A stretch of DNA of 64,000 bases from an uncultured delta proteobacterium (GCA_963789265.1 CAWBKB010000008.1:71698-135697), one strand, 5' to 3'; positions 1 to 64,000 are shown, counted from the first letter of the stretch. Translations and numbers: made by a program. The notes: a model not told the origin generated them from the letters alone.

Positions 1-63
1 GACGGGCACGGAGGCCCGTGCTACCCCACGTCCCGCGGGGTAGGGCCGGCGTCCCTGCCGGCC
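1..63. repeat. GTAG-type REP-like hairpins
   Basis: acgggcacggaggcccgtgctac and gtagggccggcgtccctgccggcc. Confidence 0.6.
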
Positions 64-101
64 AAGACGTTCTTAATCATTCTTTTGAACGCGACATGGT
101 G

Positions 102-2023
102 GTGCGCCAGGCAAAGCTTGGCGTCTCTTACTGGGTGAGAGTCCCTGTCGGGTAAGGTCTAACCAGCCACCCGTATCGAGTGTTGCGGATATTTGGGAGG
201 ATGCAATTTAGAGCAAACGAACGAAATATCCGAAGCGTACACAGAGAATCTTGTGGGCGGCAAGGGAGGCCGCATCTCCCTGAAGCGATTCAGCCTCGTT
301 ACCGCTGAGCAGTCGGCGACGATGTTACCATATCGGAAGCCAGCATAGAGGGATCGTTATCGGTGAGATCCCCGAGGGGCTGCCGGGGTCAGAGAGCGTG
401 GCACGCAGGAAGAGAGATATTAGGAACCTGGGAGGCCCCCCGGTCTCCCTCGCAAGAGGGTAGGGTGTACCAACCAAAAGGAGGCCACCCGATGGGCCGA
501 AGGGAGTCAGATCGCTCCATCGTACTCTGAGGCGGGAGAGCCGGCCACAAGGGGAAGGGAGCGACGAGGCCGCGTAGCCTGCAAAGGAAACACGAACCGA
601 ACAAGGAGGATCGGACCAAGCCGTGCAAACCTCACTGCGGGGAATAGCAAACAAGGCAGCCAAGCAACAGAAGCATCGATTCGGCAACCTCTACGAGTTG
701 CTCAACGAGGAGAATCTACGATGGTGCTGGCAGTTTCTTCGGAAAGAGGCGGCACCGGGAATAGACAGAGTGGATTATGCCGAGTACCAGGCTGAGCTGG
801 CCTCCAGTATCCATGACCTCGTTGGCCGCCTGAAGGGGAAGCGGTATCGAGCCAGATTGGTTCGTAGGCATTACATTCCCAAACTCAATGGGAAGCTTCG
901 TCCGTTAGGGATACCGACTACTGAGGATAAGCTGCTGCAGCTTGCGGTAGCCAAGATCCTGGAGGCCATTTACGAGCAGGACTTTCTCGATTGCAGTTAT
1001 GGGTATCGTCCGGGTCGCAGCCCGCTCGATGCGGTAAAGCACCTCACGGATGAGCTGCAATATGGGAGGTACTGTTGGATCGTGGAAGCGGACATCAAGG
1101 GGTTCTTCGACAACATCGACCATGATTGGATGATTCGGATGCTGGGAGAGCGAATTGATGACAAGTCGTTTCTGCGTCTGATTCAAAAATGGCTCAAGGC
1201 AGGTATCTTAGATACGGACGGAGAGGTGATCCATCCGGCCACGGGCACACCTCAAGGTGGGATCGTGTCGCCGATCTTGGCCAACCTCTACCTGCATTAT
1301 GCTCTGGACCTATGGTTTGAGACAAAGATCAAACCGGCCTGTCAGGGCAGCGCTTTGCTCATCCGCTTTGCGGATGATTTTGTCTGTGCGTTTCAGGATC
1401 GGAAGGATGCCGAGCTGTTCATGGAAGAGCTCGAGGCACGCCTGGGCAAATTCGGCCTGGAAACCGCTCCGGACAAGACGCGGCTGTTGCGGTTTTGTCG
1501 GTATGATTTAGCTGGGAGCGGCCGGTTCGATTTTCTTGGGTTTGAGTTTCGCTGGGAAGAAGGCCGCAACGGGGGCCGCTTTGTGAAGCGCCGCACTTCG
1601 CGTAAGAAGCTGCGGGCCTCGCTAGCCAACTTTACGGACTGGATCAAGAAGGAGTGCCACCGGAGGACCGGTCGACTTTTCTCCACCCTCAACTCCAAGT
1701 ATCGCGGATACTGGAACTACTACGGGGTGTTGGGGAATTCGGCAAGCCTTCAGCGCTTCTTTTACATCACCCAGCGGCTTCTCTTCAAATGGCTGAATCG
1801 TCGCAGTCAGCGCCGTAGTTACACCTGGGTCGGATTCAACGCCCTGGTTAACTACTATGGGGTAGAGCAGCCACGCATCACCGAACGTGCCAGACCAGTG
1901 CAATTGGCCCTTCTGTGATCGCTGTCAGTGCGGAAGCGAGCGGCCTTGAGGAGCCCGGTGCGGGAATAGCGCACGCCGGGATCTGTGAGGGGGCCGGCGG
2001 GCAACCGGCGGTCCTACCTTGAT
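102..2023 (+). mobile_element. Group II intron (IIB-like, bacterial class E/F-like, no endonuclease domain)
   Basis: 5' GTGCG at 102. Domain V GAGCCCGGTGCGGGAATAGCGCACGCCGGGATC starts at 1951. Domain VI ends CCTACCTTGAT at 2023. Encloses an RT ORF. Confidence 0.92.
623..1918 (+). CDS. ltrA: Group II intron reverse transcriptase/maturase
   Basis: RPLGIP, DIKGFFD, GTPQGG and RFADD motifs; X domain (GYWNYY); no HNH. Confidence 0.95.
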   Translation: MQTSLRGIANKAAKQQKHRFGNLYELLNEENLRWCWQFLRKEAAPGIDRVDYAEYQAELASSIHDLVGRLKGKRYRARLVRRHYIPKLNGKLRPLGIPTTEDKLLQLAVAKILEAIYEQDFLDCSYGYRPGRSPLDAVKHLTDELQYGRYCWIVEADIKGFFDNIDHDWMIRMLGERIDDKSFLRLIQKWLKAGILDTDGEVIHPATGTPQGGIVSPILANLYLHYALDLWFETKIKPACQGSALLIRFADDFVCAFQDRKDAELFMEELEARLGKFGLETAPDKTRLLRFCRYDLAGSGRFDFLGFEFRWEEGRNGGRFVKRRTSRKKLRASLANFTDWIKKECHRRTGRLFSTLNSKYRGYWNYYGVLGNSASLQRFFYITQRLLFKWLNRRSQRRSYTWVGFNALVNYYGVEQPRITERARPVQLALL

Positions 2024-2102
2024 TAAAAAGTAGTGACCGATATCGCAAATGACTCGGTGAGGACGGAAGTCTTGCCGGGATCAGGGTAGGGTGGCCCGTG
2101 GC

Positions 2103-2321
2103 CGCCGTCCCGCGCGTCGGGCATTCGCGTTAAGTTAAGGCAATTTCGTTCCTTTTCGGGAGGTCCGTGCAGGCCGAGCACGATCAAAGTCCCCCTTTTA
2201 TAAAGGGGGATTTAGGGGGATTTTCAAGTAGTTATCCCAAAATCCCCCCTGGCCCCCCTTTACGAAAGGGGGGAACCCCCGCGTCTCGCCGGGTTAAGTT
2301 AACGCCGTCCCGCGCGTCGGG
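2103..2321. repeat. MITE-like element carrying a CCCCCTTT..AAAGGGGG repeat
   Basis: 19-bp direct repeat CGCCGTCCCGCGCGTCGGG at 2103 and 2303; GTTAAGTTAA motifs near both ends; internal palindromes. Confidence 0.6.
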
Positions 2322-2355
2322 GGATCGGGCATTGCCCGATCTACCCTCGGTCATT

Positions 2356-3810
2356 TCATCCCGTAAGGCATGGATGACGCGCAGCTTCCACCTCATCCAT
2401 CCTTCTTACCTTGCATTTTGACGGAGCCCCGCGCAGAAGTTCCGGGTTTTCCTTTGCCTCCCTCGCAATCGCCTTCAATGCGTCAACAAACTGGTCCAAG
2501 TCCTCTTTTGATTCCGTCTCGGTCGGTTCAATCATTATCGCTCCGCTCACAACCAGCGGAAAGTAAATCGTCGGCGGATGATAACCGTAGTCCATGAGGC
2601 GCTTGGCAATATCCATGGTGCTGACTCCGCTCTCCTTCTGGAATTTGTCGGAAAATACGCACTCATGCATGCAAGGTCTGTCATACGGGAGATACAGCAC
2701 GCCTTTGAGCTTCTCCTTTATGTAATTTGCATTCAGCACGGCAAGTTGGCTGGCCCTGGTCAGTTCACGGCCCATACTCAGTATGTAGCTGTAGGCCTTT
2801 ATCATGACCCCGAAGTTGCCGTAAAACGCATGCAGTTTCCCTATAGACTCCGGAAATTCCTCTGACAGCACGAACCCTTCCCTGGCCCGGATCACTCGAG
2901 GGATCGGTAAGAACCGCTCCAGGCTCTTCTTTACGCAAATCGGTCCTGAACCCGGCCCACCGCTGCCGTGCGGCGTCGAAAAGGTCTTGTGCAAGTTCAG
3001 ATGTTGAATATCAATCCCCATGTCACCCGAACTCACTATGCCCATAACCGCGTTCATATTTGCGCCGTCGCAATAGACAAGCCCGCCTCTTGAGTGAACT
3101 ACTTCCGCTATTTCTCTTATGTTTTCTTCGAACAGGCCGAGCGTATTGGGATTTGTGACCATGATTCCGGCGACGTCGTCGTCCATGACACGGGCAATGG
3201 TTTCTGTGGATAGAATGCCCTGTTCGTTGGATTTCACATTTACGGGGCGAAATCCACAAAGGGCTGCACTGGCCGGATTGGTGCCGTGCGCAGTGTCCGG
3301 AACTATGATTTTGGAGCGTGCTGAGCCCTTGCTCCTGTGATAAGCAGAAATGATGAGCATCCCGGCCAGTTCCCCTTGCGCGCCGGCAGCCGGTTGCACG
3401 GAGACCGCGTCCATGCCGGTGATTTCCGCCAAAAGCCTCTCAAGATCGGAAATCAGTCTGAGGGCCCCTTGTGACAAAGGAGTCGGCAACAATGGATGTG
3501 CCGCGGCAAACCCCGGTCGGCTCGCTTGTTTCTCGTTGACCTTGGGGTTGTATTTCATGGTGCATGAGCCGAGAGGGTACATTCCGCTATCGACTCCAAA
3601 GTTCCACTGAGAGAGCCTGGTGTAGTGGCGAACTACCTCCACTTCGCTCAGGTCGGGGAAGTCCGGAGGCTCGCCAACAAGCTCCTCCGGCACCGGTGAC
3701 TCCTCGACGTCTCGCCTCGGCAGGCTCATTCCGGATCTGCCTTTTCTTCCTCGCTCCCAGAGCAGCGGTTGGTCCAGTATCAATCCTGTGCGGCCCGGAA
3801 ATTCTTTCAT
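2356..3810 (-). CDS. gcvPB: Glycine dehydrogenase (decarboxylating) subunit 2
   Basis: YPLGSCTMKYNP and PLP motif HLNLHKTF; start placed at MKEF inside the MITE target duplication. Confidence 0.95.
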   Translation of the reverse strand: MKEFPGRTGLILDQPLLWERGRKGRSGMSLPRRDVEESPVPEELVGEPPDFPDLSEVEVVRHYTRLSQWNFGVDSGMYPLGSCTMKYNPKVNEKQASRPGFAAAHPLLPTPLSQGALRLISDLERLLAEITGMDAVSVQPAAGAQGELAGMLIISAYHRSKGSARSKIIVPDTAHGTNPASAALCGFRPVNVKSNEQGILSTETIARVMDDDVAGIMVTNPNTLGLFEENIREIAEVVHSRGGLVYCDGANMNAVMGIVSSGDMGIDIQHLNLHKTFSTPHGSGGPGSGPICVKKSLERFLPIPRVIRAREGFVLSEEFPESIGKLHAFYGNFGVMIKAYSYILSMGRELTRASQLAVLNANYIKEKLKGVLYLPYDRPCMHECVFSDKFQKESGVSTMDIAKRLMDYGYHPPTIYFPLVVSGAIMIEPTETESKEDLDQFVDALKAIAREAKENPELLRGAPSKCKVRRMDEVEAARHPCLTG

Positions 3811-3811
3811 T

Positions 3812-3933
3812 GTATGCATTCAGTTACAGCCGGAATTTGCGAGTGGCTTCGTAGGGTGGGCTTTCTAGCCCGCCATTGAACGGGAGTTTCCCCGGCAGGC
3901 TGGAAGGCCTGCCCCACAAGACTGAATGGTTAC
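3812..3933. mobile_element. 122-bp MITE with 8-bp TSD
   Basis: TIRs GTATGCATTCAGT / ACTGAATGGTTAC; TSD CTTTCATT at 3804-3811 and 3934-3941. Confidence 0.85.
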
Positions 3934-3936
3934 CTT

Positions 3937-5268
3937 TCATTCGGTTATCTCCTTGACCAAAGCTTCCATGTCCGCCCTGGACCTGGTTTCGGTAACGCAC
4001 AACAGATAGTGATTGGGCAGTTCGGGATAGTAAGGGGCCAAAGAGATCCCGGCGATGATTCTTTTCTCCAGCAAACGTTGGTAAGTGAATTCAAATCCGG
4101 ACGGAAATTCCACCACGAATTCGTTGAAGGTAGGACTGGAAAATGCCGGCTTCAAACCTGCTCTCGCAAGCCCTCGCTTGAGATACTCCGACTTGTCATA
4201 GTTCAGCTTAGCCAGTGCTCTTATTCCGGTTCCGCCGAGAGACGCCATGTACATGGCCGCGGCCAGAGCGCACAGGCTGCCGTTGGTGCAAATGTTGGAC
4301 GTGGCTTTTTCCCTGCGGATGTGCTGCTCACGGGTGGCAAGAGTAAGCACGAATCCTCTCTCGCCGCCCATATCCTTTCCCAGACCCACAAGTCGCCCCG
4401 GCATACTGCGCACATACTGCATATTGCTCGCGAACATGCCCAGTCCAGGGCCGCCGAAAGATTGGGGAATGCCGAAACTTTGGCCTTCTCCGCAAGCTAT
4501 GTCCGCTCCTTGACTTCCCGGACTTTTGAGCAGGCCGTAAGCCAGAGGCTCGGAAAAGCAGACAACAAACAGTGCCCCTTTTCCATGAGCAATCTCACTA
4601 TTCGGCTTAAGATCTTCGATACAACCGAAGAAATTCGGCGACTGAACCGCGACGGCTGCAAGTTCGTCATGTCCTCTCAGCCCTGAAAAGTCGGTCCTGC
4701 CGTCTTGCAGGTAATCAAGCTCCACCAACTCATAACCAGACGAGGAGAAATAGGTTTTGACCACCTGCCCGTAAAACGGATGGACCGCGCGAGATATTGC
4801 TACTCTGTGTCGGCGGGTTATTCTTATGGCCATGAGCAGCGCTTCCGCCAGTGCAGAGGCGCCGTCATACAAAGATGCGTTGGCGGTTTCCATGCCAAGC
4901 AGCCTGGCCACAAGAGTCTGATACTCATAAATGGCCTGAAGCGTTCCTTGACTCATTTCCGGCTGGTACGGCGTATAAGCTGTTACGAATTCCGACCTCG
5001 CAAGCAGTTGAATCACCGATTCCGGAATATAGTGCTCGTAACTGCCCGCGCCTACAAAGACCTTGAAATCCGGAGATACTGCCATGCTAGCGGCCAGCGT
5101 CTCAAGATGATCCTTCAGTTCCCACTCTGTCATGGGTTCCGGGAGATTGAGGCCGCTCGTGCGGCGGCACCCCGGAGGAACGGTCGAGTGGAGGTCTTCC
5201 AGCGTCGCAACGCCTACGACCTCCAACATTTCCGCGATATCTTCCGCCGTGTGCGGCAAGTAACGCAT
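3937..5268 (-). CDS. gcvPA: Glycine dehydrogenase subunit 1
   Basis: YTPYQPEMSQG and REQHIRREKATSNIC motifs. Confidence 0.95.
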   Translation of the reverse strand: MRYLPHTAEDIAEMLEVVGVATLEDLHSTVPPGCRRTSGLNLPEPMTEWELKDHLETLAASMAVSPDFKVFVGAGSYEHYIPESVIQLLARSEFVTAYTPYQPEMSQGTLQAIYEYQTLVARLLGMETANASLYDGASALAEALLMAIRITRRHRVAISRAVHPFYGQVVKTYFSSSGYELVELDYLQDGRTDFSGLRGHDELAAVAVQSPNFFGCIEDLKPNSEIAHGKGALFVVCFSEPLAYGLLKSPGSQGADIACGEGQSFGIPQSFGGPGLGMFASNMQYVRSMPGRLVGLGKDMGGERGFVLTLATREQHIRREKATSNICTNGSLCALAAAMYMASLGGTGIRALAKLNYDKSEYLKRGLARAGLKPAFSSPTFNEFVVEFPSGFEFTYQRLLEKRIIAGISLAPYYPELPNHYLLCVTETRSRADMEALVKEITE

Positions 5269-5673
5269 CTATTCAAGCCCTCCCAACATTTCCCGGTAGA
5301 CGTTGGCCGTTACGAGATCCTCCATCTCTTCCGGATGCTCGGGTTTAATCTCGATGATCCAGCCCGCGCCGTAGGGATCGGTGTTGATAAGCTCGGGAGA
5401 TTCCGCCAGGTCTGTGTTCACCGCCAGGATTTCCCCACCTACCGGCATGAACAGCTCCGACACCGCCTTGACGGATTCCACGACTCCGAATTGCTCACCC
5501 TTGCGCAATTCATCACCCGGGTTGGGCAGCTCCACAAAAGTCAGCTCCCCCAGTTGGTCTTGAGCGTAATCCGTAATGCCGACTCTAACGTTATCACCTT
5601 CCTGCTTGACCCACTCATGGGTCTGAGCATAACGAACATTATCAGGCAGGTTGAATTCCTCGATCTCCTTCAA
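5269..5673 (-). CDS. gcvH: Glycine cleavage H protein
   Basis: GITDYAQ and lipoyl motif VESVKAVS; TTG start after AGGAG (alternative start 5691). Confidence 0.93.
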   Translation of the reverse strand: MKEIEEFNLPDNVRYAQTHEWVKQEGDNVRVGITDYAQDQLGELTFVELPNPGDELRKGEQFGVVESVKAVSELFMPVGGEILAVNTDLAESPELINTDPYGAGWIIEIKPEHPEEMEDLVTANVYREMLGGLE

Positions 5674-5687
5674 GGTTCCTACTCCTT

Positions 5688-6971
5688 TCACCGCATCATT
5701 TCTTGAATAGGACGCCGCGCGGAACGGTCCGGGCGGATGTCTTCGACAATCATAACCTTGATTCGGCGCCGGTTGTCCTTTAATTCCACTTCCCGGCCTG
5801 CAACCAGTCGCGACCGAACTTTGACAAAACCGCAGCTTAGCCCCCTGGCTTTGAAATTGTCGGGTTTCGTAGGGCTGGCCATGCTGTAAATCGCACCATT
5901 GTACCTGGCGATGGACATGTCGCTAACACAAGTCAAAACGACTCCGATCTCATTGCCGTCCGAATCAAGGACAACAGCCCGATCGTGTATTGACACTTTT
6001 CGAGGATCGTATCCCACAAAAGCGTAAGTGTGCTCAGCCTTATCTCTTAGTTCAAGGACCCTGTCGCCAATAAACATTTTGGTGAATGCGGTGCGATTCT
6101 CGTTGTACGGCAAGGCGAAGAACCAAGGGTGATTGATGAATGGCCAAGGCCCGATATCCTGGTGAGAAAGGGGCAGGCAAGCGCCGGTTCTAAGAGAATC
6201 TCTAGCGGCAAGACCGCAAGGAAGCACTCCGAGATCCCGGCCCGCGTTCCATATCGTGTCCCACGCCCGCGGAACGTGTTCACGGTTGACGAATATTTCG
6301 AAGCCGAATTCCCCTGTGTATCCGGTTCGCGAGAGCAAAATAGGCGTGCCGTCTTTCAGAACTGTTTCTGCGCTCCGAGGCTCGGCCTCGAAATTTCCTT
6401 TGAAGCTGAAGTATGCCATATCTTTCAAGACGTTTTTCGGGTTTCTAAGCGCTTTTATTAATGCTTTGGCTGACAACGGTCCTTGAAGGTCAATTTTGCC
6501 CACGGTCTCTGACATTTCGGCTATGCTGACCTCCAAGCCTTCGGCGTGAGCCCGAAGATGGTCCGCTATTATGGTTCCCATACCTGCGTTGACGACTGTA
6601 ATATAATTTGCGGTTCCCGTCTGATACACGATCGCGTCATCTATGGCCCAACCCTGCTCATCCAAGTAAGCTCCATAAACGCATCGGCCCGGACTCAGGG
6701 GCGCCCTGTTTCTTCCCACGCAAGCATTCAGGTCTTTTGTGAAGCAAAGTTGGAGCAAGTCAAAAGATCCCGGTCCGCTGATCGTGACCGCGGACATGTG
6801 GCTGGTGTCGAACATCCCCGCGTTGGTAATATTGATCTGATGTTCGGTGACCCCTCCAGAAGGATACCACAGCGGCATGCTCCAACCCGCGAATGTGCCC
6901 ATTTTGGCTCCATGAGCGAGATGCCAAGGATAAAGCGGGGTCTTCTTTGCTTCTTCGTCTGCTTCGTGCAT
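5688..6971 (-). CDS. gcvT: Aminomethyltransferase (glycine cleavage T protein)
   Basis: FDTSHM, SRTGYTGEFGFE and GLAARDSLR motifs; operon context. Confidence 0.9.
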   Translation of the reverse strand: MHEADEEAKKTPLYPWHLAHGAKMGTFAGWSMPLWYPSGGVTEHQINITNAGMFDTSHMSAVTISGPGSFDLLQLCFTKDLNACVGRNRAPLSPGRCVYGAYLDEQGWAIDDAIVYQTGTANYITVVNAGMGTIIADHLRAHAEGLEVSIAEMSETVGKIDLQGPLSAKALIKALRNPKNVLKDMAYFSFKGNFEAEPRSAETVLKDGTPILLSRTGYTGEFGFEIFVNREHVPRAWDTIWNAGRDLGVLPCGLAARDSLRTGACLPLSHQDIGPWPFINHPWFFALPYNENRTAFTKMFIGDRVLELRDKAEHTYAFVGYDPRKVSIHDRAVVLDSDGNEIGVVLTCVSDMSIARYNGAIYSMASPTKPDNFKARGLSCGFVKVRSRLVAGREVELKDNRRRIKVMIVEDIRPDRSARRPIQEMMR

Positions 6972-7147
6972 ACGGGTCGTCCAACACAATTATGTGTGGA
7001 TCAGGATAACCGAATCCGAATGACAAATCTACCATTTACGCAGGCTGAAACCGGTCTCGCGACTTTCCATCACAATCGGAAGGGTTGCCGCTGAGCCTCG
7101 GTTCGTATAATCACGTCCGGTGAGACTGTTGTTATGGAGGCACAAAT

Positions 7148-7298
7148 ATGAAAAGATTTCCGGGCATAGGTTTCTTGCTTGCGATTTGCTGCGGATTGGT
7201 TTGGCCTGCCTTTGCGTGAAGTCTGTGAAATTATTCCGGCAGGTATTCTGGAACTGATCAATTTGCAGCAACAAGGTTTTGCTTACATCAAGCCGTAA
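7148..7298 (+). pseudogene. Internally deleted secreted DsrE-like gene remnant
   Basis: GGAGG RBS; signal peptide MKRFPGIGFLLAICCGLVWPAFA; then an out-of-frame C-terminus IPAGILELINLQQQGFAYIKP*. Confidence 0.5.
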
Positions 7299-7321
7299 AT
7301 GCATGTGTCGAAACGGTCCGC

Positions 7322-7825
7322 ATGATAGCAGCCGTGGACGTTCACTACCTTGATGCCGGTGCCACTGCGGCCGGAGTGCTCTTCAGCCGATGGGCTTCCG
7401 AACGGCCCGCGGTCGAACTACGTGAATTGATCGAGGAAGTCGAGCCGTACGAGCCGGGGAGTTTTTACAGGCGTGAGCTGCCGTGCTTGCTGAAATTGCT
7501 GCGAGCAGTGAAACAGCAGGTTGAAACGATTATTGTGGACGGTTATGTTTGGCTCGGGCCTGGTAACAGGCCGGGGCTTGGGGCCCACCTGTACAAGGCC
7601 CTGGATGAACAGATCCCGGTAATCGGGGTCGCCAAAAGCCCATTCAAGGGAGCCGTCAACGCTCAACCGATCCTGCGGGGTAGGAGCCTAAAACCTCTGT
7701 ACGTCACCGCGGCAGGCGTGGATGCGGGTCTTGCAGCAGAGAATATCAAGAGTATGCACGGACCGCACCGCATACCGACTCTGCTCAAAAGGGTAGATGA
7801 ACTGTGTCGTGAGGCAAGCCCATGA
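7322..7825 (+). CDS. Endonuclease V-family protein (short form)
   Basis: AVDVHY, YEPGSFYRRELP, VDG, IGVAKS and HRIP motifs. Confidence 0.85.
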   Translation: MIAAVDVHYLDAGATAAGVLFSRWASERPAVELRELIEEVEPYEPGSFYRRELPCLLKLLRAVKQQVETIIVDGYVWLGPGNRPGLGAHLYKALDEQIPVIGVAKSPFKGAVNAQPILRGRSLKPLYVTAAGVDAGLAAENIKSMHGPHRIPTLLKRVDELCREASP

Positions 7826-8340
7826 CCCCGAAGAATCTGCTCGTTACCGGGCCGCCCCGTTGCGGCAAATCCACTCTGATTGAAACGGTCGTTTCGAGAA
7901 TCGACGCTCCCTTAACTGGCTTCTTCACCTGCGAGATCAGAGAGAAAGGCCGGAGAGCGGGCTTCAAAATCGTCACGCTGGATGGCAGGGAAGGTGTGCT
8001 CGCTCACGAGAAGATCAAGGCCAAGGCGAGGGTAGGAAAATACCGAGTGAACCTTGTTGACCTTGACAAAATCGCAGTACCCTCGATGATCCCGTCAAGG
8101 CCCGATCAAATAGTGGTGATTGATGAGATCGGCAAGATGGAGTGCTTATCATCGCTCTTCCGCCAGACTTTGCTGCAAACGCTCGATTCGCCTAACAGGG
8201 TGATCGGCTCCATAGCCCTGAAGGGCGGCCTATTCATTCGGGGGATTAAAACCCGCCGGGATGTGACGCTTATCGACATGATCGAGGACGATAGGGATGC
8301 GTTGGTGGATAATTTGGTCGCTATTTTGCTGTGCCGCTGA
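7822..8340 (+). CDS. Nucleoside-triphosphatase (THEP1/NTPase_1 family)
   Basis: GPPRCGKST, GFFTCEIR and IDEIGKME motifs. Confidence 0.9.
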   Translation: MTPKNLLVTGPPRCGKSTLIETVVSRIDAPLTGFFTCEIREKGRRAGFKIVTLDGREGVLAHEKIKAKARVGKYRVNLVDLDKIAVPSMIPSRPDQIVVIDEIGKMECLSSLFRQTLLQTLDSPNRVIGSIALKGGLFIRGIKTRRDVTLIDMIEDDRDALVDNLVAILLCR

Positions 8341-8774
8341 TGGTCAATTTTGGTGATGGTGAAGGTGGCAGCACATCCTACGGGGCCTGGAATGCCGGAA
8401 ATCGCAGGCTGGAAAGCCTGCGCCACAGATATAGACTATTGGGAATGCTCCTCTTCTGTGGGGTGGACTATCTAGTCCGCCAGATTTTACAGAGGAAAAT
8501 GCAGAAATGATGCCTTGTTCTTATTAGCAGTTTCCTGTAGCGAGAGCTTGAAAATAAGGGCCTCGGAGATGGGGTCAGGTCCTTTTTTTTGACTTTTTCA
8601 TTTCGGGCCATGTGGTCCTGCACACTGTGGGGTAATGGTTAACTCAATGCGCCGGGTTTTCCTAGTGCAAGAAACAGGGCCGGCCACCTTCACTCGCCGG
8701 AATTGGCAAGAATGGGGTATAATTCCGGTTGATTGATCGAAAGGGAATGGCAAATCTATTGAAAGGAGATCTGT

Positions 8775-9140
8775 ATGTTTGAAGTAAGTGAAGAGGCGTC
8801 GGAGAAGATACAACAGTTCCTGGAAGGACGCGAAGGACTTCAGGCCATCAGGGTCTTGATGACCGAAGGCGGTTGGAGAGGTCCATATCTCGTGATGGCT
8901 CTCGATGAGCAGAAAGAAGATGATGAGGTTTTCACGCAGAGAGGTGTGACGTATGTTATCGAAAAAGCCCTTTTTGAAAGGGCAAAACCCATACGTATCG
9001 GCTATACTCACTCCACTTTGGGTTCAGGCTATACGCTGGAATCGGAACTCATGAAGGATGTGAAGGGTGTTAGCGTGGGATGTCACGACATTTTCAACAG
9101 TTGCGCTACAGCCACGTGTGAATGTGAACCTCAAGAATAA
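8775..9140 (+). CDS. HesB/IscA-like protein
   Basis: IRVLMTEGGWRGPYLVMALDE motif; AAGGAG RBS; Cys-rich C-terminus. Confidence 0.75.
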   Translation: MFEVSEEASEKIQQFLEGREGLQAIRVLMTEGGWRGPYLVMALDEQKEDDEVFTQRGVTYVIEKALFERAKPIRIGYTHSTLGSGYTLESELMKDVKGVSVGCHDIFNSCATATCECEPQE

Positions 9141-9398
9141 GATAATAAGGAGTCAGTCCTTGTTTCCTGCGTTCTTCCTATCCCGGTCCATAATGCCGCA
9201 CTCTACTGGAGTAATGGAGCCCGACAGGCGCGGCGATTTCCCCCCGGGCAAGTGTGATACATCCTGATGATTCATTCTCAGTTTCTGAGACAGAGACTTT
9301 AATACGGTTGCGAAGGTATGCCGGCCGCGGCTACCAATCATTTGGCACTAGCGAAAGACCCTTTATAAAGGAACCCACCACTTGCGGAGGTAATCTTC

Positions 9399-10031
9399 AT
9401 GACACACAGCTTCCTTATCACAGTGCTATTCCCATTTGTGTTTGGCCTTATGGCTCTGTTCTTCTTAGTCATTGGGCTACGAGGCATCGTCCTCAAAAAG
9501 CCCTTTGTGATTTCGTCGCGGTGGATGCTCATTGTGGTGTTGCTCGGTTTCACGCCCTCAGTGATGATGTCGATACCGGCTTCGGGACTGGGTGATCACA
9601 GAGCACACGTGACGATTTTTCACTTGCTCATCCCGGCTGTCTTAATCATTGTGGGCATTTTCCTGTTTTTGGCTCTGAAGGGATACACAGCGTTCGGCAT
9701 TACCGATGTCTCCTTCCGAGAGGCACTGATGGCTGCCCTGACTAAACTTAATTTACCTTATGAGGAGACACTTGCCGCAGTAAAGCTGCCCACAATAGGC
9801 GCGGATCTTCAGGTGGCCGTCCAGTCCTGGATAGGGACCGGACAACTGAAGATGAAGCAACGACAATTCGGCACGGTATTGCGTAATATCGTAAGCGGAA
9901 TGAATGAGTACTTTCAGAGAGGTGAGAATCTAAAGGTGAATTTGACCTGCTGCATATTTTACGTCCTCATAGGAGTCTTTCTGCTAGTGCTCGCCGGCGT
10001 CTTCTTGTTCGCCTTCGGCAAAACGATTTGA
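9399..10031 (+). CDS. Hypothetical membrane protein
   Basis: GGAGG RBS; about 4 hydrophobic segments. Confidence 0.7.
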   Translation: MTHSFLITVLFPFVFGLMALFFLVIGLRGIVLKKPFVISSRWMLIVVLLGFTPSVMMSIPASGLGDHRAHVTIFHLLIPAVLIIVGIFLFLALKGYTAFGITDVSFREALMAALTKLNLPYEETLAAVKLPTIGADLQVAVQSWIGTGQLKMKQRQFGTVLRNIVSGMNEYFQRGENLKVNLTCCIFYVLIGVFLLVLAGVFLFAFGKTI

Positions 10032-10459
10032 CACGATGCTCTCGCAACAGCGAGCCTTAGTCGCGAGGGTGTGCAAGCGTTTCGACTGGGGTGCCCTTGC
10101 GATGCTATCAACTTGTCAACAGGTCGGGATCGGCAGCGTAACCATTCACTTACTAGCGGGAAGAGATTGTCATTGCGAGCCAAGCGAAGCAATCTTTTCC
10201 TTTAAACGCCGCTTAGATTGCCGGTGGGACGGGCATCTTGCCCGTCATCCCCAATGGCAGGCAGGATGCCTGCCCCACCATATCCTCGCGGGGATTGTCA
10301 CTTGTTTGATGGCGCACTGGTATAACCTGTCAACAGGTCGGGATCGGCGGCAAAGATTCTGATTGACTGACCACATTGCCGTGAGTTACTCTCAACAAAA
10401 GCACAAATTGGGCTCTTTCAGCAACGTGAAGATGGTTTTGATTTTCCCGGCTCTCCCCG

Positions 10460-10881
10460 CATAGGCAGTAACTTAGCCTCGTCGGACGCCGGATTCCCCT
10501 CTTTCGTGAGGGGGGGGAAGGGGGAGGATGACAACCGACCGAAATTGTAGACGACCCTTTGTTATTTTTACGCGTGTGGGGCAAGTGGGAATTTTGAGCT
10601 AACCCGTTGAAAATCCCCTTAAATCCCCCTTTAAAAAGGGGAACTTTGATGGGCCTTGGCCCGTTGGACCTCTCAAGAAGTAACGAAATGCCCTTAGTAC
10701 TAGATTTCCCAAATACGGTGACGTTAAGCCGGTACGGAAGAAGATTGCTTTCCCGCGAGGCGCGGGACTCGCAATGACAGATAGTGGGAATGTCATTGCG
10801 AGGAGTGAAACGACGAAGCAATCTCCACCGTGAAAATGCGTGACCGGATTTATGAAACAGAGCAATTAGTTAGCGCCTATG
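10460..10881. repeat. Composite MITE/REP cluster with CATAGGC-type ends
   Basis: CATAGGCAGTAACTTAG at 10460 and TTAGTTAGCGCCTATG ending 10881; internal CCCCCTTT..AAGGGG and GTCATTGCGAG..GCAATC repeats; no clear TSD. Confidence 0.55.
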
Positions 10882-10949
10882 GGATCAGGCTCCGGGGTGT
10901 TGTCTGACACCATGTATTCAAGTTCTCAAACTTAACTAGGAGGTGGGAA

Positions 10950-11192
10950 ATGCATTTAATCGGATTCTTGATAATCGGGCTCATAGCTGGTTGGCTGGCC
11001 GAGACAATCATGAAAGGGCGAGGGGCCGGTCTAATCGTTAACCTAATTGTAGGGGTAGTCGGTGCCTTCGTCGGGGGCCATCTTTTCGGCTATTTGGGGT
11101 TGCACATGCACGGGATCATCGGGTCCTTGATTGCAGCCGTAGTTGGGGCCCTGATACTGCTTTTTATCGTGGGGCTAATCAAGAAGGCTTGA
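10950..11192 (+). CDS. GlsB/YeaQ/YmgE family (transglycosylase-associated) membrane protein
   Basis: IIGLIAGWLA...NLIVGVVGAFVGG pattern; GGAGG RBS. Confidence 0.9.
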   Translation: MHLIGFLIIGLIAGWLAETIMKGRGAGLIVNLIVGVVGAFVGGHLFGYLGLHMHGIIGSLIAAVVGALILLFIVGLIKKA

Positions 11193-11227
11193 ACGGCAGT
11201 AATTGGTTATCTCACAAAGCTGTAATC

Positions 11228-11417
11228 GTTCACCGCGGAGAGCGCAGAGACCGCGGAGAATTCTATTTTCTCCGAACGCTTATGCGAATTGTGTACAGCA
11301 GGTTCCGGTATGTGATCCCGCGATGCGGAAAGGACAATGCCGACCTGACTGTACGCGCGGTAACTGACGTGGAATTGAATAAGCTATCCTTTATCTCTGC
11401 GAACTCTGCGGTGAATC
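11228..11417. repeat. TTCACCGC(A/G)GAG...CTCTGCGGTGAA inverted-end repeat, copy 1
   Basis: Ends shared with 21506-21703; internal sequence differs. Confidence 0.7.
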
Positions 11418-11997
11418 TTGAGGCCCGCTGAAAGGTTACACAAAGCTTTCACGAGCATTCTCGCGTCCCAGTCGGGGTGGATCGTGTGACTTGCCCCCCG
11501 ATGGTGGTTTCGGAAAAATGTCACCACAGAGGCACAGAGGTGCTCGGCGCACGGCCAAGATTCCTTGATAAGCATCGAGGCCCGTAGAGATTGGGGAGGT
11601 TACTCGAACGAAGTATTTTTCTCGTTCCCAGTCCCGCGAGACGCGGGATTGGGAACCAGAACTCCAAGGGATGCCTTATTTTAACGCTTATCCCCATACG
11701 GGGGCATGACGGCATGTACGGCGCGGGTTTGAACCCCGCGCCGTACCATCTGACGGTTTTCTCTGGGCTCTCTGTGTCTCTGTGGTTAACTTTCTCTTTC
11801 TTTCAGTTCACCTCACCCACCAAAATAAATCCTGCCCACTGTGGAGTAATGGAGTCTGACATGAGCGGCGATCCTCCTCGTGCAAGAAGCAAGACCCTCT
11901 CAAGTTGCCACTCTCGGACCGGCTACGTGAGGCGGCAGATTGGGGGAGTGTTTGGATCGGCCGAAAGCCAGACCCCACTGCAGAACTTTTCTGGGAT

Positions 11998-12489
11998 TCA
12001 GCCATAGAAGCCCATGTTGGGCAGGAGGTTATATTGCATGACTGTACGTTCCTTGCCCAGGTATTCGACTCGTTCCCGAAGAGACCATCCGAGGCGCTTG
12101 TAGAATGTTGGCAACTGGCCCGAGGTGTAAAGGTACAAAGTGTCGTAGCCAACTGATCGCGCCTCGGCAGCGACCGCACGAACCAAGGCTGCTCCAGTGC
12201 CATGCCGCCGGTAGATCGGGAAAACGAAGAGCTGGCCGAGCCAAGGCGTGAGACCTTTCCTGACTTCCATGTCGCAGCGACGAAGGGTTCCCGACCCGAC
12301 CAGTAGCCCACTCAGGGAGGCGACGAAAACCGACAGAATCTTTGAGCACTCCGCTGTTTCGCCAAGGAAACCAATATATTCCTCAACAGTGGCAGATCCG
12401 GTAAGCGGACCCCACTGATCGAAGTGAGCGTGGGCGAGAACGTTTATCCAGTCTCTATGCAGGGCGAGTTTTTCGATTATCACATGCAA
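11998..12489 (-). CDS. GNAT acetyltransferase
   Basis: PWLGQLFVFPIYRRHGTG and FYKRLGW motifs. Confidence 0.9.
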   Translation of the reverse strand: MHVIIEKLALHRDWINVLAHAHFDQWGPLTGSATVEEYIGFLGETAECSKILSVFVASLSGLLVGSGTLRRCDMEVRKGLTPWLGQLFVFPIYRRHGTGAALVRAVAAEARSVGYDTLYLYTSGQLPTFYKRLGWSLRERVEYLGKERTVMQYNLLPNMGFYG

Positions 12490-12928
12490 CCCCTGTTGTT
12501 GCTGCCCAACTATGAGCTATGAGAGTCACGTTTTCACTCACCGTTGCCGGTTGCCCGAACTTGAGGGTTCCATGATATTTGTCCTGGGCAGAATCGCCTC
12601 CCCGTCTGCCACCGTTGCAGAGATCGTTTCGGGTCATCGAGGAAGTTGTTCTTGCTATCCTACCTGCATTTATTGCAGCAAAGGGGTCACCCATTAAAAG
12701 GCCCTCTGTCAAGGAAAAAACTTCCCCGGTGCAAGGAAAGGGTTGTTTACTTGCTGAGGGTACGGCCGAGCACGCGACGTGCCGGGTTTCAGTCATAGTC
12801 AAGGGCAGACCCCACTCACGAGGGTCAACCGGGTGAACACCCGTGGCCATTATCGGGAAGTACTTAGGGACTTTCTCAGAGCTTCAAATGAGCCAAGAGG
12901 CGTCGCCGGCCCCAGGGGAGAGGAGGCT

Positions 12929-13204
12929 CTACCGGCGCCAGCCCCGTCCATAGTAACCTCTACCATAACCGCCATAATATCCGCCGTAATACCCCGGGTA
13001 GCCGTACCCGCTGTATCCTCCGTATCCCGCGTACCCGCCGTATCCCTCATATCCGCCGTATCCAGGCACGGCGGAACCAGGACCGTATACGGTGTTCGGT
13101 ATACCGGGCGCGGGCCACTTGCTGACTGTGTAACCCCAACACGTGCAAGCGCTAAATGCCAGCATCGCAAGGATTGCAAGAATTATGGTGGATTTTTTGA
13201 CCAT
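12929..13204 (-). CDS. Small secreted Gly/Tyr-rich protein
   Basis: Signal peptide, GYGGY repeats, AGGAGG RBS. Confidence 0.7.
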   Translation of the reverse strand: MVKKSTIILAILAMLAFSACTCWGYTVSKWPAPGIPNTVYGPGSAVPGYGGYEGYGGYAGYGGYSGYGYPGYYGGYYGGYGRGYYGRGWRR

Positions 13205-13679
13205 ACCTTCATCCTCCTTTCCACTAGGACCATTCTTGTCATGAATCGGTCCTCTTTGGGGTGCCTGTTAAGACTAACCCAAAGCCAGAATATCACTGAC
13301 TAATTTGGAAGTCAATGAATATCGAAATGCGTTTCCCCTTCCTTCTTCACTCCTGGCTGTCTTTGGAAATGCCCCACGCCACCGTGGATTTTGGGGTCAG
13401 GCTTGAAATGTGAAATGAGTGGCCGCACGGAAATTTCAACATAATTCGGCCATATTCAAGGTGATAACAACCTGTTCAGGCAAGACATCGAAGATTGGAA
13501 TGGATGTCACCTTTTAATGGGTGACCCCTGCCCTTGCCAGTGCTGCTTCGTAGTCTTCATCCGTGTGTATTGGTCTGATTTCCATTTACTACTCTCCGTA
13601 GAGATGGATCATAATATAGCGGCACAGTCCTCTAGAGTGAGAGCTGAAATAGGGCAGCGATCGCGAAGGAATTAGGGTA

Positions 13680-13708
13680 GGCCTCTCCGATTGTTCCTCG
13701 GAGAGGCC
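13680..13708. terminator. Hairpin downstream of cydB
   Basis: GGCCTCTCCGA-N7-TCGGAGAGGCC. Confidence 0.5.
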
Positions 13709-13756
13709 CTTATGTGCAGTAGGGCGTCCCGCGAAGCGCGGGATTGCCCGCCGATG

Positions 13757-14782
13757 TCAATAAGCTTCTTCGGAAGCCAGATCTTCCTTAGTTATCTTGC
13801 CCCTGAACACATAGTAGCCCCAAATCTGGTAGATGATCACGATGGGCACAAAGGTTAGTGCCACACCGAGCATGATTTTCAGAGTGAGTGGGCTCGAAGC
13901 GGAGTTGAAAACGGTCAAGCTGTAAGCCGGATTTAAACTTGACGGAAAGAGATTGGGATACAGCCCGATCACGCCGAACAGGGTCGCGCCCACGATGGTT
14001 AATGACGATGCAAACCATGCGCTCCACCAGGCTTTCTTATGAATGAGCCAGCGCACGGCCAAAAGAGCCAGTACCGTTATGAGAGGAATCACCAATAACG
14101 CCGGGTGAGTCAGGTAATTCGTGTAAAGACCGGTCGCAAACCACGTCGCGGCCAGGAATACCACCGCAACGACGAGCAGAACCCACCATATTCCACCGGC
14201 TGTCTTTCCGGCCCGCTCCTCAAGAGGAGCCTCAGCCTTGATCGCCAGCCACAGTGCCCCATGAACGAGGAAGAGAAGGACAAAGAGCACTCCTCCGAGC
14301 AGTCCATAGGGATTCAGTAGCGTGAGCAAGTTGCCGTGAAATATGCCATCCGCGTCAATCGGTATCCCTCGGAAGATGTTCGCGAATGCGACACCAAGCA
14401 AAAGAGCCGCGACGAAACTTCCCAAAAAGTGGCAAACATCCCACAGCTTTTGCCATCCCTCGCCTTCGAGCTTGCCCCTGAATTCCAGGGCAACCGCGCG
14501 CACGATCAAGGCAAAGAGAAGCAGCAGGAGAGGAGTGTACAGAGCGCTGAACATGACTGCATAAGTTGTCGGAAAAGCCGCGAAAGTAACCCCGCCTGCG
14601 GTGATTAACCATACCTCGTTCCCATCCCAGAAGGGTCCCATCGAGTTGTAGATCACTCGCCTATCGCTATCGGTACGGGCCACAAAAGGGGCGAGGATTC
14701 CCAGCCCGAGGTCAAAGCCGTCGAGCATAAAATAAACAGCCCATAGGATACCCCATAGCAAAAACCAGATCGTCTCTAACAT
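13757..14782 (-). CDS. cydB: Cytochrome bd ubiquinol oxidase subunit II
   Basis: LDGFDLG and GPFWDGNEVWL motifs. Confidence 0.96.
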   Translation of the reverse strand: MLETIWFLLWGILWAVYFMLDGFDLGLGILAPFVARTDSDRRVIYNSMGPFWDGNEVWLITAGGVTFAAFPTTYAVMFSALYTPLLLLLFALIVRAVALEFRGKLEGEGWQKLWDVCHFLGSFVAALLLGVAFANIFRGIPIDADGIFHGNLLTLLNPYGLLGGVLFVLLFLVHGALWLAIKAEAPLEERAGKTAGGIWWVLLVVAVVFLAATWFATGLYTNYLTHPALLVIPLITVLALLAVRWLIHKKAWWSAWFASSLTIVGATLFGVIGLYPNLFPSSLNPAYSLTVFNSASSPLTLKIMLGVALTFVPIVIIYQIWGYYVFRGKITKEDLASEEAY

Positions 14783-14796
14783 GATCTTCCCCCCTT

Positions 14797-16123
14797 CTAC
14801 TGCGTTGCGCCGGAGATCGGCTCCGGAACCTTGCCTGCATACCTGGCGATCAAATAGAAGCAGCCTATCCCGAGCAAAGTGTAAATGATTACAAAGGCCG
14901 CCAGAGAGATGCCGACCTGGGAGTTAGCCAGTGTGGATGCGGCATCGCTGGTTTTCATCATGCCGTAAACTATCCACGGTTGCCGACCGACTTCGGTTAC
15001 TGTCCAGCCGAGGGCAAGCGCTACATAAGGGAGCGGAATACAATACATCAACAGCCGAAGAAGCCCTGGGCTGTCTTCCGGATTGTTCCGCTTGAACCAG
15101 GCAATAATGCTGACGATAACGAAAAAGATCCCGAGCGCCACCATCAGCCTGAAGGCCCAGAAGGTCGCGGCAACGGGCGGTCTCTCGTTTTTGGGCCATT
15201 CCTTGAGCCCTTTGTACACAGCATTCGCGTCACCGTAAGCAACCCAACTCAATAGCTTGGGTATCCCCAGAAACTGCACTGAGTTGCGCTCGTTAGCCTC
15301 ATCGGGAATTTGGATCAAATACAACGGAGCGCCTGGCGTGGACTCCCAGAACCGCCTCAGTGGCCGCTGCCTTGGTCGGCTGGGCTTTTACCATCTCTTT
15401 GCCGTGGAAATCTCCTATCCCAAGTTCGGCGATAGAAAAGATTACAGCAAAAATGGCCGCCATCTTGAACGATTGCTTGAAAAATGGGACGTTTTGACGC
15501 CGAAGTAGATGATACGCGCATACGCCCATTACAAAGAACCCGGTTAGGATGTACGCTCCGCTTAACACGTGCAGAAACATCAAAAGAGCGTAACTCTGTG
15601 TAATAACAGCCCAGAAATCGGCAAGCTCCGCACGACCGTTTCTGATTACATAGCCTACCGGGTGCTGCATCCAGGAGTTTGCCACCAGGATCCAATACGC
15701 GGAAAAATTCGAGGCGGCAACAACCAGCCAGATGCAAACCGCGTGAGCTTTCGGAGAAAGCTTATCCCAGCCGAATACCCACAAACCGATGAACGTGGAT
15801 TCAAGGAAAAAGGCAACTGTAGCCTCTACCGCCAGTAGGGAACCGAAAATGTCCCCCACGTACTTGGAATATCGGGACCAGTTTGTACCGAATTGAAATT
15901 CCAGGGTTATGCCGGTAACCACTCCCAGAGCAAAATTGATGACTAACAACTTGCCCCAGTATTTGGCCATCTTTTTGTATTGTTCGTCCCCGGTACTTAC
16001 ATATCGCGTCTCCATTATGGCAACTAGAATGGAAAGGCCCAGCGTAAGGGGAACGAATAGAAAATGGAAATAAGTTGCCACTGCAAATTGCAACCGGGAA
16101 AGTGTGACAGCGTCCATAGCCAT
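14797..16123 (-). CDS. cydA: Cytochrome bd oxidase subunit I (one +1 frameshift near 15350, probably a sequencing error)
   Basis: LSRLQFA..HFLFVP, EFQFGTNW and EVGRQPW motifs; removing one base restores EAVWESTPGAPLYL. Confidence 0.93.
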
Positions 16124-16149
16124 TTACCCCCTTGGTGGATTGACACCAT

Positions 16150-16647
16150 TTAATCAATCCTTTTGAACGTTGCTCCCTTTGAACCGCAAACCGGACAAAC
16201 ATCCGGAGCATGCTGTCCCACGGTGTACCCGCAGGATGGACACACATAATAGGAATAACTCTCCTGCGATGCTCCCAGACTGTCCAGGAGCTTGGTGTAA
16301 AGGCTCGCGTGGACTTTTTCCACTTCGTTAGCGTAGTTGAAGCTTCTCTCCGCGGCTTTATGCCCTGCGGCTTTGGCCGCTTCAATCATTCCGGGGTACA
16401 TCTGTTTGAATTCGAACGTTTCACCGGCAATGGCCGCTTCAAGATTCTGGGTTGTGGTGCCGATTCCTTTGAGAGCTCTCAGGTGATTGTGCGCGTGGAC
16501 GGTTTCTGCTTCTGCCGCTGCTCGAAACAGCTTGGCGGCCTGGGGATATCCTTCCTTATCCGCCTTTTCCGCAAAGGCGAGATACTTGCGATTAGCCTGT
16601 GATTCCCCTGCAAACGCCTCTTTCAAGAATTGTTCTACTTCTTGCAT
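16150..16647 (-). CDS. rbr: Rubrerythrin
   Basis: AFAGESQANRKY, ETVHA and EKVH motifs; C-terminal CPSC..CPVC. Confidence 0.95.
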   Translation of the reverse strand: MQEVEQFLKEAFAGESQANRKYLAFAEKADKEGYPQAAKLFRAAAEAETVHAHNHLRALKGIGTTTQNLEAAIAGETFEFKQMYPGMIEAAKAAGHKAAERSFNYANEVEKVHASLYTKLLDSLGASQESYSYYVCPSCGYTVGQHAPDVCPVCGSKGATFKRID

Positions 16648-16890
16648 GACTCCCTGTTCCTCCTCGTTGTTGATAATTTGGTTTGATACGGACAAAATCC
16701 GCATTTCATATTAAGAACGACAAGATCGGGGAAACATCCCTTGTTCAGGTTCCCCAAATCCGACCTGGAACCCCCAACATTCGCCTGCATCCTCATTTCT
16801 CCATAAGATAAACGAGAATTTCAGCAATAGCCAAAAATTCTTGTAGATACGTCAAGGGAGGAACGTATTTGAAGACGTTCCTCCGCGACC

Positions 16891-17289
16891 TCAATTCTTC
16901 CTGAAACAATCAGGGCAAATTCCAGTGAATTCCATCCAGTGCGATACCACTTTGTACCCGCAGGATCTTTGGGCTGCCTTTTCGATCAGCGGGAAGGGCT
17001 CAATATCGATGTCGTCCACTCTTCCGCATTCAATGCAGCGGATATGGTAATGATTTTCGGTTGTCCCGTCAAAGCGTCTCTGAGTACCGGCGAGGTCCAT
17101 TTTCAGCACTATGCCTTCCGCGCTCAGGATTTCAAGGTTGCGATACACGGTGGCAATACTGATCTTCGGCAAGCGCCGGCGAACCAAGTGATGAAGGTCC
17201 TCGGCCGTAGGGTGACAGGTGACCTTCTTTAGCTCTTCCAGAATGATCCTACGCTGCTTAGTCATTCTACGTAATGGTTTCGAGTCCAT
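16891..17289 (-). CDS. Fur/PerR-family regulator
   Basis: HPTAE, ATVYRNL, HYHIRCIECG and CPDC motifs; upstream of rbr, so PerR-like. Confidence 0.92.
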   Translation of the reverse strand: MDSKPLRRMTKQRRIILEELKKVTCHPTAEDLHHLVRRRLPKISIATVYRNLEILSAEGIVLKMDLAGTQRRFDGTTENHYHIRCIECGRVDDIDIEPFPLIEKAAQRSCGYKVVSHWMEFTGICPDCFRKN

Positions 17290-17382
17290 AGCGGGATGTT
17301 GCGTTCCTGTTGCTATTGAGATGCAATATAAATAAGCTAACCGAAGCTAGATTCTCATGTCAAGTCTTTTTTGCAACGACTT

Positions 17383-17500
17383 GTATGCATTCAGTTACAA
17401 CCGAAATTTGCGGGTGGCTTCGTGGGGTGGGCTTTCTAGCCCGCCATTGAACAGGGGTTTCCCCGGCAGGCTGTCCCGCGCCTCGCGGGACTGTCCCACC
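17383..17500. repeat. Truncated second copy of the 3812 MITE
   Basis: About 90 bp nearly identical to 3812-3902; right TIR absent. Confidence 0.8.
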
Positions 17501-17709
17501 ATTCACTCCTCGCAATTGCGGATGTTCAGAACGGCTCACCGGTGTGCACGTTTGCAAACACCGGGTGGGCCGGAATCGGCCCGCGCGTTTTGCATCGACA
17601 CGCCCGCTCGGAAAACAAGTGTCAATAGCCGTTGACTAAGATGGTATAAGTCTCTTATAATAAGTTTCTCAAGTGTAGTCTGAATTCTGATGCGCAGGTA
17701 TGAGAACGA

Positions 17710-20041
17710 ATGAGCAGGAGAGTCGTGCCAATGGATGGCCCATACAATGGTCCGGACGACTCCAGGTCTTCAAGTATTGATGCCGGGAGAGACCGCCTTG
17801 CCCGACCTTTGAGCCCGGGTCCGGGAGGCATGTCTTCTCAACAATGGTCATATAATGATATAGGTGATGATTCCAATCCAACACTCAGAGATTACATAGG
17901 TATTGTAATTAGAAGAAGGTGGGCGGCCCTCGCGGCGTTTGTTGTTATCATTTCCATATCTGTTGCCTACACATTCACTGCCAAACCTTTATACCGCTCT
18001 GCCGCTACCATAGAATTTCAACAGAAGAAGCCGAAGCAAGATGATCGGGTATACGGGAGCCCCGAGTACCGACCAGTACAAGGGTTATCTAGCTACCCAG
18101 TTGGAGATTTTGAAGTCACGCAGCCTGGCAAAAGCTCTGATCGCCAAAATGAACCTTTCGGATTCTCCTGAATTCACGTCTTCAAAAGGCCGGCTTGCCG
18201 GATTGCGTTCCGCGCTTCTCCTGTGGTTCCGGATATCAAATCCCCAAACCAACACAAAGAAGGCCCTTCCAAGCCTCAACAAACTCGTAACCAACGTTCT
18301 TGGGAGAGTTTCGGTCAAGCCCATCAAGACCAGCAACCTGGCCTCAGTGAGCATGGATGCGAAAAGCCCCGCCTTCGCCCCGGAGATGCTGCGCAATTAT
18401 CTGGATCTTTATCTCGAAATCAACCTGAAAGAACGCCGGAAAGAAAGTTTGGAGGCGAGTGTTTGGTTGAAAGAAGAGCTGGCCAAGGTCCAAAAGAAGC
18501 TGCTGGAAGCCCAAGCAGATTTGGTCGGATTCCTGATCGACAACGGAATCGTTGACTCGTCGAGCGAAACCGGAGTCAGCCCGGTTATGGACCTACTTGC
18601 CAAGACAATGGAGGCCCACAGTAAGTCGCGTGAGGCCCGTTTACGGATGCAGGCATTGGATGCTCAGAAGATCAGAGAACAGGGAGCAGTCCTGCCGAAG
18701 GACGTCAATACCGAATATATTGGTAAACTTAAGGAGCAATTGGCATCGTTTGAGGTCGAATATACGCAGATGAAGGGACTTTATTCATCTGACTTTCCAA
18801 AGGTGAAGATCCTGCGCGAGAAGATCAATTATTTGAAAGATAGAATTCACAAAATTGAAAAGAACGTTCTCGATTCAGCTTTGGACACGGCAAAGAGAGA
18901 AGAAAATCTTTTCAAAGGGTCTGTTAAGTCTGCACGGGATGAGGCCAACCGCGTGAAGGCTCTGGATGCTCAACACATGCTCCTTAAGAAAAATGTGGAA
19001 ACCAATGAGGAATTCTACAAGATCATTTTGAAAGAATATAAAGAAAATGACATCAAGGCGAGAACAATCAGCAACAACGCCAGAATAGTTGACACACCCA
19101 CCGAGCCCGAAGCGCCTTGCTGGCCAAAGAAGAAGTTGTTTCTTCTGATAGGTGGCTTGATGGGATTGGTGGGGGGAATTGCCGCGGCCTTTGCAGTGGA
19201 AAGATTGGACAATACGGTTCAGACCCCCGAAGAAATCGAAAGAGATTTCAACGTTCGGAGGCTGGCTATCGTGCCGGATCTAGACACACTGGCGAAGGCG
19301 CAAGGCAGGGAACTGAGAAATATTCCTTATGAATTCGTCGCCCACAGGCAACCGAAGTCTCCTATGTCAGATGCCATTCAGAATATCCACACTTCCATCT
19401 CGCTGTCAAATGCGGACAAACCAGTGCGATGCATGGTTGTATCCAGCCCTAATCCTGCTCAGGGCAAAACCCTGATTTCGATTTCCGTAGCCACCGTGAT
19501 GTGCTCGGGCCACAAGAAAGTGGTGATAGTTGACGCAGATATGCGTAAGCCTAGAGTCCATCAGGTTTTCGGTCATCGCGATCCGGGCCCCGGTCTATCA
19601 ACGTTGCTTGGAGGCTTTGGCCCACAAATATCGCAAGCAGTGCATGCTCATAGCATAAAGGGTTTATTTTACATTACTTCAGGACCACCGGTCGAAGATC
19701 ACTTGAGCTTGCTTCGATCCGATCGCATGAAACGGTTGGTCGATCAGTTAAGGCGCGCCTTCCATTACATAGTATTTGATTCTCCCCCTATCTTGGGATT
19801 CTCGGACGTCCCCACACTTTGCACGCACGCTGACGGATTGATCATGGTCGCCAAGCAGGGGCACTTGGGCCGAGATGCGCTTCGGGAGGCCCTTAATGCC
19901 ACATCCTCGGTTAATGGCTGCGAGATTCTGGGAGTAGTGCTGAATAAGGCTCATGCTTCGGGGGAATACGGTTTTCCATACTTCGGATACAATCGTGACT
20001 ACTATTACGGAAACTACAGATATTATGGCGATCGGTCCTGA
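17710..20041 (+). CDS. Wzc/GumC polysaccharide co-polymerase with BY-kinase (frameshift near 18070)
   Basis: Wzz N-terminus, coiled coil, Walker A variant SPNPAQGKT, DADMRKP, DSPP, Tyr-rich tail. Confidence 0.9.
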
Positions 20042-20083
20042 TCAGGCGCCTCTATAGCTGCCCACTTCATCGCCAAATTGGTA

Positions 20084-21175
20084 TTAGAACCCTGCAAAAG
20101 TGGTTCCCGGGGTGGTGAGCACGCTCACGAGTGATCCGACTTGCGCAACTGTAGCCACGTACTGCCTCATGAAAAGCTGTATATCACCGATGTAGGTCTT
20201 GGGCACGTATAAGACGTCATAGGGCTTAACAAGAATAGCCGATGACATATCCCCGACATCCAGGGTCTTTTTCAAATCTAAACGCCTTCCGATGGGTCTC
20301 CCGTGCACGTCCTTCGAGACAAGGATCACACTGGTGAGGTCCGCCTGCTCTGTGATCGGCCCCTGAGCCAGGGCAAGGGCCTGCAGTGGAGTGATGGGCT
20401 GCTTTAGATCATACGCGCCGGGCTTTTGCACTTCCCCCAGAATATAGACCTTCCGGGATTGGGCTTGCAAAAGGGACAGGGAGGCTACCACATGCTTGAG
20501 CGGCCCGGCCGTATATCTCTCGTTAATCGTACTCTCAACCTCTCCAACAGTATGTCCGACCGCCATTATCCTTTCATGTAGCAGAGGCAGATCGATGGTT
20601 CCGTCGGGATTTACGAGGACCTGCATTTGCTGGCCCCCGGTAAGCGTGGTGAGAGACTCCACCAGCTTGCGGATCTTCTGGTAGAAGCTGACCACGTTCA
20701 CGGTAACCATCTTGTAGTTCTTCATTTTGCCGCGTATCTCTTCCTTGGTAAATATGTGGGTTTCCAGGTACTTATTTTCGATCCTCTTGGCCAACTCTTC
20801 GGGAGTGAGGCCGGCCGCCATGATGTCACCGACCCCAGGTAGAGTGATCATTCCATCGGGGCGGATGGAGACCTTCCTGTTCAGCGTGGGATCGAGCATA
20901 AATTCCACATCGACCTCGTCGAGCGTGTCCAATCGGTAGGAACCGCGGGGAATCGACCATTGGGTCTGATATATGATGCGAAGAGTGTCGTCCGGGCCGA
21001 GTCTGTAATTTCGGCAGACTACGTCGAAAGCTTGAGCCAAATCTTGGAAATCAGGGGGTTTTTGAGGACCGGGAAATGGCCGGAATGGCGAAGGCACCAA
21101 GCCGATGCACCCTGTCAGCGCCAAGCATCCTGTGGCGAGCACGATCAATCTACGCCAGTTTGTCGTTATACTCAT
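20084..21175 (-). CDS. Wza-like polysaccharide export lipoprotein
   Basis: Lipobox LTGC; tandem Poly_export domains (IRPDGMITLP, VNPDGTIDLP); SLBB domain. Confidence 0.88.
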   Translation of the reverse strand: MSITTNWRRLIVLATGCLALTGCIGLVPSPFRPFPGPQKPPDFQDLAQAFDVVCRNYRLGPDDTLRIIYQTQWSIPRGSYRLDTLDEVDVEFMLDPTLNRKVSIRPDGMITLPGVGDIMAAGLTPEELAKRIENKYLETHIFTKEEIRGKMKNYKMVTVNVVSFYQKIRKLVESLTTLTGGQQMQVLVNPDGTIDLPLLHERIMAVGHTVGEVESTINERYTAGPLKHVVASLSLLQAQSRKVYILGEVQKPGAYDLKQPITPLQALALAQGPITEQADLTSVILVSKDVHGRPIGRRLDLKKTLDVGDMSSAILVKPYDVLYVPKTYIGDIQLFMRQYVATVAQVGSLVSVLTTPGTTFAGF

Positions 21176-21505
21176 GAACTTGAAGTCTTTTTATCAAGTA
21201 TAACATCCAATACGTGGCGCTATATATCATAATCATAAGGAAAATGTTACTATAAAAATGCTATCCTCCCCCCGTCCGAGTCTCTTTGCTCTCTGGACCC
21301 GCTTGGAACCGGCAGCAGTCAGGCCTGTCGCTCTAGCCTTTGCACAGGATTTGAGCCGCGGCGAGATCATTCTTGAACATCTTGCGGTAGCGGTCCCCCG
21401 GCATCTCCGAACAAGCGCCCCTGGAAAGCCCGTTGGTGTGACGGGCTCGAACTCAGTGTCGTTGTGCGCCCGCCGAGAGGATAGATCAACCAATTTGAGG
21501 TAATC

Positions 21506-21703
21506 GTTCACCGCGGAGATCGCAGAGATCGCAGAGATCGCGAAGGGTTCTGTTTTCTGTGCCATTCTCCCAGGTGAGGCGCAAGGGATTCCGGTCTCTG
21601 GCACTGAAAGTGCTACCGGCCTGACTGAGTAGCCCCGCTACTTATGTGGGCTTGCGGAAGCCATTTTTTCTCTCTGCGTTCTCGGCGCACTCTGCGGTGA
21701 ATC
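21506..21703. repeat. TTCACCGC...GCGGTGAA inverted-end repeat, copy 2
   Basis: Ends match 11228-11417. Confidence 0.7.
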
Positions 21704-21816
21704 CTGATTGCCCGCCGAACGACTACAATTTGAGGGAGCCGCACATCATTCGGTTGAGCCCTCAAAGTTCAATCACTATGTCACGAGTCGGTCCCCCCTA
21801 TTGGCTCCAAAAGAAA

Positions 21817-21860
21817 AATTCCGTCTCGGCCAAGTGCAGTATGGGTGCCGAGACGGAATT
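21817..21860. terminator. 14-bp stem hairpin
   Basis: AATTCCGTCTCGGC / GCCGAGACGGAATT preceded by an A-run (U-tract on the minus strand). Confidence 0.55.
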
Positions 21861-22109
21861 GATAAGACGGGGCACTCCGTGAAAAGTAATTGGCGATCCT
21901 GCTTAATATACGAAGTGCAGCCCCATTTTCATTCACGCACTATTAGTCGAAAGATACTCTTTGATTAATTCAATCCTATGAGTTTTTGGTTAGAAGATAG
22001 TTAGAGTGCGAAAGTGCTTTAATGGCCGCACAGCTTCAATTTTGAAGAGCAGGTGTCGCTTGGGCCGGGTATGAACCAGTGTTTGACGGATTTGTCACCG
22101 GCCAAAGCT

Positions 22110-23573
22110 TTAGGCAGCGTGTTCTCCCATTTCCGGAGTTACGGGAATCCACGCGGTGAACATCGTACCGGTCTCGTCGCTTTTCACGGAAATAGATCCG
22201 CGATGGTCCTCGATGATCCGTTTCGCCAGCGTGAGGGTTAGTCCTGCTCCGTATGCTTTTGTCGTGGAGAACGGATCGAAGATTTTCCTGATGTCTTCCG
22301 CGGGTATGACTGCTCCGGTATTGTAGACACGCATCTGAAAATACGCCTGAGAATCCAGCTTCGCGGCCTCTCTAGCCTTTTCTCCGGGCCGTGAAACGCC
22401 GGTGTCGATCCTGATCAATTCGCCTTCCGTGGCAACCTCGATCGCGTTTGAAATCAGATTCCTGACCACTTGTTCGAATCGGTCCGGGTCCACGAGAATT
22501 TCCCCTACTTCGCGACTGAGGTTCGATTGCACGCGGATCTTTCGGTCACGGACTCGCTCTGCGCTGATTCGAAGAATATACTCAATAAGAGAGTTTGGAT
22601 TTATGGGTTTCAAATTCACACTCTCTTGCCGTGTGTAATCGATGAGGCCTGCGAGGATCTTTTCCAATCTCCGAACTTCCCGGATGATGATTCCGAGCCA
22701 CTCCCTGTGGGCGTCTCTCATGGACGAGGTGTCTCCGGCACGCTCCTTCAGCATGCGCCCCGCGAATCCTCCTATTATAACCAGAGGCTGTCGCAACTCA
22801 TGAGCTACTCTGGCCGTGTGATCGGCAAGGACCTGTGCCTTTCCGGTTTCGATTATGTGCTCGTACAGTTGGTCGATTATCATTATTTTATCGACTAGTT
22901 CTGCTTCCACCCGTTTGCGCTCAGTCAAATGCGTTCTCACGACTATTAGAATTCCCAACCAGGCCAGTGATGACGCCACCATGCTGGCACACCCGAAGAC
23001 GACCCCAAGAAACTGTTTCTTGCGCGTAGCCCGGACGTCATCGTCAATGCGTTTCTCTACGCTCGCGTCCACGGCCTGTATGCTGCGTTCGAAGGATCTC
23101 CTTGCTCCCTCGTAGCGGGGCCCGGAGATCAGCTTGCGGGCCTCGCTAATTCTGTTCGTCCGGGCAAGTGCCATCGAAAGATCCTCTGTTTCAAGCATCT
23201 GGGAGTAGGCTGTCTTTGCCTGAGCAGCGTAATTTCCTTCGTATGCGGATCTTGCGAGCACTGCCACATCCGCCAGGGCGGAATCGAGTTGGGGTTGGGT
23301 TTTCCGATACTGTTCCTCCCATTCCGGCGATCCCGTTGTCGACATCATGAGCACAGATTTATGGAGCTTGTCGTTGAGATGGGAGACCAACCCCACTAGT
23401 CGCTGGAGCCTCAGATCTCGGCTCACCAGTGCGGTGTACGAGGTATATGTGGTCCAGAGGATGTAGACGATGGCCGGCACGAGCACAAGGCTGATTATCC
23501 AGCCGGCGGTTAGAAGCCTGACAGGGCCGTCGTCACCACGCGAGAAGAATTTTCCCAGCTTTTTTCTAAGCAT
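22110..23573 (-). CDS. Membrane sensor histidine kinase
   Basis: Two TM segments; H-box AHELRQPL; N-box NLISNA; HATPase domain. Confidence 0.9.
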   Translation of the reverse strand: MLRKKLGKFFSRGDDGPVRLLTAGWIISLVLVPAIVYILWTTYTSYTALVSRDLRLQRLVGLVSHLNDKLHKSVLMMSTTGSPEWEEQYRKTQPQLDSALADVAVLARSAYEGNYAAQAKTAYSQMLETEDLSMALARTNRISEARKLISGPRYEGARRSFERSIQAVDASVEKRIDDDVRATRKKQFLGVVFGCASMVASSLAWLGILIVVRTHLTERKRVEAELVDKIMIIDQLYEHIIETGKAQVLADHTARVAHELRQPLVIIGGFAGRMLKERAGDTSSMRDAHREWLGIIIREVRRLEKILAGLIDYTRQESVNLKPINPNSLIEYILRISAERVRDRKIRVQSNLSREVGEILVDPDRFEQVVRNLISNAIEVATEGELIRIDTGVSRPGEKAREAAKLDSQAYFQMRVYNTGAVIPAEDIRKIFDPFSTTKAYGAGLTLTLAKRIIEDHRGSISVKSDETGTMFTAWIPVTPEMGEHAA

Positions 23574-23915
23574 TTCAAATTGACCTCGCTCGCAAAAAGC
23601 TAGTCAGACGCACTTGGCTATCCAACCTTTCGGGCCGCAAATTCTGCACCTTCACCGGCTAAACCGCGCTTCGAAGGATTCTCGTTGGATTCCCGTATTG
23701 TAATCTAGCAAGGGATTGTTAGAAATATGCTAGCACTGCTCGGCCGGACCTTTACTTATGCATGAACCGGTTGTTCCACCCTGAAGTTGGGACATATCAA
23801 TGTCAATGAAATTGCGGTTGCAAGACGGTTCGGCCCGGTGTTATCCTCATACGTAGATCGTAGCAGATAGGCACTGATGCTCGGTCAGGCAAAACCAGTT
23901 CAGAGGAAGACGATT

Positions 23916-24497
23916 ATGTCAGGTCAAGAAAAGAGTGCGAACGAGCTACAAAGCCAATTCACGGATGACTTCTTCTATTTCTTCCTGAGGGTGCGCAAAG
24001 AGAGAATACGTAAGGTAGTACATCGCTTGAAAGGCCAGTATCCGGATGAAAGCCCCGAACAATTGGCGCGCCGACTTACGTCCTCTCGATCGACGCTTTC
24101 TTTCCTTGGCGGCTCCCTGCTTCATCTGCCCATGCTCTTACCCGGTATTGGACAGGCTTGGAAATTCCTCGGATTCGTCGGCGGCGCATCGGCCCTGACT
24201 CGGATGCACTTGTATCTGATTCTGGAGATCGCCTTGCTGTTCGGGAAAGATATTGACGACCAGAGTCGCGTTCCAGAGATGACCGCTGTCATCGCTGCTA
24301 CCGGCATCGCGGCCGGCACGCCTTTTCTTGTGAGTCTTCTCGAATTCAATCCCATTTACGCTCTCCCGGCCGCTGCGCTGAGTTCCGTGACAGTCACACA
24401 GCTCATCGGAGAGAGTGCAATTCGCCTTTACCGAGAGGGTGGCGAGGCACTTCAGGCGGGGCAAGCCGCTTCGCCCATCGAGCCGGAAACCGTATGA
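23916..24497 (+). CDS. Hypothetical protein (EcsC-like)
   Basis: YPDESPEQLARRL and EIALLFGKD patterns. Confidence 0.55.
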   Translation: MSGQEKSANELQSQFTDDFFYFFLRVRKERIRKVVHRLKGQYPDESPEQLARRLTSSRSTLSFLGGSLLHLPMLLPGIGQAWKFLGFVGGASALTRMHLYLILEIALLFGKDIDDQSRVPEMTAVIAATGIAAGTPFLVSLLEFNPIYALPAAALSSVTVTQLIGESAIRLYREGGEALQAGQAASPIEPETV

Positions 24498-24807
24498 CGA
24501 GCCGAGATTGTTCGCTAACTACGCGCTGAGTGAATACTTGGATGGTTTCAACGAGGCTCGTTTAGCAAGTGTCCATCTTCAGCGAAGGCTGCATGTCCCG
24601 GGGTCAACCCGTTTCGGCCTTCGGCTCTTCCCCGAGCTACGACCAAATCTCTATCAATTATCGCAACATAAATTTGCTTTCCGGATGTCCACGGGGCAGA
24701 CCTCGCGCCCGCATAAGAGCAAGTTCTTGTCAGGATTCGACTAGGAGTACGCTATTTGTTGGTTCATCCCGGCAGGCCGATTCATTCGCGAAGGGTACAA
24801 TCCCGAA

Positions 24808-24831
24808 AATAATGATGGGCCCATCATTATT
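24808..24831. promoter_or_regulatory. Perfect 24-bp palindrome, candidate operator
   Basis: AATAATGATGGGCCCATCATTATT about 80 bp upstream of the 24913 gene. Confidence 0.55.
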
Positions 24832-24912
24832 AACACAATCCTAACACCACGATAACGAAAACCACATATTATATGAACGTATAGAAAAACCAAGAAAGGG
24901 AGGACATGTCAA

Positions 24913-25185
24913 ATGTCAATATTGGACTACACTCCGAAAGCGGACTTGTGGACCGGACTTGCCATTGGGGCTGGATTGCTGGCGGCCCCGGCCGTTCTTG
25001 CCATGGTCACTTCAGTGGCAAGACCGGTGGCGAAGGAACTTGTGAAGACCGGGCTTAGGGTCTACGAGAAGGGAAACGAGATGGTGAGCGGATTCGCAGA
25101 AGGAGTGCAAGATTTGGCCGCGGAGGCAAAGTCCGAAGTGCATACTGCATCGGCAGCGCCAAAAGCAGCACGGAAACCAGCATAA
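24913..25185 (+). CDS. DUF5132-like protein
   Basis: GLAIGAG..ARPVAKELVKTG..QDLAAEAKSE; GGGAGG RBS. Confidence 0.75.
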   Translation: MSILDYTPKADLWTGLAIGAGLLAAPAVLAMVTSVARPVAKELVKTGLRVYEKGNEMVSGFAEGVQDLAAEAKSEVHTASAAPKAARKPA

Positions 25186-25517
25186 GCCAACGAGCGAACC
25201 AAACAGAGATCCTCTGGAGAAGTCGATCTCTCCGGGATTTCGGCAAGACGGCCTGAATGCCGGAGGAGCGAAACACAATCGAGTGCAGGAGAAGTGGGCC
25301 CGCTTCTTTTCGTAAAGTACCAGGCGCGGGCCTTGCACATGTGATTGACTATCGGCCCGACCCAAAAACCCAAGCGTAGAATGTGCAGCACGTTCATAGC
25401 TCGTACCTGAGGCGTCAGGGTTAAGGGAGCAATCGTCCGGCCTTTTTGCTCTGTACAGGATAGCGGCACCGCGTTATTCGATTTCACGGCTAAAGTATGA
25501 GTCTTTGGGGGGGACGG

Positions 25518-26321
25518 TCATGAGAAGGTTTCCGTCGGACCGGGATGCGTAGGGTCTTGCGCTCCGGGGACGCCCAAAAGGTCGTCTCGGCTGCCCGCCG
25601 CGTGATTTCGATGTAGATAGATCGCAATGTTTCTGTTACTTCTGATCGCTTCTTTTACTGCCTCTGTATTCTTTTCGCAGCTAATCATCGTTTTCCACGA
25701 GTAGATTTGACTCTGTTCATGAAAATCGGAGTTCGCGATGTAGTTGAATTTTCTCAGTCCGACGACATCGAACAGACTGTCCCTGTTGGCCACCTCCCAT
25801 GCGTCAAATAGATCGCGGTACTCCTGATGATGGCTCCATAGATGAGCATAAACCGGTTGATTCTCGACACCTTCCTTGTAATGCGGATGACACGCAATTG
25901 CCACGGCCTCTTGTTGGTGAATTTTTTCAACTATCGCGGCAACCGGCAAGTCCGGGTCGATATATTCCTTGATGTCCAGGGCCAGAAGGTGATATTGCCC
26001 GGAATTATTGGTGATTTCCGTGCCGGGAATCAGCAGCATATTGTAGCGCTTCCAGGCGCGCTTCCTCTCGTGCCAGAGCTGGTGCAGGTAATCGTCGAAT
26101 CTATCGGGAGAAATAGCCCAAACCCGATCTTGCTCTTCCCGTACGAGCCGGGTGGTCTCACTGTCAAGGATGTGGTCGGTAATTGCAATCACGTCGAACC
26201 CGTTATTGCCGTAGAGGTCAACCACATAATCAACAGGGTGCGCCCCATCACTTTGCGTGGTGTGAATGTGGAAATCGCAAAACAGCCAGCGTTTACCGTT
26301 CATTACTCGATCTGTTGTCAT
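25518..26321 (-). CDS. PHP-domain metallophosphoesterase
   Basis: DFHIHTTQSDG, ITDH, CHPH and NSDFH motifs. Confidence 0.9.
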   Translation of the reverse strand: MTTDRVMNGKRWLFCDFHIHTTQSDGAHPVDYVVDLYGNNGFDVIAITDHILDSETTRLVREEQDRVWAISPDRFDDYLHQLWHERKRAWKRYNMLLIPGTEITNNSGQYHLLALDIKEYIDPDLPVAAIVEKIHQQEAVAIACHPHYKEGVENQPVYAHLWSHHQEYRDLFDAWEVANRDSLFDVVGLRKFNYIANSDFHEQSQIYSWKTMISCEKNTEAVKEAIRSNRNIAIYLHRNHAAGSRDDLLGVPGAQDPTHPGPTETFS

Positions 26322-26712
26322 ATTCTCCTCGCGACCCTTGATGCTGTTGTGGATATACCCTGAATCATTTCGGGCGGGCTGTGATGCGCACCAAAGCGCC
26401 TCCCCGCCGGCCCGAGCCCTCAAAACGCAGCGAAGGCGGTTACCGGGGTTTTCGAACCGTGACGAGCGCCAACAGATCACCGAGGTGTGAGAATTCGCTT
26501 AGACGGATATTATTTTACTGTGAGTGTCGAATATTTCCGGGTACATCATAGGCGGACATCGGCCGTAGTTCTTTCGCCGGAATACGCGGTCTCCGGAATA
26601 TAGCTGATTTGGTGCCCGTGTTCTTCTCGATGTCACATGAAGGGCTGGAGGTATTTAGTGTGGATAACACTGCAAGGTAAATTGTCCGAAATAGCTTTGG
26701 GGAAACAAGGTT

Positions 26713-27120
26713 TCAAAGCAGATATAAGTGCACGGCTTCAATTGTGTGGCTGTCAAAGCGACCGCTGAGGAGTCGGATCTCATCGGAAAGGTTGTTCGGT
26801 ATAGCGCACATAAAACTCATTACCGGTCCCCTGCGCCATCCAACGTCGTTTACTCGTGAGTACGATCCTGTTTCCTTTATTAGACGCAAATAGTGATTCA
26901 AGGCCAAATAGACATAACTTGGATCGGGTCCCCCCACAGCCTTAAGTTTTGCGTAATCTTCCTTGGTCACGGTTATGGTGACAAGTTCGAGCTTTGGGGT
27001 TCGCCTCTTGAGCGCCTTTGCGCCGATAGGCGTTGCTATTGGCGGAGGAACTCCTTGGAGGTCACTACCCCAAGCCGAAATCTCAGGAGCAATGGGATTG
27101 TTAAGTAATGGAGCAGGCAT
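26713..27120 (-). CDS. Hypothetical protein
   Basis: 135-aa ORF with GAGGAG RBS. Confidence 0.5.
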   Translation of the reverse strand: MPAPLLNNPIAPEISAWGSDLQGVPPPIATPIGAKALKRRTPKLELVTITVTKEDYAKLKAVGGPDPSYVYLALNHYLRLIKETGSYSRVNDVGWRRGPVMSFMCAIPNNLSDEIRLLSGRFDSHTIEAVHLYLL

Positions 27121-27436
27121 ACAGACTCCTCTTGTATCACTCTACATATATTGGCTTTTACGTGTCAAGAAGAATCGAACAATGTTTAAGCCTCTAACTC
27201 TAAAATAACAATCTTAGACCGGCGCTGAGAGCGCCATCCCCCAAAAGTTCTGCTACAGCCTATACCGGAATTGGGCTGAAAAACCTCGAAAAGATGAGTA
27301 TTTTCAAGCGCGAGGAGATAGTCGTTCGCTGCTTTGACAGAACAATGACCGCTGCGCGCATGATCTCTTCAGGCGCGTTTGATTGATGTCCTAATTACTC
27401 TATTTCACAAATGTGGTCTCGTATTCCGGGACTATA

Positions 27437-29112
27437 GAGAGTGTCTCAAAACGGTTGTAGTGGCACGATGACGACTCTCGGGGTGGTAGGGTGCGGTTAA
27501 TCTCGCACCTTGGCCTCCCTTGTCTCCGACGAGCCGGGGCCGGCTATGAGTATGCCTCAGGCAGCCATGAGTCACTCTCCGTCCTGATGTCTTAGGCCGC
27601 GGTTAGCACCAGACGCCCCGTCAGCCAATGGCTGTAGAGCTTCTTGAGATTCAAGGTGGCGCACATCAAAGACCATTGAGCCCTCGCATTGGATAATCCG
27701 GACACGGTCCACCGTCTAAAGTCCAAGTGGCTCTTTATCCATGCAAAGACCGGCTCAATGATCACCTTGCGGGCTCGGAGTAGCGTCTTGCTTTCCGGGA
27801 CCTCCCGTTTCTTGCGGTGGCGCTCAACTGCGTCACGATAGATGTTAATGTCTATGAGACGGCCATTCTTGCTCTTGCTGCACTTCCACCGTTCAGGACA
27901 CGTCAAGTAGTCCCGGCATCGATACCGCCGGATCTCGTTTCCGTTTTTTCCTGTGACTTTCTTCTGAAGAAAGTTCAGCGATGCGCCTTGCGGACAAATA
28001 CAGACGTCTCGCTCTTGGTCGTAGACGAACTGGGAAGCGTGATAAGGGTCCCATTGAGCGCCTTTTTCCGCAGCGGACTCTCCCGACGACTTGGCGACCA
28101 AGACCTCGTACTCCTTCTCTTCGGCCAACGCGATTTGAGCCGATGCGAAGTATCCTGCGTCCGCCACGGTTTCCTCTGCGGTTGCGCCCAAATTTTCCTG
28201 AACTCGATCCAGCATGGGAACAAGCTGCCCATTGTCATTGCCTTCGTCGACCACTTCCTCAGCCACAATCATGCCGCTTTGTTGGTCTGCCACCGCTTGA
28301 GCATTGTAAGAGGGCTCAGTAGACCGCCGGTTCTTCATGTACCGGGCATCCGGCTCGCAGGGATGGACGACCTTCTTGTCAGTCTTATCCAATTCCTGCA
28401 AGGCCTTCTGTATCCGCTCCTTGCGTTTCAACTCGTCCTGCAGGGCTTCGGGAAGACGCCATTCGCCACCCTCCTCTTGCTCGCACCTCTCTGTCTCCGT
28501 CATGACGTCGGCAACGCACTTGTCCAAATTCTCAAGCATCCGCTCCAACTGATCTTGGTTCTTGAACTTCTCCCGAGATGATCCGACAGGGATCTTGGTT
28601 CCATCCAATGCATGAACCGCCATACCTATCAACTCGGCTTTGACTGCCACTTGAACCGATTGTTTGAATATTCCCTTGAAAACCTTCTTGTTGTCCCTCC
28701 AGAATCGCCACAGGGTATTATGATCCGCTGCATTCATACCCGTCAGCCAAATCAATCCCATGTTCTCCATGCATGCCTTCTCAAGCTTGCGCGATGACCT
28801 GATTCTGCTGAAATAGCCGTAGAGCCATGCCTTCAACAAAAGATCGGTAATATAGGGAGGACGGCCCGTTTCGCCATTCGGAACTCGAAAACCCAGCACC
28901 TCCAAATCCAAGGAATCCACAAAGTCTCCTATGAAGCGCGCTGGATGATCAGGCCCTATCCAGTCATCTATAGCGGGCGGAAGCAGAAACACCTGCTTGT
29001 AGTCGGCTCTGATTTGCGGCATAATCCTTTCCCTCTCCGATTCTCTTTTCACATCTCATTAGTAGAATCGGTTGAGAATCGCGAGCCCAAAATCGACTTT
29101 TGAGACAGTTTC
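27437..29112 (-). mobile_element. IS1182-family insertion sequence
   Basis: IRs GAGAGTGTCTCAAAA / GAAACTGTCTCAAAA; TATA duplication at 27433-36 and 29113-16. Confidence 0.9.
27592..29022 (-). CDS. IS1182 transposase
   Basis: GRPPY, SSRKLE, DGTK, YNAQ, ADAGY and EPVFAWIK motifs. Confidence 0.95.
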   Translation of the reverse strand: MPQIRADYKQVFLLPPAIDDWIGPDHPARFIGDFVDSLDLEVLGFRVPNGETGRPPYITDLLLKAWLYGYFSRIRSSRKLEKACMENMGLIWLTGMNAADHNTLWRFWRDNKKVFKGIFKQSVQVAVKAELIGMAVHALDGTKIPVGSSREKFKNQDQLERMLENLDKCVADVMTETERCEQEEGGEWRLPEALQDELKRKERIQKALQELDKTDKKVVHPCEPDARYMKNRRSTEPSYNAQAVADQQSGMIVAEEVVDEGNDNGQLVPMLDRVQENLGATAEETVADAGYFASAQIALAEEKEYEVLVAKSSGESAAEKGAQWDPYHASQFVYDQERDVCICPQGASLNFLQKKVTGKNGNEIRRYRCRDYLTCPERWKCSKSKNGRLIDINIYRDAVERHRKKREVPESKTLLRARKVIIEPVFAWIKSHLDFRRWTVSGLSNARAQWSLMCATLNLKKLYSHWLTGRLVLTAA

Positions 29113-29167
29113 TATAGCCGCCAGTCCCGCCTACCCGGAAATCCATTGTAGGGGGACCTCTCGTGGG

Positions 29168-29435
29168 CATAGGCGTCAAAATAAGCTTCAAGTCCTCTTC
29201 GTCCCGGAGGGACGGCACCATAGTAGCCCGGCGATTTATCGCCGGGAATGAACGGCCAAGAGACTTTGCTTCGTCGCCGAGGGGCGCCCGAAGGATTCAT
29301 CCTTCGGGCGCCCCTCGGCGACGAAGAACTGAATCATTGCTCATGGGTCACCCGGCAATGAATTGCCGGGCTACTATCTCGACGCCCCGCTGGGGCTCAT
29401 AAGGCAGCACGGGTTACCTTATTTTAACGCCTATG
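29168..29435. mobile_element. 268-bp MITE with 18-bp TIR and 11-bp TSD, inserted in a REP
   Basis: CATAGGCGTCAAAATAAG / CTTATTTTAACGCCTATG; TSD CCTCTCGTGGG at 29157-67 and 29436-46. Confidence 0.88.
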
Positions 29436-29463
29436 CCTCTCGTGGGTGCCCCCCCGCCGTGAA

Positions 29464-30543
29464 TCACGGCACATGTTTCTCAAAAAGTATCTTGTACTTG
29501 CCGTACCCGTCTTTCTCCAAGTCTTCTTTCGGGATGAAACGCAGTGCGGCAGAATCGATACAGTAACGGAGCCCTGTCGGCTTGGGACCGTCATTGAACA
29601 AGTCCCCAAGGTGAGAGTCGGCGAGTTTGCTTCTCACTTCAGTGCCTGTCGTGAAAATGCCTCTAGTTTCCCGTTCTACTATGTTTCCGGGTTCCAGGGC
29701 CTTGGTGAAGCTCGGCCATCCGGTGCCGGAATCAAACTTGTCCAGCGAACTAAAGAGAGGCTCACCGGATACGATATCCACATAAATTCCCGGTTTCTTG
29801 TTGTTCCAATATTCATTGTGGAAAGCAGGTTCCGTGGCACCATTTTGAGTAACCTCATATTGCAATGAAGTCAGCTTGCGCTTCAGCTCTTCTCTGCTCG
29901 GCTTTGTGTATTCCAGGCCGCTTTGTTTCATGTTTTCTTGATCCTTGTCCCGACCCCAAATCTTTTCCACATATTGATCCCTACCCGATCTCCACCGATA
30001 GTAATTGTATCGGACTGGATTTTTTTTGTAATAATCCTGGTGATAATCTTCTGCTTTGTAAAAGGTGGTTGCTTTGACGATCTCACTCACTATGGGTTTG
30101 TGAAATCTCCCGGATTTCGCAAGGTCTTCTTTTGATTTGTCGGCTAATCGCTTTTGATCTTCGTCGTGATAGAAGATCGCTGAACGATATTGGGGACCGC
30201 GATCAACGAACTGTCCACCCGGGTCGGTCGGGTTTATTTGCCTCCAAAATACGTCCAGAAGCCGGGAGTACGATATGACCGACGGATCGTACGTAATCTC
30301 AACTGCTTCGACATAGCCCTTTTCTGCGTAGTCTTCGTACGTCGGATTCTTGTCGGAGCCACCAGCGTAGCCTGCTAACACTTTCACCACCCCTTTGAGC
30401 TTCTCGAAAGGAGGTTGCATACACCAGAAACACCCTCCGGCAAAGGTGGCCTCTTCGTATTTTGTCTGTGCGTTCGCAATCGCCGCCAGGAATCCAAAAA
30501 GACAAAAGCTCAAAACCGAAACCGTTATCAATAATTTGCTCAT
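29464..30543 (-). CDS. msrAB: Exported bifunctional methionine sulfoxide reductase
   Basis: Signal peptide; [22 protein letters not shown] and RYCI motifs. Confidence 0.95.
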
Positions 30544-30899
30544 GTTAACATCCTCTCTTCTATCCGCTCAGGACGCGACCAACTGAGTTGTAGCAGTGAT
30601 CGCGTCCGATCGCATCGTTTCGATCCACCTAACTTTGCTTCCTTACCATTCATTTTGGTCCTCGCTTCCGCTTAGGCAATCAACACGTGAAATGAAAGCG
30701 CCACTTGGACCATGATGTGCAGGAAGCTCATCCGATTGATCATTTGACAGGCATCTGAAAGTCTTCAACTTTCGGGGATCACTCTTTCCCATTGAACGGC
30801 CTCCTTTCTTTGCTCGTGAACAAATGATGTGCACTGCCTGTAAAGGCCGAATAAAGGAATATTAAAGAATATGTAAAGATTGGAATGTGTGTTGCGGAA

Positions 30900-31964
30900 T
30901 CAAGTCGGGAGCGAAAACCATACGCGCGTTTCGCCGTGGGAAATATCCGCGCCCACGGTCCCATCATGAGCCTCGACCAACTCCTTGACGATAGCCAGAC
31001 CAATGCCTGCTCCCCCATGTTCACGGGAACGCGACTTTTCGCCGCGATAGAAACGCTCAAAGATGAACGGAATATCCCTCTCGGACAACTCCCCGCCCGA
31101 ATTAGCGAAGGTGATCTTCAGGGCCCCAGGCGCAGTCTCCGTGGCAATCCTCACGGTTCCACCGGGCTCCGTGTATTGCACTGCATTCTGAAGCAGATTC
31201 CTGAGCACTCGTGCAAGCTTGTCAGGGTCGCCCTGCAAAAGAGGGTCACCAACCTCGGAATGAGATTCCACTTCAATCTGTTTGGCCTCCAACTGAGGTC
31301 TGAAAGCATCCAGCGCTTGACCGATAAGATCGACGATATGGACCTCTGTTTTGCGTATGTCCGCCCGGGCCGCGTCCGCCTTGGCCAGGCGCAGGATACT
31401 CTCAACCAGGTCAACCAGCCGCAAAGTTTCCTCGTGGAGCAAAAGGAAGGTCTCCTTGGAGGGAGGCAGCACGTCGTCCAGTAGCGCTTCGAGATACCCC
31501 TGAATGTTTGTCAGCGGGGTTCGAAGCTCGTGGGCTACGTCGATCATCAAGGTCTTGCGAAGATTCTCAATTGCCTGAAGGCTGTCGGCCATTCGGTTAA
31601 AGGCCCTCGCCAGCTTTCCCACTTCATCTTGAGACCGTAGAGGTACCCTGCTCGAATAGTCGCCCGCGGCTATCTTTCGGGTGACATTTGCCATCTGGGT
31701 GAGTGGGCCTAACACCCGTTTCGTCATCAGAAAGTTGAGAACAAGAGCAAGTACAAGCGCTGCGAGCGTAGCCCAAACGAGGTATCGGTGGACCGAATGC
31801 AGGAACATTTCCTGGGTCGTTACGGGCGAAATGTTGTACTGCTTCATCAAGGTGACAAAATAGTCTGCGGCAAGGTAGTCAACGGACAACCACACGATGA
31901 TTATCACAAACCCGATAATCAATATATTAATCCCGATGAGCTTCCAGAGGAGGCTTGTCCTCAC
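30900..31964 (-). CDS. HAMP sensor histidine kinase (BaeS-like)
   Basis: HAMP domain; AHELRTPL, FERFYR and GAGIGLAI motifs. Confidence 0.93.
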   Translation of the reverse strand: MRTSLLWKLIGINILIIGFVIIIVWLSVDYLAADYFVTLMKQYNISPVTTQEMFLHSVHRYLVWATLAALVLALVLNFLMTKRVLGPLTQMANVTRKIAAGDYSSRVPLRSQDEVGKLARAFNRMADSLQAIENLRKTLMIDVAHELRTPLTNIQGYLEALLDDVLPPSKETFLLLHEETLRLVDLVESILRLAKADAARADIRKTEVHIVDLIGQALDAFRPQLEAKQIEVESHSEVGDPLLQGDPDKLARVLRNLLQNAVQYTEPGGTVRIATETAPGALKITFANSGGELSERDIPFIFERFYRGEKSRSREHGGAGIGLAIVKELVEAHDGTVGADISHGETRVWFSLPT

Positions 31965-31980
31965 AGTGCCCTCCCAGTTT

Positions 31981-32676
31981 TCAACCTTCGGTTATCTCTG
32001 CGAACTGGTACCCGACCCCTCGGACTGTCAGAATGTACCTGGGATTCGACGGTTCTTTTTCAATCTTTTGTCTGAGCTTTCCGATGTGAACATCCACAAC
32101 CCTGTCGATGACAGCGACATCCTCTCTTGGATAAAGCCTTGTCAGCAGCTCATCGCGTGTAAACACTTTTCCCGGCTCGGTCATAAGGGTGCGCAAGAAA
32201 TTAAACTCATGCGGGGTGAGCAAAACCGGGTGCCCGCGCAAGGTAACCTTCCTCTTTTCCGGGTCTAAGACCAGGTCTCCGCGAGAAATTACTTGTTCCC
32301 CACCAGTGCGGCCTAATCGCCCCCTTCGGAGAATTGCCCTTACGCGAGCCACCAGTTCTCGGGGACTGAAAGGCTTCACAACATAGTCGTCTGCGCCCAA
32401 AGTCAGGCCGGACACCCGGTCTATCTCTTCCTGCCGGGCGCTGAGAATGAGTATGGGTACATCAGATGACCGTCTCAGTTCTCTGCACACTTCCCAACCG
32501 TCCAACAAAGGGAGCATCAGGTCAAGAATCACAAAAATCGGATTGTGGCGCCTAGCCAACTCCAATGCCTGTTGTCCGTCATACGCAATAATTGTCCTGA
32601 AACCCTCCCTCTCAAGATAAAGAGCCACCAGGGACGCAGTCTTTTTGTCGTCTTCGGCAATAAGTATCGGCGGCAT
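31981..32676 (-). CDS. OmpR-family response regulator
   Basis: AEDD, LDLMLP, KPFSPREL and TVRGVGY motifs. Confidence 0.93.
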   Translation of the reverse strand: MPPILIAEDDKKTASLVALYLEREGFRTIIAYDGQQALELARRHNPIFVILDLMLPLLDGWEVCRELRRSSDVPILILSARQEEIDRVSGLTLGADDYVVKPFSPRELVARVRAILRRGRLGRTGGEQVISRGDLVLDPEKRKVTLRGHPVLLTPHEFNFLRTLMTEPGKVFTRDELLTRLYPREDVAVIDRVVDVHIGKLRQKIEKEPSNPRYILTVRGVGYQFAEITEG

Positions 32677-32918
32677 CGATATAATGACCTTTCTCGACGT
32701 TCTCAAGTCACGCATGAACCCTCGAAGAATCGACTCCTCCGCGTGAGGATATGCGGGGGCCGAACCTTGGACTATATTAACGACAGAAGATGGGTGGGGC
32801 AACGCAGTCCCCTAAAATGTCACTTGCTTCGAGAAGGGCGGCAATGCCTTTTAGTATAGCGAGGATGCGGTAAAAGGAAACGAGAATGAAAAAGAAGAGG
32901 ATAAGCTCTTGTTTTCCT

Positions 32919-32965
32919 TGGTGGACCGTCGGGGGCTCGAACCCCCAACCTACTGATTAAGAGTC
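32919..32965 (-). tRNA. 3' half of tRNA-Lys(CTT); att-site remnant
   Basis: GACTCTTAATC anticodon arm, GGTTCGAGCCC T-loop, ACCA end; 5' half absent. Confidence 0.85.
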
Positions 32966-33114
32966 TCAGAATGAAGACATAAAAAATAACAATAACGAGC
33001 ACTTCCCATTTGACACCCGTTGCGTTGTGTCACGACAAATCAGGACTGTACAGAGCCCATCGGCACAAAATTGGCACAAGCCCCCTTGAGCAAAGAGCCC
33101 AATGCAAAGGGGTG

Positions 33115-34002
33115 TCAGCCGACCATGTCTCGGATAACTTCTTTCACTGAGAGAATATCCGCCACGAGCCCTGCAATCTGGCCCGCAGGAAGAATCCCCA
33201 GATCCACATGCCCGTTTACCCAGGAATCTTCCAAGGCTGGACCGCCGAAGCCCGAAAGAGCTTCAGTCTCTCCACCTTCGATTCTCTCTATGAGAGCTGT
33301 CCGCAACGCCCGAACCTGAAAACGTCCCAGGTTGATGAGCACGGTCCCCAAGTCGTTTGCTTCAACTATCAGGTTCTTGTAATTGTCGTGCGCGATGCAT
33401 TCCTTTGTGGCTATAAATCTAGTCCCCACTTGGACACCTTCGGCTCCGAGGGCCATAGCTGCTCTGTACGCCCGAGAGTCCCCTATGCCTCCGGCAGCAA
33501 TTACAGGAACATTGACCTTGTCCACAACAGCGGGAACCAGAACCATTGTTGATGACCCCCCGAAGCCCTGCACGCCACCTGATTCACTCCCTTCCGCCAC
33601 TATGGCGTCTGCGCCCAGCGCTTCCGCCTTGCACGCAGAATCGGCGGTCGGTACTACCACCAGGGCTTTGATCCCATGCTCTCGGAGAAACGGAATGATC
33701 TGCTTCGGAGACCCCCCGGAAACCGTAACCGCGCCTATGCCTTCTTCGGCCATCACGGCGGCGAATTCCAATGCCTTGGGGTTCATGGCAAAGAGGTTTG
33801 CACCAAAGGGTTTGTTCGTAAGCTCCTTGGTGGATCGCACCTGATCACGTACAGCTTGCGCATTAGTTGAGAAAGCCGTCGCGAGAAGTCCGTAGCCGCC
33901 AGCTTCGGAAACTGCGGCCACCAGCTCTGGATTGCAGATCACCCCCATGGCGCCTTGAATGACTGGATACTCAACGCCTAATAGTTCAGACACACGCGAC
34001 AC
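33115..34002 (-). CDS. Nitronate monooxygenase/FabK-like flavoprotein
   Basis: YPVIQGAM, IAAGGIGD and GVQVGTRF motifs. Confidence 0.88.
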   Translation of the reverse strand: MSRVSELLGVEYPVIQGAMGVICNPELVAAVSEAGGYGLLATAFSTNAQAVRDQVRSTKELTNKPFGANLFAMNPKALEFAAVMAEEGIGAVTVSGGSPKQIIPFLREHGIKALVVVPTADSACKAEALGADAIVAEGSESGGVQGFGGSSTMVLVPAVVDKVNVPVIAAGGIGDSRAYRAAMALGAEGVQVGTRFIATKECIAHDNYKNLIVEANDLGTVLINLGRFQVRALRTALIERIEGGETEALSGFGGPALEDSWVNGHVDLGILPAGQIAGLVADILSVKEVIRDMVG

Positions 34003-34195
34003 TTCTCATTGCCCCCATTTGAGTACAGATATGACTGATGAATCCATGAACCTGCCGTACCCCGGTATTATGTACTACCTGTTAAGCTAGAGGTATAGCC
34101 CGCTTCATCCTGACCTTGCTATTTCGCCCCAAGCCCTACTCTACACTAACTTAGAACCTGGAGTAGTTTTGGCGGCAGGTCACTCAGTAGAAATC

Positions 34196-35626
34196 TCAGG
34201 TTCTTGTTCCGTACTCAAGCATTAAGGAGAGCAACTGTGCGATTTCATCGAGACGGTTGTAGATTCGAATCCCTTGTTTGTTTAAGTCGAATATCGCTTG
34301 GCTTTCCCAAATACTATGGTGGCTGCCGATGAGGACAGGAATCCCCTTTTCCTTTTCCAGGGATTGAACTCCCTTTATCATCTGCTTCTCAATTTCGAGA
34401 AATGCCTTCATTTCGACTGGAGTATCTTTATCGTGGAGTCCGGGTCGACCAAACCCGTGCACAACGAGAGCGTCCACTTCGCCCGATTCAAGAATGTTCC
34501 GGGCAAGCCCGAGGAGGATTTCGACGGACCCGAAAAGCCCTGAGGCACCCCAATCGACAGGGTTTCTTGTTGAGGCCCTAACAGGTAGACCCAATGACCC
34601 GAGCGCTTTTCGGAGCCTCAGGCTGAATTCAGGGACCAATAGTCCAGCCTTTTCAAGAGAATCTGTAAGGGCTACCCCCCATGATCCACCCATCGTGACA
34701 ATTCCTGTCCTGGAACCTCGCAAGCGGGGTCGCTCGATCAAGGCGTGCGCAACCGGAAGTAGAAGCTCCATCGTTGGAGAGACAATAATGCCCACTTGAC
34801 GAAAAATCCCCTCGTAAATCTCTTTTTGACCACTAAGTGCACCGGTATGGCTATGAGCTGCCCACGCGCTACCCGTAGATTGTCCTGCCTTATAAAGGAC
34901 TAAAGGCTTTCTCCTGGTCACTTCGCGGGCAATTCTGATGAATCGCCTTCCGTCGCGGATTCCCTCAATGTACGCCAGAATACCTTCAGTGTGCGAATCA
35001 AAACCGAAGTGCTCCAAGAAGTCCGTCACCGTTAAGTCACTTTCATTCCCAGTGTGAATGAATTGACCTACCCCCATTCCTCGATGGGAAGCGGAGGCGA
35101 GGAGATCGTACATCGCATAGCCACCTTGGCAAACAGCGGCTAGAGCAGTTGGGGTTGAGAGTTTGGGATGGTACGGGGACGCATTGAATGCCGAATGGAA
35201 GTTGAACGATCCGCTCACGTTCGGTCCCAAAATTCGCATTCCAGAGCCCCTGGCAAGTCGTACCAGCGATTCTTCTCTCTCTTTGCCGAGTTCGGAGATT
35301 TCTCCAAAGCCGGCCGATACGATAGTGACTCCTTTGATCCCATGTCGACCACAGGCGGCAACCGTCTCTTCCACAGATTCGTCTGGGACGATAAGAATGG
35401 CAAGGTCAACTGGCTCTTTGATTTCTGAAATGTCACTTAGGGTGGGGATACCGAAGACCTCTCCTGAATGGCGGTTCACAGGATAGATCCTGCCCGAAAA
35501 GCCCGTAGAAAGAAGCCCCTGCATGATAAATGAACCCCAGGACACAGGCCGCTGGCTAGCCCCAATAACTGCTACCGACTTGGGGTTGAGGAATACTTCC
35601 AGGTTTAGGTCCAAATTCATTTTCAT
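34196..35626 (-). CDS. ADP-forming acyl-CoA synthetase, CoA-binding alpha subunit
   Basis: PKSVAVIGAS, ILGPN, phospho-His motif AHSHTGAL, NPVD. Confidence 0.85.
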   Translation of the reverse strand: MKMNLDLNLEVFLNPKSVAVIGASQRPVSWGSFIMQGLLSTGFSGRIYPVNRHSGEVFGIPTLSDISEIKEPVDLAILIVPDESVEETVAACGRHGIKGVTIVSAGFGEISELGKEREESLVRLARGSGMRILGPNVSGSFNFHSAFNASPYHPKLSTPTALAAVCQGGYAMYDLLASASHRGMGVGQFIHTGNESDLTVTDFLEHFGFDSHTEGILAYIEGIRDGRRFIRIAREVTRRKPLVLYKAGQSTGSAWAAHSHTGALSGQKEIYEGIFRQVGIIVSPTMELLLPVAHALIERPRLRGSRTGIVTMGGSWGVALTDSLEKAGLLVPEFSLRLRKALGSLGLPVRASTRNPVDWGASGLFGSVEILLGLARNILESGEVDALVVHGFGRPGLHDKDTPVEMKAFLEIEKQMIKGVQSLEKEKGIPVLIGSHHSIWESQAIFDLNKQGIRIYNRLDEIAQLLSLMLEYGTRT

Positions 35627-35932
35627 AGCTCCGGAGCCTCGCACGAAGTCTTGAATCTGAGGATAGCCTCCCTTTCCCCAAGATCAAAAGAGAAATTACC
35701 ACACTCAACCCATTCTTAGATTCCTTGTGGATGCCCGACTTCTTGCGGGTGACCTGCTCCCGTATCATGTACCACTTGTTAAGTTAGAGGTATAGTACCT
35801 CGACCTCCTGGATACGGAAAGGATCACCGGGAGTAGTACCGACGATCCACGTTGTGAGTATTGCCTCAGGAGCGGGTGGACGGTAGATTGATGAGCTGTG
35901 TGGCCTAACAGTGGCTCGTTCTCGATAATTTC

Positions 35933-35981
35933 TGGTCGAGGCGACTGGATTTGAATCAGTGACCACCTGAACCCCATGCAG
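35933..35981 (-). tRNA. 3' half of tRNA-Pro(GGG), decayed; att remnant
   Basis: CTGCATGGGGTTCAGGTGGTCACTGATTCAAATCCAGTCGCCTCGACCA. Confidence 0.8.
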
Positions 35982-36146
35982 ATGGGAAAAGTAAATAACC
36001 AATAATTTCAGCGTAGTTTGTCAGAACCCGTTGCACAACAACCCAGCACTGTCCATAACCGTCCACAACCCATTCCCGCAAAAGTCCCGCACGGAAGATC
36101 ATATGATATTTTCAGAAGTGAGGCGCGGAAGTTCCGTTGACCAAAA

Positions 36147-36167
36147 GACCTCCGGCGTGACAGGCCG
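36147..36167 (-). tRNA. tRNA-Asp(GTC) anticodon-arm fragment
   Basis: CGGCCTGTCACGCCGGAGGTC. Confidence 0.55.
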
Positions 36168-36270
36168 ACTTTGGCCACAATAATATCAACGATCTATACA
36201 AAAAGCTGTGCGATTTCGATCCCTGCCGATCCTTTTCAGTCCTTTTCGGTCCCTGGCAGTTCCAAAATTT

Positions 36271-36302
36271 GGGGACAAAATGGGGACAAAAAGGGGACAA
36301 AA
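36271..36302 (+). repeat. GGGGACAAAA x3 with 11-bp period; candidate integrase arm-type sites
   Basis: Copies at 36271, 36282 and 36293, near the tRNA fragment. Confidence 0.65.
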
Positions 36303-36390
36303 AATTAAAGATGCCTGGGTGCGAAGTCCTCGTCTTCCTCCTGTCTGCTAACTTTTCCCGACACACCTTTCCGGCCCCTCGCATCGTCTG

Positions 36391-36817
36391 CGTCTATCCA
36401 ACCAACCAGTGGGGGAATACGCTTGCCCAGATCCACTTCAAAAGGCCCCTCGATTCCAATGATCTGAACACCCGGATCGAATGACTCGTGAAACACCTCC
36501 AGCATCCGCTTTGCCTTCGTGCTGAGGCTGTCCTCGGAGTCACCGTTGAAGAAACGTACTGTTTGCTCCTTGGAGTGGCTATCCCATGCCTGCCGGTAGA
36601 CATTATGAACCTGGCTACGGGATAGGGAGTCTCCCTCAAGAACGCTCTGATAGAAGGCTCCTGCAGCCTCATGGATGCATGACCCGAAGGCCAGTGCAGA
36701 GCTGACAAAAGGAGACTCTATCCGGTCGATGTATTGGAATTTGTATTTCACAGGGCACGTGAGATACGTGTTGATCTGTGAATAGGACAAATGGGGTTTT
36801 TCTATGGTCTCGTGCAT
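36391..36817 (-). pseudogene. Truncated PD-(D/E)XK (RecB/Cas4-like) nuclease
   Basis: LSYSQINTYLTCP..FGSCIH..GWID, then homology is lost; no DYK motif. Confidence 0.8.
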
Positions 36818-37021
36818 CTTCTCCTCTCCCTTCTGTGAACACCGGGAGAGTACAAGCCACATCTCCCGGTGAGGTTAAAAATCTGTCTCAAGCCTGGCAG
36901 AACCAGCCCTTACGCACGCGTACCTGACGCAACAGTTTTAGTAGGTACATGCGTCTCCCCCGTACCCGTCCCCATGGTCCGGTTATCTCGCTATTGATTG
37001 CTATGGGTCAGGAAAAGGGGA

Positions 37022-37714
37022 TTATGCGGCGACTTGGGTCTGCAGGTGGCCGATCAAATGCGATGCGGATTCACGGGAAAGGTCTTCAAAGCGGAAAACA
37101 TCGAAACGGGCAAGCATCTCTCCAATGTCTCCTTCCTGATACTTTCCTCGCTTGGTCAAAGCATAGAGTGCCCGGCATTGCGCCTGGGTCGCTGTTCCAT
37201 TGCCGGCACTTTTCGGTTTCGATCCCTCATCAGCTACGGCGCCAGTCGGCGATTTTGTTTCCACCTTGCCGTTGCCATTTCCTTCAGGGAATGCCGGTGC
37301 AGGCTGTTTGTTGCCACTTTGCTCTTTTTCGGTGTCTGCGGCGGCTACGTGGGACACTTCTTCTGCGCCGGTGTACTCGACGCCTATCCCGCCGAAGCGA
37401 AGCGCTCTCGCTATGGCTCTCGTCTCAGCCAATTCAAGGAGGGAATCTGCGAGCTTTGCGTCTCTCTGGCCTGATGCTGTTCCTGTGCCGTTAAACTTTC
37501 CCTTTTGGCTCTCCACGGCTGCCTTGACTACGGCAAAGTCAGCTTCCAGCTTTATGATTTCAGTCTGAATGCTGAGACTATCGTTGTTTTCGTGGAGAAT
37601 CCGCAACCGTCCTCCAACAACGGGGAAGGTCTTGGTTTGCCATTCGTCGCCGACCTTCACCTTGCGATGGATCAGCTCATTTTCAAGAAACTGACCATTT
37701 CCGTTTGTGCTCAT
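37022..37714 (-). CDS. Phage-type Rad52/Sak-like single-strand annealing protein
   Basis: V..RL...ELAETRAIARAL..GIG; C-terminal ATQAQ..LSRESAS. Confidence 0.65.
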   Translation of the reverse strand: MSTNGNGQFLENELIHRKVKVGDEWQTKTFPVVGGRLRILHENNDSLSIQTEIIKLEADFAVVKAAVESQKGKFNGTGTASGQRDAKLADSLLELAETRAIARALRFGGIGVEYTGAEEVSHVAAADTEKEQSGNKQPAPAFPEGNGNGKVETKSPTGAVADEGSKPKSAGNGTATQAQCRALYALTKRGKYQEGDIGEMLARFDVFRFEDLSRESASHLIGHLQTQVAA

Positions 37715-37793
37715 ATTGCTGCTTCTTTCATGAAGTATTCTGTTTTTCTTTAGATTTAATGCTTGCGGGCGGGCGCACCACAGGCTCAGGGCG

Positions 37794-37943
37794 TCACAGC
37801 CGTTTCAGGGCCTGATAGCCGCCGATGGCCACCGCCGCTGCATCGTCTATGGGGCCGGGAATTGGGTTGAAGATGATGTAAAGCAGGACCAGAAGGATAA
37901 TCCAGCCGATTCCCGAGCCATCTTGCTGACATTGATAGTTCAT
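37794..37943 (-). CDS. Small membrane protein
   Basis: AAGGAGG RBS; TM segment followed by PIPGPIDD. Confidence 0.55.
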   Translation of the reverse strand: MNYQCQQDGSGIGWIILLVLLYIIFNPIPGPIDDAAAVAIGGYQALKRL

Positions 37944-38564
37944 CGCAACGCCTCCCTTCATGCGTGTTTCTTTTGATCTATCCCTCAAGGAATTACCCTC
38001 AGACCCTCAAATTTAGAAAAGAGGGGAAGACGCCAGGAGGAGTAACTACGCTCCAAGACAATGGTATTGAAGGCCGCCCTTTCCTTCCTCTTGGATAAGA
38101 TCTGAAAACGCGTCAGAATCGCGTATAGTATGCATGGTGGCGCGCTGTACGGAAATCGGAAGTCATGCAAGGCGGGGAGTTTGGAGGATCGCCTTGGAAC
38201 GTGAGTCAATCGGAGCAAGCCGCGGATGAAGTCGGTGAAGAAATTGGAGTCTGTGCACTAAAACGGGCTTCCAGCTCATAAAGAATCGAAACCGAGAGAA
38301 AACGTCGCGTACCACGAGGCAAAATGTCAATTTACGAGAGGTCCGGTATTATTTAAACGATGCCCCACGCGCTTGCTAAGCAGCCTCTAAACACATCTCT
38401 TACACGAATGACCCGAACTTTGGGGAAACGATCTTTCCTTTTGTTGCATTAATTTGCAACAATTTGATATAATAAGAAATATCTGACCACTATATGGAAG
38501 GTTTTCCGGTTTCTCATTGTTGCCCGGGCGGCCAACACGTAAAATGCAGCAGCACGAGTGAGGA

Positions 38565-38972
38565 ATGAAAACGATTCAAGCAAACATGAAAGCTCTCCAA
38601 TTCGTAGCCGATGTCAGGGCTCGTCAGAGCGATGAGACCCTGCAAAAGAAATACGGCTTTCCTGGCAAGAAATTCTACTTTTACAAAGCTGCCGCACTGG
38701 ACATTATTGCTAAGGAGAATGCACAGAAAGCCAAGCACAGGATCAAAATTAACGCCAAGCAATTTCTCATCGATATCCGCTCTGGGATCGACGATGAAGC
38801 CTTAATGATCAGATACAGCCTCCAGCCGCGGCAGCTTCAAAATGCATTCAGGAAAATAATAAATGCCGGACTGGCCACGCCTCAGGAACTTTCCCGGAGG
38901 CTTAGCATAACAAGGAGTCAAGTCAGAGAAGCCTTTGTCGAAGTAGGTAAGGCTGTTGCAGAATTGGCTTAA
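38565..38972 (+). CDS. Hypothetical protein with two internal repeats
   Basis: A..F..D(V/I)R...DE.L..(K/R)Y repeated twice; GAGG RBS. Confidence 0.65.
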   Translation: MKTIQANMKALQFVADVRARQSDETLQKKYGFPGKKFYFYKAAALDIIAKENAQKAKHRIKINAKQFLIDIRSGIDDEALMIRYSLQPRQLQNAFRKIINAGLATPQELSRRLSITRSQVREAFVEVGKAVAELA

Positions 38973-39070
38973 ACGAGCGTTTACGATCAATCTTCCCTGT
39001 TCGGAGCTTTTGTGGGTCGTCGCAAGATCTAATGCGTCTCCATAAGGTTATTTTCCCGCGAGCCCTTTCG

Positions 39071-39120
39071 GACTCATCTTCGACAGGTGCCCCATTTTAG
39101 GGCACTGTCGAAGATGAGTC
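39071..39120. repeat. 50-bp near-perfect hairpin
   Basis: GACTCATCTTCGACAG..GTGCCC / GGGCAC..CTGTCGAAGATGAGTC. Confidence 0.8.
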
Positions 39121-39211
39121 TAGGAGTAGGCCACACGTCCTCCCTGGAATGTTCCATTTTCCCATGTCGGCACGCTGATGACTGAAACTGCATCCCCAAT
39201 CAGCAGGTCGC

Positions 39212-39919
39212 TTATCGCCCTATCAAACTATGGACAAGTTCGTTGAAATACCCAGGAGTCCTCGTTTCGAAAGTGACCCGCTTACCGCTGAAGGGGTGTT
39301 GGAAGGAAATCGTTGTAGCATGAAGTGCTAGACGTTTGTGGGTTTCGTTCTTTTTTCCATACTTCCGATCACCCACCACCGAGTGTCCAATATCGGCGAG
39401 ATGTACGCGAATCTGGTGCTTCCTACCCGTCAACAGGTCAACTTCCAGCAAAGCAAAGTCTTTTGTCTGTTTGAGCACTTTGTAGGAAGTATGAGAGAGT
39501 TTTCCTTTTGTCGTATCGGTTGTGGAGTACACTCGGTGGGCTCTGTTCTCTACCAGGTATGAAGTAATTGTGTCAGAGCACTTCTCACACTTGCCATGAA
39601 CGACAGCAAGATATCTCTTCTTAGTTTCTTTCCACTGGCTCTGTAGGCGAAGCTTTGCCTCTTCGCTCTTCGCGAAGACGAGTATACCTGAAGTGTCCCT
39701 ATCCAGTCGGTGAACGATGAAAATGCGTTTCTTGGATTTGGCACAGCCCTTGCGAACATAATCAGTCAGAATGAAGTAAGCTGTCCTTGATTTCTCTGTT
39801 TCCGTACCCATGGTCAAGAGGCCTGGCGGTTTGTCCACCACAAGGACATCGTTGTCTTCGTAAATAATCGCGAGTCCTTTCGGCAGAGGTTTGGTGCTCG
39901 GTCTCGAAGGTCTACTCAT
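39212..39919 (-). CDS. RluA-family pseudouridine synthase
   Basis: VDKPPGL, HRLDRDTSG and TGRKHQIRVH motifs. Confidence 0.93.
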   Translation of the reverse strand: MSRPSRPSTKPLPKGLAIIYEDNDVLVVDKPPGLLTMGTETEKSRTAYFILTDYVRKGCAKSKKRIFIVHRLDRDTSGILVFAKSEEAKLRLQSQWKETKKRYLAVVHGKCEKCSDTITSYLVENRAHRVYSTTDTTKGKLSHTSYKVLKQTKDFALLEVDLLTGRKHQIRVHLADIGHSVVGDRKYGKKNETHKRLALHATTISFQHPFSGKRVTFETRTPGYFNELVHSLIGR

Positions 39920-39948
39920 GTTGAGGGCTCTAGCGGTCGTTGTCAGCA

Positions 39949-40050
39949 GCCCAACGCCTGGCGTTCACGGGCCGGGAAAGAAGCGTGAAACGTACTAAAT
40001 GCAAAACCAAAGCGGCCAACGGCGATATGGTCCGTTGCAACCTGTTATCA
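39949..40050 (-). other. Decayed attC-like site
   Basis: GCCCAAC..GCGTTCAC.GGCC..GGTCC.TTGCAAC..GTTAT imperfect inverted repeat between two co-oriented genes. Confidence 0.45.
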
Positions 40051-40077
40051 GGAGATTTTCAATCATTTTCATGGGAT

Positions 40078-40533
40078 TTATCGCATTGCCTTGAGAGCAG
40101 CCTGGATTACACCGTCGAGACGCTGAAGGAAAAGAGACCGGTCTCGCTTTTCGAAAGGGCGCGGGCCTCCGGTAATATTCCCCATATCTCTGAGATAGGC
40201 CATCAAATCTCTGTTCGCAAGAGCACCACCGATGGTTTCTTCGGTGAACACCCGCCCCTTAGGGTCGAGCATGCGAGCCCCCTTTTCAAGACACCGCGCA
40301 GCAAGCGGAATGTCGGCTGATACTGCGATATCGTTTTTACGAACATGCTCTACAATCCAGTCGTCTGCGGAGTCAAATTCTTTTGTTACGAGAACTTGCT
40401 CAAATAGGTCTTCTTGCGGAATTGTCATCCTGGAATTGGAAACCACGTATACCTTTAGCCTGTAGCGGAGGGCAACTCGAAAGATCTCACTTTTTACCGG
40501 ACAGCCGTCTGCATCAACGTAAATCTTGATCAA
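40078..40533 (-). CDS. YaiI/YqxD (UPF0178) family protein
   Basis: IYVDADGCPVK, ADDWI, DIPLA and GGPRPF motifs. Confidence 0.92.
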   Translation of the reverse strand: MIKIYVDADGCPVKSEIFRVALRYRLKVYVVSNSRMTIPQEDLFEQVLVTKEFDSADDWIVEHVRKNDIAVSADIPLAARCLEKGARMLDPKGRVFTEETIGGALANRDLMAYLRDMGNITGGPRPFEKRDRSLFLQRLDGVIQAALKAMR

Positions 40534-41321
40534 CTGCACTCCTTCTCTTTGCGAAGTTAGATACCACTTTCGTCGAAAGCTCCTCGTGTTTCGAGATGCC
40601 AGGGAGTTCTTTGTACGGTAGCTCACGCTTAATCCTTGCGGATCAAACGTGCTGAGTCTACCACAATGTGCGGCAGGAATTAACGGGGACTTCCGTATGA
40701 GGGCTGGAAGGAGACCCATGAAACAGCAAGACAGGAGCATGATTCCGGTTAGGACGCTATGCCGCATGCTGTTGTCAACTGAACATCAGCGAGTTGGGTG
40801 TAACGCCCATATCAATACTAACGCACCATGACCGGAGCTGATCCTCCTTCAATTTGGAGAGAGGTAGCCGTGGGTGAATCACTTGCAGTCGGTACACGAG
40901 GCGACCAAGAATCCACCTGCTTTGATGCAGGCTGGCTCGTCCTCAGCTTCTATTTTCGCGCAAAAACCCTTAATGCAACAAAATGTCTTTTGGGATGATT
41001 TTCTCTCTGTGGTACGCCTCTTTGCTCTCGTCATTTTTCTCATTGTCGTTCTCCCGCGGGAGCGCTGGTCCAGTCCTAATATAATCATGGAATTCGCCCT
41101 TCGGCCTCCCCGCCGCGAACGCGTCTCCGCTAGCTGGTAGTGCATCATTAACCTCGGTTATCAAAATGCCTCCCGTTCGGCCATTGGGTCCGGAGAAACG
41201 CGAGAGGACGACAGTAAGATGTAGCCCTGGAGCCCATGGAACAAATTTGGCATTGAGATTTACCTAATGGTAATGTACAGCGGCACAGAAAAAGTCTCAC
41301 AAGGCTTGAGGTGAGAGTTTG

Positions 41322-41495
41322 TTGTCAGGAATTCCAATTAAAGATCTTCGGAAAAGAAAGAAGCAATCTAAGCGGGCCCTTCACCCCATGCGAGAAATTC
41401 AAGAGCGAAAGCAGGGCGGTTCATCCTCTTGGTGGTTATTAGGGACTGGGCTGTTCATCGTCGTTATCATGCTGTTAATAAGAATCTCTTTTTAG
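41322..41495 (+). CDS. Small basic protein with a C-terminal TM helix
   Basis: GAGGTG RBS, TTG start, 57 aa; below the ORF-track cutoff. Confidence 0.4.
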   Translation: MSGIPIKDLRKRKKQSKRALHPMREIQERKQGGSSSWWLLGTGLFIVVIMLLIRISF

Positions 41496-41714
41496 AGCGA
41501 GGACCAAATTTAACTCTTCCGACGTCGGGGTAGTTCGACGGACGAGACGTCCCTCAACCAAGGTCCTTGTCTAATGTGCGAGAATCCACGGTCGGCTTGC
41601 CTCTGTTTATGTGTGCAAGGGCTCCTGCTCGCAGATAACGAATACAGAGGGCCAGGGAGGAGATAGCGTCTGCGACCCCTTGCCTGACCCTCATGCTAAT
41701 TCACGAACAACCGA

Positions 41715-42011
41715 TTACCAGCGGGATCCTCCGCCGTTGCGTCCGCCGCCACCCCGAGAGTCGTTCTTGGGTTTAGCCTCGTTCACTTTCAGGCTCCTGC
41801 CGCCGAGATCCCTGGAATCCAGTGCCTGGATCGCCTTAAGACCTTCTTCGCGGTTGGACATTTCGATGAATCCGAATCCCCGGGATTTGCTAGTAAATTG
41901 GTCAACGATGACCTTGGCGGATACTACTTCACCGTACGTGGCAAACAAGCCGTTGAGATCTGCCTCGCTTGAATCGAAGGACAGGTTTCCGACATAAATC
42001 TTAATACTCAT
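41715..42011 (-). CDS. RRM RNA-binding protein
   Basis: RNP2 IYVGNL, RNP1 RGFGFIEM, Gly-rich tail. Confidence 0.95.
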   Translation of the reverse strand: MSIKIYVGNLSFDSSEADLNGLFATYGEVVSAKVIVDQFTSKSRGFGFIEMSNREEGLKAIQALDSRDLGGRSLKVNEAKPKNDSRGGGGRNGGGSRW

Positions 42012-42522
42012 TCTCTAGCTCCTTTAGAAAAGGCACGCCACACGTTATGCGAGAGTGCATTTGCAGATACGAACAAGGGCTCTTTGTGAATGGGGATAAA
42101 CCGGAAGGGATTGCGGTCTGAAATCCTCTACACGGGGCCTATGTCCAGGATCTTAATCCTTGCATGACGCCCGTAGTCCCTGACGCGAGGCCGACTGGAG
42201 AAACACAAGTTAAGGTTCAATGCTAAGACTAGGGGCTAAGACTTCATTTGTCAAGCGATTGTATTCGTAACTGCAATTCATTTTTATTCTTGCATTATAT
42301 CACAGATGTACGCTTGTTCCGTTCCGTAGAGCCCTCCACCCGTGCAAAGATTGTAAGATCCTGACATGCCCGTAGTCGCTGCGGGCCTGCCTGGGTTGCT
42401 GATCGGACCCAAGCACACATCGCGTACGGAGCCCTGAGAACCATTCTCCGCGCTTTTCTGATTCTGGGCAGCTTGAGTATCCGTAAGTAGGGTTTCCGAT
42501 AATTCCTGGAAAGAGTTTCATG

Positions 42523-43197
42523 TTAGTCGTCAAACGGACTGAGAGGTTCGTAATGCGTGCTATGCCAGGCTCCACCAATACCTTGATGGATTTCATGCCA
42601 GCACCTCGTTTTCGACCAACTCAAGCCGAAGCGATCTGATTGAGGGCAAATTACGGTCTCAAGTAGGGCAGTCGGACATGCGAGAGCCTCCCTACCTTGC
42701 TCTTCCGTGGCTGATGAGCCTTTGTGGACAATATTGTTGCGCAGCGGAACCACCTCCGAAATGAACTTCTTCCATAAACGATTTCCAGTGGGCAGGCGGA
42801 TTGAGTCAAGGTCGATGTTCCATACCCGAAGCAATGCTGGAAGAATGTCTCTGTCAGTAGAGGCCCGCCGCGTAAGAATACGGTGAACAAGAATATGGGT
42901 CCAATCGTCCGACATGAACGCTTCTTCAAGGATGGGTCTCAGGATAAAGTACCTCAGAATAAGCTCAGCAGCGGTGACAGAGGAGATCACCGCTTGCGAG
43001 GGAAAACCCGAAGTCAAAAGGCTGTGTCCGTCTCTGAGGCACCTGTCAACTCTCGTCTGGACAGCATCACTGTAAGTTCCAAGGTAGTCCCTGATCGGGT
43101 CATCCCGTATTTCGCGGATGCCTTGTTCGATAATGTCGGCACGCGCTTCGTCCCAGTCAGCCCCACTATCCCAGTAATCTTGATCGTCATACGACAT
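42523..43197 (-). CDS. Putative HEPN-domain protein
   Basis: AVISSVTAAE and Rx4H motif RNNIVH. Confidence 0.55.
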   Translation of the reverse strand: MSYDDQDYWDSGADWDEARADIIEQGIREIRDDPIRDYLGTYSDAVQTRVDRCLRDGHSLLTSGFPSQAVISSVTAAELILRYFILRPILEEAFMSDDWTHILVHRILTRRASTDRDILPALLRVWNIDLDSIRLPTGNRLWKKFISEVVPLRNNIVHKGSSATEEQGREALACPTALLETVICPQSDRFGLSWSKTRCWHEIHQGIGGAWHSTHYEPLSPFDD

Positions 43198-43310
43198 CTA
43201 AGCTCTCACTTCCGCATGATTGCAATGTGGCACGACAGCCAAGTGTCCAGCAATGAAAAGTGGTTCTCTGGCACCATAACCCCCTGTCCAGTTTTCGAGG
43301 TACATTATAC

Positions 43311-43392
43311 CTCTCGTGAGCCTGAACCTCTCTGAACAAGAGTCGCGAGAGACCACGCCTCCGGCGAGAGTCGGCGGGGCTGTAGGGGGATG
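43311..43392. repeat. Partial copy of a long hairpin element
   Basis: 47-bp core 45/47 identical to 46917-46963. Confidence 0.75.
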
Positions 43393-43412
43393 CGATCCAA
43401 TCTATTCGTATT

Positions 43413-44892
43413 TCATCGGTCCGTCTGTCTCGGTGGATGGTAGGGGTCCGGCGTGCCCATCGGGATGGGCGGGTATTTTTTCAAGCTGGCCTCGAACTCT
43501 GCGAGCATCTTCGTAATGGGTCTGGAGACCCAGCTGTTCGTGGCCCCAACGTCGTGCTCTTCCTTCGGGTCGGTGAGCAGGTTGATGAGCTTCGGCAGCG
43601 GCAGGGTCTGGGGCGTGTCATACATGTTCTCCTGCCAGATGAAATGGGCCTTCCAGTCATGCCATTTGACCGCTGACAGACGATTGGCCACGTAAACCGG
43701 GAAGCCTTCGCGGTTCGAGTGTTCCTGCTTGCCCAGGAAAAAATCCGACTGGTCCACCCCGTCAATGGGGCGATCATGCGGGATTTCCGCTCCACCAATT
43801 CGCGCCAGCGTCGTGAAACAATCCACAACGTGGACGATCTCGTTACTGACGCCACCAGCTTGCACCCTGCCCGGCCAGCGGAGGATAAATGGCACGCGAA
43901 GTGAGCCTTCCATTGCTGTAAAATATGTGCCACGCCACGGCCCTGCGCAGCCTTCCCAGGGGTGTGTTGCTTCAGCTCCATTGTCGCTAGTGAAGATGAC
44001 CACAGTGTTGTCTTCGATGCCCAGCTCCTTGATGGCATCCAAGATCTGTCCCGTGCGGTAGTCCATCTCGGCCAAGCAGTCGGCCCAATCGCCGTGGCCG
44101 GTCTTGCCGGCAAACTCCGGGTTGGGAAGCGTGGGGAAATGCATCAGTGAGAAAGAAACGTAGGCAAGAAATGGCTTGCCTAGGTTTGTCTGACGCCGCA
44201 TAAAGTCAATGCAGCGGCGCGTGATCTCCGCTTCTATGAGCCGCCGCTGCTCTACATCCAGTACCTTGATCTGCCGCGCCTTTTCGCCTTTGCGAGCCTC
44301 GTAAATGTGTTCGGGGTGAACGACCTTCGCGTTCCAACCCTGCTTGTTGCCAACCGATGGCCACATGCCCTTTGTTTCGTTTAGCGACGGCCACATGGCC
44401 TCGTCGTAGGTGCGCGGGATGCCATACCACTCGTCGAACCCCTTATGGGTGGGAAATCGTTCCTCGGCGCTTCCGAGATGCCACTTGCCCCATATACCGG
44501 TTGCGTAACCCTGCGCCGACAACAACTCCGCAAGGGTGACCTCCCACTGCGTCAACCCATCCGGCTTGCCCTCTATCGGGACCTCATACGTTCCCGAACG
44601 GATCGAGAAACCGCCCGGTCATGAGCGCCGATCGCGTCGGGGTGCATTGGGCTTCGACGTTGAAATTCAATAGCCGCAGCCCCTCTGTGGCGAGACGGTC
44701 GATGCGCGGGGTGGGTGCGCCGCGCAGAATTCCGCCGCCGTAGCAGCCCAATTCGCCGTACCCAAGATTGTCGGTAAGCATGAAGACGATATTGGGTTTC
44801 TTGTCCGCAGCAAACGTCGAACTGACAATGAAGGCCATAGCAACTACGATGACTCCAAACACAATCGCTATTGTCTGTGTTCTGTCTTTCAT
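43413..44892 (-). CDS. Exported arylsulfatase (frameshift near 44609)
   Basis: Signal peptide; DNLGYG, CTPTRSALMTGR, GKWHLG and SDNG motifs. Confidence 0.9.
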
Positions 44893-44995
44893 CTTTGCAT
44901 CTCTTGAACGATTATCCCGGCTTCGTAAGCAGTCGATACCGAGAGACTCATGTCGGTATCCGGTGGTCCTCTGAGGTAACGCTCCCTTGCCAGCC

Positions 44996-45565
44996 CTATT
45001 TACCGGACGAACTGCGCTTGCGTCTCAAGTAATTGGAATAGATAGTTGTGAACACAACTCCTGATATCAAGATGGAGAGTTCCACACCACGAAAGAACCA
45101 TTCGCCCAACTCCGCATAATGAGGCCTTACCACATTGACAAGAGTGTTTGACAGGAAGATGATCCCCCAAGCGCCCGTTACGGTGTAACCCGACCGAATG
45201 AAGGCGGGGGAGTCCCACAGTTCCCTAGGCACATGTTCACGTGCATAACTTTCCGTGAACGGCTGACCGATCACAATCGAAATCATGGTAGCCATAAAGA
45301 GTGTTCCGCTCGCAAGTATTCCAAGATGCTGGATCACCCAGATGGATTTGAGCAAGGCGACCGTGACGAGAGCGAAGGCAAAAAAAACCACACCTGCCCA
45401 CAATATTAGCCCGCGGTGAAGTCTCGTGATTCCCATGACAAGAACGAGGATCGCCGCTACGCAGATACCGATCTGGAGCCACAGCATCGAATGACCGGCA
45501 GAGATGATCCAGAATGCGATCCACGGTGAAAAGGCCAGCAAGAGCTTGAGAGCTTCCATCGTCAT
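44996..45565 (-). CDS. Hypothetical membrane protein
   Basis: About 6 TM segments; PFT..YAR..W.SP.F motif. Confidence 0.75.
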   Translation of the reverse strand: MTMEALKLLLAFSPWIAFWIISAGHSMLWLQIGICVAAILVLVMGITRLHRGLILWAGVVFFAFALVTVALLKSIWVIQHLGILASGTLFMATMISIVIGQPFTESYAREHVPRELWDSPAFIRSGYTVTGAWGIIFLSNTLVNVVRPHYAELGEWFFRGVELSILISGVVFTTIYSNYLRRKRSSSGK

Positions 45566-46268
45566 CCTTCACTAAAAGACGTCGGTTGAGATGCCAGTAA
45601 GACCTGAAAAATAATCTCCAGTGGTGGAGGCTTCCTATATAGAGTCCTGATGCATTCCTGTCAACGATTGATGTACACGCTTCGGGACATGGTCCAACTG
45701 TCGCGGACTCCCTCCGTTGCCCTCGATCCTAAAAAAACCGACCTGGATGAATCACACCTCTCTCATAGATGCTTCCCTGTTGAAACCCGGCTTCATAAGA
45801 AGAAGATGCAGACGACTTCTGAGTAAACGAATGGTTTCGGCAATGGGGAGAAAGGAGACCCCGCAAATCGCCTCTGGTTGGCTGGTGCCTCTCCCCTCGC
45901 TCGTGGAGCAGATTGAGGATGCATCATGTCTTCATTCGGTAAGAGCGAAGGGAGATTTGTGTGAATATCCTGTCCTCTTCTTTATCGCAGTTGCCCCCCA
46001 AATCTATCCTGACAAAGTTTTTTCACGTTATTTCGCAACGGGTTTTTCCGGAGTTAAAGTAACCATCTTGCGACCGGCTGCCAGCCCAAGGACCTCCAAA
46101 ATGGCGAGACCGCCGCATAATTCCCGTTGATACAGGCGATGCCGAACTCTGTCAACGAGCAGGCCCGCTTCACCCGATCGTACGGAGCACCTCGACGCAT
46201 GCGGGTTTCCTGTTCCACGCTTGACAGAGTGGCTGGACCACAACATCGTTCTGTAAAGAGGTGAGGCC

Positions 46269-46691
46269 ATGAAACCCCGTATTAGTTTCATCACGTTAGG
46301 CATGAGTGATTTGGAAAAATCTGTTGTCTTTTACCGCGACGGAATGGAGTTGCCCACAGAAGGCATCATCGGGACGGAATTTGAGGACGGTGCAGTGGCC
46401 TTCTTCAAGATGAACGATAATCTTCTATTGGCGCTCTTTCCGAAGCTCTCACTCGCCAAGGACGCCAAGGTGCCCATAGGCCCGCCGAGCCCTTCAGAGT
46501 TCTCCATCGGCCACAACGTGAACTCCAAAGAAGAGGTCGATGCCGTGATGAAGCAGGCACAAGCGGCAGGAGCGGAAATCGTCGATCCTGCGCACGACCG
46601 CTTTTGGGGCGGGTACTCCGGCTACTTCCAGGATTTGGACGGACACCTCTGGGAGATCGCTTGGCATCCCGAGTGGATAGTCAAGCAATGA
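46269..46691 (+). CDS. VOC/glyoxalase-family protein
   Basis: ISFITLG and FWGGYSGYFQDLDGHLWE motifs. Confidence 0.92.
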   Translation: MKPRISFITLGMSDLEKSVVFYRDGMELPTEGIIGTEFEDGAVAFFKMNDNLLLALFPKLSLAKDAKVPIGPPSPSEFSIGHNVNSKEEVDAVMKQAQAAGAEIVDPAHDRFWGGYSGYFQDLDGHLWEIAWHPEWIVKQ

Positions 46692-46877
46692 GGTGCCACT
46701 ATGAGAGTGTCTGAAATTCGGAGCAGGATCGAGTCCAGCAAAGATATAGTAGGATATAAGTAAGGGTTTAAGATCGGCACGGCAATCACGGAACCTGGGA
46801 GTTCGGGCAGACCTGTAAAGATCCCTCGAAAACTCGACCACGTATTACTCGTGGCTGGGCATTGCATCGCTCCTAAA

Positions 46878-46993
46878 GGTATCTCCGACAATTCTCGGAA
46901 AAGAAGGCGTCTCCGCGAGCCTGAACCTCTCTGAACGAGAGTCGCGAGAGATCACGCCTCCGGTTTATTCCGGCGGGGTTGTCGGGAGATACC
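46878..46993. repeat. 116-bp bulged hairpin element (full copy)
   Basis: Pairings GGTATCTC/GAGATACC, CGACAA/TTGTCG, CGGAA/TTCCG and AGGCGT/ACGCCT. Confidence 0.7.
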
Positions 46994-47097
46994 AAAATTA
47001 GAAGTCACAATCATAATGTTGGGGCACACTTCGCTTGATTCGAATGGCCATAATGGTTCCTGGAGGCTTCCTTCGGCGTCCCGGAACTCAGCTCACC

Positions 47098-47634
47098 TTA
47101 ACTCTTTTTGGGCAAGAGAGCAGCTAACCCTTTCTGTTTCCCTTTGCTAATAGGGTTTCCAATACAAAGAATCTCAGTCAGATTTCCGTTGTTATCAATA
47201 ACGGGTAAATTGACCCAGCTTACCCAAACGCGCTCTCCGCTCCGACTGATATTTTCATTCGTGTTTGTCACATGCTGCTCTGGATGCCGAAACACATCTT
47301 CGAGTATCGGTCGAAGATCTCTCCCCGAAGAATCGGTTTTAGGAACTATCGTGCCAATCAGGTTTTTTCCGACTATCTCTTTCTCCGGGAATCCGAAAAA
47401 CTTTTGAGCAAATTTATTGAAAAAAGTTATTTCGCCCTTTGGGTTCATCTTGAAGACAATGCTGTGAGCCTGCTCCACTAATTTTTCATTAATTGACTCA
47501 CGACATTGGCCTGGGGCCATTTGAACATTTCTTTCGGAACGTTGGACCGCAAAAGACACGGTTGCCACGCCTGCCACCATCAGGGAGACGACGACCATCG
47601 TCCCTGGTAACGCAAACACACTCGATGAACGCAT
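47098..47634 (-). CDS. Stand-alone PAS/PAC protein with an N-terminal hydrophobic segment
   Basis: GEITFFNKFAQKFFG..NENISRSGERVWVSW; AAGGAG RBS. Confidence 0.8.
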   Translation of the reverse strand: MRSSSVFALPGTMVVVSLMVAGVATVSFAVQRSERNVQMAPGQCRESINEKLVEQAHSIVFKMNPKGEITFFNKFAQKFFGFPEKEIVGKNLIGTIVPKTDSSGRDLRPILEDVFRHPEQHVTNTNENISRSGERVWVSWVNLPVIDNNGNLTEILCIGNPISKGKQKGLAALLPKKS

Positions 47635-48543
47635 GCTGATCTCCTTATCGTCAAAACACTTTGTCCAATATGGATGCTCGCTTTGCCGTTTGGGTTCTTC
47701 GGAGTGTTTTTTTTGTGACATGACTGATCCTGATGTTTGCCTTCCGCTGGAAAGCTCGCCCTCGACCGTTTCTATGATTGGCCCCAGGAAGACCTGATCG
47801 CCGCCTCTTACCATGAGAGCCTCGATGCCCTGGGGATGGTTTGGTAATAGCCGCTGGGTAGGTTTCCTTCAGGCCAAAGGGTCAAGAAATCCACGTGCAG
47901 CGTTTACCGTCCGTCGGTACTTGAATTGGTCCGAACCTGAAAAATTACCCCTACTCCCAAGGAGGTTTGCCACTGTCGGTTTTCTCTGGTCCGGGATTCT
48001 CCGATAATCCGACATGAAGTCCACGCCGGTGATCACGACATGGGACATGATGCCCTTGGACGGGGAAGGGGCGGCAAGTACGGGTCCATGTCACGGGGTG
48101 ATCAGGATTCCTACCCTTCACTTGCGAGTACACCTAGGATCCCGGACTCGCCGCGCTCTCTGCTCTCCAACATATCCAGTGGAAGAAACATCATCCTCTC
48201 CTCGTCTCTCCCACTCGGTATTTTCCCAAGAAAGGCTTATCAGAATCCACGTGGTGCGACGAACTGGGATGAAATAAGGGTGGCGTAAGGATGCCAAAAT
48301 GAAAACCGCAAATCGCATCTGAGTGGCTCGTCGTTATAACCGCGCTTCAGGGGCGGGTAGCAGAGGCATCGTGTTCTTACCGGAAATGGGCGAGGGAACA
48401 TTTCGGGTAAAGGAGGGGGCACGTCCTGTCTTCGCACATCACTAAAGTCTCGGAAAATGTTATTAGATACAACTGCAATGATATCAAAAAATCACAACAC
48501 ACCAAAACCGACATAGTAAAAATGTCTCAACTGAAATAAAATA

Positions 48544-50154
48544 GGGTGCCGCGATTTCTTGTCATGAGTGGCTCAAGTAAAAACGAGTAGATAGCACGGA
48601 GAAAGGAGTGGTTTCCGGTCCTCTTATGGGGTACATGACGTTTGGCGAACGATGTATCCGCTGGGGAGGACCGGATATGGAACAAGGAATACCGAACATA
48701 ATCTCGCTGGTCAATGAGATTCTCGCCTTTGTGCGAGAGTCAGCGCAAGGAATGGAAATCGGGGAAGTAGAAAGGCAGCTTCTTCCCATGGTGATGGCGG
48801 TCGGGAAAGCGGCTCTTGAAGAATTTGTGTCTGAAAAGGGGACCGGATATGCCGGCAAGGAGATCATCGAACCCCAGGGCCATCGATTGCCATATGTTCG
48901 TGACAGGGGATGTGCATATCGGTCCATCTTTGGAACGATATCCATCCGGAGAGCCTACTATCACGCAACCGGCTCACCGGGAGTCTTTCCTTTGGATGGA
49001 GAGATCAACTTGCCTGAGAGAGGCTATTCATACCTGGTTCAGGAGTTTCTCTTCCCGGCTTGCGGTTTCGATGAGCTACGAGGATGCGGAGGAGATTTTT
49101 CGTTCCTTCTTTCCCGTAAGGATGCCAATTCGTTCACTGGAGAGCATTGTGGGAGACGTCTGCGACGAGGTGGATCGATACTACGCAGAGAAGGCCCCGC
49201 CGGATCTTTGTCCGGATGCTGTGGTAACGGTCGCTACCGTAGACAAGAAGGGGGTGGTTATTCGTAAGCCCCAGGAAGGCGGGGCCGGTCCCGAGAGGGT
49301 CTCCGTTGATCCCGACAAGCCCGGAAAGAAGAAGATGGCAACCGTGATCTCCACCTACGTCACTCCACGTTACGTCCGCACGGAGGACGACATTGTCCGT
49401 GAGGTATCGGACGAGGGTAGTTTCGATTCCAGGCCCAAACTCCAGGACAAGCTTACGTGGGGCAGCCTCACCGATGGTTCGGAAAAGACGGTGGCCCGCC
49501 TGAAGAAGGCTGTCGAACAGCGATTGCCGAAAGGTAACGAGCTGGTCTGTATCCTGGACGGAGAGCGTTCTCTCTGGGCACTGGTATGCGCATATTTTCC
49601 TGCAGCCTTTTTCGTGCTGGACATCTTTCACGTCCTGGAACACTTGGGGAAAGCCGCTCTTTGCTTTTATGACGAGGGCAGCCCGCAAGCCAGAGAATTC
49701 GTGACGGAGAGATTGAGAATGCTCCTGGGCGGCAGGGCCGGCAGGCTTATCGGCGGGCTCAAGCAGATGCTAACCAAGCAGGAACTCTCCGGCGCCAAGA
49801 AACATTGCATCGAACAAGTCATCGGGTATCTCCAACGAAACCGCAAGCACATGCGGTACGAAATCTGCTTGGCAAAAGGCTATCCCATCGGCAGCGGGGT
49901 CATTGAAGGAGCATGTCGCAACCTCATCAACGACAGATTGGAACTCACGGGGATGAGTTGGACGATCCATGGAGCGGAAAGCATGATCCACCTGAGGGCC
50001 GTTCACATCAACAACGACTGGGATCTCTTTTGGAATTATAGACGAAGATCGGAGAGGCGACGCCTCTACGGCATCGAAGATACAAACTCTCCCGAGATCC
50101 GGGATCAAGAACTACCGTGTGCCGCATAACTCCTGACAGAAAGTAGCGGCACCC
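48544..50154 (+). mobile_element. ISKra4-family insertion sequence
   Basis: 26-bp IRs starting GGGTGCCGC (21/26 match); 9-bp TSD AATAAAATA. Confidence 0.9.
48677..50129 (+). CDS. ISKra4 transposase (frameshift near 49048)
   Basis: SIFG.I.I.RAYY, DG, LDIFHVLE and IGSGVIEGAC motifs. Confidence 0.88.
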
Positions 50155-50243
50155 AATAAAATATATCTTTGACGTTGCCATAGTGGAACTTTATGCTTAT
50201 CATATTGTCGTAGATAATAAACATATGAACAAGGGGAGTCATT

Positions 50244-50408
50244 TTGACCCAACAACCAAAGGAACAATTTACAAAACGGATCATATTTTGTGTAAATGCT
50301 GATCTCGATGAATCTCTCCGGGACAGGGCTTGGAAAGAGCGCAAAACTCTTTCATAACTACTTCGAGAGCTTTGTGAGCGGGGTCTTCTTGAAATGAAAT
50401 CTGTGTAA
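50244..50408 (+). pseudogene. Ribbon-helix-helix (CopG-like) gene with internal TAA
   Basis: KRIIFCVNADLDESLRDRAWKERKTLS*LLRELCERGL; stop at 50355; GGGGAG RBS. Confidence 0.6.
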
Positions 50409-50533
50409 AACTACCCGGTTCCAATCGAAGCAACGCTAGAACGCCATGAATTGCAGGAAGTGCAATTAATCCTGGGTGTCGTAGTGCGCCTAGAATCCAA
50501 GAGAAAGGAAATAAAACAAATGATTACTGGTCG

Positions 50534-51088
50534 GTGACTGCATCCTCTCTCGCGCCTTCAGTACATGAACTCCTTCGGGACTGGGCTGAAAAAATGCTCG
50601 CTGGCACAGAAGGTTTCAAGGAGCCTGACAGATACATGCCCGTGAAAATTGACACATCGGAAGGACAAACCTACTGTACAATTGGAGAGTTAATCGACGG
50701 CTCCTGCCCTCCTAGCGAAGAGGAGACGCCGGAAGAGAAGAAGAAGGGCCGACAGAATCTCTCTCATGAGACAGCAGGGAAAGCAAAACTGAACAATAAT
50801 TTGAGAGGCTTGCAAAAAATGAATAATGAATCCGAAGACAGCGAATCTGAAAGCATCAAAGTTGAGCCCGGGTCTTGGGAAGACTTAATTATCCAGGAAC
50901 TCCAGAGGAGGACACGTCTGCAAAGGGAAATCCAAGAAAAGCCTGACGACGAATATCTTCTAAATCAATTAAGGGCGCTCGATTCGGGGCTTCAAATGAT
51001 GATAGAAAAGGTGGAGATTTCTTGTTTATGCCTTCCGAAAGAGTGGGGGATTGCTCTCGATCAATGGATATGCGGACATGAGATGTGA
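50534..51088 (+). CDS. Hypothetical acidic protein
   Basis: 184-aa ORF only. Confidence 0.4.
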   Translation: MTASSLAPSVHELLRDWAEKMLAGTEGFKEPDRYMPVKIDTSEGQTYCTIGELIDGSCPPSEEETPEEKKKGRQNLSHETAGKAKLNNNLRGLQKMNNESEDSESESIKVEPGSWEDLIIQELQRRTRLQREIQEKPDDEYLLNQLRALDSGLQMMIEKVEISCLCLPKEWGIALDQWICGHEM

Positions 51089-51176
51089 GGATCGCAGGGA
51101 TGCGGGTGAGGGTTGCCACATCTGAAGGAGACACCGCTTTGTCCTGGATCTCATTCTAACGGGATTTCTTCTACTG

Positions 51177-51734
51177 CTACTGAGCGGGGACTGGAACCCG
51201 TTCCTTTGCCTCCAAAATCTTCTTGACCCAATCTTTTCTATCCTCAACCACAAATTTCTCCGTGTTGCCGTCGATAGTTTCGATTTTCAGACCATTTGGT
51301 ATGATTCCGAATGTCATGCAGGGTTTTGCTTCGCTGATTTTCTCGAGTGGAATTGATAGCTCATGTCTTTGGACATTTATTGAATGAGACCTAAAAAGAA
51401 GCCTTTGGTCAGTGAGATAAATCCATCCACCGACTGCCTCAATATTCCGGAAATGATTCGCTCCACCTTCCTTTACGAGGTCTTCACCTGCAAACGTAGG
51501 ACGTGCCATCTCAAATTTCTTCTTTTGATAGCCAGCAAAAGCACCCATCAGTGCTCCAAAAAGCACGCCAGCTACGATGCCCATCACAACTCCGGATTTT
51601 GATCCGTATAGAAATGACCAAAAAATTCCCATGAAAAGACCAAAAGGGATGCCAGTCAACAGCATCATCTTCAGAAATTTGTTTCCGACACTTGAATCTA
51701 TTCCGTGTCTTAGAGTGCCGACGCTCATCTGCAA
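51177..51734 (-). CDS. Membrane protein with a GRAM/PH-like domain
   Basis: Two TM segments; ANHF..EAVGGWIYLTDQRLLF..EKFVV..W. Confidence 0.8.
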   Translation of the reverse strand: MQMSVGTLRHGIDSSVGNKFLKMMLLTGIPFGLFMGIFWSFLYGSKSGVVMGIVAGVLFGALMGAFAGYQKKKFEMARPTFAGEDLVKEGGANHFRNIEAVGGWIYLTDQRLLFRSHSINVQRHELSIPLEKISEAKPCMTFGIIPNGLKIETIDGNTEKFVVEDRKDWVKKILEAKERVPVPAQ

Positions 51735-52242
51735 TTTCTCCCTATCGGCTCGCGTTCATTGTTCTACTAGCATAGATGCAGAGGGGCGCTCTCGGATTCA
51801 CCAAGCGATAAAGGTTTGACTGCAAGAGTAATTGTCGTTGAGGCTCTGAAGCCACTGATCCGGATCTTTGAGAGCGTTTTCAGTCAACCGGGGCAGCATG
51901 TTTGGGAGGGAGGAGCAATTCCTGCACAAGACTACTTCCAGACTCTGAGCTAGGTGGGTTTTCACCCTGTCCAGATTGCGGTCCACCATACCCTCACCGC
52001 GGAAGAACTGGAGACAATGGCATGTTGTCCGGTCGGAGACTTCACTCTCAGCCCTTCGAAAGAAGACCTCGCAGTAGTGCAGGGAAAGTGAAAGGTGTTA
52101 AGTTCACAGATGAGCCTTCCCAGATACAAAAAACCGTAATCTCAGATTACCGGAAATGTCCCTTGGGACAAAACAGGTAAAGGATGGCGTGGAGGCTTCG
52201 GGAAAATAGCCTTGAATGCTATGGGGTATCTAACATAAAAGA

Positions 52243-53559
52243 TCACACACCGAATTTCTCCTTGAGTATCTGCAGCCGATCCGTCACTAAGATGTACTGA
52301 TCAATCCAAGACCAGTCCTTGGCAAAAAGCGCTGTCAAAAACTTTCGGTCTTCCCCAAGAAGCCTTCCTTTGAAGCTCTTGAAGAAATCCGACGCGACGA
52401 ACACGAATTTGCCGTCTATTTTTTGGGCGGCGCCTCTCAGAAATTCCAGCGAGGAGTATTGGTTGTTGAAATTGAGGGCGCGGGAGGTGTCGCAGTGGTG
52501 ACCTGCATTAAAATTCCAGCCATAGACGGTCTTGGTAGCATCATCCGCGATGATCAGAGCGCCCTCGCCTTGGCTTGCCACGTTCACGCACGCCGCAAAA
52601 GCTGCTTGACGCTTCCAGCTCTTTTCTTTCCCTCCATGTTCCACCAGATAAATGGGTAGTCCAAGTTTCTTGCCGAGGCCATATGCCAGGCTCGTCTTGC
52701 CCGTGCCGGGCGGACCGTAGAAAATGACGTGGGTCGAACTTAAGGGGGTCGCCGTGAGCAAATGAAGGATATGCTCCATTACCTGCGGCTCAACCGGATG
52801 AGCATCAAGTGGCACTGGATCAGGATCGATCTTGTGAAAGAATTCAGTTTTGATATCTGCTCCAGACGCGTTTTGCAGTAGATTCACAAAACCAGAATCC
52901 ATAGAAATGGAGCGTCCGCGATCAGGCTCAACTATACCGACCTTGGAGAGTTTTCCATTCAGGGCCTCCCCTATCGCCGGGCTGTTAGAGCCGAGGCAGG
53001 TTGCGAGATGATTCCTACCTGCAAAATGGTCACATTTGAGATGGTATTGAAAAAGGCTTTGGGCCTCTTCGTATGTTGATAATATGAAGAGGAACAGACA
53101 GATCTCTTTTTCCAACTCGTTCAGATCGAACATCTGCTGAAAAATGGTCAGGTTCTTCTCAATATCGGAAGTGCCGGAGTATTGGAGCTGGTCCATCCGT
53201 TTTTTGAGAAGCCCCTGGAGAAGATCGGTGATAGCGAATTGTTCATTTTTGCTAGTTTTGCGCAAGGCCTGATCCATGAGATGTGCAAAGTCCCTGGAGT
53301 TGCGTATCTCTTCTTCAAACTCCCGTTCAAAACGAGGTCTTCGCTCTCCTCAGTCCACCATCACCGCGAGAGATAGCAGATCTTCTTCGACTATCTCAGG
53401 CCCGAGAAGCCAATGTATGGTCTCCAGAATCTCGTAGTCCAACTTTGGGTAACGAGTCAAAAGGCGACCCATATAAACCAGGACACGGCTCAGCATGAAG
53501 CAGTGGGACTTGTCCTCAGGCATGTGAGGTATGGAACCGGTATGCGTTCTGACCCGCAT
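52243..53559 (-). pseudogene. Truncated and frameshifted AAA+ ATPase
   Basis: Walker A GPPGTGKT; breaks after IIADD into unrelated sequence; 5' part in another frame. Confidence 0.7.
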
Positions 53560-54519
53560 TGATACTCCTTGATGCTGGAAAAAGAAATGTGGTCTTCCTA
53601 GACCTCAAGACTTTCGTCTACAGACTCCCACTCATCTTCATTGATGTCGAACTCGTCTTTAGCCTCGGCCTTGGCTTCTTTGAGTGTCTCATGCCATGTG
53701 TGAACAAAAGATCCTTCACGCAAATACACATGAACAAGAAGATAACCTCTCTCGCATCCTTGCTCGATATCGACTCAATCGAGGATAGGAACGCGAGCAG
53801 AGTTCTGTGAAGCTATGCGCTCAGTTCCTGGACCGGCTACCTCGCGTTTACATCTGACTTTCGCTTTTAAATGGATCATTGCGACCTCGTCAGTGGCGTG
53901 GGATGCCGCCGGAGAAACTAAGGTGTTGAAGAAATCGTTGCTTCTTTCCCTCACTTATCCCCAACCGGTTAACATTTTTGAAGGCTTGTTTCGGTTTATA
54001 CGTACGGAGCAAGGTGGCTCTTGACCGCCAAGAGCACCTCTCCAAGAACCGGAAAACCCGCCGCAGCAAAGCCGGACGGGACTTATGACAGGTATCCTTT
54101 CCCCATCCACTTTAGCTGAACTTATCTCGCGCCCGCAAGCTGATGTTCAAATCGGCACAGATCTAAGTAGGCCATAGAACTGGGGATTTGTCAAGAGGCC
54201 TGCTCCACCGACAGCAAAAAAATGCTTCATTGTCTTCCAGCCGAGGACAGGATATGTTCATGCCAGACAGCATGACGTGAAGTGAAAGCCGCATTTAGCG
54301 GACGGTCTGTGCTCCACGACCCTAACCACAGCAGAGCCAGGAAAGAAGTACAGGTCACACGCGAAATCAATGACAGATAAGAGGCCATTGTGTCCGGATT
54401 TCATTCCCAAGAGAGAATCTCATGCCGGCTGGGACTTATTCTATAATAGTGAATTTCGACCCATTTGATTTGCAAGGTGGCAACCAGAAACATGGTGGCG
54501 GCAACTGAGGACTAAATAA

Positions 54520-55563
54520 ATGATGACACTTCAGCAGCTTCGGACAAAATCAGAGACGATCCCGGCTTCGGCTGCCTGGTATTTGGCTGACCTTGGCGAA
54601 TCGCTAGGGAGACAGGAGCTTTTTACGCGCCAGTCCCCGCAACGTCTCCGAGTCCTTCGAGAGCATGCACTCATTGAAAGCGCAGTCTCCTCTAACCGCA
54701 TCGAGGGGATTGAGATTGACAAGAGTCGCGTGCGCACTATTGTCTTTGGGACGCCGATGCTTCGAGATCGAAATGAAGAGGAGGTCCGGGGGTACCGCGA
54801 AGCTCTTCGCCTCATCCATGAGGAGGCTGCACGTCTACCGATTAACGAAGAGACCGTGCTGAAGCTCCATCAGTTGGCCCGCGGTGAAATCTGGGATGCT
54901 GGGAAATTCAAGGACAAGGACGGCGACATCATCGAGCGACATGCGGACGGTACATCACGTATCAGGTTCAAAACGGTCCCGGCAGCCAAGACCTCAGCTT
55001 CCATGGAAAAACTGGTTGATTTGTGGGAACAATCGCTCGATGAACGCTGGACGCACCCTCTCATCGCATTGGCCGGCTTCAACTTAGACTTTTTGTGCAT
55101 CCATCCATTTCGTGACGGCAATGGCCGTGTGGCGCGCCTTTTGATGCTACTTCAATGTTACCATCTTGGGTACGAGGTGGGCCGGTACATCAGTCTTGAG
55201 CGGATTATTGAACAGAACAAGGAAAGGTATTACCAAACACTGGAACAGTGTTCGTTCGGATGGCATGAAGGTAAACACAATCCGTGGCCTTACATCATTT
55301 ATCTCCTCTTCGTTATGAAGACTGCGTATAGGGAATTCGAAGAACGTCTGGGCCGAACCCGGAGCCCCCGCGGTGCAAAGACCGAAATGATTGAAACAGC
55401 AGTGGAGGCCATATCTGGGGAGTTCACACTGAACCAGCTTGAGCGCCTTTGCCCTGGCGTGAGCCGCGACATGATCCGACGGGTGCTTCGCGGACTTCAG
55501 AAGACAGGCCTAGTAGAGTGTGTGGGTCGAGGTCCGGGAGCTATTTGGCGGAAAAAGAGGTAA
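54520..55563 (+). CDS. Fic-family protein (class II) with C-terminal wHTH
   Basis: HPFRDGNGRVAR; inhibitory motif SNRIEG. Confidence 0.93.
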   Translation: MMTLQQLRTKSETIPASAAWYLADLGESLGRQELFTRQSPQRLRVLREHALIESAVSSNRIEGIEIDKSRVRTIVFGTPMLRDRNEEEVRGYREALRLIHEEAARLPINEETVLKLHQLARGEIWDAGKFKDKDGDIIERHADGTSRIRFKTVPAAKTSASMEKLVDLWEQSLDERWTHPLIALAGFNLDFLCIHPFRDGNGRVARLLMLLQCYHLGYEVGRYISLERIIEQNKERYYQTLEQCSFGWHEGKHNPWPYIIYLLFVMKTAYREFEERLGRTRSPRGAKTEMIETAVEAISGEFTLNQLERLCPGVSRDMIRRVLRGLQKTGLVECVGRGPGAIWRKKR

Positions 55564-55650
55564 TACCCCTATAAGAGGGTAATAAAGAGGGTAATAGCAC
55601 CGCAGACATGTGAGGTTCGTGTAGCCTGACCCCAAAACTGAATCACTTCC

Positions 55651-56062
55651 CTAGCTGAAAGCCGTCCCTTCAGATTCGAGTTGATTACGAACCATCTGGG
55701 CAATGTTGACGGCAGCCGTGCGAGCCTGTTCCGCCGTTTCCTTAGTGTAGTCAGTTGGCCAATGCACCGCGTACCGAGTCTCAATGCAGGCGGTGTTAAG
55801 AAGAATGCAGTCCTCCCTAACGGCAGCGAATGCCGGTTCAACGTCAGAAAAGGGTCTTGAGGAGATGGACAAGGTCATGAACCTTCTCAAACGCTAGGCC
55901 CTTGCTGATGATGTAGGCTTTCAAATACTTCTCCGCAGCTTGCTGGAAATGGAAACATATCTAGGCAAAAAATTCGGTTCCTGATTTGAGCTTGGCTTCT
56001 GCGAAACTAAAGTCGTCATCCGCCTTTTTCAGCCATTCCTCCACGATCAAGGGATCAGCCAT
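55651..56062 (-). pseudogene. HEPN protein of an MNT-HEPN pair, disrupted
   Basis: EWLKKADDD..CFHFQQAAEKYLKA..HDL..TRY; in-frame TAG and a frameshift; upstream MNT tail EGRVLYG*. Confidence 0.8.
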
Positions 56063-56082
56063 AAAGGACTCTCCCCTCTCCT

Positions 56083-57556
56083 CTATAGTTTTGCACTTCT
56101 TGTATAAATGGCCTGATATCGCAGATGATTTTCTTGAAAATCATCGGCGTTCCTGCCATAGACGCTTTGGCAAGAAACTGGGGGAGGAACGCCGATGCGC
56201 AAGCGGAATCTGCCACAGCCGTTTCAGATTGACAAGATTCGTTTTGCAGATTGCTTCACTGCGCCGAGTCTGGGGCACTTCGGGATTTTTAATCGCCGGG
56301 TGGGTACTGACCGTTGGGGTTCACACCATCAGTCAGGTAATCCTCACCAGCGGGCTGCATGAATCGGAAAGTTTCGTCAGCATCTACCGGTTCCTTGAGA
56401 AGGCCAAGTGGACTCCGGACCACGTGGCTTTCAAGGTTTTCCGGATCATTGTAGATACACTGTTGCCGGGCGTGACGGAGATTGAGCTGGTCTTGGATGA
56501 CACGCTGAACGACCATGTGGGTAAGAAGATCTTCGGTGCCGGAATTCAGCACGACGGGAATGCCCCCAAAACGGCAAGACCCATTGGATACGGCGTCTGC
56601 TTTGTGATCGTCGGGGTTGTTGTCCGTTTGCCGGGTACATCCGAAAGGTTGTTCTGTTTACCCTATGCCGCTCGTCTGTGGTGGCCGGAAAAAGCCAAGG
56701 CCAAGCCTCTGGGTAAGAAACACCGGAGCAAGTCCGAGCTGGGAGCTGAGTTGATCCGTCTGACACGGTCATGGATTGATTCATCCATAACGCTCCGAGT
56801 GGTCGTCGACAATGGGTATTCAAACAGGCAAATCATTCAAGATCGGCCAAAGGGAGTCCATATAACGGGAAAAGTTCGTACGGATGCAGCCCTGTACGCT
56901 TTGGCCACGCAGGAGACCAGCAAGAGAGGGCCTCCGCGGAAAAAAAGGAGATCGTCTGCCTTGTCCTAAATCGATCTTCATCCACGAGGGAGATCAGTGG
57001 GAATGGGTCTGGATCACTCTCTACGGTCAGCAGACCATCGTGTCCGTGTACCGTTTTGAGGCAATCTAGTACAAGGCAGCCGGGAATGAACCCTTGTCCA
57101 TCGTGATGGTCCACGATCCTGGCCACAAGTACCCGGACACGGTGTTCTTCGACACCGATACTGCGGCTTGCGATACAGAGACTATCCAGAGATTCAGCCA
57201 TCGCCGAAGTATCGAGATTACCAATCGGGAAACCAAGAGCTTACTCGGCAGCGCAGACCCGCAGTGCCGCTGCGAGAAATCAGTCACTCGTGCTCCGCTC
57301 ATGGCCTACTGGAGCTACTGCTTCGTGGTGGTTCTGGTTCGTCAATCAGTTCCACAAGGGAAAAGATCTCCTCCTCCCCTCTGCCCCCTGGTACGTAAAG
57401 AGATCCATCACCTTCTCGGATATGCTCGCAGCAGCTCGCCGCAGTCATTTCGGCTCGGGAATTTCGCGCGATCCCAGCAAACACCACACAAACTCTAAAT
57501 TCGCCTCACATCGCTTCACGTGCGGACATGAGTCCTACAAAAGGGCAAAACTATAG
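56083..57556 (+). mobile_element. IS701-like element; transposase broken by frameshifts and a TAG
   Basis: IRs CTATAGTTTTGCACTT / AAGGGCAAAACTATAG; LDDT, DNGY and RRSIE..RETK motifs. Confidence 0.8.
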
Positions 57557-57582
57557 TCGTGAGGCTGCGGCAAAATATTTCC

Positions 57583-57638
57583 TTGACAATCTTTTTGAAC
57601 TGGCTTATTGGGGTACGGTATTCGTTAGGGTACCGTAT
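57583..57638 (+). promoter_or_regulatory. Candidate sigma70 promoter and GntR operator
   Basis: TTGACA at 57583; TACGGTA-N10-TACCGTA inverted repeat at 57614-57637. Confidence 0.5.
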
Positions 57639-57661
57639 CTCATCCCATCGTCAATAAATCT

Positions 57662-58369
57662 GTGAAGAATATGGTCATCAATCAGCCTCCCAGTCCGTTT
57701 ACCATCGAACCAACGCCTTCCATCCGCGAAAAGGTCTACGCTTATCTGCGCGACGAAATCCTGTCCGGGCACATTCCGGGCGGCTCTCGTGTAGTGGAAG
57801 GACGACTGGCCGCGCATATCAATGTCTCTCGAACGCCGGTCCGAGAAGCTCTTCATCTCCTGGAAATGGAGGGCCTATTGGAGTCTATTCCGCGAGTAGG
57901 ATATCGGGTGCGCCAGATCCGGGCGGACGAGGTTGAAGAGATCTGCGAGATCAGGGCAGTCAACGAAATCCTGGCGGCTCGAAAGGTCATCGAACGCAAC
58001 GATCCGTCCTGCCTGGACGCTCTGGCAGAAAATCTCGAACTGACCGAAGCTGAGATCCAGGCTGGGCGTCCGCAGTCTTTCGTGGACTTGGATGCCGTAT
58101 TCCACGAGATTCTGGTTCGGGCCAGCGGGATGCCGCGTCTTTTGGAGCTGTGCCAGACCCTACGACGCCACATGCTCCTCTACCGGATAGAAAGCGTCTA
58201 CCGGGCGGACATCGCTCTTCGGGCTGTGGAAGGCCATCGGAAGATCCTCGAGTGCCTCCGCCGTCGAGACGTTATTGGCGTAGAATCGGTAATCCACGAT
58301 CACCTGGAACTGGCTAAGCAGTCCATCCTCCGGTACGCCTTCGAGGAGAAACGGAAAAAACCAGAGTGA
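57662..58369 (+). CDS. GntR/FadR (FCD) regulator
   Basis: VSRTPVREAL; FCD motif D..FH. Confidence 0.93.
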   Translation: MKNMVINQPPSPFTIEPTPSIREKVYAYLRDEILSGHIPGGSRVVEGRLAAHINVSRTPVREALHLLEMEGLLESIPRVGYRVRQIRADEVEEICEIRAVNEILAARKVIERNDPSCLDALAENLELTEAEIQAGRPQSFVDLDAVFHEILVRASGMPRLLELCQTLRRHMLLYRIESVYRADIALRAVEGHRKILECLRRRDVIGVESVIHDHLELAKQSILRYAFEEKRKKPE

Positions 58370-58923
58370 GCATGCTTGAAATCAAATTCAACGGTCGTGG
58401 CGGGCAAGGAGTTGTGGTGGCTTCTCAGATTCTTGGTTTTGCCTTTTTCAAAGCGGGCCTCTATCCCCAGTGCTATTCCGTTTTCGGTGGTGAACGCCGC
58501 GGAGCGCCCGTCGTCAGCTTTCTTCGTGTGGATGAAAAAAAGATCTTACTCAAGTGTGAAATAAAACACCCGGGAGAGCTCATCTACATGGATGACAGCA
58601 TGGTTGAACCCGAGGAAATCAGAAAGCTGCTTTTGCCTGGCGGCCGCATCCTTATCAATACACGCCGCCCTGCCGATGATTTCAGCGAACTGCAAGGATT
58701 CGATCTCGGGTTGGTGGACGCTCTTTCCATCAGCAGCCGCGTCGGCCTGGGCGGGATTATCAACACCACAATCCTGAGCGCTTATTGCCGGTTCACGGGC
58801 ACGCCGCCGCTTCCTTTTTTGAAAGGAGCCATCTCGGAAATGGTTCCTGCCCGGGTGGCGGAAAACCTCGAAGCAGTTGAGTTGGCTTACGAAAGCGTCA
58901 TAACCCGGCCCCTAAGGAGCTGA
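58366..58923 (+). CDS. 2-oxoacid:acceptor oxidoreductase gamma subunit
   Basis: GRGGQGVV and FGGERRGAPV motifs. Confidence 0.92.
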   Translation: MSMLEIKFNGRGGQGVVVASQILGFAFFKAGLYPQCYSVFGGERRGAPVVSFLRVDEKKILLKCEIKHPGELIYMDDSMVEPEEIRKLLLPGGRILINTRRPADDFSELQGFDLGLVDALSISSRVGLGGIINTTILSAYCRFTGTPPLPFLKGAISEMVPARVAENLEAVELAYESVITRPLRS

Positions 58924-58924
58924 T

Positions 58925-60662
58925 ATGGACCCGCGGCACAAGGCTCAACATGCCTGTCTGGATCCAGAAGTGATGATTCCCATCTCCAGGTCAAGCACCG
59001 AAGCCATCAAAACAGGCGCATGGTCCAACAGGCGCCCGGTTTTCCTGGAAAAGACCTCTCCGTGCAGAGCGGCTTGTCCCAATGGAAATGATATTCCACG
59101 GGCGTTGAAGCATGCCGCGGACGGTCGATTCGGCGAAGCGCTCGCCGTATTTCTGCAAGAAAGCCCGCTTCCCGGCGTATGCGGCAGGATCTGCTACCAT
59201 CCCTGCCAGTCTTCCTGCAATCGCGGGCACTTGGAGGAGACGATCAACATCCGAGAGCTGGAGCGTGCTGCATCGGATCTGGGTACGGCACAACCCGCTT
59301 CGCTCACGGATGCGGGAAAAGATAAATCGGTTGCCGTGGTCGGTTCCGGCCCGGCCGGCCTGACGGCTGCCTATCACTTGTCGCGGATGGGACATCCAGT
59401 CACCGTTTTCGAAGCTCGGGAATCGCCAGGAGGGCTGCTTGCTCAAGGAATCCCCGAATACCGTCTTTCGCGGGAGCGCACTGCAAAGGGACCTTAATCG
59501 CATTTTTTCGCTTCCCATCACACTGAAAACCGGCCACGAAATTTCCGCTGAAGATCTCTCCCGCCTTTCCGCTAATTTCGGAGCTGTGTTTCTCGCTCTG
59601 GGTGCCACGAACCAATTAAAGATGGGAATTCAAGGCGAAGAACTCGATGGCGTGGTTTGCGGTCTTGATTTTCTCACCCGCGAGGACATGCAACGTCGGT
59701 GCCGTGGAGCCCGAGTGGTGGTCATTGGCGGCGGCAACACCGCAATGGACGCGGCCCGCACCGCTGTACGCCGGGATGCCGAAACCGTCACGGTTCTATA
59801 CCGCCGGAACCGGGATCTCATGCCGGCTTTCCCGGAAGAGGTCGAAGAGGCCGTGGACGAGGGAATCCGTTTTCAATTCAGTGCGGCCCCTGTTGCGTTG
59901 ATCGGCGATGGAAACCGGATCGAAGCAGTTCGCTGGGTGGAAACGCGGCTCGTGCCGGCCGATTCCTTGCCGCTGCCTGTTTCCACGTCCGAAAAGACTG
60001 TGTTGTGCGACCTGGTCATAGTGGCAGTGGGGCAGAAGGTAGCGGGAAGCTCCATCCCGGACGAGCTGCGCATGGATAAAGGCCGGGTTCGGATCGATGC
60101 CGCCGGACGTACTTCCCATCCTGCGGTGTATGCCGGAGGAGACCTGACCCCGACTCGAGCATCGGTAGTGGACGGCATGGCATCCGGAAAGCTGGCCGCG
60201 TTCTTTATGCACGTTTCTCTCGTCGGCAGAGATGCCGAGGGGCTGCCCGCCGGCGTCATCCTTGGCGAGGGTGCCGCTTTTTCCATCGAAGCCTGCTTCC
60301 ATCCTGCAGAAAACAGTGCCCTGGATTCGGTGGTTCAAGTCGATGAATTGGATCTGGTCGGAATCGACCGGAAGCCAGCAGTTCCGGCCCAGGTACGGTC
60401 AGCAGGGGAGCGTGTGCAGGATTTTCACGAAGCTCATGCTTCATGGCCCGGGGAAGGCGCTCGGCAGGAAGCAGAGCGCTGCTTTTACTGCGGCACCTGC
60501 ATCCGATGCGACTGTTGCTGGCGCTATTGCCCGGAGTGTTCGATGTTGCGCCCCGATGAAGGCGATGTCAAATACCGAGCAGATTCCGACTATTGCAAAG
60601 GCTGCGGAATCTGCGCCTCAGAGTGCCTGAGGGGAGTCGTTGAAATGAGAGAGCAACCGTGA
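58925..60662 (+). CDS. GltD-like FAD/FeS oxidoreductase fused to the oxoacid oxidoreductase delta (ferredoxin) subunit (frameshift near 59477)
   Basis: KTGAW..RP, PCRAACP, CGRICYHPC, GSGPAG, GGGNTA, C-terminal CxxCxxCxxxCP and YCKGCGICASEC. Confidence 0.88.
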
Positions 60663-61812
60663 AAGCGTTCATGACTGGAAACCACGCTGTGGCTTCGGCG
60701 GTTCGGCTATGCCGACCGCAAATCGTAGCCGCGTATCCTATCACGCCCCAGACGCCGATTTACGAGAAGCTGTCCGATTGGGACGCATCCGGCGAGCTGG
60801 GCGGGATGATGATGCGTGTTGAAAGCGAACACTCGGCCATGGCCGCCTGTCTTTCGGCATCCCTTGCCGGGGCTAGAACCTTCACCGCCACCTCTTCTCA
60901 GGGACTTGCCCTGATGCACGAAATGCTCCACTTTGCCGCCGGCTGTCGCACCGCAGTGGTAATGGCCTGCGTGAACCGGACCTTAGCGGCCCCCTGGGCC
61001 TTCTGGAGCGATCAGACCGATTCCCTTTCACAGCGGGATACCGGCTGGATCCAGATATATGTGGAAGACAACCAGGAGGCTCTGGACAGCACCATCCAGG
61101 CCTTCCGGCTGGCCGAAGAAGTGATGCTTCCGGTTATGGTAGTGTTGGAGGCCAATTTCATCTCCCATTTCATGGAACCTGTGGACATTCCAGACCAGGC
61201 TCAAGTGGACGCTTTTCTGCCGGCGCCCAGCCTGCCGCAGCGATTCGATCCCGATCACCCTGGATATGTCACACCTACGGTCACACAGCAGGAGTTCGAG
61301 AGCTACCGGAAGATGTCCCAGGAGGCCATGAATTACGCTTTGACTGCTCTGGAAGAGATCGAAGAGGAATTTTCCGGAATTTTCGGACGACGTTACGGCT
61401 TGGTGGAAGCTTCCGACTGCGAAGATGCGGAGCTGATCCTTCTTACCACGGCCACCATCACGTCCACGGCTCGGGTTGCTCTCGCATCCCTCCGACAGAA
61501 GGGATACCGCATCGGTCTCGGTCAAGCTTCGCGGATTCCGCCCATTTCCGGTGGCAGCCCTGAAAAGGGCGGTAGGATCTGTCCGCCGGATCGCCGTGGT
61601 CGAACGAAACATTTCTCTGGGGCGAGAAGGCATCTTCTGTTCAGAATCCAAGTCCGCCCTCTCCAACTGCTCTCACCATCCCGAGATCCAAGGGTATCTG
61701 GCCGGAATCGGCGGGACCAACGTCAGCCCCGAATTGATCGAGCGTATCGTTTCTGCATGCTCTGGCGCTGGAGCAGGTTGCCGACGAACCCATCTGGATG
61801 AAGGAGGAGTGA
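60659..61812 (+). CDS. 2-oxoacid oxidoreductase alpha subunit (frameshifts near 61520 and 61752)
   Basis: AYPITPQT, ESEHSA and TATSSQGL motifs. Confidence 0.9.
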
Positions 61813-62685
61813 TGGATTCTCTCGCAAAGGACGTGCTTCGCTCAGGCCATGCAGCCTGCCCGGGTTGTGGAGTGGCCGTCGGCATGAGGATGGTGCTAGC
61901 CGCCCTGGGAAACCGTGCGGTGGTGGTAGTGGTCCCGTCGTGTGCGGCCGTGGTCAGCGGCCGATATCCCAACTCTGCCCTGGGGGTGCCGGCATTCCAC
62001 TCGGCCTTCGAAATTGCCGCACCTACCGCCGCAGGCATCGCAAACGCATTCAAGATGCTGGGAAAAGAAGACATTCCGGTCCTGGCCTTCGCCGGAGACG
62101 GAGGGACTTTCGATATCGGCCTCCAGTCGCTGTCCGGAGCCGCCGACAGAAACGAGAATTTTATATACGTCTGCTTGGACAACGAGGCGTACATGAACAC
62201 CGGCATCCAGGTTTCCTCTTCCACCCCACGCTATGCCTGGACTGGCACAACCCCCCGAGGAAAATCGGGCCGGAAGAAGAAGATCATGGACATAATGGCT
62301 GCCCACAGCATCCCCTACGCGGCCACGGCTTCTATCGGATTCCCTGATGACCTGACCCGCAAAATCCAAAGAGCAAAGGAAATTTCGCGGCACCCGGTTC
62401 ATCCATCTGCTTTCTCCCTGTAACACCGGCTGGCGGATAGCGGACCACATGGCACCCAAGGTGGCCAGACTTTCCGTGGAGACCGACGTGTTTCCACTCT
62501 ACGAAATCTTCGACGGCATTAGTTATGTGATCAATCACAATCCACGCGGTCTTCCGGTCAGACGCTATCTGGAGTTGCAAGGTCGGTTCCGCCATTTAAC
62601 TGAAGAACAGATTGAGACGATCCAACAGGAGGTAGATTTGAACCGGAAGATGCTCCAGATGAAGGTGACATGTTCGGCCTGCTAG
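61812..62685 (+). CDS. 2-oxoacid oxidoreductase beta (TPP-binding) subunit (frameshift near 62385)
   Basis: GHAACPGCG, GDGG..DIG, DNEAYMNTG and QGRFRHL motifs. Confidence 0.9.
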
Positions 62686-62778
62686 GTAGGCTTTTGGCTC
62701 TTTGGATTACCGCACCGGCGCAGAGGGCTGCTCTTTTTTGCCGCGGGCTAGGGCGCAAAATTTGTTGAGGTTATATTC

Positions 62779-63768
62779 ATGGCCAAAAAGGTGAGCATAT
62801 TGGGGGCCGCTGGAACTTTAGGATCTTGTGCTGCCTACGAGATCGCGACCCAGGGGCTGGCCGACGAACTGGTCTTGCTGGACAAGAATGAGAAGCTGCT
62901 CAAATGCCACATGATGGATATCCAGACTGCCTTGACAGGTATTCAAGACACAGCAGTGAGGGAGGGCGGGTATTCCGATCTCGCGGAGTCGGACGTAGTT
63001 GTCGTTGCTGCAGGCGCCCCGTGGCGATTGATCGGCAATAGGATGGAGCTTCTTGGTGACAGTCTTCCCATCATAAAATCCCTCACCGAGCAGATCTTCC
63101 GATTCTGCCCGCAAGCTGTTGTCATCACTGCTACCAATCCGGTGGATCCTCTCAATTACGCGATGCACCGGATCTCCGGCATGGATCGCAAGAAGCTTTT
63201 AGGTTACTCGCTAAACGATTCCTTCCGTTTTCGTCTGATAGTTGCCCGCCTTCTGAGAGTGGCTTCAACCAAGGTCGAAGGGCTCGTTGTGGGAGAACAC
63301 GGCCCGCATCAGGTGATCCTTTTTAGCACCCTGAGAGTGGATGGGCGTGCGGCTGACCTTAACGAGGAACAAAAACGGAGCGTTTGTGAAGAGATACCCA
63401 AGGCCCTGGCGGCTTTTGAAAGGCTTCAGACAGGACGGACCAGCGGATGGACCTCGGCGGTGGGGTTATCGGCTATGGTGGCGGCCATTCTTGGCGATAC
63501 GGGTGCTGTTTTTCCTGCTTCGGTGGTGCTGGAAGGAGAATATGGATATCGCGGCTTGAGCGCCAGCCTCCCCGTGGCTCTTGGACGTACGGGATGGCGG
63601 GATGTCGTAAAATTGAAAATGACACCGTCGGAAGCAGACGAGTTCGCCGCATCCGCGGATTATCTGAATCGAACCGCCCGGATCATGGACGACTTGATCG
63701 AGAAAGAGGGCGCAACACCGCCTGGCGCTACGCATGTAGCGATTTCAAAAACCGAGGGCGAGCTATGA
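62779..63768 (+). CDS. LDH/MDH-superfamily 2-hydroxyacid dehydrogenase
   Basis: GAAGTLG, TNPVD, D..R and GEHG motifs. Confidence 0.9.
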   Translation: MAKKVSILGAAGTLGSCAAYEIATQGLADELVLLDKNEKLLKCHMMDIQTALTGIQDTAVREGGYSDLAESDVVVVAAGAPWRLIGNRMELLGDSLPIIKSLTEQIFRFCPQAVVITATNPVDPLNYAMHRISGMDRKKLLGYSLNDSFRFRLIVARLLRVASTKVEGLVVGEHGPHQVILFSTLRVDGRAADLNEEQKRSVCEEIPKALAAFERLQTGRTSGWTSAVGLSAMVAAILGDTGAVFPASVVLEGEYGYRGLSASLPVALGRTGWRDVVKLKMTPSEADEFAASADYLNRTARIMDDLIEKEGATPPGATHVAISKTEGEL

Positions 63769-64000
63769 GCCTGAAGATTGTCCTGGCTCCTCAGCGATAC
63801 ATCCAAGGTCCTGGCGCCCTTTCGACTATGTCCCGGCAACTCAAGGACCTTGAAGATTGATCAACCGTTGATATTGGTCGATGCGGCCGTGTATGAGCTT
63901 TGCCGTCAAATCCTTGAGAAAGACCTGGGGGCCAGAGGAATCAAGCATGATTTCATGAAATTTGGTGGCCAAAGCACCTGGGAGGAAGTGGCCCGGGTCT
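63765..64000 (+). CDS. Glycerol dehydrogenase-like protein (partial; frameshift near 63845)
   Basis: APQRYIQGPGAL..FGGQST.EE. Confidence 0.7.

Follow-up and report, generated by a model that had tools for sequence, protein, structure and literature searches.

The closest described systems for the hairpin analysed here are REP-type repeats. The main text of Di Nocera et al. (2013, PMC3733652) describes REP families in which short loops occur alongside long self-complementary ones, REP dimers that join units with different loops, and REPs inserted in small palindromes that also occur empty; it equates CGTC-1 REPs with Neisseria dRS3. The original prediction for the present locus was that a 17-bp palindrome replaces the loops of unrelated hairpins by a process with no named mechanism; the last point is not supported, since loop variants and nested REPs are described there; the motif string itself and the terms "Desulfo" and "Syntroph" are all absent from that main text. 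The origin, diversification and spread of REP-type repeats are still open, above all for those without a dedicated transposase. The SDRs of Nostoc/Anabaena, which Elhai et al. are said to have described in 2008, are reportedly hairpin-forming dispersed repeats of ~21–27 nt nested in other repeats and mini-transposons, and their mobilising mechanism is said to be unknown.

In the window (the whole stretch of 64,000 nt of DNA that was analysed, from an uncultured delta proteobacterium), the 17-mer TCCCGCG-N3-CGCGGGA looks like a portable part of known REP-type repeats and not a wholly new element. With a probability of roughly 0.55, we consider it to be a REP-like hairpin module that is sometimes copied into other palindromic repeats and spreads along with them. 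It is a separable module, the same in unrelated hosts, with filled and empty paralogues, local clustering and enrichment in one lineage. All four perfect copies that had been predicted are present (Table 1), and none of 100 dinucleotide shuffles of the window yielded any match. Allowing two mismatches added only the near-copy, and relaxing the loop to 1–9 nt gave no extra 17-mers in the window. The half-site TCCCGCG is not in excess (11 on the + strand of the window, 7 of them within the four copies or three proposed partial copies). Of the proposed partial copies, those at about 30 and 2107 have the 5' half GTCCCGCG in common with the 17-mer and nothing more, and the one near 10283 is a separate small hairpin that was not counted as a relative. 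All four 17-mers are intergenic, are grouped within 6.7 kb (P = 0.004–0.006) and carry ARR/YYT loops (P = 2.4e-4), and each copy on its own folds stably as DNA (-8.4 to -9.5 kcal/mol), forming a hairpin with a 7–8-bp perfect stem and a 3-nt loop. A scan of 10000-18000 with the Rfam 15 covariance models gave chance-level matches alone (E up to 5), no family reaching the gathering score over the copies. A CRISPR or other regular array is ruled out by the irregular gaps between neighbouring copies (881, 2095 and 3747 nt); at two database loci (L071 and L092) the "spacers" are identical, and these are plain tandem repeats.

Table 1. Coordinates of the 17-mer copies, their host repeats and related empty units in the window.
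Feature	Position	Strand	Loop	Flanks	Remarks
17-mer copy 1	10751..10767		AGG	T..C	pattern search, DNA fold -8.4 kcal/mol
17-mer copy 2	11632..11648		AGA	G..T	pattern search, DNA fold
17-mer copy 3	13727..13743		AAG	G..T	pattern search, DNA fold
17-mer copy 4	17474..17490		CCT (minus strand: AGG)	G..C	flanks give 8-bp stem
17-mer near-copy	2308..2324		CGT		1 mismatch, in 3' arm
Repeat D1, empty copy	3810..3918	+			between gcvPB and gcvPA
Repeat D1, filled copy	17381..17499	+			second REP: 17-mer replaces GAAGGC
Filled unit, GATTGCTT..CTCGCAATGAC family	10743..10778	+			carries copy 1
Empty 31-nt unit, GATTGCTT..CTCGCAATGAC family	10792..10823	-			inverted relative to filled 10743..10778
Third unit, GATTGCTT..CTCGCAATGAC family	10170..10194	-			25-nt empty form
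Long palindrome	11619..11661				centred on copy 2
MITE-like composite, 284 nt	11513..11796				ends are 27-nt imperfect inverted repeats; contains copy 2
GTAG-tagged REP-type unit	13719..13752	+			with copy 3; compare untouched REP 3851-3874
Empty REP, GGCAGGC..GCCTGCC-CCAC type	10256..10278	-			

The hosts of the four copies differ and do not descend from one ancestral repeat. They comprise two GTAG/GTGG-tagged REPs, one GATTGC..GCAATGAC unit and one long palindrome within a MITE-like unit, and their flanking sequences had been given correctly at all four sites. The placement of the 17-mer at the apex of the host hairpin holds strongly only at site 2, where the host is a palindrome with arms of 20 nt that are 90% complementary (its right arm is also found at L055), and where the surrounding composite has a second hairpin with a 12-bp stem at 11716-11746; pairing at the other sites is mostly weaker. 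At site 1, the host itself offers a 5-bp ATTGC/GCAAT pairing, and a more convincing structure is the three-way fold (z = -7.6) with the adjacent inverted unit, the two forming a tail-to-tail pair with a 12-nt perfect inverted repeat (10768-10779 / 10791-10802). Only 4–5 host pairs are found at sites 3 and 4 (fold z-scores -1.8 and -2.3); at site 3, the tag is followed by 4 nt, the 17-mer, TT and GCCCGCC, and copy 3 lies 14 nt past the stop of cydB (13757-14782, minus strand). The cross-genome apex signal is also weak: perfect flank runs of at least 4 occur in 23 of 129 listed copies against 10.9% in the control (P = 0.012), a slight excess that falls short of "always at the apex", and adjacent perfect extension of the flanks is not above that of permuted flanks among the matches listed.

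Filled and empty forms can be compared side by side as paralogues, which alone do not polarise gain versus loss. The empty D1 copy consists of a GTAG REP (3851-3874, +) placed tail to tail with a GTGG REP (3894-3917, tag on the minus strand), and its segment 3810-3902 is 94% identical to 17381-17473 of the filled copy. As had been proposed for this internal control, GAAGGC (3903-3908) aligns exactly with the 17-mer at 17474-17490; CTG borders either sequence on both sides, and in the filled second REP a 12-bp stem (one T.T mismatch, one G.T pair) remains, followed by CCAC. Substitution of a few host bases, as opposed to simple insertion, is borne out in the paralogous pairs of D1, of the inverted GATTGC..GCAATGAC units, in which one arm is filled in the window, L001, L028 and L029, and of L082 (17-mer) and L083 (CACAG) on one contig. 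A second copy in L082 (loop TCG) is insertion-like, with the host hairpin intact and GCG on either side. The GATTGC..GCAATGAC family shows at least 6 distinct junctions in 9 filled units. Loop orientation is mostly fixed within host families (ARR lies on the same strand in 8 of 9 GATTGC-family units), and composites therefore spread mainly as units and not via repeated new insertion.

In public genomes, at least 128 further copies were found at at least 120 loci; the scan took ARR loops only and is a lower bound, so that copy number and enrichment are sample estimates. Among the matches listed, 45 of 120 loci belong to Desulfomonilaceae/"delta"/Thermodesulfobacteriota/Syntropho- MAGs, a labelling that follows record titles and may be affected by binning errors, and 16 assemblies supply 2–6 loci each. 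The same host families are seen in other genomes with and without the 17-mer. The -1/+1 positions are R..Y in 56 of 73 mid-GC, non-coding-looking copies versus 22 of 56 high-GC or ORF-spanned ones (matches listed), and the family consensus therefore extends past the searched pattern.

From these comparisons, the 17-mer would be the conserved core of a REP-like mini-hairpin, R-TCCCGCG-ARR-CGCGGGA-Y, probably abundant in Desulfomonilaceae-, "delta"- and Thermodesulfobacteriota-type genomes. On rare occasions, another palindromic repeat may receive a copy of the module in its centre or 5' arm, with 5–7 host bases displaced; the recipients would be GTAG-tagged REPs, GATTGC..GCAATGAC units and longer palindromes. 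The composite could then multiply as a unit to give BIME-like mosaics in repeat-rich intergenic regions. The transfer may take place on single-stranded, hairpin-forming DNA. Extruded hairpins might exchange sequence during replication, through template switching or gene conversion, or a putative trans-acting RAYT-type hairpin-specific nuclease/ligase encoded elsewhere in the genome might be at work. Against this reading stand the scarcity of REP tags beside the 17-mer, its lack of a dimeric arrangement, the weak cross-genome apex signal, and the failure to find a target duplication among the matches listed or a RAYT/Y1 transposase among the ORFs scanned.

A different and rather doubtful explanation is that the 17–23-nt palindrome itself is the unit of movement, an autonomous ultra-small mobile element served by its own HUH (RAYT/IS200-type) enzyme, which would aim at the loops of other hairpins and move the element there by cut-and-paste or by copying. 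This putative single-strand DNA enzyme might write the palindrome into hairpins at a fixed geometry, 8–9 nt from the start of the GTAG tag and ending 2 nt before the host 3' arm, although we hold this geometry to be improbable, and that such an enzyme carried one module into repeat families that are unrelated, across several bacterial phyla, is no better than tentative. Consistent with mobility, one module lies in unrelated hosts, with 93 distinct flank contexts for 132 copies, 75 of them singletons (window plus matches listed), and the insertion-like copy in L082 leaves its host hairpin in place. Among the matches listed, a GTRG tag is followed by 3–6 nt and the 17-mer in 14 of 129 copies, with a spacer peak at 5 nt, and in four GTRG-tagged cases (window sites 3 and 4, L082 and L005) 2 nt separate the 17-mer from an intact host 3' arm; many of the spacer-5 cases, however, represent one family by descent. 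Tags close by are scarce (CGTC within 2 nt in 4 of 73 and GTAG within 12 nt in 4 of 73, matches listed). The E. coli RAYT is reported in the main text of PMC3733652 to bind single-stranded REP DNA and to cut GTAG, but the enzyme suggested in the original prediction did not materialise: no RAYT/Y1 transposase (PF01797-type) was found in 70 window ORFs (62 of at least 110 aa and 8 shorter) or in the 145 scanned of 223 ORFs that flank listed database copies. Furthermore, the matches listed show neither target duplication, direct repeats at junctions being no commoner than in permuted flanks (k = 3: 3 of 73 versus a mean of 1.3), nor a conserved target motif, and the fixed loop orientation in host families fits composite inheritance better than repeated insertion.

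Descent with loss is somewhat less probable still. Here the hairpin, or a hypervariable centre, would be ancestral to every host family, and the empty forms would reflect deletion or replacement of the palindrome, with no transfer between hosts. Palindromes are known to be deletion-prone, and this explanation agrees with the junctions shared between MAGs labelled as different phyla (the left junction common to L028, L029 and L101, and the right junction of window site 4 that recurs in L086), since identical host–17-mer junctions of this kind indicate that composites are old and inherited. On the other hand, the hosts are unrelated in sequence, so that the same 14 stem bases must be independently ancestral to all of them. 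Each empty form is a full REP hairpin that has a loop of its own, unlike the product expected of deletion between flanking CTG repeats, and junction positions vary inside one host family.

A third and far weaker candidate, an operator whose 7-N3-7 palindrome would be recognised by a dimeric regulator or nucleoid protein and kept by selection near controlled genes (perR-rbr-cydAB and neighbours), is already weakened. The half-sites are perfectly conserved around a variable spacer, and the perR-rubrerythrin-cydAB cluster lies between copies 3 and 4. However, the genes flanking listed copies elsewhere are diverse, unrelated and housekeeping, and other listed copies have no orthologue of a window gene next to them. 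In addition, the sites are embedded in repeats and occur at gene 3' ends as well as 5' ends (two of the window copies at 3' ends), the spacer is limited to ARR/YYT, and R..Y flanks are a signature typical of a longer hairpin unit. Chance or convergence, the repeated origin of a very stable GC-rich hairpin such as a terminator or mRNA 3' stabiliser, clearly fits some database copies (L102, with a T run after it; copies within long ORFs of high-GC actinobacteria; and the L002 copy, which differs from a CGTC-tagged REP by an indel of 1 nt) but has next to no prospect as the general explanation and is refuted for the window copies by the empty shuffles, by 14-base stems identical in four copies across 6.7 kb, by the absence of a T run 3' of all four, and by multiple copies per MAG within one lineage among the matches listed.

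For the preferred reading, a REP-like module copied into other repeats, the side-by-side filled and empty paralogues supply concrete junctions that any mechanism, enzyme- or replication-driven, must explain, and the 17-mer is a simple motif for tracking such events in a poorly studied anaerobic lineage. If the moving unit were the palindrome, it would rank with the smallest known mobile DNAs and give access to how REP families originate and diversify; if it is a mere REP loop variant, it provides useful annotation, accounting for spurious ORFs in these intergenic regions, and little else.

Like REPs and BIMEs, which are extragenic and present in many copies per genome, the 17-mer is a short GC-rich stem-loop. 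It has four intergenic copies in 64 kb, and two of its window hosts are themselves tagged REPs; at 17–19 nt, its unit falls short of the usual 20–40 bp. The GTAG/CGTC super-families have a regular unpaired end tag, which the 17-mer itself does not, although a tag is present in its hosts at sites 3 and 4; those families form mostly head-to-head or tail-to-tail dimers, whereas 17-mers are not dimeric and their host units do pair inverted. The core is nearly the same as that of CGTC-1 REPs/dRS3. At L002, TCCCGC-GAAA-GCGGGA occurs twice and the 17-mer once, with a 1-nt difference, in a CGTC-tagged unit whose stem starts with AT and whose tail is CCA, and CGTC stands directly 5' of the 17-mer in a few family-A copies (L028, L029, L034 and L101). 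In contrast, the tag, the A/T stem start and the CCA tail of CGTC-1/dRS3 are missing from the window 17-mers and most others, and the loop has 3 nt versus 4–5 nt. The resemblance to SDRs lies in a 17–23-nt unit nested inside REPs, GATTGC..GCAATGAC units and a MITE-like unit; the lineage and sequence are different, the 17-mer is perfectly palindromic and takes the place of host bases, and SDRs reportedly vary in presence at orthologous loci of close relatives, whereas the 17-mer is known here from paralogue comparison, no orthologous locus having been found among the at least 120 loci listed. As in the REPIN-RAYT system, as portrayed by Bertels and Rainey (2011, PMC3116915), the host units are inverted doublets foldable as one long hairpin, but the doublets here are asymmetric, one arm filled and the other empty, and the scanned window and sampled flanking ORFs contain no RAYT. 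Copy 2 resembles a MITE in lying within a unit with terminal inverted repeats; contrary to MITEs, the 17-mer has neither such repeats past its own stem nor a target duplication. A further difference between the 17-mer and REPs is that one apical module is common to hosts with unrelated stems.

The 64-kb window contains four and only four matches to the motif TCCCGCG-N3-CGCGGGA (the 17-mer), as had been claimed in the original prediction, and none of 100 dinucleotide-preserving shuffles of the window contained any match. The 17-mer is a real feature of the window. All four copies are intergenic, their loops (AGG, AGA, AAG and CCT for copies 1 to 4, respectively) read ARR on one strand in 4/4 cases (P = 2.4e-4 under free loops), and they are clustered, all four being confined to 6.7 kb out of 64 kb (P = 0.004 if points are placed uniformly and 0.006 if they are drawn from non-ORF positions). 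Each window copy, folded alone, gives a DNA hairpin stability of -8.4 to -9.5 kcal/mol. Allowing up to two mismatches added a single site, and the other loop lengths tried in the pattern yielded no additional sites in the window.

The host repeats of the four window copies do differ, in line with the proposal that the 17-mer replaces the loops of unrelated REP/MITE hairpins. A 110-nt repeat, D1, is present twice (94% identity over 93 nt), and copy 4 resides in the second of these. D1 comprises two REP-type hairpins arranged tail to tail, the first consisting of GTAG, GGTGGGC, a 6-nt loop and GCCCGCC, and the second, on the opposite strand, of GTGG, GGCAGGC, a 6-nt loop and GCCTGCC. In the D1 copy at 17383, the 17-mer stands in place of the six bases GAAGGC (two arm bases and four loop bases) found in the copy at 3812, with CTG on either side in both, so that the claimed substitution is borne out at this site. 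The swap creates a new stem of 12 bp, which has a single mismatch and a single G.T pair, and the old stem is partly left as a bulge. Site 3 lies in a GTAG-tagged unit of the first D1 type, in which the tag is followed by four bases, the 17-mer, TT and an intact GCCCGCC arm. The host of site 1 is a GATTGCTT..CTCGCAATGAC unit adjoined by an inverted unit of the same family that is empty, i.e., without the 17-mer, and this pair of filled and empty units gives a three-way fold (z = -7.6). At site 2, the 17-mer occupies the middle of a palindrome of 43 nt with 20-nt arms (90% complementary); the palindrome belongs to a 284-nt unit that has inverted repeats of 27 nt at its ends. The hairpin apex claimed for every window copy is strong at site 2 alone; it is moderate at site 1 and weak at the remaining two (site 3, fold z = -1.8; site 4, fold z = -2.3).

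Coordinates of the 17-mer copies, host repeats and other features of the window
Feature	Position (nt)	Strand	Remark
17-mer, copy 1	10751-10767		upstream of small GlsB/YeaQ-type gene
17-mer, copy 2	11632-11648		repeat-filled gap adjoining GNAT gene
17-mer, copy 3	13727-13743		14 nt past cydB stop
17-mer, copy 4	17474-17490		185 nt upstream of Fur/PerR-family gene
Site with up to two mismatches	2308-2324
D1, empty	3810-3918
D1, filled	17381-17499
Third unit of site 1 host family	10170-10194		25 nt, empty
Group II intron	138-398		span of the RNA match, Rfam group-II-D1D4-6, 124 bits
Reverse-transcriptase ORF	623-1918		follows the intron
GC-rich hairpins with GTCCCGCG half-site	~30, ~2108/2308		flank the group II intron
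TCCCCC/GGGGGA-type hairpin repeats	2190-2273, 10603-10653
ORF through palindromic repeats	10330-10821	minus	no Pfam match
ORF as called	11189-11431		probably spurious
MITE-like unit, ~200 nt	11222-11421, 21500-21707		bounds are 22-nt inverted repeats of 9-nt tandem motifs (CGCAGAGA-type)
Small ORF	12929-13204	minus	signal-peptide-like N-terminus, then Gly/Tyr-rich repeat; no Pfam match
Split cydA (cytochrome bd subunit I), overlapping ORFs	14797-15324, 15299-16123	minus	profile positions 1-253, 261-416
Split Wzz/Wzc-type tyrosine autokinase, overlapping ORFs	17710-18171, 18041-20041	plus	Wzz domain; GNVR and P-loop domains
DDE transposase ORF	27592-29052
Acido-Lenti-1/hairpin region	29184-29397		just downstream of DDE transposase ORF
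Acido-Lenti-1 RNA match	29200-29246		37.4 bits, just above cut-off
Perfect hairpin	29269-29326		27-bp stem, adjoins Acido-Lenti-1 match

Several other features were recorded in the window. The split of cydA is due to a sequencing error or else reflects a frameshift/pseudogene. Long ORFs that traverse the palindromic repeats without interruption match no Pfam family, and they are likely artefacts of annotation to which these repeats gave rise. The Acido-Lenti-1/hairpin region shows 82% identity over 217 nt to L065, one of the loci carrying the 17-mer in other genomes, and therefore probably represents a MITE or the end of an IS. The TCCCCC/GGGGGA-type family recurs in L045, from a “delta” MAG (positions 820-910, 79-81% identity).

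Public genome contigs were scanned with TCCCGCGARRCGCGGGA, covering ARR loops only, and 1-kb flanks were taken; at least 120 loci with at least 128 copies were obtained, these counts being a sample and the lineage labels being those of record titles. Among the loci listed, 45/120 are from MAGs labelled delta proteobacterium, Thermodesulfobacteriota, Desulfomonilaceae/Desulfomonile or Syntropho-. Among the matches listed, at least 16 assemblies hold 2-6 loci each, and one MAG holds six loci with seven copies, four of these within 8 kb on one contig. The 129 listed copies with 25-nt flanks were divided into 56 that are high in GC or spanned by an ORF of at least 600 nt, mostly actinobacterial and similar, which look like chance or coding matches, and 73 others. 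The bases flanking the 17-mer are purine..pyrimidine in 56/73 of the latter listed copies (A..C 24, G..T 14, A..T 9 and G..C 9) versus 22/56 of the former, and the family consensus is therefore wider than the searched pattern. Flank-similarity clustering of 132 copies (window and listed) gave 93 contexts, including 75 singletons, and what most copies have in common is limited to the 17-mer with one or two further bases. Orthology of the database loci with the window was rejected, as blastn gave short repeat matches only (217 nt at 82% at most) and tblastn found one unrelated NTPase match; a 3750-nt spacing between L013 and L014 that resembles the window spacing is a coincidence. Judged by gene content and by repeats in common with MAGs of that kind, the window probably derives from an anaerobe of the Thermodesulfobacteriota type. 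In two Bacteroidota-labelled MAGs, the 17-mer lies within plain tandem repeats with periods of 52 and 41 nt (L071 24-426 and L092 301-481, respectively); the inter-repeat sequence is identical, and these are not CRISPR arrays. In a single Xanthomonas assembly, four near-identical copies are situated where contigs end (L024, L073, L113 and L119; 100% identity over ~150 nt); here the 17-mer is probably a fortuitous part of an insertion-sequence end.

Filled and empty forms of the same host also coexist across genomes. The GATTGC..GCAATGA family comprises 20 units in the window and the listed loci, nine filled and 11 empty, one of the latter (in L120) fitting the loose search pattern only. Its empty forms have lengths of 25, 30, 31 or 33 nt, and its filled forms display at least six different left/right junctions, with loop ARR on the GATTGC strand in eight of the nine filled units; filled and empty units lie adjacent in opposite orientation in the window, L001, L028 and L029. 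A GTAG shell, GTAGGGGC..GCCCCTAC, encloses the 17-mer in L039, L056, L070 and L090 and quite different inner palindromes in L055, L056 and L061. An untouched REP (tag, 8-bp stem and loop AGCC) is present in L083, and in L082, on the same MAG contig, the five bases CACAG of this unit are swapped for the 17-mer. Seventy bases further on, a second L082 copy with loop TCG (not ARR) interrupts a host's 5' arm, yet the hairpin of that host is still complete; GCG lies on either side of the 17-mer, and this copy looks like a plain insertion. L086, from another MAG, and window site 4 have a junction in common, in which CTGTCCCACC comes after a 17-mer with one mismatch, and the other flank is not shared; only the right arm of the site 2 palindrome is common to L055. 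In one MAG, L007 and L027 have the same flanks with exactly inverted loops (AGA versus TCT). GTRG-tagged hosts show a regularity of placement. At window sites 3 and 4 and in L082 and L005, the end of the 17-mer is 2 nt short of an intact 3' arm (four hosts), and at window sites 3 and 4, in both L082 copies and in the GTAGGGGCA family, its start is 8-9 nt from that of the tag (five hosts). This regularity, seen in small numbers of partly related hosts, may point to a defined mechanism.

Apex position had been proposed for each of the window copies. Among the copies listed, contiguous perfect flank pairing of at least 4 (offsets up to 4 nt) was found in 23/129 versus 10.9% in permuted flanks (P = 0.012), and pairing of at least 5 in 8/129 versus 3.0% (P = 0.04). 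Stem extension directly adjacent to the 17-mer was no better than in permuted flanks. The copies therefore tend to occupy the tip of a longer hairpin but do not do so as a rule. The number of left-right pairs (6.1 versus 4.8), taken from constrained minimum-energy folds, is too noisy a statistic. Direct repeats at the two junctions, i.e., target duplications, are not enriched in the listed copies. A CGTC or GTAG tag beside the 17-mer is rare (4/73 listed copies each), and a GTRG tag occurs 3-6 nt upstream, with a peak at 5 nt, in 14/129 listed copies, many of them from one family. The HUH (RAYT/TnpA-like) enzyme suggested in the original prediction found no support near the copies: a Y1/RAYT transposase domain was detected neither in 70 window ORFs (all 62 of at least 110 aa and eight shorter ones) nor in 145 of the 223 ORFs flanking listed copies, ORFs of high-GC, probably chance loci being excluded.

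On the most likely reading, mosaic palindromic repeats contain a portable module, a REP-like mini-hairpin, and the 17-mer is its core. The identical module is found in unrelated hosts, with filled and empty paralogues, local clustering, enrichment in the lineage and an orientation fixed within host families. The 17-mer may occasionally enter another hairpin, displacing 5-7 bases; alternatively, as suggested by the two L082 copies, simple insertion could be followed by loss of the redundant inner arm. The substrate of such entry would be hairpin DNA in single-stranded form, and the route would be template switching, gene conversion or a trans-acting hairpin nuclease; the resulting 17-mer/host composites could then spread as units. 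That the 17-mer is instead a parasite of repeats, as first supposed, appears unlikely, neither an enzyme nor a target signature having been found in the ORFs and flanks sampled, nor an orthologous gain event among the listed loci. Housekeeping genes with no relation to one another, among them mreB, mur ligases, ruvAB and citrate synthase, flank the listed copies, and none matches the window neighbours, which argues against a regulon operator. Other identities were rejected: the copies match no Rfam family, no tRNA or tmRNA origin of the copies was found, T runs typical of terminators are absent after the window copies, DUS-like single half-sites are not in excess, and GCGATCGC, the mark of a cyanobacterial HIP1 context, occurs once versus 1.6 expected.

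Elhai et al. are said to have described, in 2008, SDRs of 21-27 nt nested in other repeats. GTAG- and CGTC-tagged REP super-families are described in the main text of Di Nocera et al. 2013 (PMC3733652), where some families have short loops alongside long self-complementary loops and REP dimers may be made solely of units with different loops. The same text reports REPs “inserted within small palindromes”, the palindromes being known without a REP as well, in hundreds of copies, assigns no dedicated transposase to CGTC REPs, and does not contain the 17-mer motif string. The matches listed in literature string searches with the host motif and the 17-mer halves were primers and unrelated papers, and as far as these searches show, such repeats have not previously been described in the lineage. 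A CGTC-tagged REP core in L002 differs from the 17-mer by a single base. The 17-mer has neither the regular tag nor the dimer arrangement of the tagged REP families, no RAYT was found in the ORFs sampled, and it is therefore not filed as a member; it behaves as the tagged REPs do and is found among them, and what seems to be new is one apical module common to hosts with unrelated stems.
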